From Methanosphaera sp. (GTDB lineage: Archaea > Methanobacteriota > Methanobacteria > Methanobacteriales > Methanobacteriaceae), in assembly GCA_021199865.1 (NCBI GenBank), contig JAJQHG010000075.1, positions 1 through 36,790 on the forward strand: DNA of 36,790 nucleotides, written 5' to 3'. Each line of letters starts with the position of its first letter. Positions within the stretch are counted from its first letter, which is position 1. A model generated the notes under the pieces. It was not told the DNA's origin, did not search any database, and saw only the letters and a program-made list of their open reading frames with translations. The position numbers were made by a program, and so were the translations under genes. Shown here one piece after another: positions 1 through 36,790 of this stretch.

Positions 1-1258
1 CTTCATTAAGGAGAATGCATTTTGGTTAGATGATTATGCTATGTATATGACCTTAAAATCTTTAAACGATGGCAAACCTTGGTGTGAATGGGATAAAAAA
101 TACGCTCTTAGAAATACTAATAGCATAAAGGCTATTAAGACTAAGTTCGCTGATGAGATTGAATTTTATAAGTTCGTTCAATATAAATTCTATGAACAAT
201 GGTTTGAATTAAAAAAATATGCCAATGATAAAGGCATTGAGATTATTGGAGATATTCCTATATATGTTGCCTATGATAGTGCCGATGTTTGGTCTAAACC
301 TGAACTATTCCGTCTAAACAAAGATGGCTCACCTATAGATGTTGCTGGTTGTCCTCCCGATGTTTTCTCACCAAAGGGACAGCTTTGGGGGAATCCTATA
401 TATAATTGGAGCGTTCATAAGAAGAATAACTATTCATGGTGGGTATCTAGGATACAACACGCTTCTAAGATATATGATATAGTTAGAATAGACCACTTTA
501 GAGGTTTTGAAAGTTACTATACTATACCTTTTGGTTCTAAAGATGCTGTAGTGGGTAAGTGGTGTAAAGGGCCAGATTATGAACTATTCCAAACTCTTGA
601 AAGTAAGCTTGGTAAGTTGAACATTATAGCCGAGGATTTAGGTTTTATTACTCCTGAAGTTCAACTATTGTTAGATAAGACTGGTTTCCCTGGTATGAAA
701 GTTATTCAATTCGCTTTTGATAATCCTCAGAATCAATATTTACCACATAACTATGTATCTAGTAATTGTATAGCCTATACTGGTACTCATGACAATGATA
801 CTCTTAAAGGTTGGGTGTACTCTCAAAATAAAAAGACTATCAAGTTTTGTAAGAAGTATCTAAAGGTTAAGAAGAAAAAGCATCTAGTAGATGCTTTGAT
901 TGAACTAACATGGTCTAGTGTCGCAAACATATGCGTTGCTCAGATTCAAGACTTTTTAGACGTTGGCAGTGAGGGTAGAATGAATACTCCATCAACTTTA
1001 GGTGATAATTGGCAGTTTAGAACTAAAAAATCAGATTTTACTAATGAACTATCTGAAAAGATATATGCTCTAAATGAAATGTATAATCGTCTTGAACTTC
1101 CAATCGAGCAAGTTGAACAAGACGCTACTACTAATGATGTGGTTTCAACACCTATAAATAACGCTTTAAAGGAACTTACAGATGAAATATCAGCCGTTGA
1201 AGTTCCTAAAGATATATTAAAAAACGAAGTTTTAAAGGAGGACATTCCCAATGAATAA
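1..1258 (+). CDS. malQ: 4-alpha-glucanotransferase (amylomaltase, GH77), 5'-truncated by the window edge
   Basis: Motifs IIGDIPIYVAYDSADVW, AGCPPDVFSPKGQLWGNP, VRIDHFRGF, IIAEDLG, YTGTHDNDT. The frame is open upstream of the ATG at 41 (FIKENAFWLDDYA from base 2). Confidence 0.95.
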   Translation, partial: FIKENAFWLDDYAMYMTLKSLNDGKPWCEWDKKYALRNTNSIKAIKTKFADEIEFYKFVQYKFYEQWFELKKYANDKGIEIIGDIPIYVAYDSADVWSKPELFRLNKDGSPIDVAGCPPDVFSPKGQLWGNPIYNWSVHKKNNYSWWVSRIQHASKIYDIVRIDHFRGFESYYTIPFGSKDAVVGKWCKGPDYELFQTLESKLGKLNIIAEDLGFITPEVQLLLDKTGFPGMKVIQFAFDNPQNQYLPHNYVSSNCIAYTGTHDNDTLKGWVYSQNKKTIKFCKKYLKVKKKKHLVDALIELTWSSVANICVAQIQDFLDVGSEGRMNTPSTLGDNWQFRTKKSDFTNELSEKIYALNEMYNRLELPIEQVEQDATTNDVVSTPINNALKELTDEISAVEVPKDILKNEVLKEDIPNE

Positions 1259-3599
1259 GGAAGTTTTTAAAGAACACTTTAAAGAGAATCTTGGTAAGGA
1301 AGTTTCTAATTCTACACCACAAGAGATTCATAATGCTTTAGGTTTAACCGTTATGGACTATATCAAAAAGGATTGGAACAATAGTATCGAAAAGCATCTA
1401 TCTACTAGGCGTGCTTGTTACCTATCTATGGAGTTCCTAGTAGGTAGGGCAGTATATAACAATCTGTTATGTTTAGGCATCTACGATGAGGTTGAAGAGA
1501 TATTCAACTCTATGGGAACATCATTAGCAGTGCTAGAGGAAATAGAAGACTCTGCACTAGGTAATGGTGGTCTAGGACGTCTTGCCGCTTGTTTTTTAGA
1601 TAGTGCATCTACTCTATCTTTGCCACTAGATGGCTATGGTATTAGGTATAAGTACGGTCTATTTAAGCAATCTATAGTAGATGGTTTTCAATGTGAAGAG
1701 GCTGATAATTGGACAAGGTATGGTGACCCTTGGAGCATTAGAAAAGACGTTGATAGCGTAGAAATTCACTATGCCGACCAAACTGTAATAGCTGTACCTT
1801 ATGATATGCCTATCGTATCATATAAGGGTGCTAACGTTGGAACTCTTAGACTATGGCAAGCTGAACCTGTAAATGAGTTCGATTTTAATACCTTTAACAA
1901 TCAAAACTACCTAGAGGCATCTAAGGAAAAAACCTTTGCAGAAGATATCTCAAGGGTACTATATCCAAACGATGACACTAGAGAAGGTAAGAAGTTAAGG
2001 CTAAAACAACAGTATTTCTTTAGTAGTGCATCATTAACCGATATCTTAAAGAAACATAAGGCTAGATTCGGTACTGTTGAAAATCTTGCAGATTATGTTA
2101 CTATTCAATTGAACGATACTCACCCAGTAATCTCTGTGCCAGAGTTGATTAGACAACTTATGGACTATGAGGATATGTCTTTTGAACAATCTTTTGAGAT
2201 TGCTAGAAAGGTATTTAACTATACTAACCATACCATTATGCCCGAAGCACTTGAAAAATGGGAATGTTCTTTAGTTGAGGAACTCCTACCTAGAGTCTTT
2301 GAAGTTATTATACAACTTAATGAAAAGTTTATATCTGATATGTACGTTAAGAATGTCGACAAGTCTACTATCGATAGAATTAAGTTGATTCAAGGAAACT
2401 TAGTTCATATGGCTAACATTGCTACGTACTGTTCTAGTTACGTGAACGGTGTAGCAGAGATTCATACACAAATCTTAAAAGATGTTACCCTTGCAGATTG
2501 GTACAGAATCTATCCTGAACGTTTCCAAAATAAGACTAATGGAATTACTCAAAGAAGATGGTTAGCACTCTGCAATAGAGAACTATCTGCATTATTGACT
2601 GAGAAACTTGGCTCTGATAGTTGGGTATCTAACCTTGATGAACTAAAGAAACTAATTCCACTTAAAGATGATGAGGAAACTATAAGCAGATATATAGATA
2701 TTAAAGATACTAAGAAGAAACAACTTGCAGACTATATCTGCCAAAAAGAGAATATTAAAATCAATCCAAGTACTATATTCGATATTCAAATTAAGAGGTT
2801 ACATGAGTATAAAAGACAACTTCTTAATGCATTCTCTATACTATATATATACTTTGGTATTAAAGATGGCTCTATTAAAGATTTTACTCCTACAACGTTT
2901 ATCTTTGGAGCAAAGTCTGCCCCTGGGTATAGACGTGCTAAAGGTATAATAAAGTATATTAATGAGATAGGCAAGCTAATTGAAAATGATAAGGAAGTTT
3001 GCGACTTAATTAAAGTAGTGTTTGTATCTAACTATAACGTATCCTATGCCGAGAAGTTAGTTGCAGGTGCAGATGTATCTGAGCAGATATCTACAGCGGG
3101 TACAGAGGCATCTGGTACTGGTAATATGAAGTTGATGTTAAACGGTGCAGTAACTCTAGGAACTTATGACGGTGCTAATATTGAGATAGTTCAAGAGGCT
3201 GGAGAAGAAAACAACTATATCTTTGGTGCTAGGGTAGAAGAATTAAATAAGATTATGCCTAACTACGACAGCAGAAAAATCTATGCGGAAAATAAGAAGA
3301 TTCAAAGGGTAGTATCTACCTTAATAGATGGCACTGTTTCTGATGGTGGTACTGGCATATTTAGAGAACTTTACTTCTCATTACTAGACGGTGCTAGTTG
3401 GCACTCACCTGATAACTACTATGTGCTCGGTGACTTAGAAAGTTACGTTCAAGCTAAGCTAAGAGTTAATCAAGATTATAAAAACAGAAGAGAATTCGCT
3501 AAAAAGTGCTTTATGAATACTTGTAATGCTGGAAAGTTTTCTTCCGATAGAACTATTAAAGACTATGCCGAGAACATTTGGCATATCAAAGAAGTATAA
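1251..3599 (+). CDS. glgP: glycogen/maltodextrin phosphorylase
   Basis: LGNGGLGRLAACF, QLNDTHP, QIKRLHEYKRQ and the PLP-lysine motif EASGTGNMKLMLNG. Overlaps malQ by 8 nt with an AAGGAGG RBS. Confidence 0.95.
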   Translation: MNKEVFKEHFKENLGKEVSNSTPQEIHNALGLTVMDYIKKDWNNSIEKHLSTRRACYLSMEFLVGRAVYNNLLCLGIYDEVEEIFNSMGTSLAVLEEIEDSALGNGGLGRLAACFLDSASTLSLPLDGYGIRYKYGLFKQSIVDGFQCEEADNWTRYGDPWSIRKDVDSVEIHYADQTVIAVPYDMPIVSYKGANVGTLRLWQAEPVNEFDFNTFNNQNYLEASKEKTFAEDISRVLYPNDDTREGKKLRLKQQYFFSSASLTDILKKHKARFGTVENLADYVTIQLNDTHPVISVPELIRQLMDYEDMSFEQSFEIARKVFNYTNHTIMPEALEKWECSLVEELLPRVFEVIIQLNEKFISDMYVKNVDKSTIDRIKLIQGNLVHMANIATYCSSYVNGVAEIHTQILKDVTLADWYRIYPERFQNKTNGITQRRWLALCNRELSALLTEKLGSDSWVSNLDELKKLIPLKDDEETISRYIDIKDTKKKQLADYICQKENIKINPSTIFDIQIKRLHEYKRQLLNAFSILYIYFGIKDGSIKDFTPTTFIFGAKSAPGYRRAKGIIKYINEIGKLIENDKEVCDLIKVVFVSNYNVSYAEKLVAGADVSEQISTAGTEASGTGNMKLMLNGAVTLGTYDGANIEIVQEAGEENNYIFGARVEELNKIMPNYDSRKIYAENKKIQRVVSTLIDGTVSDGGTGIFRELYFSLLDGASWHSPDNYYVLGDLESYVQAKLRVNQDYKNRREFAKKCFMNTCNAGKFSSDRTIKDYAENIWHIKEV

Positions 3600-3614
3600 G
3601 AGATATAATTAAAA

Positions 3615-3642
3615 ATGCAGATATCTATTAAGATATCTGCAT
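3615..3642. terminator. hairpin between convergent genes, probably a bidirectional intrinsic terminator
   Basis: Perfect 12-bp stem ATGCAGATATCT-atta-AGATATCTGCAT. The A-run on its left gives a U-tail on the minus strand. Confidence 0.75.
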
Positions 3643-3672
3643 CTATGTATTAAAACTAAATTAATATACTAC

Positions 3673-4056
3673 CTACCATAGTATAAAATCGTCATCGGTA
3701 TCACGAGTATCTCTATCCCAATCTCCATAGTAGAACTCATCATCTTCGGCATCAGAGTCATAGAATAGTTCTCCATCATCGTTTTTAAAGTAAGATTTAC
3801 TCTTAATAGACGATTTTTTCTTATTATCTGTACTAGAATCATCATCTTCTGAATCAAGTTGAGCGGTTGCATCTTGAGATGATACTAAAGCGTTAGCATT
3901 AAGAACGTTAATTAATTGAGCAGTTGAATTAATATCACAACTAATAACACCAGCGAATAGTATAGCACCAGTTCCAACTATTAATGGTAGTGAGGATTTT
4001 TTGGTCATATCGTTAGTGTTGATACTCTCTGTCTTGTTGTTTTTTGAACTGTTCAT
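3673..4056 (-). CDS. hypothetical protein with one hydrophobic segment and an acidic C-terminus
   Basis: 127-aa ORF with an AGGAGG RBS, a promoter-like element upstream and a terminator downstream. Hydrophobic stretch LPLIVGTGAILFAGVISC and a D/E-rich tail. Confidence 0.7.
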   Translation of the reverse strand: MNSSKNNKTESINTNDMTKKSSLPLIVGTGAILFAGVISCDINSTAQLINVLNANALVSSQDATAQLDSEDDDSSTDNKKKSSIKSKSYFKNDDGELFYDSDAEDDEFYYGDWDRDTRDTDDDFILW

Positions 4057-4114
4057 AATTAAGAACCTCCTAAGTTCATTACTTTTATCTATGTATTACC
4101 TTTCTTCAATTAAT

Positions 4115-4143
4115 ATACTATCATACTAAAATGGAAATGTCAA
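4115..4143 (-). promoter_or_regulatory. sigma-70/SigA-type promoter for the 127-aa orphan
   Basis: Minus strand TTGACA (4143-4138), 17 nt, TAGTAT (4120-4115), with an extended -10 TG. Confidence 0.55.
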
Positions 4144-4150
4144 GTAACTT

Positions 4151-4552
4151 TCATGTTAAATTCGTGAAAATATGGGGAAATAGTTCTTTAAGTGAGTGAA
4201 TTTTAGTAATATTGCCATCGTATAGCACTATTTTGAAGTTAGAGTCACAAAATTCAGTCATAACTTGAATACAAGCTCCACATGGATAACAATACTCTGT
4301 TACTTTTTGGATATCGAAACCACCCACTACACATATGGCAGAAAGATTCTTATAGCCCTCAGATATTGCTTTAAAGATTGCAGTGCGTTCTGCACACATA
4401 GTTAATGAGTATGATGCATTTTCTATATTGCAACCGTTAAATATCTTTCCATCGGTTGTGAGTAGACTTGCTCCTACGTAGAATTTTGAATATGGTACAT
4501 ATGCTAATTTTCTAATTGCTAATGCATTATCTATTAACTTTTGATATTCCAT
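4151..4552 (-). CDS. cdd: cytidine deaminase (tetrameric Bacillus type)
   Basis: AYVPYSKFYVGA, GCNIENASY, CAE and PCGAC zinc motifs. The likely start is the ATG at 4552 (MEYQKL) after GGAGG, not the ORF-track start at 4645. Confidence 0.92.
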   Translation of the reverse strand: MEYQKLIDNALAIRKLAYVPYSKFYVGASLLTTDGKIFNGCNIENASYSLTMCAERTAIFKAISEGYKNLSAICVVGGFDIQKVTEYCYPCGACIQVMTEFCDSNFKIVLYDGNITKIHSLKELFPHIFTNLT

Positions 4553-4753
4553 ATAGTTACCTCCAGTATACTGTATAATATTATAATACACTATTAACAT
4601 TAAAATTATCTTAAAAAATCTTAGGTTTAAAAAAAATATTTTCACTAACTCAATTGATAGTTATAATGAAAGGAAAGTCGGATTCTAATTCACACTTAAA
4701 TTGCAGTCAGCATGAGTATTAAAAGTTATTTAGAAAATTACTTATTAAGAAAT

Positions 4754-4783
4754 ATCGGGAATAGTAGAAGAACTATTCCCGAT
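4754..4783 (-). terminator. trp operon terminator hairpin
   Basis: 12-bp perfect stem ATCGGGAATAGT-agaaga-ACTATTCCCGAT, 25 nt past the trpA stop. Confidence 0.75.
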
Positions 4784-4808
4784 GGTATATTAACAGATTC
4801 TATAGAAA

Positions 4809-5585
4809 CTAATCAGTAATAGCCATTTTAACAGCCTTTACGAAATCGCTAACGTAAGGAATACTATCCTTGCCGTGTTGAGCAACTATGTTTACTATTG
4901 CACTACCTATGATAACACCATCAGCATATTGAGCCATTTCTTTAGCCTGTTCTGGTGTAGATACTCCAAAGCCTATAGCACATGGAATATCTTTAGTCTG
5001 CTTAACTAGATTAACCATCTCACCAACGTTAGTAGTAATTTTATTTCTCATACCAGTAACTCCCATAGATGATACACAGTAGATAAATCCAGTAGCTTCA
5101 GAAACTATCATCTTAATTCTATCGTGTGAAGTTGGAGCTATTAGGGATATCATACTTATACCATAACTTTCAAAGATGTCACTCATCTCGTGTTTTTCCT
5201 CGAAAGGAACTTCAGGAATTATTACTGCACATACATCACAAGCGACGCATTCTTTAGCAAAGTTTTCAATTCCAAAGTTAAACACAGGATTAGCATAGGT
5301 CATAAACGCTAATGGAATAGTCAAGCCATTAGTACGAGCGTGTTTAACCATCTCGATAATCTTGCTTGGAGTAGTACCTAACTTTAAGGCTCTTTCACTA
5401 GCATCTTGAATTACTGGGCCTTCGGCAGTAGGGTCAGAGAAAGGTATACCTATCTCTATTAAATCCGCACCATTTTCTTGTATAGCAAATAGTAAACTTT
5501 CAGTCAAATCAAGACCAAAATCACCTGCGGTTACGAACGGAATAAATGCCTTTCCATGATTAAAAACATCTTGAACGTTACTCAT
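4809..5585 (-). CDS. trpA: tryptophan synthase alpha chain
   Basis: [46 protein letters not shown]. Overlaps trpB. Confidence 0.95.
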
Positions 5586-6768
5586 ATAAATCTTCCCCCT
5601 TGTATCTAGCTATAGCCGCAACGTCCTTGTCGCCACGTCCCGATAGGTTTACTACTATAATCTTATCCTTATCTAAAGTTGGAGCAAGTTTCATAGCGTA
5701 AGCTACAGCGTGTGAGGACTCTATGGCTGGAATAATTCCTTCCATTCTTGATAGGTATTCAAAAGCATTAACAGCCTCATCATCTGTGATAGCTACATAC
5801 TCAGCTCTACCAATATCCTTTAGGTATGAATGTTCTGGCCCTACCCCTGGGTAGTCTAAACCAGCAGATATTGAATATACTGGTGCTATTTGACCATTCT
5901 CATCTTGACAGAAATAAGACTTCATACCATGAAAGATACCTACTCTACCAGTAGACATGGTAGCAGCAGTTAAATCGGTATCTATACCTTTACCAGCAGC
6001 TTCACAGCCTATTAAACGTACAGATGTATCTTCAATAAAGTTATAGAAAGCTCCCATAGCGTTAGAACCGCCACCCACACAAGCCATGACTACATCTGGA
6101 AGTCTGCCTTCTTTTTCCATCATTTGTTGTTTAATTTCTTTACTAATAACACTTTGAAAATCTCTAACTATGGTTGGAAATGGATATGGCCCCATAGTAG
6201 AACCTATTAAGTAGTGAGTATCTTCTACACGACTAGCCCAATCACGCATTGCAGAGTTTACAGCATCTTTAAGAGTTCTAGTGCCATCTTTAATAGAGTT
6301 TACTTTTGCACCTAAAAGTTTCATTCTGTAAACGTTCAATGCTTGACGTTTAGTATCTTCTTCGCCCATAAATATTTCACATTCCATGCCAAACAATGCA
6401 GCTATGGTAGCAGTAGCAACTCCATGTTGACCCGCACCAGTTTCAGCGATTAGTCTAGTTTTGCCCATCTTTTTAGCCAATAGTGCTTGACCTAGAACGT
6501 TATTCAACTTATGTGAACCTGTATGGTTTAAATCTTCACGTTTTAGATATATCTTAGCACCACCAAGATTTTTAGTCATATTTTCGGCATAGTATAGCAA
6601 AGATGGTCTATTAGCATAGTTATTTAATAAATCAGTCAGTTCTGCATTAAATTGAGGGTCATCTTTGTACTTATTGTAAGCACTTTCAAGTTCTATTATG
6701 GCGTTCATTAGAGTTTCTGGAACGTACTGTCCGCCATGTATACCAAATCTACTTTTTGGATTTGACAT
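5578..6768 (-). CDS. trpB: tryptophan synthase beta chain
   Basis: [13 protein letters not shown] (PLP lysine), [31 protein letters not shown]. Confidence 0.97.
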
Positions 6769-6840
6769 CAAAAAAACTTCCTTTCATAATATAAATTTAT
6801 CTTTCAATGGAAAAAGTTGTAGATTAATATTCTAGTATCT

Positions 6841-7455
6841 TTAACTTCTAACTTGCGATATAAACTCTTTAATCTTATCATAAGATTTATAGTCACCATC
6901 TTCAACACTAGAACTTACATCTACAGCGAATGGATTACAAATATCAATAGCCTTAGATACGTTTTCAGCAGATAATCCACCAGCTAAAAAGAATGGTTTA
7001 CTAATATTTGGAATTATAGACCAATCAAAGGTTAAACCGCTACCACCTACCATATTAGATACATAAGTATCCAATAGCAAGTAGTCACAAGGTAGAGTAT
7101 CTGCCTTTAAGATTTCCTCAGCAGATTGAACTCTAACGGCTTTAGTAATAGGTTTATCGACCTTAGATTTTAAATCCAAAATATAGTTAAAATCTTCATT
7201 GCCATGTAGTTGGACTACATCTATAACGTTCTCATGGCAAAGGTTAGATATATATTCAATGTCAGCATTTACAAAAACTCCCACTGCTTTGATATTACTA
7301 TCTAAATTAGATTTTAGCCTTTTAGCCTTATCGAAAGTAATATTCCTCTTGCTTTTTGGAAATCCTAGGATAAAACCAATATAGTCTGGTTTTAGTTCAT
7401 TGCAATATTGAATATCTTCAACCCTAGATAGTCCACAGATTTTAATCTTTGCCAT
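6841..7455 (-). CDS. trpF: phosphoribosylanthranilate isomerase
   Basis: KIKICGL, VGVFVN, VQLHGNE, GGSGLTFDW, FLAGGL, VDVSSSVE. Confidence 0.95.
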   Translation of the reverse strand: MAKIKICGLSRVEDIQYCNELKPDYIGFILGFPKSKRNITFDKAKRLKSNLDSNIKAVGVFVNADIEYISNLCHENVIDVVQLHGNEDFNYILDLKSKVDKPITKAVRVQSAEEILKADTLPCDYLLLDTYVSNMVGGSGLTFDWSIIPNISKPFFLAGGLSAENVSKAIDICNPFAVDVSSSVEDGDYKSYDKIKEFISQVRS

Positions 7456-7456
7456 A

Positions 7457-8245
7457 TTAGGATATTCCTTTCAACTGATTTAAACATTCTTTCTTATTCT
7501 TAGAACGCATCAAAGTTTCACCAATGAGTACAGCATTTACTCTATTATCTCTCAGTTTAGATATATCTACAGCAGTCTTAATACCACTTTCTGCTACAAA
7601 GATGATATCGTTTGGAACTTGCTTTCTTAAAGCTATGGAATTATTTATATCCACTTCAAAAGTTTTTAAGTTTCTGTTATTTACTCCGATAACTCTAGCA
7701 CCACCATTTAAAGCAGATTTAACTTCTTCACTGTCATGAGCCTCTACTAGAGCAGTTAGACCTAAACTATCGCATATGGATATATACTTTTTAATAGTAG
7801 ATGTATCTAGCAACGAACAGATTAATAATACAGCTTTTGCACCGACCGTATGAGCCTCATAAATCATGTATTCGTCTATAGTGAAATCTTTTCGTATAGT
7901 TGGAATGTTTACAACCTCGTTAATCTCTTTTAGATACTTAATATCACCTTTAAAATACTCAGGTTCAGTGAGTACAGATATACAATCTGCACCCACCTCT
8001 TGATATTCCTTAGCTATCTCAATATATGGAAAGTCTTTAGCTATCTCGCCTTTAGAGGGTGATGCCTTTTTAACTTCACATATAAAGGCAACATCATTCA
8101 ATTTGTTGAGTGCTTTTTCAAACTCAAAACTAGATTTTGGTAGCGATAGTGCTTTTGATTTCATCTCATCTATAGAGATATTTTTTTTACACTCTGCGAC
8201 ACGTTTTCTTGTGCAATCCGCAAGAGTATCTAAAATATTAGCCAT
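7457..8245 (-). CDS. trpC: indole-3-glycerol phosphate synthase
   Basis: ICEVKKASPSKG, SVLTEPEYFKG, RKDF, IGVNNRNLKTF, AESGI. Confidence 0.96.
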   Translation of the reverse strand: MANILDTLADCTRKRVAECKKNISIDEMKSKALSLPKSSFEFEKALNKLNDVAFICEVKKASPSKGEIAKDFPYIEIAKEYQEVGADCISVLTEPEYFKGDIKYLKEINEVVNIPTIRKDFTIDEYMIYEAHTVGAKAVLLICSLLDTSTIKKYISICDSLGLTALVEAHDSEEVKSALNGGARVIGVNNRNLKTFEVDINNSIALRKQVPNDIIFVAESGIKTAVDISKLRDNRVNAVLIGETLMRSKNKKECLNQLKGIS

Positions 8246-8544
8246 TATTCTTCTTCCTCGGCAGTTTCTTCTTCAAGAAAGTCTATATCTTCTGTAGTTT
8301 CCATAGGATTTTCTTTCTTAGTATTTTTTATATTGTCTAGTTCATCAGTTAAGTTTTCTAGTTCGTCAGTTAAATCTTCAAGTTCTTCGGTAATGTTGTT
8401 TAAATCATCTTTGATAGTATTTAGCTTATTTTGAATCTTTCTTTTAACACTAGTGTTATTACTCTTAATGTAATATATAGTCGCACATAGATTAAATACA
8501 GTTAATACAAAAGTAACTATCTTAATTAAAGTTTTCTTATCCAT
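8245..8544 (-). CDS. hypothetical membrane-anchored coiled-coil protein inside the trp operon
   Basis: 99 aa with an AGGAGG RBS, an N-terminal hydrophobic helix, heptad repeats and an acidic tail. Its stop overlaps the trpC start (TAATG). Confidence 0.75.
   Translation of the reverse strand: MDKKTLIKIVTFVLTVFNLCATIYYIKSNNTSVKRKIQNKLNTIKDDLNNITEELEDLTDELENLTDELDNIKNTKKENPMETTEDIDFLEEETAEEEE
8340..8402 (-). repeat. degenerate 21-nt tandem repeat (3 units) encoding heptads
   Basis: gttcatcagttaagttttcta / gttcgtcagttaaatcttcaa / gttcttcggtaatgttgttta, encoding LNNITEE-LEDLTDE-LENLTDE. Confidence 0.6.
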
Positions 8545-8575
8545 AAAAAATTCCTCCTAGATTATTCTAACATCA

Positions 8576-9586
8576 TTAACTATTTGATAATTCTATAAAC
8601 CTTTCAAGTTGTTTCATAGCGTTACCGTTATCTAGCTGAGTTTTAGCAAGTTCTACGCATTCTGCAATAGTTCCCTTACCTGCAATATATAGGCATACGG
8701 CAGAGTTTAATATAACGATATCACGTTTAGCACCTGTTTCTTTACCGTTTAAAATATCGAGTGCAATCTGCTTATTGATTTCAGGTGAACCTCCAATTAA
8801 ATCTTCGGGTTTACAGAGTTTAAAACCATAGTTTTCTGGATTTATTTCTAACTCTGTAAAAATGCCATTATCGATAAAACAAGCAGATGTTGTAGTGGTC
8901 ATAGTAACTTCATCTAAACCATCATTTCCATGTACCACCATACCTCTAGTAACTCCCAATTTGGATAGTACTTCTGCCATAGGTCTAACCAAATCCTTGC
9001 TATACACTCCCATAAGTTGCATATTCGCACTTGCTGGATTAGACAATGGCCCTAATATGTTAAATACGGTTCTAATTCCTAAACCCTTTCTAACGGGTGC
9101 TACATATTTCATAGAACTATGATATTTTTGAGCAAACATAAAGCACATACCAATCTCTTTTAGTATCTTTTCATTCTGTTCAACAGGGATATCTAATTTT
9201 ACACCTAGACTTTCCAAACAGTCGGCAGCACCGCATTTACTAGATACACTTCTATTTCCGTGTTTTGCTACTGGAACTCCACAAGCAGAAATAACAAATC
9301 CCGAAACGGTTGAAATATTAAAAGTAAAAGCCTCATCGCCACCAGTACCAACGATTTCCAATACGTCCATACCATCATGTTTAAGATGTACTCCAGCCTT
9401 TCTCATACCGTTTGCACAGGCAGTGATTTCTTCAACGGTTTCACCTTTCATTCTCAAAGCTGTTAGATAACTAGCCATTTCCATTTCTGAAGCTTTACCG
9501 CTCATAATCTCATTCATGACCTCTTCTGTCATCTCATAAGATAAGTCTTTGTTATCAACCAATAGTTTGATAGCATCTTTAATCAT
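8576..9586 (-). CDS. trpD: anthranilate phosphoribosyltransferase
   Basis: VGTGGDEAFTFNIST, AKHGNRSVSSKCGAAD, RTVFNILGPL, GLDE. Confidence 0.96.
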   Translation of the reverse strand: MIKDAIKLLVDNKDLSYEMTEEVMNEIMSGKASEMEMASYLTALRMKGETVEEITACANGMRKAGVHLKHDGMDVLEIVGTGGDEAFTFNISTVSGFVISACGVPVAKHGNRSVSSKCGAADCLESLGVKLDIPVEQNEKILKEIGMCFMFAQKYHSSMKYVAPVRKGLGIRTVFNILGPLSNPASANMQLMGVYSKDLVRPMAEVLSKLGVTRGMVVHGNDGLDEVTMTTTTSACFIDNGIFTELEINPENYGFKLCKPEDLIGGSPEINKQIALDILNGKETGAKRDIVILNSAVCLYIAGKGTIAECVELAKTQLDNGNAMKQLERFIELSNS

Positions 9587-9613
9587 AGTAAATCAAATCC
9601 TTTCTTTATAGTG

Positions 9614-10189
9614 TTAGAAATTTTTAATATTTAAGAAGTTTCTAATTATAGTATCCCCACACGAGGTTAAGACACTTTCGGGGTGAAATTGTAAACCATA
9701 GACTTCATAATTTTTTACCTTTACGCCCATAATTTCCCCTTGTAAATCTTCAGAGATTACTTCTAAAGTATCGGGCAAAGATTTTTTTTCGGCTATCAAT
9801 GAGTGATATCTAGCTACTTCTACAATTTCGGGAAGTCCATCAAATAGTGGGCAAGATAAGTCTAACTTGACGGGAGTTTTTTTGCCATGTATCAGCTTAA
9901 TGGCATGGCAGATATTAGCTCCATTTACTTCGCATATTCCTTGATGCCCTAAACATATTCCTAATATTGGAAAAATTCCACTTAACTTTCTAACGACTTC
10001 TTCACTGATACCCGCATCTTTTGGATACCCAGGGCCAGGGGATATTATTATATGGCTAGGATTTAACTTTCTAATCTCATCAATGGTGATACTATCATTT
10101 CTAACCACCTTGATATCTGGATTAATTTCACCTACCAATTGATATAGATTATAGGTAAAACTATCATAGTTATCAATCATTAAAATCAT
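9614..10189 (-). CDS. trpG: anthranilate synthase component II (glutamine amidotransferase)
   Basis: IDNYDSFTYNL, ISPGPG, LGICLGHQ, RYHSL, QFHPES. Confidence 0.95.
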   Translation of the reverse strand: MILMIDNYDSFTYNLYQLVGEINPDIKVVRNDSITIDEIRKLNPSHIIISPGPGYPKDAGISEEVVRKLSGIFPILGICLGHQGICEVNGANICHAIKLIHGKKTPVKLDLSCPLFDGLPEIVEVARYHSLIAEKKSLPDTLEVISEDLQGEIMGVKVKNYEVYGLQFHPESVLTSCGDTIIRNFLNIKNF

Positions 10190-11643
10190 TAGTCATTCAC
10201 CTCCATAGCACCTAGTATAGCATTTATACAAGCCTTAGCCTTATTTTCACTTTCAAGATATTCATTTTCAGGGATACTATCTGCAACTATACCACCACCA
10301 GCTTGAATATATACTCTGTCATTCTTTTTGACAGCCATTCTAATGGCTATACAAGTATCAAGATTTCCAGTGAAGTCTATATAACCTAAAGCACCACCAT
10401 AGATACCTCTAGGTAGATTTTCAATCTCTTCAATGATTTCACAAGCTCTAATCTTAGGTGCTCCCGATAGAGTTCCAGCAGGTAGTATAGAGTTTACACA
10501 ACTATACGCATCATATTCCGATTTTAACTTTCCTTGCACTTCTGAGCAGATGTGCATAATCTTTGAATACTTTAGGACTTCCATATACTTAGTAACTTCA
10601 ACTGAGCCTATTTTGGATATCTTTCCAATGTCATTACGTCCTAAATCCACTAACATATTATGTTCTGATAGTTCCTTTTCATCTTTCATAAGACCTTCTT
10701 CAAGTTCCAAATCTTCTTTATATGTTATACCTCTAGGACGTGAACCAGCTATTGGGAAAGTAGTAACAGTGCCATCTACTAACTTTACTAGTGTTTCTGG
10801 TGATGTAGACATCAATTCCACATCATCGGTTTTCATAAAGACCATATATGGTGATGGATTAGTAGTTCTTAATACTCTATATGCATTGATTAGACTATCT
10901 TTATATTCACATTCAAAACGCCTTGATATTACTGCCTGAAATATATCACCATCAATGATATACTGTTTAGTTTTTTCAATCTTCTTGCAGTAGGCTTCTT
11001 TAGATACACTACAAGTAAACTTAGGTTTAGTAGTTACTGGGAAATTACCTGTAGGCATATCAGTTATTAACTTTTCAAGTTCTCTAATATCTGTAAGAGC
11101 CTTTTCATAATTCTTATCCACATTATCAGTAGACATATTTACTACTATACAGATTTTCTGTTTTAGATGGTCATATGCTATAACCTTATCAAAGAGCATT
11201 AAATCATAGTCGTTGAAATCACTTTCCTTTAGATTTAGAATAGGTTCAGCATAGCCAATCATAGCGTATGAGAAGTATCCGACAAGACCACCAGTAAAGG
11301 TAGGCATATCTTTAAGTTTGGGAGCTTTATACTGCGACATGATATCCCTAAGTGTATCATAAGGTTCAAGTTCACTGATAGTTTTTTCACCATCTTTTTC
11401 AATGGTAACTACATGATTTTTACAAGTAACTCTAACTATTGGATTAAATCCTAGGAAACTATACCTACCCCATTGAGTACCTTGTTCTACACTTTCTAAT
11501 AAGAAATACTTATCATACTTATTAGCAATCTTTCTTAAAAGTGTGATAGGTGTAATAACATCTGCATAGATTTCCCTACACACTGGAATGATAGTATAAT
11601 CTTTAGAAATTCTATCTATTAAGCTATAATCTGGCTTAATCAT
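10189..11643 (-). CDS. trpE: anthranilate synthase component I
   Basis: FLLESVE, GRYSF, GDIFQAVIS, NPSPYM, EHNMLVDLGRND, PAGTLSGAPK, QAGGGIVADS. Confidence 0.96.
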   Translation of the reverse strand: MIKPDYSLIDRISKDYTIIPVCREIYADVITPITLLRKIANKYDKYFLLESVEQGTQWGRYSFLGFNPIVRVTCKNHVVTIEKDGEKTISELEPYDTLRDIMSQYKAPKLKDMPTFTGGLVGYFSYAMIGYAEPILNLKESDFNDYDLMLFDKVIAYDHLKQKICIVVNMSTDNVDKNYEKALTDIRELEKLITDMPTGNFPVTTKPKFTCSVSKEAYCKKIEKTKQYIIDGDIFQAVISRRFECEYKDSLINAYRVLRTTNPSPYMVFMKTDDVELMSTSPETLVKLVDGTVTTFPIAGSRPRGITYKEDLELEEGLMKDEKELSEHNMLVDLGRNDIGKISKIGSVEVTKYMEVLKYSKIMHICSEVQGKLKSEYDAYSCVNSILPAGTLSGAPKIRACEIIEEIENLPRGIYGGALGYIDFTGNLDTCIAIRMAVKKNDRVYIQAGGGIVADSIPENEYLESENKAKACINAILGAMEVND

Positions 11644-11688
11644 GATATATAATCACCCTTCCATGATATAAAAATTTTCCATATAAAT

Positions 11689-11724
11689 AAAAAAGCTTTT
11701 ATCCCAAAAACATGGGACAAAAGC
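11689..11724 (-). terminator. T-box attenuator terminator
   Basis: Minus strand GCTTTTGTCCCA-tgttt-TTGGGATAAAAGC followed by a T-run. It overlaps the 3' arm of the antiterminator. Confidence 0.85.
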
Positions 11725-11975
11725 AATAAAATGTAACTTCTGCGATACCACCCAAATTGCTATATGTATTAAACATATAACCACTCTTTTATGCACAACC
11801 ATGCACACTCTATTGATAACGGGTTGAGTTCCCGTCAGTTACTACTTATGATTAAAAACCATGTTCGGACTGCCCTCACAGAACCATTCAAAAAAGATTT
11901 CCTATTAGCTTACACCAACCGCTAACTCTCTGTAAGTGAAATGCTTAATCTACTATCTCTGCTCAAAGGTTTAAT
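11690..11975 (-). ncRNA. T-box riboswitch (Trp specifier) in the trpE leader
   Basis: Minus strand shows stem I AGTA and AGAGAG..GGTG motifs, a GAA-TGG specifier (TGG at 11886-11884), the stem IIA/B CCGTTA motif and the T-box AATTTGGGTGGTATCGC (~11758-11742). The antiterminator pairs GGG/CCC and GCAGAAG/CTTTTGT. Confidence 0.9.
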
Positions 11976-12048
11976 TATATTATTTCAATTCACACTCGAC
12001 ATATTATCTGAGTGCGACGTACATACATTTAAACTAAAACTATAATAT

Positions 12049-12078
12049 ATTATACTCTACAAGTTAGTATTTTGTCAA
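12049..12078 (-). promoter_or_regulatory. SigA-type promoter of the trp operon
   Basis: Minus strand TTGACA (12078-12073), 18 nt, TATAAT (12054-12049). Confidence 0.7.
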
Positions 12079-12145
12079 TGGTCATATTGCATAAAAAAAT
12101 GAAATCAATATATGCAATATATACAATTATGGAACGTAGAACACA

Positions 12146-15100
12146 TTAAAACAACGTCATCTGTTCTGTTTTCATAGAGATATGCTCTAGGCGACTGTTT
12201 TTGCTAACATCTCCACTGATGATAGGTTTCTCGATTTTAAGATAAGATTTATTGCTGTAAAGTGGAGTCTTTAATGCAAGTTGATAGATAACGTTGAATT
12301 GATTGGTAATCGAGCTTTGATTTAAATCTGAAAGGCAGATAAGCTGGCATTTAAACTTCTTTGAAACTGCAATCATAGCATCAAGAAACGTTTTTGAAGA
12401 AGTTTTTCCAAAAGGATTATCAATTATAAATACTTTGGAAAAAGTTTCATTTGAACCGTTTGATTCTGAAATTCTATGACGTTCATAATCTATTAACGTG
12501 GAGATAAAAGCAAATGCTGAAATAAACATCTGTGCACCTGAATTTTGAACGATAACATCTTCCCATTTTCGTAGACTTCCAATTCCGTTAGTAGCATCGA
12601 CAGTATAAAGCTTAACGGGAATATGTCTTTTTCCGATAACAATGTTGAGAAGTTCACGGTTGGAAAAAGTTTTTTCAATTTTCTTGCGGAGAAGTTGTTT
12701 ATTATTAACAGCATCAAAATTTTCCTCACGTAGACTTATTAAAAAGTTCTGAAGTGCAATACGCATTGCATTTTCACATTCAGGGTCTGGCTTTTCGGGA
12801 ATATCTATAAAAAGGGTCTGTCGATTTTTTCCATCAAGTTTAACTCTTGAGAGGTTTGACATATCACGGACTTCACTAAAAATTTTCTTACCTTGTTCAA
12901 GAGCCTGTCTAATAAAGATACTCTTCTGATTTTCTATGTTTTCAAGATTATGTTTTGCTAAATTCAACTCATCTTGTAGATATTTACAGCAATCCTTTAC
13001 ACGTTCGTAAATAGGAAAAGTATGTTCAAAGCTGTCGGCATTTTCGGGGGTCATATTTGAAATAAAAGACGTAATTACTTCGTACTCACAATTAGAATAG
13101 TCTGAGCGTACTTTATTGTAGGTACTCTGAAGTTTTTTGTATATTTTGTCAGTTTTCCTCTTATGATTATTCAGTGTATCTATCAATTCCGTTGGATTTA
13201 TCTCATCGATGTTGTCTGTAAAAAAAGAGTGTTTCTTTTTAAGATTATCGCAACTATGATACAACTGATTGTATTTGTTTCTGCATTTCTGCGAAAATTT
13301 TTCATTGTTATTTATTTTTTCGACTATAATTTTTTCCCTATTTTCAAGGAGCTTTTTGCGTTCATTGAAATTTTTCTTTATCTTGCTCATTTCAAGAGGA
13401 TTGTTATAGTCATTATCTTTAAGATTCTTTTCTGTCGCTTTAAATCTTTCATCATATATGATAAGTTCTTTTTCAAGAGTTGTATATTTATTATTTGCCT
13501 TTGAAAGTTCTGCTTCTTTTTCATCTTTATTCTTTTCAGCCATCTCAAAAATTCTTTCGTTGTAGAGAATCTTTTCATACTCTTCACTGTTGACATTAAG
13601 CTTGTTGAGTTCTTTTAATCTATCTGTAGCAGTTTCTTCATATTCCTCAATAGCACTTTCTATTGCTTTTCGACTTTGAGCCTTGTCATTTAAGATACTC
13701 TCATATTCAGCTTCCATTTGCTCGATAGAAATTTTGAGCATATTTCCAATAGTATTGTTATCAAGTTTGGAAAGTTTTCTTTTTGTATTTGAAATAGTTT
13801 CCTCTTTACTGCGTATATTCTCAATGTTATTGCTTTTTTCGGCATTAATTTCGGTAATATCTGATTCAGTTTTTCTTAATCTTTCGTCATTAATATTTAT
13901 ATCTGTTTCAGTTTTGGAAAGTTTTTCTCTGTTAGAAATAAATATCTCATTTTCGGAAAGATAGTTTTCAAAGCACTGCTTATTCTGATTATTCATGCGG
14001 AACTGTTCTTTTAAATTGATAATATCAAACTGTAAATCATTTTTGTTGTTAGTAGCAGTATCTCTTTCAGATTTTATCATATTTATTCTTTCGTCATCGG
14101 AAATAATATGGCTTTTGGTTTCATTTAGTTCACTGTTTTTGGAAGGTAAAAAAGTACTGTCATACTTAAAACTAAGATAATCTTTTTTTGCCAATGAAAG
14201 TTCTTCGAGTTTTGATTTAAGTTCACCTATATTTTTCTCGATTTTTTTCATTTCTCCGTTGAGTTTCTCAAGATATAACTTCTTTCGTTCTTCGTCAATG
14301 CATTCCTTGTTGTAAAGACAAACGAACATACTTTTTTCATCAAGTTCAGCAATTTTTGGAATGTGACTTATATTACGTTGAATATCTTCAAATGTAATAA
14401 TGGGAACAGCTTTATTGACGTTTTCACTGAAAACAGTTTTCTTTATACACTGATAATCTTTTTCCTTAACAATATAGCTAAAGGGGAGCATTGGATTTAC
14501 TTTAAGAAGTAGTTCTCTTTGTTTATCGCTTTTTTCTTCTGCAAGATACTTTTCACCTGTTTCATAATCAATGTTATGTGCATCGAGAATTGCTGAAAAT
14601 TCAGGTGAGGTATGAACTGCACCATTATTTACTGCACTTCGATAAGTTTCTTTTGCATGATAATCTCGTTGAAATTCATCTAATCTTTTCTTATATTTTT
14701 TCTCTTGAAAGTCGATGCTAATCAGATTTATTTCACTATTGTAAAGTTCGCTTTCACTTAAATTGAAAAACTTTAAAGCACTTACTGCCTTTGACTTTGC
14801 TTTTTCAAATTCAGCGATTATGTTCTTTATTTCCAAGCATTTTATATCCAGTTGATGTTTTTCATCTGTCAGTGTAGATTCCTCATTATTAAGGCTTGTT
14901 ATTTTTTCAGAAAGTTTTTCAATTTCAGAATTTTTTGCATTAATAGTGTCGTTTATCAATTTTTTTTTATTTTCGAAGTCAGTTTGTATTTTTAAAATAT
15001 CGTTTTTGTCGTATTCTCCGAGAAAATCTCTTGCAAGGGAAATGTTAAGCTCTTTGAAAACGTTCTGTTCATATTTTTCGAACTGGTCTATCTTGCTTGA

Positions 15101-16492
15101 AAGTTTGCCTTTTTCGGTAAGAAGTACATTATTTATTTTTGTGATTTCTATCTTTTCTAAGGAAAGCTTTTTAATTCTCTTATCTATTTCCATGTTTCTT
15201 TTTACAAGTGATTCAAGTTGGCTTTCTGTTTCATTTATAAGTGCAGAGTAAACATGATTTAATGAAAATACAAGGTCATTGTATCTTGAATTATCATTTT
15301 CTCCTATAAGTTTAGCAAGAGTTATTTTTTTAGCCTCAGCCTTTCCTTTATATTTTTTGTATTCGCCGTAGAGCTTTGTAGCATTCAGTATATTGATACG
15401 TTTTTCTGCTTCATTGTATAAGTTTTGTGCATTTTCCAAATCAATCTGTGCATTTTCAGTTATTTTTTTTTGATTCTCGAATAAATTAAGAGCGGTATAA
15501 TAATCGTCTGAAAGCTTTTCGTATCTTATTATTTCGGTTTGAGTTTTAATCTGTTCAAGTTCATCTTTGCAGTGTTCAGTATTTTCATCGGTAGATTTTG
15601 AACTGTTTAACAGAAAATAATAGATATCAGCAATGTTTTGTTGATGCTGTTCAGTAGCATCATAGCCTTCCATAAGTTCATTTAGATTATCTATGTAACC
15701 GTCCACATCGTTTAAAAAACGTTCATAATATTCTTTGCTACGTAAGATTTCATCGTTGCTATCTATTTCTTCAATTAAGGCACTGAACGTTTCATGAAGA
15801 TTATTTCCGAGTCTTAAGTTGTTGACGATTGTCTTTAGAATCCATTCATCGAAAAGCTTATCAGATGTTTTTATATTCTTAAACAGTTCAGAAATACCGC
15901 CTTCTGTTTCGTTACAGTTTGCGATTGTTTTCCATTCATTTGAATATATACCGTTTTCAGCAAGTTTTTCAAAGTAGTGGTCTTTATTGTCGGGGTGAAA
16001 GTAGTCGAAATCAGTTCCCGATTTAACATTGTTGCGAATGATAGTCCTACATTTTTCATACGATTCAAATGAAACACTTCGACCATTATGGACTATGAAC
16101 GGAACACTCTCAATATCAAACTTACAAGCATCTGTATAGCGGTTTGTGAAAGTAAAATAATTTATTTTTGAAGTGTTGCTTTCATCTGCTGAGGATTTTT
16201 TCATAACGATTCCCGTTAGAAAATATGTAGGAACGGATACGTTGTCGAGCTTCCACTCTATAAAAATAAATGAAGGTTGCTTAGAATAAAGATATGACTC
16301 CATGTTTCTGTCATGAATTTTAATACATGGATTCATAGGTTGCATCATAAGTTGAACTAATACACTTTTTCCACTTCCATTTTTGAGGTTAATTAACATA
16401 TTTTCGCAGTTATAGGAATCATAAATTTCGTCCATGATATATTTTCCATCATATAGAATATTCGCAATTCGGATTCTGTTAATTTTAGGCAT
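12146..16492 (-). CDS. jetC: SMC/MukB-like coiled-coil ATPase, Wadjet JetC (type III-like)
   Basis: 1448 aa with an N-terminal Walker A (LKNGSGKS), very long coiled coils, a C-terminal ABC signature-like NSGAQ and Walker B/D-loop FIIDNPFG. Last gene of a tightly coupled four-gene operon. Confidence 0.85.
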   Translation of the reverse strand: MPKINRIRIANILYDGKYIMDEIYDSYNCENMLINLKNGSGKSVLVQLMMQPMNPCIKIHDRNMESYLYSKQPSFIFIEWKLDNVSVPTYFLTGIVMKKSSADESNTSKINYFTFTNRYTDACKFDIESVPFIVHNGRSVSFESYEKCRTIIRNNVKSGTDFDYFHPDNKDHYFEKLAENGIYSNEWKTIANCNETEGGISELFKNIKTSDKLFDEWILKTIVNNLRLGNNLHETFSALIEEIDSNDEILRSKEYYERFLNDVDGYIDNLNELMEGYDATEQHQQNIADIYYFLLNSSKSTDENTEHCKDELEQIKTQTEIIRYEKLSDDYYTALNLFENQKKITENAQIDLENAQNLYNEAEKRINILNATKLYGEYKKYKGKAEAKKITLAKLIGENDNSRYNDLVFSLNHVYSALINETESQLESLVKRNMEIDKRIKKLSLEKIEITKINNVLLTEKGKLSSKIDQFEKYEQNVFKELNISLARDFLGEYDKNDILKIQTDFENKKKLINDTINAKNSEIEKLSEKITSLNNEESTLTDEKHQLDIKCLEIKNIIAEFEKAKSKAVSALKFFNLSESELYNSEINLISIDFQEKKYKKRLDEFQRDYHAKETYRSAVNNGAVHTSPEFSAILDAHNIDYETGEKYLAEEKSDKQRELLLKVNPMLPFSYIVKEKDYQCIKKTVFSENVNKAVPIITFEDIQRNISHIPKIAELDEKSMFVCLYNKECIDEERKKLYLEKLNGEMKKIEKNIGELKSKLEELSLAKKDYLSFKYDSTFLPSKNSELNETKSHIISDDERINMIKSERDTATNNKNDLQFDIINLKEQFRMNNQNKQCFENYLSENEIFISNREKLSKTETDININDERLRKTESDITEINAEKSNNIENIRSKEETISNTKRKLSKLDNNTIGNMLKISIEQMEAEYESILNDKAQSRKAIESAIEEYEETATDRLKELNKLNVNSEEYEKILYNERIFEMAEKNKDEKEAELSKANNKYTTLEKELIIYDERFKATEKNLKDNDYNNPLEMSKIKKNFNERKKLLENREKIIVEKINNNEKFSQKCRNKYNQLYHSCDNLKKKHSFFTDNIDEINPTELIDTLNNHKRKTDKIYKKLQSTYNKVRSDYSNCEYEVITSFISNMTPENADSFEHTFPIYERVKDCCKYLQDELNLAKHNLENIENQKSIFIRQALEQGKKIFSEVRDMSNLSRVKLDGKNRQTLFIDIPEKPDPECENAMRIALQNFLISLREENFDAVNNKQLLRKKIEKTFSNRELLNIVIGKRHIPVKLYTVDATNGIGSLRKWEDVIVQNSGAQMFISAFAFISTLIDYERHRISESNGSNETFSKVFIIDNPFGKTSSKTFLDAMIAVSKKFKCQLICLSDLNQSSITNQFNVIYQLALKTPLYSNKSYLKIEKPIISGDVSKNSRLEHISMKTEQMTLF

Positions 16493-16495
16493 GAT

Positions 16496-17164
16496 TTATC
16501 CCTCCGTATAAAACATTTCATTAATCTCTTTAACTCTGTCATTTGAAAGATAGTAGTTTATCATAAGGTCATCAAGACGTTGAGTGGTTCTTATTTCAGT
16601 GCCGTTATCCAGAATGGTTATTAGTTTCTGATTTTCAAGGAATCTACAAGCAGACATAACCGTTCCATAACGAGTAGAGCGTTTTTCCTCATCGAAGATA
16701 GTTTTGCTCACCCATAACTCTTTTATATCTTTGAAGTTTACCAAATAGTGTTCCTGTATTTCATCTACATCAACTGTTGAAAAACGCTTGTCAGTTTCGG
16801 CAACAATGTCTTTTATTTGTAAAAATTCAGTATTTTTTGGGTTTGTATTCTTTCCACCAAAAAACAGATACAGAATAAACATAACTATGTAGCATTGCAG
16901 ATAAGCATCTGCAAGACGTGCACTTGCGTTTATGCTCATTCTGATATCTTTCATCGTAAAGCCAATCATGGGATTATCAGGTTTTGGAACAATATAAATA
17001 TCATGTGGAAGTTCTACCAAATCGAAATCCAGTTCTTTAGCTATAATATGTATTTGATTATTTGTTTCCTCATTCCAATAATCGTAGAACAACTCTCTGT
17101 CAGAAACATTGTTGATGTTTCCATTACATACAAGTTTTTTATATATTTTAAGTGCCTTAGTCAT
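16496..17164 (-). CDS. jetB: Wadjet JetB (MukE/kite-like, DUF6063-like)
   Basis: 222 aa immediately upstream of the SMC ATPase with a 3-nt gap. Size and position fit the kite subunit, and the C-terminal helix-strand pattern is winged-helix-like. Confidence 0.7.
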   Translation of the reverse strand: MTKALKIYKKLVCNGNINNVSDRELFYDYWNEETNNQIHIIAKELDFDLVELPHDIYIVPKPDNPMIGFTMKDIRMSINASARLADAYLQCYIVMFILYLFFGGKNTNPKNTEFLQIKDIVAETDKRFSTVDVDEIQEHYLVNFKDIKELWVSKTIFDEEKRSTRYGTVMSACRFLENQKLITILDNGTEIRTTQRLDDLMINYYLSNDRVKEINEMFYTEG

Positions 17165-18732
17165 TAAAATTCACCTCAAAAATTAGATTATTTATGCTAG
17201 TTCTAAATTTAACGACCGTATCATTTCCCATAGAAACAGTATATGATATTATATCGTCACTCTTATGAACTGTTATCTTGTTTATTTTGTAAAAATCATT
17301 TTGCTCAGAGAAAACTTTGAAGAGGCAGTAAGAAAGGTCAAATTCACCTGTAGCCTCTGTTGAAATTTCGTCCTCATTTTTTTTCCATGTAGATATATCG
17401 AGCGTTCCAAATTCATATAGTTTAAGAAATACTATGTATGTATTTTTATCCGAAAGCATTTCATAGAAATTTCCATCTTTTCTGAGATAGTTTAGAAAAT
17501 CTTTCAATGTAAACCTTTTATTCTGCGATGCAAAATGTAGAAGTTCACCGATAAGCCTTACATATTCCGTACTTTGTTTTTCTTTTTTAGTAATCTCTGT
17601 ATCTTCCGTAAAGTTAGGTTCTTCATGAATATTTGTTTCATGTATACTTTCGGCTATAGACTGTTCGGAGTATAACTCTGTAACGTTAAGGCTTTTTTTG
17701 AGCTGTATCTTCATAAGGGGAGTCAAGAGCCTATTAATTTTTTCCATATCATTCACACCACCATTTTCGAGTGGAGTTAGGATATATTTTTCAAAATCGT
17801 ATGTTTTTTTATGCATATAGCGAATCACGTAGCATTTCAACATATATTTCCTTTGTTTTTCTGCATTGTATAATTAAGTCACGTTGTAACTTAAGAGCAA
17901 TTTCAACATTGTTTTCAATCATTGCAACTTCTTTTTTTGCATTTACTTCCTTTTCACTGAGTTCACCGTAACTAGTTTCTTCTTCATTTAGTCTTTTCTT
18001 TGAAAGGTCAATCATTTTGTGAATATCCTGCATTGTACTGTATTCCTGCTCTAGTGTTTGATTAATATCGTTCAGTAAACTAATATATTCTTCAGAGTCA
18101 ACCTGTTTTAAATTATTACGGAGTCTTTTTTCAAACAGTATAAGCTGATTTTCTTTATTTCTTAGCATCTGTATAAGTTCACGGCTTTGTGAAACAGCTT
18201 TTTTGTAGTTCTTCTTTTGTATCAAAAGTTTAAGTCTAAACTCTTCCATTTTAAAACCAAGTTCATCGTCGATTTCTTTTGTGCGAAATAGAAAATTATA
18301 TCCTTGTGAAGTAAGTTTGTAGCCGACCTCTTTTTCTGCTATCATATAATCCTCGATAAGCATAACGGAAATTTCAGACAAACTACCTTTTTCATAGTTC
18401 ATAACGCCGTAGTTATGAACTTTGCCATTACTTCGTAGAATATCCTTAATAAGATATCTTGTTACAGTTTCAATCTGTTGAAGAGAAAGCTGTTTATTAT
18501 AATATGGCATAATATCTTTAAGAAAACTGCTAATTTCACTTAAGGTACATTCTCTGTCCTCGGAAAGAGTACATTCCATTATAAAAACAAGGATTGAAAA
18601 AAGTATGTTATCAATTTCAAAGGGTTCAAACCATGATTCTATTTCAGTATTTTTATTTCTACGGTTTACAATTGAATCAATAACAGCCACAAATTCCATG
18701 CGGTTCTGAAAACGTTCAAGGTAATCTTTCAT
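17157..18732 (-). pseudogene. jetA: Wadjet JetA (MukF/kleisin-like), split by a frameshift into 307-aa and ~220-aa parts
   Basis: ORFs 18732-17809 and 17843-17157 overlap in different frames. Adding 2 nt at CTATATGCAT gives a single 525-aa frame (..RDSLYMHKKTYDFEKYIL..). Lies between jetD and jetB. Confidence 0.7.
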
Positions 18733-18736
18733 TATA

Positions 18737-19783
18737 TCATTTCCTATCTGTAATAAGATTTTCGAGAATATTTTTATTCAAAGCTTCTTGTGGAATATAT
18801 CTGCCATCTGAAAGAATCCACTTGATATTTTCAACGGTTTCTCCGCAAAAGTCTTGAAGAAATAGTGTAATATCAACTTCTTTCTGTTGTTTTTCGACCT
18901 TTCTAAGAGATGTTAAGTTACTAAGTTCAATCAGTTTCACATAGAGCTTTGAAAAAAGCTGTAAATCAAAATCTGTACTTTGTTTTTTTAGCGTTTGATA
19001 GATACCGATTCCTTCATAATCCAAATCACCGAAGTATAAGAAATCGCATTTATGTTTAAGTTCAGTTTCGCAGAAATCGGAGAGTGAAAAACTTTCACGA
19101 ATAACTTTCTTTCCTTCTCCATAAAGAATTCCATCAATTTTATGTTCGAAGAGTACTACTGAGTCATTTACATTACGCATTATTTCACGGAACGAATACC
19201 AAGTATCCTTATTTTCAATAATTAAAACCGTATTTTCTGAAAATCTATTCTTTTCTGGGGTGTAGTAAAAAAACGGTTCAGGGGTATTGTAATAGTTCAG
19301 TTTTTCTCTGAGATTATTCAGTTCAATTATTGTTTTAGCTGTTGGACTGTCAAGAGTTTTTTCATAATTCCATATTTGATATGCTCGTTCATTCTTTGAA
19401 ATACGCCAATTTAGTTTATCTGAATAATCTTTCAAGAAATCACTGAGTGGAAGTATTATTTCACGCTGTTGCTTATATTTATTAACGTTTTTTAGATAAT
19501 AAGAAATACAGAATGAACCCTCAAGATGCTTTATTTCACTTATCAAATCGCTATTATCGGTTTTAGGTTTCAAAATACGATATTTAGTATAAAGTGGAGG
19601 AATCTTGCCATTTGTGAAATCTTTTTTTATAATAGGCTTTATAATACCCTCGCTAATCAACTTAGAAATACAGTCGTGCTGTTCATGATAGTTTTTAAAA
19701 TTAATAAAAGCTGTCAATTCATCAAGTGATATGTATGTTTTACTGTATTGAAAAAGCTTATCTTTTAAATGATTATTACTCAT
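18737..19783 (-). CDS. jetD: Wadjet JetD, Toprim (topoisomerase VI-A-like, DUF2220) nuclease
   Basis: Toprim motifs VLIIENKDT (conserved E) and LYFGDLDYEGIGIY (DxD), plus LYGEGK and a C-terminal YIPQEAL. AAGGAG RBS. Confidence 0.85.
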   Translation of the reverse strand: MSNNHLKDKLFQYSKTYISLDELTAFINFKNYHEQHDCISKLISEGIIKPIIKKDFTNGKIPPLYTKYRILKPKTDNSDLISEIKHLEGSFCISYYLKNVNKYKQQREIILPLSDFLKDYSDKLNWRISKNERAYQIWNYEKTLDSPTAKTIIELNNLREKLNYYNTPEPFFYYTPEKNRFSENTVLIIENKDTWYSFREIMRNVNDSVVLFEHKIDGILYGEGKKVIRESFSLSDFCETELKHKCDFLYFGDLDYEGIGIYQTLKKQSTDFDLQLFSKLYVKLIELSNLTSLRKVEKQQKEVDITLFLQDFCGETVENIKWILSDGRYIPQEALNKNILENLITDRK

Positions 19784-19816
19784 TTTTTACTCCTTGTTTT
19801 GAATAATATTGTTTTT

Positions 19817-19845
19817 ATTATATCACAATTTACTCAAAATGTCAA
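19817..19845 (-). promoter_or_regulatory. consensus SigA promoter of the jet operon
   Basis: Minus strand TTGACA (19845-19840), 17 nt, TATAAT (19822-19817), with an extended -10 TGTG-n. Confidence 0.8.
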
Positions 19846-19883
19846 TCTAAAATTTAAATCAACACTAAATTTTGAGATATTCT

Positions 19884-19926
19884 AAAAAATGCCAAACAAA
19901 GTAACTATCTTTGCTTGGCATTTTTT
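19884..19926. terminator. intrinsic terminator downstream of the thioesterase
   Basis: AAAAAATGCCAAACAAAG-taactat-CTTTGCTTGGCATTTTTT, with A/T runs on both sides. Confidence 0.85.
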
Positions 19927-19959
19927 GTATAAGTCTTACACAACAGACGTTTCATATGA

Positions 19960-20358
19960 TTAACTATTTTTAAGTAGTTTTGAATCTGCTTTGTTTTGGA
20001 ATTTTTCTGCGAACACTATAAATCGAGTGTGTGTACCTTCACCGATTAATCCGACCTCATCGAACGCTTGAACTTTTAGAGTAATCTTTCTATTGTTTAC
20101 TGTTATCACCTCAGCGGTAGCGTATACCTCTAAGCCGATAGGTGTTGCAGATACATGAGTAATATCTAAAGCAGTACCTACGGTAGTAGCACCATTATCG
20201 AGATATCTTTCTAATGCCATAGTAGATGCTTTTTCCATAATAGCTACCATAGATGGTGTAGCAAAGACATCTAAAGAACCACTGCCCATAGTTTTAGCGG
20301 TATTAGATTTATCAACCATAACCTTATATGTTGCTTTTGTACCTATTTCGATATCCAT
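19960..20358 (-). CDS. hot-dog fold thioesterase, fluoroacetyl-CoA thioesterase (FlK)-like
   Basis: MGSGSLDVFATPSMVAIME, TVGT..ITHVSATPIG, IGEGTHTRFIV. The Thr/Glu/His catalytic residues are present. Confidence 0.88.
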   Translation of the reverse strand: MDIEIGTKATYKVMVDKSNTAKTMGSGSLDVFATPSMVAIMEKASTMALERYLDNGATTVGTALDITHVSATPIGLEVYATAEVITVNNRKITLKVQAFDEVGLIGEGTHTRFIVFAEKFQNKADSKLLKNS

Positions 20359-20385
20359 AGATAAACCTCCTTATATTTATAATAA

Positions 20386-22311
20386 CTATTCTATAGAAAC
20401 TTCTTCTGATTCAAGTTCATCGGTTTCATATTGAGCGTACTCAACTAAATCTTGCCCCGATACGTTATCACCTAAGATTCTATCGTACGTAAGGATATCT
20501 AAATCCTCATCGTTAGGCATATCGGTATCATAGCTAGTGGAGTATATTGGAAGTGTTTCCATTTTATCTAACATCGATTGAATGAAACTGTCCTTAGGAG
20601 CATCAATCAAATCCCAGATTACATATGGAAGATAGAACGTTGAAAACTTTTCTGTAGGCATATTAGAATAATCCAAGTCGTAGTTGCTCCAAATGATATA
20701 GTTCTGTTCGAACATCACTTGACAGTTTTCGCTATTTACTCCCATAAGGTCATATACGTTGTTTTCGCCACGCATAGATGGAAAGTGGTCACCTATGAAT
20801 ACTACCACAGTAGGTTCATCTATAGAACTTAGATAGTCTATAAATGATTGTAAAGCATCACCAGTGATGCGAATGTTATTTAGATAGTTAGTAATCTCAT
20901 CGTCAGGATTTTCACCATTGGTATATGGTTGATGGTTCTGCATGGTAGTAGTATGTACATATAAAGGTTCTTCAGAATCTTCAATTAAACTTTCTATTTG
21001 ACGAAATACGGTATCATCGGTTATGTAGTCATCGAGATATTCTATAGGAACGGTAAAGTCATCTTGGAAAATCATAGTATCGAAACCGAATTGAGAGTAT
21101 ACTTTCTTGCGGCTATAGAACGAAGATAAGAATGGGTGTACATAAGCGGTTTGATATCCTAAATGGTGATAGTATTGAACCATAGTAGGCTGTTCACGAG
21201 TTAATAACATTCTTTGAGGCATATTAGGGTCATTTAAAGATTTTACAGGTAGACCGAATAGAAGTTCAAACTCAGTTTTAACAGTAAAACTAGCATAGGT
21301 TGGAACTATTGCAGTGCCTTTGTAACCTTCTGATGCTATACTATCAACCTTGTCATAAGCGTCAGTATCGAGATTTAACTCATCAAAGACTCTAAAGTCG
21401 GCGAAACTTTCGGACATAATCTGTATTACATTAGGTTTAATGCTGTCGCTTTCACCTATACTTAGTATCTCATCAAGGGTATCTTCTTCGTTTTGATTGT
21501 CACCATCTTCGTCTAAGATATCATCTACGGCATCTTCGGTATAGTCTTGAGGTTCTTCTAACTTGTTAGAGATATTTTCCGTAAAAGTCTGTAGAAAGAA
21601 TGCTATAAAGTTATTATTTTCGAACTTTTCATTTACTAAAAAAGCATTGTCAGACTTTGTAGTATCCACATCGAATACGGCATATACCACGTTAGATACA
21701 CTAGGAACTCCAATTATTAGTACACACGAACAGAAAGATATTATCATAGGAATAAATCTTTTCTTGAAAGAGTTCTTTAACTTAGGATTAAACCAAAAAC
21801 AAGCACCTATATAGATAATTAGTAGTAATGCATAGGTTATCAACATAGGAGTTATCTTGATATACGCAAAAGATGTCAAACTTTTAACACTTCGAAATAG
21901 TTTCATATCGGTTAGTATTAAATGATTTCCATTAGTGCCATACTTAAATAGCTCAGCTGTACTTAGGGAAAAGTATACTATGCCTTGAATCAATACAGCC
22001 CAAAAACCTTTTCTAAATAGCAGATACAGTGTGTAGAATATTATTGAAGATATAAAGATATCGAACATAAATATAGTAGGTTTTTCCACTATGAACATTA
22101 TTAATTTACTAGGATATTTGCATTGATTAATCTCTGCTATTAATACTATGAATATAGGGAATAGTATGGTCAATAGCAGATTGGTAGCCCTATAGGTTTC
22201 AGAGTTTAAGTTTCTACGTTCATTCAATCGAGATATTCTATCACGAAGTTTAAAAAAGGTTGTCTTTAACCTTTCTTTCAAGGAAGTTCCTTCTAAGTTT
22301 AGAGTTTGCAT
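20386..22311 (-). CDS. LTA synthase family / sulfatase-like membrane protein
   Basis: About five N-terminal TM helices followed by KPNVIQIMSESF, TVKTEFELLFG, TTMQNHQPY and VVFIGDHFP. Confidence 0.88.
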   Translation of the reverse strand: MQTLNLEGTSLKERLKTTFFKLRDRISRLNERRNLNSETYRATNLLLTILFPIFIVLIAEINQCKYPSKLIMFIVEKPTIFMFDIFISSIIFYTLYLLFRKGFWAVLIQGIVYFSLSTAELFKYGTNGNHLILTDMKLFRSVKSLTSFAYIKITPMLITYALLLIIYIGACFWFNPKLKNSFKKRFIPMIISFCSCVLIIGVPSVSNVVYAVFDVDTTKSDNAFLVNEKFENNNFIAFFLQTFTENISNKLEEPQDYTEDAVDDILDEDGDNQNEEDTLDEILSIGESDSIKPNVIQIMSESFADFRVFDELNLDTDAYDKVDSIASEGYKGTAIVPTYASFTVKTEFELLFGLPVKSLNDPNMPQRMLLTREQPTMVQYYHHLGYQTAYVHPFLSSFYSRKKVYSQFGFDTMIFQDDFTVPIEYLDDYITDDTVFRQIESLIEDSEEPLYVHTTTMQNHQPYTNGENPDDEITNYLNNIRITGDALQSFIDYLSSIDEPTVVVFIGDHFPSMRGENNVYDLMGVNSENCQVMFEQNYIIWSNYDLDYSNMPTEKFSTFYLPYVIWDLIDAPKDSFIQSMLDKMETLPIYSTSYDTDMPNDEDLDILTYDRILGDNVSGQDLVEYAQYETDELESEEVSIE

Positions 22312-22522
22312 AAAAAATCACCTTAATTCAGTTCTATTGTATAGATTTCTTTCTATCTAAATGATAATATATCACAGTAACTAAGATTTTTCAAGAGATT
22401 TTTATGAATTTTTAACATTTCATCACATTGCACAAAATATTAAAATCCTATGGAGTTTCCTTTTAAACTATGCTATAATATAGTAATGAATATAAATTTT
22501 ACCTAAGAAAGGAGTTCTATCT

Positions 22523-23233
22523 ATGTTAGCCGTAGTTACGGGAGGTTCTAAAGGTATTGGAGAAGCTATTTGCAGGCAACTCGCTAACGATGGTTACACT
22601 GTAGTAGTAAACTATAATAGTAGTGGATTACAAGCAGAACGCATCGCTAATGAGATAGGTGGATATTCTTATCATGCAGATATCTCTAATTTGGAAGAAG
22701 TTAAATCTATGATAGACTATACTATTCAAAACTTTGGGAATATAGACTTATTAGTAAACAATGCAGGGATATCTGTAGTAGGGTTGTTCCATGAGATTTC
22801 ACAAGTAGACGTTAAGAAAATCTTAGATATAAACTTAAATGGCGTATTTAACTGTACCTCTGAAGTGGTTAAGCATATGATATCTAAGAAGAGTGGTAAC
22901 ATTATAAACATATCATCTATGTGGGGTGAAGTAGGGGGTTCATGTGAGGTACATTATTCTGCTACAAAGTCAGCTATAATAGGATTCACTAAGGCACTAG
23001 CTAAAGAGGTTGGACTATCTGGAATTAGAGTAAACTGTGTATCTCCAGGAGTTATAGACACATCTATGAATGAACATCTTACCGAAGATGATATAAACTC
23101 ACTTAAAGAGGAGATTCCATTATACAGGTTAGGTACTCCACAAGATGTAGCGAACGTAGTAAGTTTTCTAGCATCTGAGAGAGCATCTTATATAACTGCT
23201 CAAGATATTGCAGTGAATGGTGGTATATGTTAA
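22523..23233 (+). CDS. ymfI: short-chain dehydrogenase/reductase, FabG-like, YmfI (EF-P 5-aminopentanone reductase) subfamily
   Basis: TGGSKGIG, LVNNAG, YxxxK (YSATK). The segment ISSMWGEVGGSCEVHYSATK is typical of YmfI-like proteins. Confidence 0.7.
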   Translation: MLAVVTGGSKGIGEAICRQLANDGYTVVVNYNSSGLQAERIANEIGGYSYHADISNLEEVKSMIDYTIQNFGNIDLLVNNAGISVVGLFHEISQVDVKKILDINLNGVFNCTSEVVKHMISKKSGNIINISSMWGEVGGSCEVHYSATKSAIIGFTKALAKEVGLSGIRVNCVSPGVIDTSMNEHLTEDDINSLKEEIPLYRLGTPQDVANVVSFLASERASYITAQDIAVNGGIC

Positions 23234-23271
23234 TTGAAAGTTTCAAATTAAGCTTTACGGGGGGATATCTA

Positions 23272-23718
23272 TTGAAAGTATATCGAGCAGACAATAACTG
23301 CATGATATTTATTAAGATAATTATAATATTAGTAATGTTAGGTGTAGACATAGTATCATATATATATCTACAAAGTTATAAGTTGATAATGTATATATTA
23401 ATGGGTAGTATAACGGTGTTAGGGATATTCTTTGCATCGATATATGTACCTTTGTACTTCAAAAGGATATCTTTTAAGGTAAGCAAAGATATTCTATCTA
23501 AAAAGAGTGGTTTCTTTATTAAGACTAATCAGACTATGAAAGTTTCATCTGTTCAGTATGTAACTTCTATATATATTCCTCTGTTTAGATATATTGGTTT
23601 TAACTTTATAATCTTTAATGCCTTAGGAGGTCACTTAATCTTTAGTTTTTTAAGTAAGCAAGATAGTTCCGAAATATTGGAGCTTATCGATAATCAGATT
23701 AATGAAGGAGGTTCTTAA
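23272..23718 (+). CDS. bacterial PH-domain membrane protein (YdbS-like)
   Basis: Two TM helices followed by KKSGFFIKTNQTMKVSSVQYV. Probable TTG start at 23272 after a G-rich RBS. Paired with a YdbT-like gene. Confidence 0.7.
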   Translation: MKVYRADNNCMIFIKIIIILVMLGVDIVSYIYLQSYKLIMYILMGSITVLGIFFASIYVPLYFKRISFKVSKDILSKKSGFFIKTNQTMKVSSVQYVTSIYIPLFRYIGFNFIIFNALGGHLIFSFLSKQDSSEILELIDNQINEGGS

Positions 23719-23719
23719 T

Positions 23720-24919
23720 ATGAAACGTCAGCACCCTTTAAAGATGCTCTCATACTCAGCAAAGAACCTTTGGTTATTGATATTCCCCCTACTTAGAGGC
23801 TTATTTTCTATACATTTTGGTGATGCTAAAGCTCTATTAGATTGGTTCGCTGGTGCTTGGTTCGATATATTAACCTTACTGATAATACTATTTACTGGAT
23901 ATATTAGATGGCAGTTTTCACGCTTTAATATTAAGGATAATCAAATAGTGTTCTCAAATGGTGTAATCGTTAGAACTAGAAAAGTTATCCCATTGAAGAG
24001 TATATCTGCGGTTACAGAGGAAAAGTCTTTCTATTTAAGACCTTTTAAGGCTACTAAGGTATTGGTAAACACTCGTGCAGGTACTTTGGATAAAGATTTA
24101 TCCTTGATAGTTAATGAAGAAGTTCTACATTGGCTAAGAATGGCTATTGGTAGTAACGATGTAACTACTGATAATAGTAAATCTTTTGAGTATAAGCCTA
24201 ATTTTTGGCATACTTTCTTCTTTTCATTTATATTTTCAAGCACTCTAACGGGAGCAATCTATATCTTTGTATTTCTATTCAAAGCGGGTAGCATAGTAGA
24301 GCAATTTCTTCAACGTTCTGTACTAGATGAGTTTAACTTGGTTACTGAAACTGTCACCGATAAGTTAATGCTTAACGTATCGCCAATATTCGTTGGACTT
24401 TCTTTAATAATAGCTTTTAGTTGGATACTATCATTCATTACAAACATAGTTAGATATACTAAGTTTAGGATTAAGAAAAACTCTCAAGGAGTGTTTATTC
24501 GCACTGGAGTTATGACTAAACGTCGTTATAAGATATGTGAAAATATGGTTAATTATACAGACCTATGCCAAAGTTTTTGGACTAAAATATTTAAGTTTGT
24601 ATCTATAAATGTAAACTGTTCAGGGTATGGCTCTTCAACCGATGAGATTCCTGTATTTATACCTATAATGAGTAGAAAAAACTGTCAAAATACTGTATCT
24701 GCGATTATGCCTAATATGAAGATATATCCTAATAACTATAAGCCTCGTTGGACTAACTTTTGGCGTTATACTTATAAGGCAATAATTTCATGTGTGTTAG
24801 TATTGTCGATATACTTTATATCTATGTATTTCTTTCCAGATGCTATTAACATTATCAAGTTTTTAACTCTCATGGTAGAGTTACCTCTTATGTGGTATTT
24901 AATAATAAGTATAATATAA
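23720..24919 (+). CDS. multi-PH-domain membrane protein (YdbT-like), probably C-terminally truncated
   Basis: MKRQHPL start after AAGGAGG. Repeated TM-pair plus PH units (NGVIVRTRKVIPLKSI; TGVMTKRRYKI). Ends right after the third TM pair, without a final PH unit, next to the junction. Confidence 0.75.
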   Translation: MKRQHPLKMLSYSAKNLWLLIFPLLRGLFSIHFGDAKALLDWFAGAWFDILTLLIILFTGYIRWQFSRFNIKDNQIVFSNGVIVRTRKVIPLKSISAVTEEKSFYLRPFKATKVLVNTRAGTLDKDLSLIVNEEVLHWLRMAIGSNDVTTDNSKSFEYKPNFWHTFFFSFIFSSTLTGAIYIFVFLFKAGSIVEQFLQRSVLDEFNLVTETVTDKLMLNVSPIFVGLSLIIAFSWILSFITNIVRYTKFRIKKNSQGVFIRTGVMTKRRYKICENMVNYTDLCQSFWTKIFKFVSINVNCSGYGSSTDEIPVFIPIMSRKNCQNTVSAIMPNMKIYPNNYKPRWTNFWRYTYKAIISCVLVLSIYFISMYFFPDAINIIKFLTLMVELPLMWYLIISII

Positions 24920-25068
24920 TTTTATAAATACGGAGTATTTCATGTATATGTCTTGAGTAATTATTACTAAAAATAGGTATTAGTGGTTTAGTAGATTTAT
25001 ATAAAAAATAATAAAAAATAGTTTTTGGTGGTAAATCAAAAGAAAAAAAATATTAGAGAAATAGAGAT
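24920..25068. other. junction between bacterial and archaeal sequence
   Basis: Firmicute genes lie to the left and archaea-specific ribosomal and translation genes to the right. The flanking bacterial gene is truncated, and no mobile element is present. Confidence 0.85.
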
Positions 25069-25488
25069 TTATGGTTGTACTCCGTTTTCCTTCATTAATT
25101 TCTCTGCTTCAGGTCTCTTTTGAGCTATTTGATCAGTGATTGTTTGAAGAGTCTCTGTTAGTTGATTAATAAGTTTCTCAACTTCCTCTTTATCCTTGCT
25201 TAGTGTCTCTGTTGTCTCATCAATACTTCTAGTGATTGCTACATCAGAACCTACACCAACAATAACATCCTCACTTTTAAGTTCTGTCTTAACAAAACAT
25301 CCTGCACCTATAGGTACAAGAGTCTCCTTACCAACAGACCCCTTAATTGCCTTAACAGCATCTCTTGCATTGTTAATATCAGTTAGAGATACATTTAATT
25401 GTTCTATCTGTTGAGAGATAGTTTCACCCTGTTGCTGTAACTGGTTTAATTCTGCTGTTAATTCCTGAATCCTTTGTTGACTTTCCAT
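25069..25488 (-). CDS. pfdA: prefoldin subunit alpha
   Basis: Coiled coil, ETLVPIGAGCFV..VIVGVGSDVAI, coiled coil. Canonical position after rpl18a. Confidence 0.93.
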   Translation of the reverse strand: MESQQRIQELTAELNQLQQQGETISQQIEQLNVSLTDINNARDAVKAIKGSVGKETLVPIGAGCFVKTELKSEDVIVGVGSDVAITRSIDETTETLSKDKEEVEKLINQLTETLQTITDQIAQKRPEAEKLMKENGVQP

Positions 25489-25519
25489 GTTAATAACGCC
25501 TCAGTTATAAATGGCACTC

Positions 25520-25744
25520 TTATATTAATGATCTTACAATATGATCTGTGACTTCATCAGCACTAATCTCAGTAATCTCATCAAAAACAATCTGATTCCT
25601 GTTTAGTCTATGTTTACTACCAAATTCAGAGTATAGTTTTTCCTCAACATCAGCCTCTTTGACTGCCTTTAATTCCCTAGTAAACTTCTTAGTTTTATCA
25701 ACATCTAATAATTTTCCTTTTACTCTAAATATTTTTGTTTTCAT
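25520..25744 (-). CDS. rpl18a: 50S ribosomal protein L18Ae/LX (eL20)
   Basis: [30 protein letters not shown]. Confidence 0.93.
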
Positions 25745-26415
25745 AATGATCCCTCAAATAAATTAAATACTTGGTCAATCCTTGCTAGTTCAGGTCCAGT
25801 AGTCTTATTTCCTACTATTACACCCTTAGAATTTGCAATGATACATGCTCCTACTAGTTTAACTCCACGGTTAACTGTACCTATCTCAGCTGGTACTCCT
25901 AACACATCTTCAATCATATCTAATTCATCCTCTGATGCATCTGGATGTACAAGTGCACCCCTATTTGTTGCAGCAATTGCTGAACCAACAATATCTAATC
26001 CAGCAACAGTCATACCAACAACCTCTACCTCTAGAGTCTTCCTGATAATACTCTTAGCCTTATTAGAAATATTAGGATTTACTATAACTCCATTATCATT
26101 AGCCACAATAATATTACCTATTGCAGTTAATGTGTCTGGCATGACCTCAACATTAACATTATTCTCACGTAGAATATCTAGTTCATGTGAAAAAACATGT
26201 TGTGAAACAAGTAACCCATTAGAGTTACCAGCCATCAGTGCTCCAGCTAGATTACTACCACAGATTGGAGTTTTTATCACAGGAACATTTAATGTTTCCT
26301 TGATAGTCTCTAGGTATGAATCCTGGAGTCCTGGGGATACTATAGCAACATTATCCTTTGCTAGTATAGAAACACCTAAGTTAGGATTTCCATCAATATC
26401 AAATCTTTGTATCAT
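25741..26415 (-). CDS. eif6: translation initiation factor 6 (aIF6)
   Basis: [42 protein letters not shown]. Confidence 0.95.
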
Positions 26416-26640
26416 ATTCTCACTCTATCTGTGAACTATTTCTATTAAAAATGTATCAATATAACTAGAAATGTACATCTCTTAAACATTCTAGGTTATA
26501 TTATGTAGTAAGAGAGTTGATTAAGTTCTCTAAATATTTACATGTATACATTATTATCTAAAATCCTTAGTAACTCGTATTATATGATAAAGAGTTTAGA
26601 TAACATAATATTTTCATAGTTAGCTTATAGTAAATAAAAA

Positions 26641-26886
26641 TTATTCATCTACTAATGTTACTTCTACAGTTCCATCTTCCTCTACAGCTTTAACCTTAAT
26701 CTTAGAAGGGATTTTCTCTAGTCCTCTCTCCCAGATCTTCTCATTAACTGATGTATCAATAATTACATCCTCTGCCTTCATATGTTTAGTAATGAACTCA
26801 CGGATGTATCTCATTGCTCTTGGTGATCTTTTAGTACGAGGTACTCTTTTAACATCCCTTAAAGGAATAGTATAAATTCTCTCCAT
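26641..26886 (-). CDS. rpl31e: 50S ribosomal protein L31e
   Basis: [30 protein letters not shown]. Confidence 0.96.
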
Positions 26887-26947
26887 TCTAATACACTCCT
26901 ATAAATCAGTTTACATAAATAAAATAAAGCACAAACCCAGTACAGGA

Positions 26948-27103
26948 TTATACTTTAATTTTACTTCTCCTCCATTGTCTACTCTTTGGGTGAGTTCTAA
27001 GTTTTCTTGATGTTTTCATCATAGCAAAGATAGGAACTCTTCTGTTCTGTTTAGTCTTCTTAGCTAATCTAATTTTTTTAGGTAAAGTCTTATTTTTACT
27101 CAT
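26948..27103 (-). CDS. rpl39e: 50S ribosomal protein L39e (absent from the ORF track, 51 aa)
   Basis: Manual translation gives [51 protein letters not shown]. Conserved position upstream of rpl31e. Confidence 0.95.
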
Positions 27104-27686
27104 TTTTATTCCATCCTATAACTTTTGACTGAATATGTTGTGGGAAAATATTTGATATATCATAACCGTTATCCATAAGACTTACACGTATCTCCATCTC
27201 ATAGTCAGAACTATTATAAATATCACTAGGATGTTGATCAATCTCAAATAGGTCATCACTTACATCATTAATTGTCTTATAACCAATACCTGTAAGATTA
27301 ACATACTGGATATTCTTACGATCCTCTAAGCTCTGTATCTGTGACTGTGTAAGTTTAGGTATACGATCCTCACGTCTAGTTCCATCAGCTATAACATCAT
27401 ACTCATCTGCCAGGTGTTCAAGTACAGTGTGATGAATATAATTAATACCATTATTAGGAAACTGATCCTCTATAATCATATTAACAGCATCCTCCAATAT
27501 ACTCCTATCAAGGCTTATAACTCTATGCTTAAATCCAAGATTCTCTGCAGACTTCTTTGCAGGAATTGTTGAATCAAACAAACCAAAATTAATAGTCACA
27601 AGCTCAACATCATATCCTAGCCTGTCAAGTATAACAGCCATCAGGGAACTATCCTTTCCACCACTATATAATACAGCTGTTTTCAT
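27096..27686 (-). CDS. archaeal PP-loop (adenine nucleotide alpha hydrolase) family protein
   Basis: [13 protein letters not shown]-loop, [20 protein letters not shown]. Conserved archaeal position between PDCD5 and rpl39e. Confidence 0.85.
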
Positions 27687-27698
27687 AATTTATCAAGT

Positions 27699-28055
27699 TT
27701 ATTTTCTGGTAATATGAATTTCACGTTTATTACTTGTTGTTTGGTTAAGTATCTGTTTTAATGTATCATCACTAACAGGTATCTGTATACGACCAGACTG
27801 AGCTAAACTAATTAACTGCATCTCTATTGAATTAACAAGTTCAGGCTTAGTTAGTCTAAGATTAGAGAGTCTTTGACGCGCCTCAGCAGACAGAATCTGT
27901 CTAAGTGCAGTCTTCTTTTCTTCCTCAAACTGTTGTTGGGCAGCCTGTTGTTGTTGCATTTGCTGAAGATCAACACCCTGTTGATTCATCTGTTGTTGCT
28001 GTTGTTGTTGTAGTTCTTGCATTCTTCTACGTCTTATCTCGTCAAGTTCACTCAT
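27699..28055 (-). CDS. PDCD5-like double-stranded DNA-binding protein
   Basis: ELDEIRRRRMQELQ..LRQILSAEARQRLSNLRLTKPE..LAQSGRI, with a Q-rich linker. Confidence 0.92.
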   Translation of the reverse strand: MSELDEIRRRRMQELQQQQQQQMNQQGVDLQQMQQQQAAQQQFEEEKKTALRQILSAEARQRLSNLRLTKPELVNSIEMQLISLAQSGRIQIPVSDDTLKQILNQTTSNKREIHITRK

Positions 28056-28096
28056 AATAACAACTCCTTATACACGTATTCATGATTACTATAATT

Positions 28097-28534
28097 TTAA
28101 TATTTTGATAACTCAGGAATATCTTTAATTATCTCAGTTGCCTTATTATCTAAGTATGATTGACCAGCTGGGGTAACAGTTCTTCCTTTTTCTGTCTGTT
28201 GAACGTATCCAATATCCTCTAATTGTTGTAGAGCAGTTCTGATTATGGATCCACTACCTTTTCTGAACTTGTTAGGTGCTCCACCCATATCCTTTGCTCC
28301 ACCGTACTTGGTTTGTAGTTTACCAATACCGACTGGACCATCAACATATACTCTTCTTAATAAACTTGCTGTTCTTACATACCACCAATCTGGGTCTTCT
28401 GGTCTACGTTCTTTGTGTACACCAGTCTTAACAAATTGAGACCATGCAGGTGGATTTACTTTACTATTATCTTTTAATTCTTTACTTACTGCACTAATTA
28501 AACTCTCAGCAGGTACATCAAATGCTGTTGTCAT
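28097..28534 (-). CDS. rps19e: 30S ribosomal protein S19e
   Basis: FVKTGVHKERRP..WWYVRTASLLR..GSGSIIRTALQQLE. Confidence 0.97.
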   Translation of the reverse strand: MTTAFDVPAESLISAVSKELKDNSKVNPPAWSQFVKTGVHKERRPEDPDWWYVRTASLLRRVYVDGPVGIGKLQTKYGGAKDMGGAPNKFRKGSGSIIRTALQQLEDIGYVQQTEKGRTVTPAGQSYLDNKATEIIKDIPELSKY

Positions 28535-28591
28535 GTTTAATATGCCTCCTATAAAATATAATGCTAAAAATGATTTCTAATTTCTTAGAGA

Positions 28592-28852
28592 TTACTTTCT
28601 CTTATATAATACAGCAACATTACCTCTAACATCAATAAGTTTAGACTTAGTATTAGACACGATCTCCTCTAGGAATTCATCCTTATTAGATGCAATATTT
28701 CTAGTAAAACGTATCTTTACTACTTCATTATTCTTTAATTGACGTTTAATTTCCTCGATAACCTTGTCATTAACACCATTTCTTCCAATATTAATTTCAA
28801 CAGTATCAAGAGAATTTCTCATTATTTCTTTTCTACTCTGGACTTTGCTCAA
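28592..28852 (-). CDS. YhbY/CRM-domain RNA-binding protein
   Basis: INIGRNGV..EEIKRQLKNNEVVKIRF..DVRGNVAVLYK. TTG start. Confidence 0.9.
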   Translation of the reverse strand: MSKVQSRKEIMRNSLDTVEINIGRNGVNDKVIEEIKRQLKNNEVVKIRFTRNIASNKDEFLEEIVSNTKSKLIDVRGNVAVLYKRK

Positions 28853-28870
28853 ATCAATCTCTCCATTAAA

Positions 28871-29188
28871 CTATTTATCTTTTTTAGTGTAAGGAACTCT
28901 AGTAACATGTCCACACTCTAAGCATTGTCTGTGAATCATATTATCTTTAAGTCTTACTCTTAAGTTGAATCCTGGTTTAAGGAATTTATTACAATTTTTA
29001 CAAAACCTTCCTCGCCAATAATCAGGTAATGGTATATTATATTTAGTAGAGATATCACGAGTTAACTTAACATAACGATCAGATCGTTCTGGGTGAGTGG
29101 AAAATTCCTCCTCTGCTTGATTAAACAATATCTGCATTCTCTCGGATGCTATCTTGTTTACCCAATTAGGTCGTTTTCTTCTACTCAA
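28871..29188 (-). CDS. rnp4: ribonuclease P protein component 4 (Rpp21)
   Basis: IASERMQILF..RYV..FCKNC..PG..RVR..CLECG zinc ribbon. Confidence 0.93.
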   Translation of the reverse strand: MSRRKRPNWVNKIASERMQILFNQAEEEFSTHPERSDRYVKLTRDISTKYNIPLPDYWRGRFCKNCNKFLKPGFNLRVRLKDNMIHRQCLECGHVTRVPYTKKDK

Positions 29189-29479
29189 AAATATCTAATC
29201 CTCTAAAAAATATAGAATATTCTTCTTAAGTGCAAGGAATGAATTTATGAAAAACATAAATTTAGATAGTAAACTTAAGAATAATAATATAAGTTATTTA
29301 TTTTATTATTTAAATAAGTTATGTTATTTTCATTGAATTAATATAAAAAATAGTATATAATTGACTTAATCTACAATGAAATTACATCAATATATTTCAT
29401 TCTAGGGATAATTAATTAATTATAGAAAAAATTTATATAAGATGTTAATCAAAAATTTTAGGAATAATTATATTATAAA

Positions 29480-29530
29480 GTTAATATTATCCGTGTTTAT
29501 ATTATCCTTGTTAATATTATCAGTGTTTAT
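29480..29530. repeat. 21-bp direct repeat pair in an intergenic region
   Basis: GTTAATATTATCCGTGTTTAT (29480-29500) and GTTAATATTATCAGTGTTTAT (29510-29530), one mismatch. Confidence 0.7.
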
Positions 29531-29576
29531 TAATTAAAAATATGATAATACATAGTTAAGATAAGATTATTATACT

Positions 29577-30122
29577 TTAGTTTAGATATGAGAAATAATC
29601 AGCTAAGTAATCAACTTGACCAGCAGGATATGACTTGGATCCACTAATAATACCCATAATATCATCAACAACCTCATCAATACTTAAATTAGATGTATCA
29701 ATCTCCGAGATATTATCACCATAAGTCTCATATGCCTCACTAGTACATATACCAAGAATCTCAGCACTAATATTCTCCTGAACCTTCTTATCACTCCATC
29801 CACGACTATCTAGACGTAGACTTAATACATCAGGATTACATCTAAGAATAATAACACAGTCAGCATTAGGATAATCATGTGCCAAGTGACCCTCAAATAC
29901 TATATCATCTTCTGGATTACTATTTCTAATATTATCAATTATAGGTATCATAGCCTCTGTATCAACAATTCTATATCCACGCTCATCATCAATACCCATA
30001 TCTAAGTCATAATCATCAAGTAAACTGTTAATACTAATTAACATAGAATTAGTCTTCTTAGATAATTTATCAGATACCGTTGTCTTTCCACAGCCAGGAG
30101 TACCTGTAATAATAATCATCAT
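29577..30122 (-). CDS. AK6/Fap7-type adenylate kinase / nucleotide kinase
   Basis: IIITGTPGCGKTT P-loop, VFEGHLAH, ILRCNP..RL..RGW...KVQEN..AE. Confidence 0.9.
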   Translation of the reverse strand: MMIIITGTPGCGKTTVSDKLSKKTNSMLISINSLLDDYDLDMGIDDERGYRIVDTEAMIPIIDNIRNSNPEDDIVFEGHLAHDYPNADCVIILRCNPDVLSLRLDSRGWSDKKVQENISAEILGICTSEAYETYGDNISEIDTSNLSIDEVVDDIMGIISGSKSYPAGQVDYLADYFSYLN

Positions 30123-30155
30123 AGAAATCAATAATATAAAAAAAAAGGAGTAGTA

Positions 30156-31355
30156 TTAGAGGTTTCTAATTACACTCTTAATATCGTTTGGATCACTAGA
30201 AACCTTTGTTGGCTCTTCACATGCATCAATAGCAACATTAGGATCTTTAAGTACATGTCCTGTAACAATACAGACAACCTTTTCGCCCTTATCAACAACA
30301 CCATTTTCTACAAGCTTTCTTAGTCCTGCAATAGATGCTGCACTTGCAGGCTCTACACCAATACCCTCACTACGTGCAAGATACTTTTGAGCATCAAGAA
30401 TCTCATCATCAGTAACAGTCTCAGCTGTACCATTAGACTCCTTAATTGCACGCATAGCCTTAAGTGAACTTACAGGTGCACCAATCCTAATAGCAGTTGC
30501 AATAGTTTCAGGATTCTCCACAGGTATTACCTCATCACTACCAGCCTTAACAGCATTAGCTATAGGTGCACTATCAACTGCCTGAATACCAGTCATCATA
30601 GGAGTATCCTTAATATATCCAGCATCTCTAAATTCAGTTATACCCTTCCAGATAGCAGATATATTACCAGCATTACCTACAGGAAGTATGATCCTGTCAG
30701 GTGATTGCCAGCCTAAGTCATGGACAACCTCCATACCAATAGTTTTCTGTCCCTCTAATCTGTATGGGTTAATAGAGTTAAGTAAGTATAATTCACCATC
30801 AAGAGCTAACTGTGTAATAGTCTCAAGGGCATCATCAAAGTTTCCATCAATAGCAAAAACCTTTGCTCCATGGAACATTGCCTGTGCAAGCTTACCTAGT
30901 GCAACCTTACCATCAGGTAGTACAACAGCACATTTTAGTCCTGCACGAGCAGCATATGCTGATAGGGATGCAGATGTGTTACCAGTAGATGCACATCCAA
31001 CCATATCTACACCTAGATCAACAGCCTTAGTAGTACCTACACTCATACCTCTATCCTTAAAACTACCAGTAGGGTTTGATCCTTCTACCTTAACATATAA
31101 GTCTATTCCTAACTCATCACCGATAGTATCACATTTACAGAAAGGTGTTCCACCCTCATCAAGACTTACCCTGTTCTCATATTTTACTGGTAGGAATTCC
31201 TTGTATTTCCAGATATTATCTCTTCTGCCCTCAAATGTTTCACGTGGAATATCCTCAACATCACATTCAACCTCAAGGATTGATCCACACTTACTACAAG
31301 TATATATTATTTCATCATCATCGTATTCTTCATTACAGGAAATACATCTAATCAT
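30156..31355 (-). CDS. thrC: threonine synthase
   Basis: N-terminal CxxC/CxxC, EGSNPTGSFKDRG (PLP lysine), CASTGNTSAS, PVGNAGN, EPASA, TGHVLKDP. Confidence 0.95.
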   Translation of the reverse strand: MIRCISCNEEYDDDEIIYTCSKCGSILEVECDVEDIPRETFEGRRDNIWKYKEFLPVKYENRVSLDEGGTPFCKCDTIGDELGIDLYVKVEGSNPTGSFKDRGMSVGTTKAVDLGVDMVGCASTGNTSASLSAYAARAGLKCAVVLPDGKVALGKLAQAMFHGAKVFAIDGNFDDALETITQLALDGELYLLNSINPYRLEGQKTIGMEVVHDLGWQSPDRIILPVGNAGNISAIWKGITEFRDAGYIKDTPMMTGIQAVDSAPIANAVKAGSDEVIPVENPETIATAIRIGAPVSSLKAMRAIKESNGTAETVTDDEILDAQKYLARSEGIGVEPASAASIAGLRKLVENGVVDKGEKVVCIVTGHVLKDPNVAIDACEEPTKVSSDPNDIKSVIRNL

Positions 31356-31526
31356 TTAAATTCTCCTAACATTTATTTTGTATAATAGATTATCACAACT
31401 ATTAATAATATATCATTTATTGAATCTACCTAATATTATTATTTATTTTTTCTGTGTATATTACTAGATACAATGTAAATAAATATATAAAAAAAAGAAT
31501 ATTTGAGAGGGTTAATTTTAAACTAC

Positions 31527-32522
31527 CTAGTTAGTCAGGTTGACTGTGACATTATATAATGGTTCATCCTCATGTAGAGAATCATCATAAATATAGATAA
31601 CAGCATGATGAGCTCTAGTATCACCAGAACTATATACTGACTCTTGAATACTTATAGGTTGATTCTCTGGTGCATCAACCATGTTCCACACAAGTGACTT
31701 ATCAAGTAACGTATTACTTGAATCATATAACTCAACATACATTTCAATATAATCATATGAATCTAGTGGTGTCATATTACAACTAATCTCATAAAAAGGT
31801 GCTATTGAATTATCATCATAAGTTATTGAAATAGAGGAAACATTAACATTAGAATTTGATCCCATACCACTAATAACAAACACACCAAATACTACTAAGA
31901 TTATAACTAACACAACAGGTATAGCCCATATCCACTTATTACTACCATTACCACCATTATTAGGTTGGTTAGGATTGCCCTGTGGATTATTATAATAGTT
32001 AGGATCCTGATTACCCATCTGGTTATTCATAGGTTGATTAGGATAGCCTTGTTGATTACCATATGCTTGATCATATCCTCCTGTTGGACTATTTGGTGGC
32101 ATATTACCCATATTCTGCTGGTTATTATTATAATAATTACCATTAGGATTATTCATATTCTGCTGATTATTATTACTACCAGGCATATTAAATTTTGGAC
32201 TATGATTACCATCACGTTCATAGTATGCTAGAATAGTAGAAACTAGGAAACATATACATGATAATATAGCATAATCATTAGTTGTTGCTAATGATGCTAC
32301 AGTACAAACAATATATAATGCTAGGGATATCCTATAATCCATGTTATATAATACTGCACCAACAACACCTATTATTATAATTGCAATGTATACAAAGAAA
32401 GCTATAGCAGCCTCATCAATAAATGAAAATGCATACATGATACGTGCTACATATAAAGCAAATACACAACCTATAAGTGTACTAACCCAATTCAAACGAA
32501 AGTCAATATCATTAAGACCCAT
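31527..32522 (-). CDS. hypothetical membrane protein: N-terminal TM bundle, N/Q/P-rich linker, TM helix, C-terminal globular domain
   Basis: GGAGG RBS, about four hydrophobic helices, a low-complexity NNQQN/NPNQP region and the KWIWAIPVVLVI TM helix. Paralog of 32541-33353. Confidence 0.8.
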   Translation of the reverse strand: MGLNDIDFRLNWVSTLIGCVFALYVARIMYAFSFIDEAAIAFFVYIAIIIIGVVGAVLYNMDYRISLALYIVCTVASLATTNDYAILSCICFLVSTILAYYERDGNHSPKFNMPGSNNNQQNMNNPNGNYYNNNQQNMGNMPPNSPTGGYDQAYGNQQGYPNQPMNNQMGNQDPNYYNNPQGNPNQPNNGGNGSNKWIWAIPVVLVIILVVFGVFVISGMGSNSNVNVSSISITYDDNSIAPFYEISCNMTPLDSYDYIEMYVELYDSSNTLLDKSLVWNMVDAPENQPISIQESVYSSGDTRAHHAVIYIYDDSLHEDEPLYNVTVNLTN

Positions 32523-32540
32523 GTTTTACCTCCTATTAAA

Positions 32541-33353
32541 CTAATTAGTCATGTTGATTGTAGCATTATATACTGGTTCATCATCATGCAATGAACTATC
32601 ATACATGTAAACAATAGCATGATGAGGTTGAATATTATCTGAAATATAACATGTCTCCTGAATACTTATTGGTTGATTCTCTGGTGGATCAGCCATATTC
32701 CATACAAATGACTTATCAATTAACGTATTACTAGAATCATATAACTCAACATACATATCAAGATAATCATATGATTTTAATGGTGTTATATTACAACTAA
32801 TCTCATATGAAGGGAATAATGCACTATCATTATACACTATTGAAACAGATGAAACATTAACATTAGAATTTGATCCAGTATCACTAAAAACAATTACACC
32901 AAATATTACTAATACAATAACTAACACAACAGGTATAGCCCATATCCACTTACTTCTACCATTACCACTAGCATTATTATTATAATTAGGTTGGTTAGGA
33001 TTGCCCTGTGGATTATTATAATAGTTAGGATCCCAGTTACCCCTCGGATTATTCATTGGTTGATTAGGATTTCCCTGCTGATAATTATAATTAGGTTGGT
33101 TAGGATTGCCTTGTGGATTATTATAATAGTTAGGATCCTGATTACCCATCGGATTATTCATTGGTTGATTAGGATTTTCCTGTTGATTACCATATGCATT
33201 ATTATAGTCATCCATAGAACCATTATCAGGATCATTATCCATACTCTGCTGGTTATTATCAAATGCATTATCATAGTCATCTATAGGATCATCTTCTGGT
33301 TTATTATCCTTATTCTGCTGGTTATTATCATCATCAATATCATTAAGCCCCAT
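32541..33353 (-). CDS. hypothetical single-TM protein with an N/Q/D/P-rich N-terminus, paralog of the downstream gene
   Basis: Shares the MGLNDID start, NQDPNYYNNPQGNPNQPN, KWIWAIPVVLVI and a highly similar C-terminal domain (YVELYDSSNTL.DKS.VWNM). Confidence 0.8.
   Translation of the reverse strand: MGLNDIDDDNNQQNKDNKPEDDPIDDYDNAFDNNQQSMDNDPDNGSMDDYNNAYGNQQENPNQPMNNPMGNQDPNYYNNPQGNPNQPNYNYQQGNPNQPMNNPRGNWDPNYYNNPQGNPNQPNYNNNASGNGRSKWIWAIPVVLVIVLVIFGVIVFSDTGSNSNVNVSSVSIVYNDSALFPSYEISCNITPLKSYDYLDMYVELYDSSNTLIDKSFVWNMADPPENQPISIQETCYISDNIQPHHAIVYMYDSSLHDDEPVYNATINMTN
32976..33185 (-). repeat. 105-nt (35-aa) intragenic tandem duplication
   Basis: QQENPNQPMNNPMGNQDPNYYNNPQGNPNQPNYNY / QQGNPNQPMNNPRGNWDPNYYNNPQGNPNQPNYNN. 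Confidence 0.88.
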
Positions 33354-33558
33354 ATTTTACCTCCCATAAATTTATTATTAATATATAATATTTAATTTAC
33401 ATTATTTAATACTAACTTTTAATAATAAAAAGAATATCTCTTTAGTAGAATATTATTCAAGAATTTAAATAAGAGTTTTAATATCCGAGTCTTAAGTATA
33501 AATAATTTCTAATTAGAAAAGTCTAAAAAAAATATAAAAAGAATAGTAGTAAAGATGA

Positions 33559-33762
33559 TCATAATTCTTCTATGTCAATCTCTTCTTTATCAATGGTGTT
33601 TAATTTATCATCCTGTATGGTGTTTAATATTAATTGATCAGCATCATACTTATCTACAAGGTTCTTGTATTCAGTATTATCTGGCTTATTATCTTTCTTA
33701 TAATACTTATCAGTAATAATATTATCATCCTTAATAAGTACTACATGATACTTATATAACAC
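33559..33762 (-). CDS. small hypothetical protein
   Basis: 67 aa, GTG start after a GGTGA archaeal RBS, co-oriented 13 nt after the VIT1-family gene. Confidence 0.6.
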   Translation of the reverse strand: MLYKYHVVLIKDDNIITDKYYKKDNKPDNTEYKNLVDKYDADQLILNTIQDDKLNTIDKEEIDIEEL

Positions 33763-33775
33763 ATTATCACCCTAA

Positions 33776-34354
33776 TTATCCACCTAACATGTAACTAATA
33801 ATAGCAATCAGTACACCTACTAACACAATCTGTATTGCTGATCGTGACATACTCTCCTTTGCAATGCTTCCAAGATAGCATCCAAGAGCAATTAATAGAA
33901 CAAAAGATATTATGATAGTTGAAATGATTGCAGAGTATATATCACTACATACAAAGAATGGTATTGAGGGGATAAATGATCCCATGAAACTTGCACTACC
34001 ATGAGTAATCATACTAATAAATACCCTGTATTTAGCCTCCTCATGTATAACAGTATCATTTAACTCCCATTCATCAAGCATCATCCTATTTTCAAGCTCA
34101 CGGATATTCTTCTCTTCCTCTGCATGTTCACCAATATATGAACCATAACCATTAGATAATGCTATTGCTATACCACCACTAAGCCCAGTTAATCCAATAG
34201 TCATAGGATCACTAGTTGAACCTGTTGCCATAGCAGTTACAGCAGCTGTTAATGTGATACTCAGCACTGTTAGGATACCATCAAGAGATCCTAGTGCCAG
34301 GTATCTGCTCATCGCAAAATAATCCTTAAGTATTTGTCTTATTGTTACTTTCAT
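33776..34354 (-). CDS. VIT1/CCC1 family membrane protein (archaeal TIGR00267-like)
   Basis: RYLALGSLDGILT, GGIAIALSNGYGSYIGEHAEE, GSFIPSIPF. Five TM helices. Confidence 0.85.
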   Translation of the reverse strand: MKVTIRQILKDYFAMSRYLALGSLDGILTVLSITLTAAVTAMATGSTSDPMTIGLTGLSGGIAIALSNGYGSYIGEHAEEEKNIRELENRMMLDEWELNDTVIHEEAKYRVFISMITHGSASFMGSFIPSIPFFVCSDIYSAIISTIIISFVLLIALGCYLGSIAKESMSRSAIQIVLVGVLIAIISYMLGG

Positions 34355-34374
34355 TTATTCTCATCACTATAATA

Positions 34375-35583
34375 TTATCTTCCAAGTTCTTGATGTGCAC
34401 GTGCTAAATGTCCAGCAGCCAGGGCACCAACAAGGGATAACTCACCTGCAAGTACACTTCCAGCTACAATAGATGCATAACGCTCCACCTTATATGATCC
34501 TTTAGAATCAAGTATGTTTAGGGATTCTATTGCAGTCTCAAGTCTTGTTCCACCACCAACAGTGGCAACTGGTAGGTCTGGTAGTGTAACACTAAAGTAT
34601 AGGTCACCATCTGCTACCTGTGCACTAGTTATACCAATACTACCCTCAACAGTATGTGCAGGATCTTGTCCTGTTGCTAGAAATATTGCTGCTACAATAT
34701 TAGCATAATGTGCATTATATCCATAGCTACCTGCTATAGCACTACCCAGGAGATTCTTTGCATAGTTTACTTCTACAATAGCTTCAGGTGTAGTTTTAAG
34801 TGTCTTCTCTACAATCTCTCTAGGTATTACTATGTCTGCATTAACACTTTTGCCTCTACCCTCTATTAAGTTTAGTGCTGCTGGCTTCTTATCTGTACAG
34901 AAGTTTCCACTAAGAGCTATTACATGGATATCATTCTCTTTTTCTATGAGATTGATTGCCTCTTGTGTAGCAATTGTGACCATGTTCATACCCATACTAT
35001 CACCAGTTTCATATACAAAGCGTGGGTATACATAGCGTCCAACTATTGCAACAGGATCAATCTTTAGGAGCTTTCCGTGATTAGTTGTTGCCTCGGCTGC
35101 CTCTCTTATTTTATCAAAGTTATTATTTATCCATACCTTAAGCTTGTTAGCCTCAAGTACACTCTTAGTCTCTATTACTGGTGCTCTGGTCATCTGGTTA
35201 GATAGTATTGATACATTACATCCACCAGAGTGTCTTATTACACTACAACCCCTGTTTACACTTGCTAGTAGTGCTCCCTCAGTTGTTGCTAGTGGTACAT
35301 ATGTTTCAATGTCCTCCTTTTCTGTGTGGATCTTGATTGGTCCAGCTACCCCTACAGGTATCTGTATTGCTCCAATCTGATTCTCAATATTCTTCTTTGA
35401 TGCATCAGTCATATCTATAGAGTATTTAGATATGTGTTCTAGCTCTACATCAGCCTCTTTTTCTATGTATTCACGCCTAATATCTGTTGCTAGATTAGTA
35501 TCATCCACGTATTTTTCTATCTCAAATAACCGTATTTCTCCAGATTCAAGTTTATCTAGTACTTCTTCTTTTTTTGTAATCAT
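34375..35583 (-). CDS. hmgA: class I HMG-CoA reductase (NADPH)
   Basis: ENQIG, PLATTEGALLASVNRG, TGDSMGMNM, SGNFCTDKKPA, ATGQDPAH, TVGGGT, HLARAH. Confidence 0.96.
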   Translation of the reverse strand: MITKKEEVLDKLESGEIRLFEIEKYVDDTNLATDIRREYIEKEADVELEHISKYSIDMTDASKKNIENQIGAIQIPVGVAGPIKIHTEKEDIETYVPLATTEGALLASVNRGCSVIRHSGGCNVSILSNQMTRAPVIETKSVLEANKLKVWINNNFDKIREAAEATTNHGKLLKIDPVAIVGRYVYPRFVYETGDSMGMNMVTIATQEAINLIEKENDIHVIALSGNFCTDKKPAALNLIEGRGKSVNADIVIPREIVEKTLKTTPEAIVEVNYAKNLLGSAIAGSYGYNAHYANIVAAIFLATGQDPAHTVEGSIGITSAQVADGDLYFSVTLPDLPVATVGGGTRLETAIESLNILDSKGSYKVERYASIVAGSVLAGELSLVGALAAGHLARAHQELGR

Positions 35584-35842
35584 TTAACACACCACAATAT
35601 TAAATCATACCTATACTATATTATTGTAACTATTATTATTTAGAATTATTATAAATGTCTAAGATTAATATAAAGTTTAATCAATACTGAATCCTATTTA
35701 ATTGATATTATTGTCTTATAGATAAGTTAGTACTGTCTTATAAATAGGTTAGTAATTAGTTTCTAGTATAATAGGTAATGTTTCTAGTAAATTAATAGGT
35801 AATATTACACATTAAATAGTTTATAAAAAGAGGGGATGGTGG

Positions 35843-36703
35843 TTATAAGTTTTCTATAATATCTACTATATCTGCTGGTTTATCAGCTACATGTACACCA
35901 TGCTTCTTGAGTAATTCCTTCTTGTTCTGGGCTGTACCATCTGTTCCCTCAATAATAGCACCAGCATGTCCCATACGTTTTCCTAGTGGTGCAGATACAC
36001 CAGCAATGAAGGATATTATTGGTTTTGTTAGGTTTTCTTGTGCATATTTTGCTGCCTTTACTTCTGCTATTCCACCTATTTCTCCAAGTAATACTATTGC
36101 ATCAGTATCTGGGTCATCCTCAAACTCTATTAATGAGTTTGTGAAGTTTTGTCCTGTAACTGGATCTCCACCTATACCTATTGCTGTACTGATACCTCTA
36201 CCTGAATCACTTATCTGGCTTGCAACCTCATATGTTAGTGTTCCACTTCTAGATAGTAGGCCAATATTACCCTTCTTGAAGATGTGGGTAGGCATTATAC
36301 CAAGTTTTCCTACTCCAGGTGATATTATACCAGGGGTGTTTGGTCCAATTAGTGTAGTATTATTCTGTTTTGCATACTCAACTATTTCAATACTATCATG
36401 TATAGGTATGTGTTCGGTTATAATTATTACTAAGTCTAAGTACTTTATTGCCTCAAATGCTGCATCTTTTACGTATGGTGCTGGTATGAATATGATACTA
36501 GCATTTACTTTAGGGTGATGGTATTTAACTTCTTCAATAGAGTTGTATACTGGTAGTCCCTCTACTGATTGTCCAGCCTTTCCTGGACTTGTACCAGCCA
36601 CTATATTAGTATTATATTCAAGCATTTGCTTAGTATGGAATCTTCCCTGTTTACCTGTTATTCCCTGTACTACAGCCTCAACATTTTCATCTAAGATTAT
36701 CAT
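35843..36703 (-). CDS. sucD: succinyl-CoA synthetase alpha subunit
   Basis: VQGITGKQG, IGPNTPG, SRSGTLTYE, GIGGDP, GEIGG, and RMGHAGA (phospho-His). Confidence 0.95.
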   Translation of the reverse strand: MIILDENVEAVVQGITGKQGRFHTKQMLEYNTNIVAGTSPGKAGQSVEGLPVYNSIEEVKYHHPKVNASIIFIPAPYVKDAAFEAIKYLDLVIIITEHIPIHDSIEIVEYAKQNNTTLIGPNTPGIISPGVGKLGIMPTHIFKKGNIGLLSRSGTLTYEVASQISDSGRGISTAIGIGGDPVTGQNFTNSLIEFEDDPDTDAIVLLGEIGGIAEVKAAKYAQENLTKPIISFIAGVSAPLGKRMGHAGAIIEGTDGTAQNKKELLKKHGVHVADKPADIVDIIENL

Positions 36704-36790
36704 GTTATTATCGACTCCTGTGTTGTTTTTAAGTATTAATCAGATACACATAATGACACTTAATATTATATTATCATTTCGTTTTTTGAT

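What the first reader, a model, noticed from the sequence alone, without database searches (positions are those of the whole stretch)
12146..19845. Self-contained SMC + Toprim-nuclease defence cassette (Wadjet type III-like, jetD-jetA-jetB-jetC) between housekeeping genes
Seen: a 7.6-kb operon with gaps of 4 and 3 nt and an 8-nt overlap, driven by its own consensus promoter. It encodes a Toprim protein (E..DxD), two helical subunits and a 1448-aa SMC-like ATPase. Known: Wadjet/JetABCD (MksBEFG/EptABCD) complexes extrude DNA loops and cleave small circular plasmids, and nuclease-first gene order is reported for type III. Inference: this is a horizontally acquired anti-plasmid island, of a less-studied subtype, between the trp leader and a thioesterase gene.
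Basis: partly seen in the sequence, partly recalled or inferred. Interest (0 to 1): 0.75.

Follow-up and report, generated by a model that had tools for sequence, protein, structure and literature searches.

The report
Broken Wadjet-III cassette on chimeric contig
This is a four-gene bacterial defence cassette of a known family (type III Wadjet) that likely cuts small circular plasmids; one gene is broken in this copy, and the bacterial DNA carrying it was probably joined to an archaeal genome by an assembly error, so it is an ordinary family member and not a transfer between domains of life.

Summary
The operon is real: JetD3-JetA3-JetB3-JetC3 by PADLOC, with a perfect sigma-70 promoter. (1) jetA is split by a 5-nt deletion; two other assemblies have it intact, so this copy is likely inactive. 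(2) The contig sits in an archaeal genome bin, but bases 1-24917 are 99.8% identical to a Ruminococcus sp. MAG that continues past the join through the gene the join truncates. A chimeric assembly is most likely. (3) A sister species has the empty site; the cassette interrupts the thioesterase terminator, and the host has a separate canonical Smc. JetC has Asn in place of the catalytic Walker B Glu, as do all 89 homologues reaching that motif. The scan found this before on other DNA. This subfamily mostly also has Asp at the switch-His position. Verdict: new member of a known kind. Better side lead: a second, jetD-less type III jetABC operon in 6 of 11 genomes of the host genus.

The parts
19817..19845 (-). 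Sigma-70-type promoter of the cassette (TTGACA-17-TATAAT, extended TG)
   Evidence: 12 of 12 consensus match; same sequence in L010 and L011; activity untested
19884..19926 (.). Strong hairpin with A/T tails, predicted bidirectional terminator that came with the cassette and insulates it from the thioesterase gene
   Evidence: Inverted repeat I22; -21.9 kcal/mol, z -6.1; not in the G044 empty site
18737..19783 (-). jetD, Toprim nuclease, 348 aa (E190, D253, D255)
   Evidence: PADLOC JetD3 E 8e-88; Pfam JetD_C above cut-off; motifs invariant in 7 of 7
17809..18732 (-). jetA 5' piece, 307 aa (N-terminal winged helix and helical bundle)
   Evidence: PADLOC JetA3 positions 6-312 of 536, E 3e-99; MukF-like fold over residues 1-306 of the intact allele
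17157..17843 (-). jetA 3' piece, 228 aa (middle segment and C-terminal domain); frameshift from a 5-nt deletion near 17825
   Evidence: PADLOC JetA3 positions 315-535, E 1e-39; L010 and L011 carry 5 more bases, and L010 has one 526-aa ORF
16496..17164 (-). jetB, 222 aa, predicted KITE subunit (DUF6063)
   Evidence: PADLOC JetB3 E 6e-72; PF19539 E 4e-35; fold not predicted
12146..16492 (-). jetC, 1448-aa SMC ATPase: Walker A 38-43, Q-loop E79, signature SGAQ 1318-1321, Walker B D1358-N1359, switch position D1389
   Evidence: PADLOC JetC3 full length, E 6e-137; motif tallies; C-terminal head fold nearest to JetC-I and MukB
19945..19955 (-). Left arm of the ancestral thioesterase terminator (upstream boundary of the insertion)
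   Evidence: Aligns to the left arm of the intact G044 hairpin
12129..12137 (-). Right arm of the ancestral thioesterase terminator (downstream boundary), 9 nt after the jetC stop
   Evidence: Matches the right arm of the G044 hairpin, read from the sequences printed; the automatic alignment places this end only loosely
11710..12078 (-). trp operon promoter and T-box leader (host flank)
   Evidence: Rfam RF00230, 116.9 bits; 12 of 12 promoter match at 12078-12049
19960..20358 (-). FlK-type thioesterase gene (host flank)
   Evidence: PF22636; directly before the trp promoter in G044
24917..24918 (.). Join between bacterial DNA (1-24917) and archaeal DNA (24918-36790), most likely an assembly chimera
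   Evidence: Last base identical to L010 is 24917; the bPH_2 gene is cut to 405 of 486 aa; archaeal homology starts at about 24996

Best explanation
Window 12138-19944 is a type III Wadjet (jetD-jetA-jetB-jetC) cassette that was likely inserted into the thioesterase terminator of a Ruminococcus-type bacterium, is likely inactive in this copy because jetA is frameshifted, and probably reached an archaeal genome bin through a chimeric contig. Shown: gene identities, gene order, the frameshift, the empty site in a sister species, and near-identity of the whole left 24.9 kb to a bacterial MAG. Inferred from type I and II systems and one in vivo test of a type III operon: intact JetABC forms a dimer of SMC motors that loads on DNA and extrudes a loop; when a small circle (below about 50-100 kb) is fully extruded, the JetD Toprim dimer cuts it without sequence specificity, while the chromosome and linear DNA escape. 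The break falls at JetA residue 303, at the end of the helical bundle, and separates the dimerisation half from the predicted JetB-binding and cap-binding half; this would open the kleisin ring. How the ATPase works with Asn1359 in place of the catalytic Glu is untested.
For: Family. Host: 24,890 of the first 24,917 bases align to G041 (Ruminococcus sp. MAG) with 53 differing positions, 16 of 7,767 in the cassette and 37 of 17,123 in the flanks. G041 runs on beyond both ends with bacterial genes, completing malQ and the bPH_2 gene. A dispersed repeat at 11970-12029 has 18 matches in G041 and only this one in G000. All eleven 4-kb segments within 1-24000 score -1.343 to -1.358 under a G000 Markov model, below all 213 background segments (minimum -1.326), while segments from 26001 on fall inside the range. 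G000 has its own trp genes on C45 (5 of 5 tested) and its ftsY on another contig; ftsY follows pfdA in 15 of 21 related loci. Two public runs hold both the window's bacterial part and the bacterial continuation that the window lacks. Insertion: G044 has thioesterase, an intact hairpin (-16.8 kcal/mol, z -5.0) and the trp promoter in a row. Cassette GC is 30.8% against 33.7% in the flanks. Function by homology: the B. thuringiensis operon blocked plasmid transformation and conjugation in B. subtilis, dependent on the JetD glutamate (10.1101/2022.10.04.510915); that operon is labelled type III in 10.1101/2025.03.10.642339.
Against: No reads from the source assembly were examined, so neither the join nor the 5-nt deletion was checked at read level. 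No overlap was found between the join and any other G000 contig end, so the way the misjoin arose is not shown. ftsY was not seen after pfdA in 6 of 21 loci (2 of them too short). Only 1 of 10 other genus genomes has the exact empty site; G049 and G047 are rearranged there. Fold matches for the JetC head are modest (best Foldseek E 3e-4; VIA Z 7.8, rmsd 7.5, 279 aligned), and CorA helical bundles tie with MukF for JetA. No type III complex has been studied in vitro in the papers read, so loop extrusion is extrapolated.
Confidence: 0.85

Rival explanations
1. The join is real: a methanogen very recently took up 25 kb or more of Ruminococcus chromosome, including glycogen genes, a T-box trp operon and Wadjet-III.
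For: The assembler output one contig with no N at the join. Overall GC is similar on both sides (33.7% and 32.8%).
Against: The join cuts a bacterial gene mid-frame. No mobility gene was found among the 36 ORFs scanned. The DNA is 99.8% identical to the bacterium with no amelioration. No full-length JetC3 occurs in 23 other genomes of the archaeal genus; 7 of 23 give only weak coiled-coil matches. None of 40 relatives matches 11000-24990 beyond short AT-rich hits. Sigma-70 promoters and T-boxes are bacterial control elements (established knowledge).
Confidence: 0.04
2. The cassette is functional in the strain sequenced: either the 5-nt deletion is an assembly artefact, or JetA is made in two pieces that reassemble.
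For: L010 and L011 are intact and one X1 contig end carries the intact allele (only about 10 bases on one side, below the tool's bridging limit). The other three genes are intact, with 0-2 substitutions each against G041. The 3' piece has an in-frame ATG behind a purine-rich stretch.
Against: A clean 5-nt deletion between 2-nt repeats is more typical of a real slippage allele than of short-read error (inference). A severed kleisin generally inactivates SMC complexes (recalled, not from a call). All four subunits are needed for restriction (PMC10586767).
Confidence: 0.2
3. The operon is the host's chromosome-organising SMC (MukBEF/MksBEF-like) and not a defence system.
For: JetA and JetC folds resemble MukF and MukB. 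A related jetD-less operon is conserved across the genus.
Against: It carries a Toprim nuclease gene. G041, G044 and G047 each have canonical Smc above the TIGR02168 cut-off. G044 lacks the cassette at this site. JetB3 of this kind was found in 6 of 401 family genomes sampled. The conserved jetD-less operon is a different locus with 20-27% identity to this one.
Confidence: 0.03
4. Type III JetC, lacking the catalytic Glu, does not extrude loops by processive ATP hydrolysis; it acts as an ATP-bound clamp or slow switch that activates JetD by another route.
For: Asn at the catalytic position in 44 of 44 aligned and 89 of 89 homologues that reach the motif. The register to ABC 'DEP' and switch His is shown by HMM alignment. 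The E-to-Q change at this site abolishes hydrolysis and cleavage in type I JetC (10.1101/2022.10.04.510915).
Against: Walker A, Q-loop Glu, signature SG and Walker B Asp are invariant. The B. thuringiensis system restricts plasmids of both replication types like types I and II, though its JetC sequence was not examined here. The type II preprint expects type III to use the same extrusion-cleavage principle.
Confidence: 0.15

Closest known systems
Wadjet type III (JetABCD-III; PADLOC JetD3/JetA3/JetB3/JetC3; B. thuringiensis operon tested in B. subtilis)
   Same: Same four families, with models PDLC00592, 00562, 00576 and 00583 best for the four genes. Same D-A-B-C order as 5 of 5 other family loci, G052 and a Pontibacillus plasmid. 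DUF6063 JetB. Walker B 'DNP'.
   Different: jetA is frameshifted in this copy. Apart from the near-identical copies, the nearest JetC is 45% identical. Signature SGAQ (Ala in 15 of 44) and Asp at the switch-His position (39 of 44), where some other type III groups keep His.
Wadjet type I (E. coli GF4-3, P. aeruginosa PA14 JetABCD) and type II (Neobacillus vireti)
   Same: Kleisin, KITE, SMC and Toprim nuclease set. JetC head fold nearest to 8dk3/8dk2/9qxx and 9qe0; JetA best Foldseek hit is type II JetA 9qe0_E.
   Different: Nuclease gene first. Larger SMC (1448 aa). Catalytic Glu (E1022 in E. coli JetC) replaced by Asn. A 222-aa JetB, not the tandem KITE of type II.
MukBEF / MksBEF chromosome-organising SMC
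   Same: MukF-like N-terminal winged helix and bundle in JetA (9gm7_D: Z 12.3, rmsd 8.8, 255 aligned); MukB-like head.
   Different: Has a nuclease gene, is patchily distributed, and coexists with canonical Smc.

Membership tests
Wadjet type III | Four adjacent genes matching JetA, JetB, JetC and JetD type III models | tested here: met
   best model is type 3 for all five ORFs (E 1e-39 to 6e-137)
Wadjet type III | Operon order with jetD first (types are defined by sequence and operon organisation; the jetD-first rule itself is recalled from Doron 2018, which was not held) | tested here: met
   D-A-B-C here and in 5 of 5 other family loci, G052 and NZ_CP062975
Wadjet type III | JetD Toprim acidic triad E..DxD | tested here: met
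   E190, D253, D255 invariant in 7 of 7; equivalent to E248, D290, D292 described; PF09983 above cut-off
Wadjet type III | JetA is a MukF-like kleisin (intact allele from L010) | tested here: met
   Model pLDDT 87.9; the six Foldseek hits at E <= 0.001 are type II JetA and MukF chains
Wadjet type III (complete, functional system) | JetA encoded as one continuous polypeptide in this copy | tested here: not met
   5-nt deletion gives 307-aa and 228-aa ORFs; intact in L010 and L011. The copy is filed as a broken member.
Wadjet type III | JetB has the KITE tandem winged-helix fold | not tested
Wadjet type III | JetC is an SMC-type split ABC ATPase with long coiled coil | tested here: met
   Walker A at 38-43, signature and Walker B near the C-terminus; head fold matches JetC, MukB, SMC and Rad50
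Wadjet (any type) | Restricts or cleaves small circular DNA | not testable with these tools
   Needs transformation, plasmid-loss or cleavage assays
Canonical SMC/ABC ATPase active site (types I/II, MukB) | Catalytic Glu after the Walker B Asp | tested here: not met
   Asn in 44 of 44, aligned to 'DEP' of ABC ATPases; shared by all type III JetC examined, so it does not count against type III membership
Housekeeping MukBEF/MksBEF or Smc-ScpAB | Conserved across the clade as the main SMC, without a nuclease | tested here: not met
   JetD3 in 2 of 11 genus genomes; separate Smc in 3 of 3; empty site in G044
Archaeal Wadjet / cross-domain island | Locus truly resident in the archaeal chromosome | tested here: inconclusive
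   Strong indirect evidence for a chimera, but no source reads across the join were examined

The most novel reading that the evidence does not exclude
This Wadjet-III subfamily drives DNA loop extrusion with an ABC ATPase site that has lost both canonical catalytic residues (Glu to Asn1359, switch His to Asp1389) and uses the switch-position Asp as the general base: a rewired SMC motor chemistry, testable with the intact Ruminococcus allele.
Probability: 0.25. Interest if true: 0.65.

Novelty: new member of a known kind. Interest (0 to 1): 0.33.

Why it matters
As a locus it is ordinary: Wadjet occurs in about 5% of bacterial species and type III has curated models. It is useful in three ways. 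First, it is a cautionary case: the largest contig of an archaeal genome rated 0.12% contaminated carries 25 kb of bacterial chromosome, which would give false reports of Wadjet, a T-box and glycogen genes in a methanogen. Second, it gives a closely mapped insertion of a defence cassette without any mobility gene. Third, type III is described as largely uncharacterised, and its JetC lacks the glutamate that is essential in type I; this subfamily also lacks the switch histidine. The intact allele in L009/L010 makes that question testable. I found no paper stating the Asn substitution in three searches, but the library lacks most subscription papers and preprint supplements were not visible.

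Tried and rejected
Archaeal residence of the cassette: rejected as unlikely (see rivals). Runs X1 and X2 (one study) gave no cover over 24814-30500 and no contig bridged the join position in L010; holes in filtered contig sets prove nothing and were not used as evidence. No same-species archaeal locus was found: 14 metagenome pfdA loci were at most 71% identical, so the true neighbour of pfdA could not be read. No overlap of 16 nt or more between the join and another G000 contig end. G049's 8.9 kb between thioesterase and trpE looked like alternative defence cargo but is housekeeping genes such as purA, so a defence hotspot is not supported. A 5-bp direct repeat flanks the cassette (19938-19942 and 12141-12145); a target-site duplication cannot be told from chance at 82% identity to G044. 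No long terminal repeats. No match in 50,697 phage records; 3 distant JetC matches in 72,556 plasmids. NCBIfam gave no hit for the five jet ORFs. Sequence searches of PDB gave nothing useful for JetD or the JetC C-terminus; the JetC profile gave mostly coiled-coil noise plus type II JetC 9qe0. The hairpin upstream of the trp promoter is not significant (z -0.9). My early note that no other genus genome had such a cassette was wrong: G052 has a distant D-A-B-C cassette on another contig. The codon-usage test is partly circular because training included sister-species orthologues; it is supporting only. No complex prediction was run.
Full report
Observation. The operon reads on the minus strand: 348 aa, then 307 aa and 228 aa in different frames overlapping by 35 nt, then 222 aa, then 1448 aa. 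PADLOC assigns them to JetD3 (E 8e-88), JetA3 positions 6-312 and 315-535 of one 536-position model, JetB3 (6e-72) and full-length JetC3 (6e-137). Pfam adds JetD_C and DUF6063. NCBIfam gives nothing for these five.

Whose DNA it is. The window's right part encodes prefoldin alpha, eIF-6, L31e, S19e, Rpp21 and HMG-CoA reductase, which are archaeal; the left part has a T-box trp operon, glgP and malQ. The window is the first 36,790 bases of contig C144, the largest in G000, a 1.25-Mb bin. No call names G000; I infer a Methanobacteriales methanogen, probably Methanosphaera. A scan of species genomes with JetC returned 3 loci at 100% identity, from a 'Ruminococcus sp.' MAG (G041) and a 'Clostridiales bacterium' MAG (G042). 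G041 covers 24,890 of the first 24,917 bases with 53 differing positions. Identity stops at base 24917, inside a bPH_2 membrane-protein gene that is 405 aa in the window and 486 aa in G041, where a sensor-kinase-like gene follows on the opposite strand. Archaeal homology starts at about 24996. In 15 of 21 related archaeal loci pfdA is followed by ftsY; G000's ftsY starts 164 bases from the end of another contig. G000 has its own trp genes elsewhere. A dispersed repeat in the trp leader has 18 matches in G041 and one in G000. Every 4-kb segment within the first 24 kb scores below all 213 background segments of G000 in a Markov model, while the archaeal part of the same contig scores normally. 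No full-length JetC3 was found in the 23 other genomes of G000's genus. Two public runs hold the bacterial part and also the bacterial continuation absent from the window. I conclude that the contig is most likely a chimera; source reads were not examined.

The broken gene. Against L010 and L011 the window lacks 5 nt near 17825. The intact JetA is 526 aa. Its model (pLDDT 87.9, 100 sequences) has an N-terminal winged helix, a helical bundle ending near residue 308, a middle segment and a C-terminal domain. The six Foldseek hits at E <= 0.001 are type II JetA and MukF; VIA-align gives MukF Z 12.3 (rmsd 8.8, 255 aligned), tied with unrelated CorA bundles. The break at residue 303 separates the bundle from the rest. 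JetD, JetB and JetC differ from G041 by 2, 0 and 2 residues. Whether the deletion is a real strain allele or an assembly error is open; I favour a real loss-of-function allele.

Insertion site. Of 10 other genomes in G041's genus, G044 (81-82% identical flanks) has the thioesterase gene directly before the trp promoter. Its terminator hairpin folds at -16.8 kcal/mol (z -5.0). In the window the left arm lies at 19945-19955 and the right arm at 12129-12137, with the 7.8-kb cassette between them. The cassette brings a replacement hairpin (19884-19926, -21.9 kcal/mol) and its own promoter, and ends 9 nt after the jetC stop. It has no integrase or transposase gene. Its GC is 30.8% against 33.7% in the flanks, and its codon usage sits between the bacterial flanks and the archaeal genes. 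G047 and G049 are rearranged at this site. JetD3 was found in 2 of 11 genus genomes and this JetB3 type in 6 of 401 sampled family genomes, all with D-A-B-C order. G041, G044 and G047 have canonical Smc. These MAGs are incomplete, so misses are not proof of absence.

The ATPase. The model of JetC residues 1050-1448 (pLDDT 82.4) is nearest to type I JetC, MukB, type II JetC, SMC and Rad50, with modest scores. In 44 aligned sequences Walker A N-G-x-G-K, Q-loop E79, signature S-G and Walker B D-N-P-F are invariant. An HMM of this region aligns 'DNP' to 'DEP' and 'CLSD' to 'VSH' of ordinary ABC ATPases, so N1359 occupies the catalytic Glu position and D1389 the switch His position. Of 93 homologues have DNP and 4 end before the motif. 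At the switch position the pattern count was D 82, G 4, H 2, with 5 unmatched; more distant type III loci often keep His. In type I JetC the E-to-Q change blocks hydrolysis and cleavage (10.1101/2022.10.04.510915; passages). I saw the Asn; two earlier notes of this scan report it on other DNA. Three literature searches did not turn up a statement of it.

How it most likely works. By homology, intact JetABC is a dimer of SMC motors that extrudes DNA, and JetD cuts a circle once extrusion is complete, sparing large or linear DNA. This is shown for types I and II and only assumed for type III (10.1101/2025.03.10.642339; passages). The B. thuringiensis operon did block plasmid transformation and conjugation in B. 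subtilis in a JetD-dependent way (results section, first part). [quoted passage not shown] PADLOC's authors note that frameshifted jet genes occur and fail the strict definition (PMC9252829; passages). Doron 2018 was not held, so the jetD-first rule is recalled.

Side lead. A DUF6063 search showed a second type III jetABC operon in 6 of 11 genus genomes, including G041. The orthologues are 53-72% identical to each other and 20-27% to the window's proteins, match JetA3/B3/C3 and keep DNPF. No jetD lies next to them, and a JetD3 profile finds none in G044, G047, G049 or G051. In G041, G044 and G049 they follow the same GH9-dockerin gene. In G044 and G047 they are followed by a TPR-like protein of about 640 aa, an AAA_22/STAND-like ATPase of about 1550 aa and a 370-aa protein, none with a defence-model match; G049 has the first two up to its contig end. 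The lineage was found in 3 of 401 family genomes, all of this genus. It may be a domesticated, nuclease-free Wadjet-III core or one with different effectors. It is outside the window and untested.

Verdict. The locus is a new but broken member of a known system, on a contig that is probably chimeric. Interest 0.33; the catalytic-site question and the jetD-less operon are the parts worth pursuing.

Noticed in passing
window 24917/24918 (G000:C144): Bacterial-archaeal join inside a bPH_2 gene; 24.9 kb of Ruminococcus-type chromosome sits in an archaeal bin rated 0.12% contaminated. Any finding from window 1-24917 should be assigned to the bacterium.
   Followed up: yes
L105:6843-19001 and L111:394-7979 (G044:C28); also G041:C34, G047:C32, G049:C23, G051:C48, G052:C126: Second type III jetABC operon without jetD, conserved in 6 of 11 genus genomes. 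In G044 and G047 it is followed by a TPR-like protein, a 1500-aa AAA_22/STAND-like ATPase and a 370-aa unknown protein. Candidate nuclease-free or alternative-effector Wadjet-III.
   Followed up: partly
window 11970-12029: Truncated copy of a dispersed intergenic repeat of about 75 nt with a hairpin (z -3.9), 18 matches in G041 and none in G044, G047 or G049. Its 3' part resembles a type I-C CRISPR repeat (recalled likeness, no call). It is inserted between the trp promoter and the T-box.
   Followed up: partly
L011:1-4980 (G042:C50): A MAG of a different organism (thioesterase 41% identical, trp DNA 68%) holds a 99.7% identical contig made only of cassette DNA, starting at the cassette's terminator. 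Mis-binning or recent transfer; cannot tell.
   Followed up: partly
L110:296-7962 (G052:C62): Another D-A-B-C type III cassette in the same genus, 25-40% identical to the window's, on a contig that shows neither flank of the window's site; suggests an independent acquisition.
   Followed up: partly
window 8245-8544 (-): A 99-aa ORF with a hydrophobic N-terminus and acidic coiled tail sits inside the trp operon between trpD and trpC.
   Followed up: no
window 31527-33353 (-): Two adjacent paralogous archaeal membrane proteins (331 and 270 aa) with Asn/Gln/Pro-rich repeats and no Pfam match.
   Followed up: no
window 12146-12078: No terminator lies between jetC and the trp promoter, so cassette transcripts would run into the T-box leader.
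   Followed up: no
L061:4624-9741 (NZ_CP062975, Pontibacillus megaplasmid): Plasmid-borne type III operon with a 1705-aa JetC and a MerR-family gene upstream; also has DNPF.
   Followed up: no
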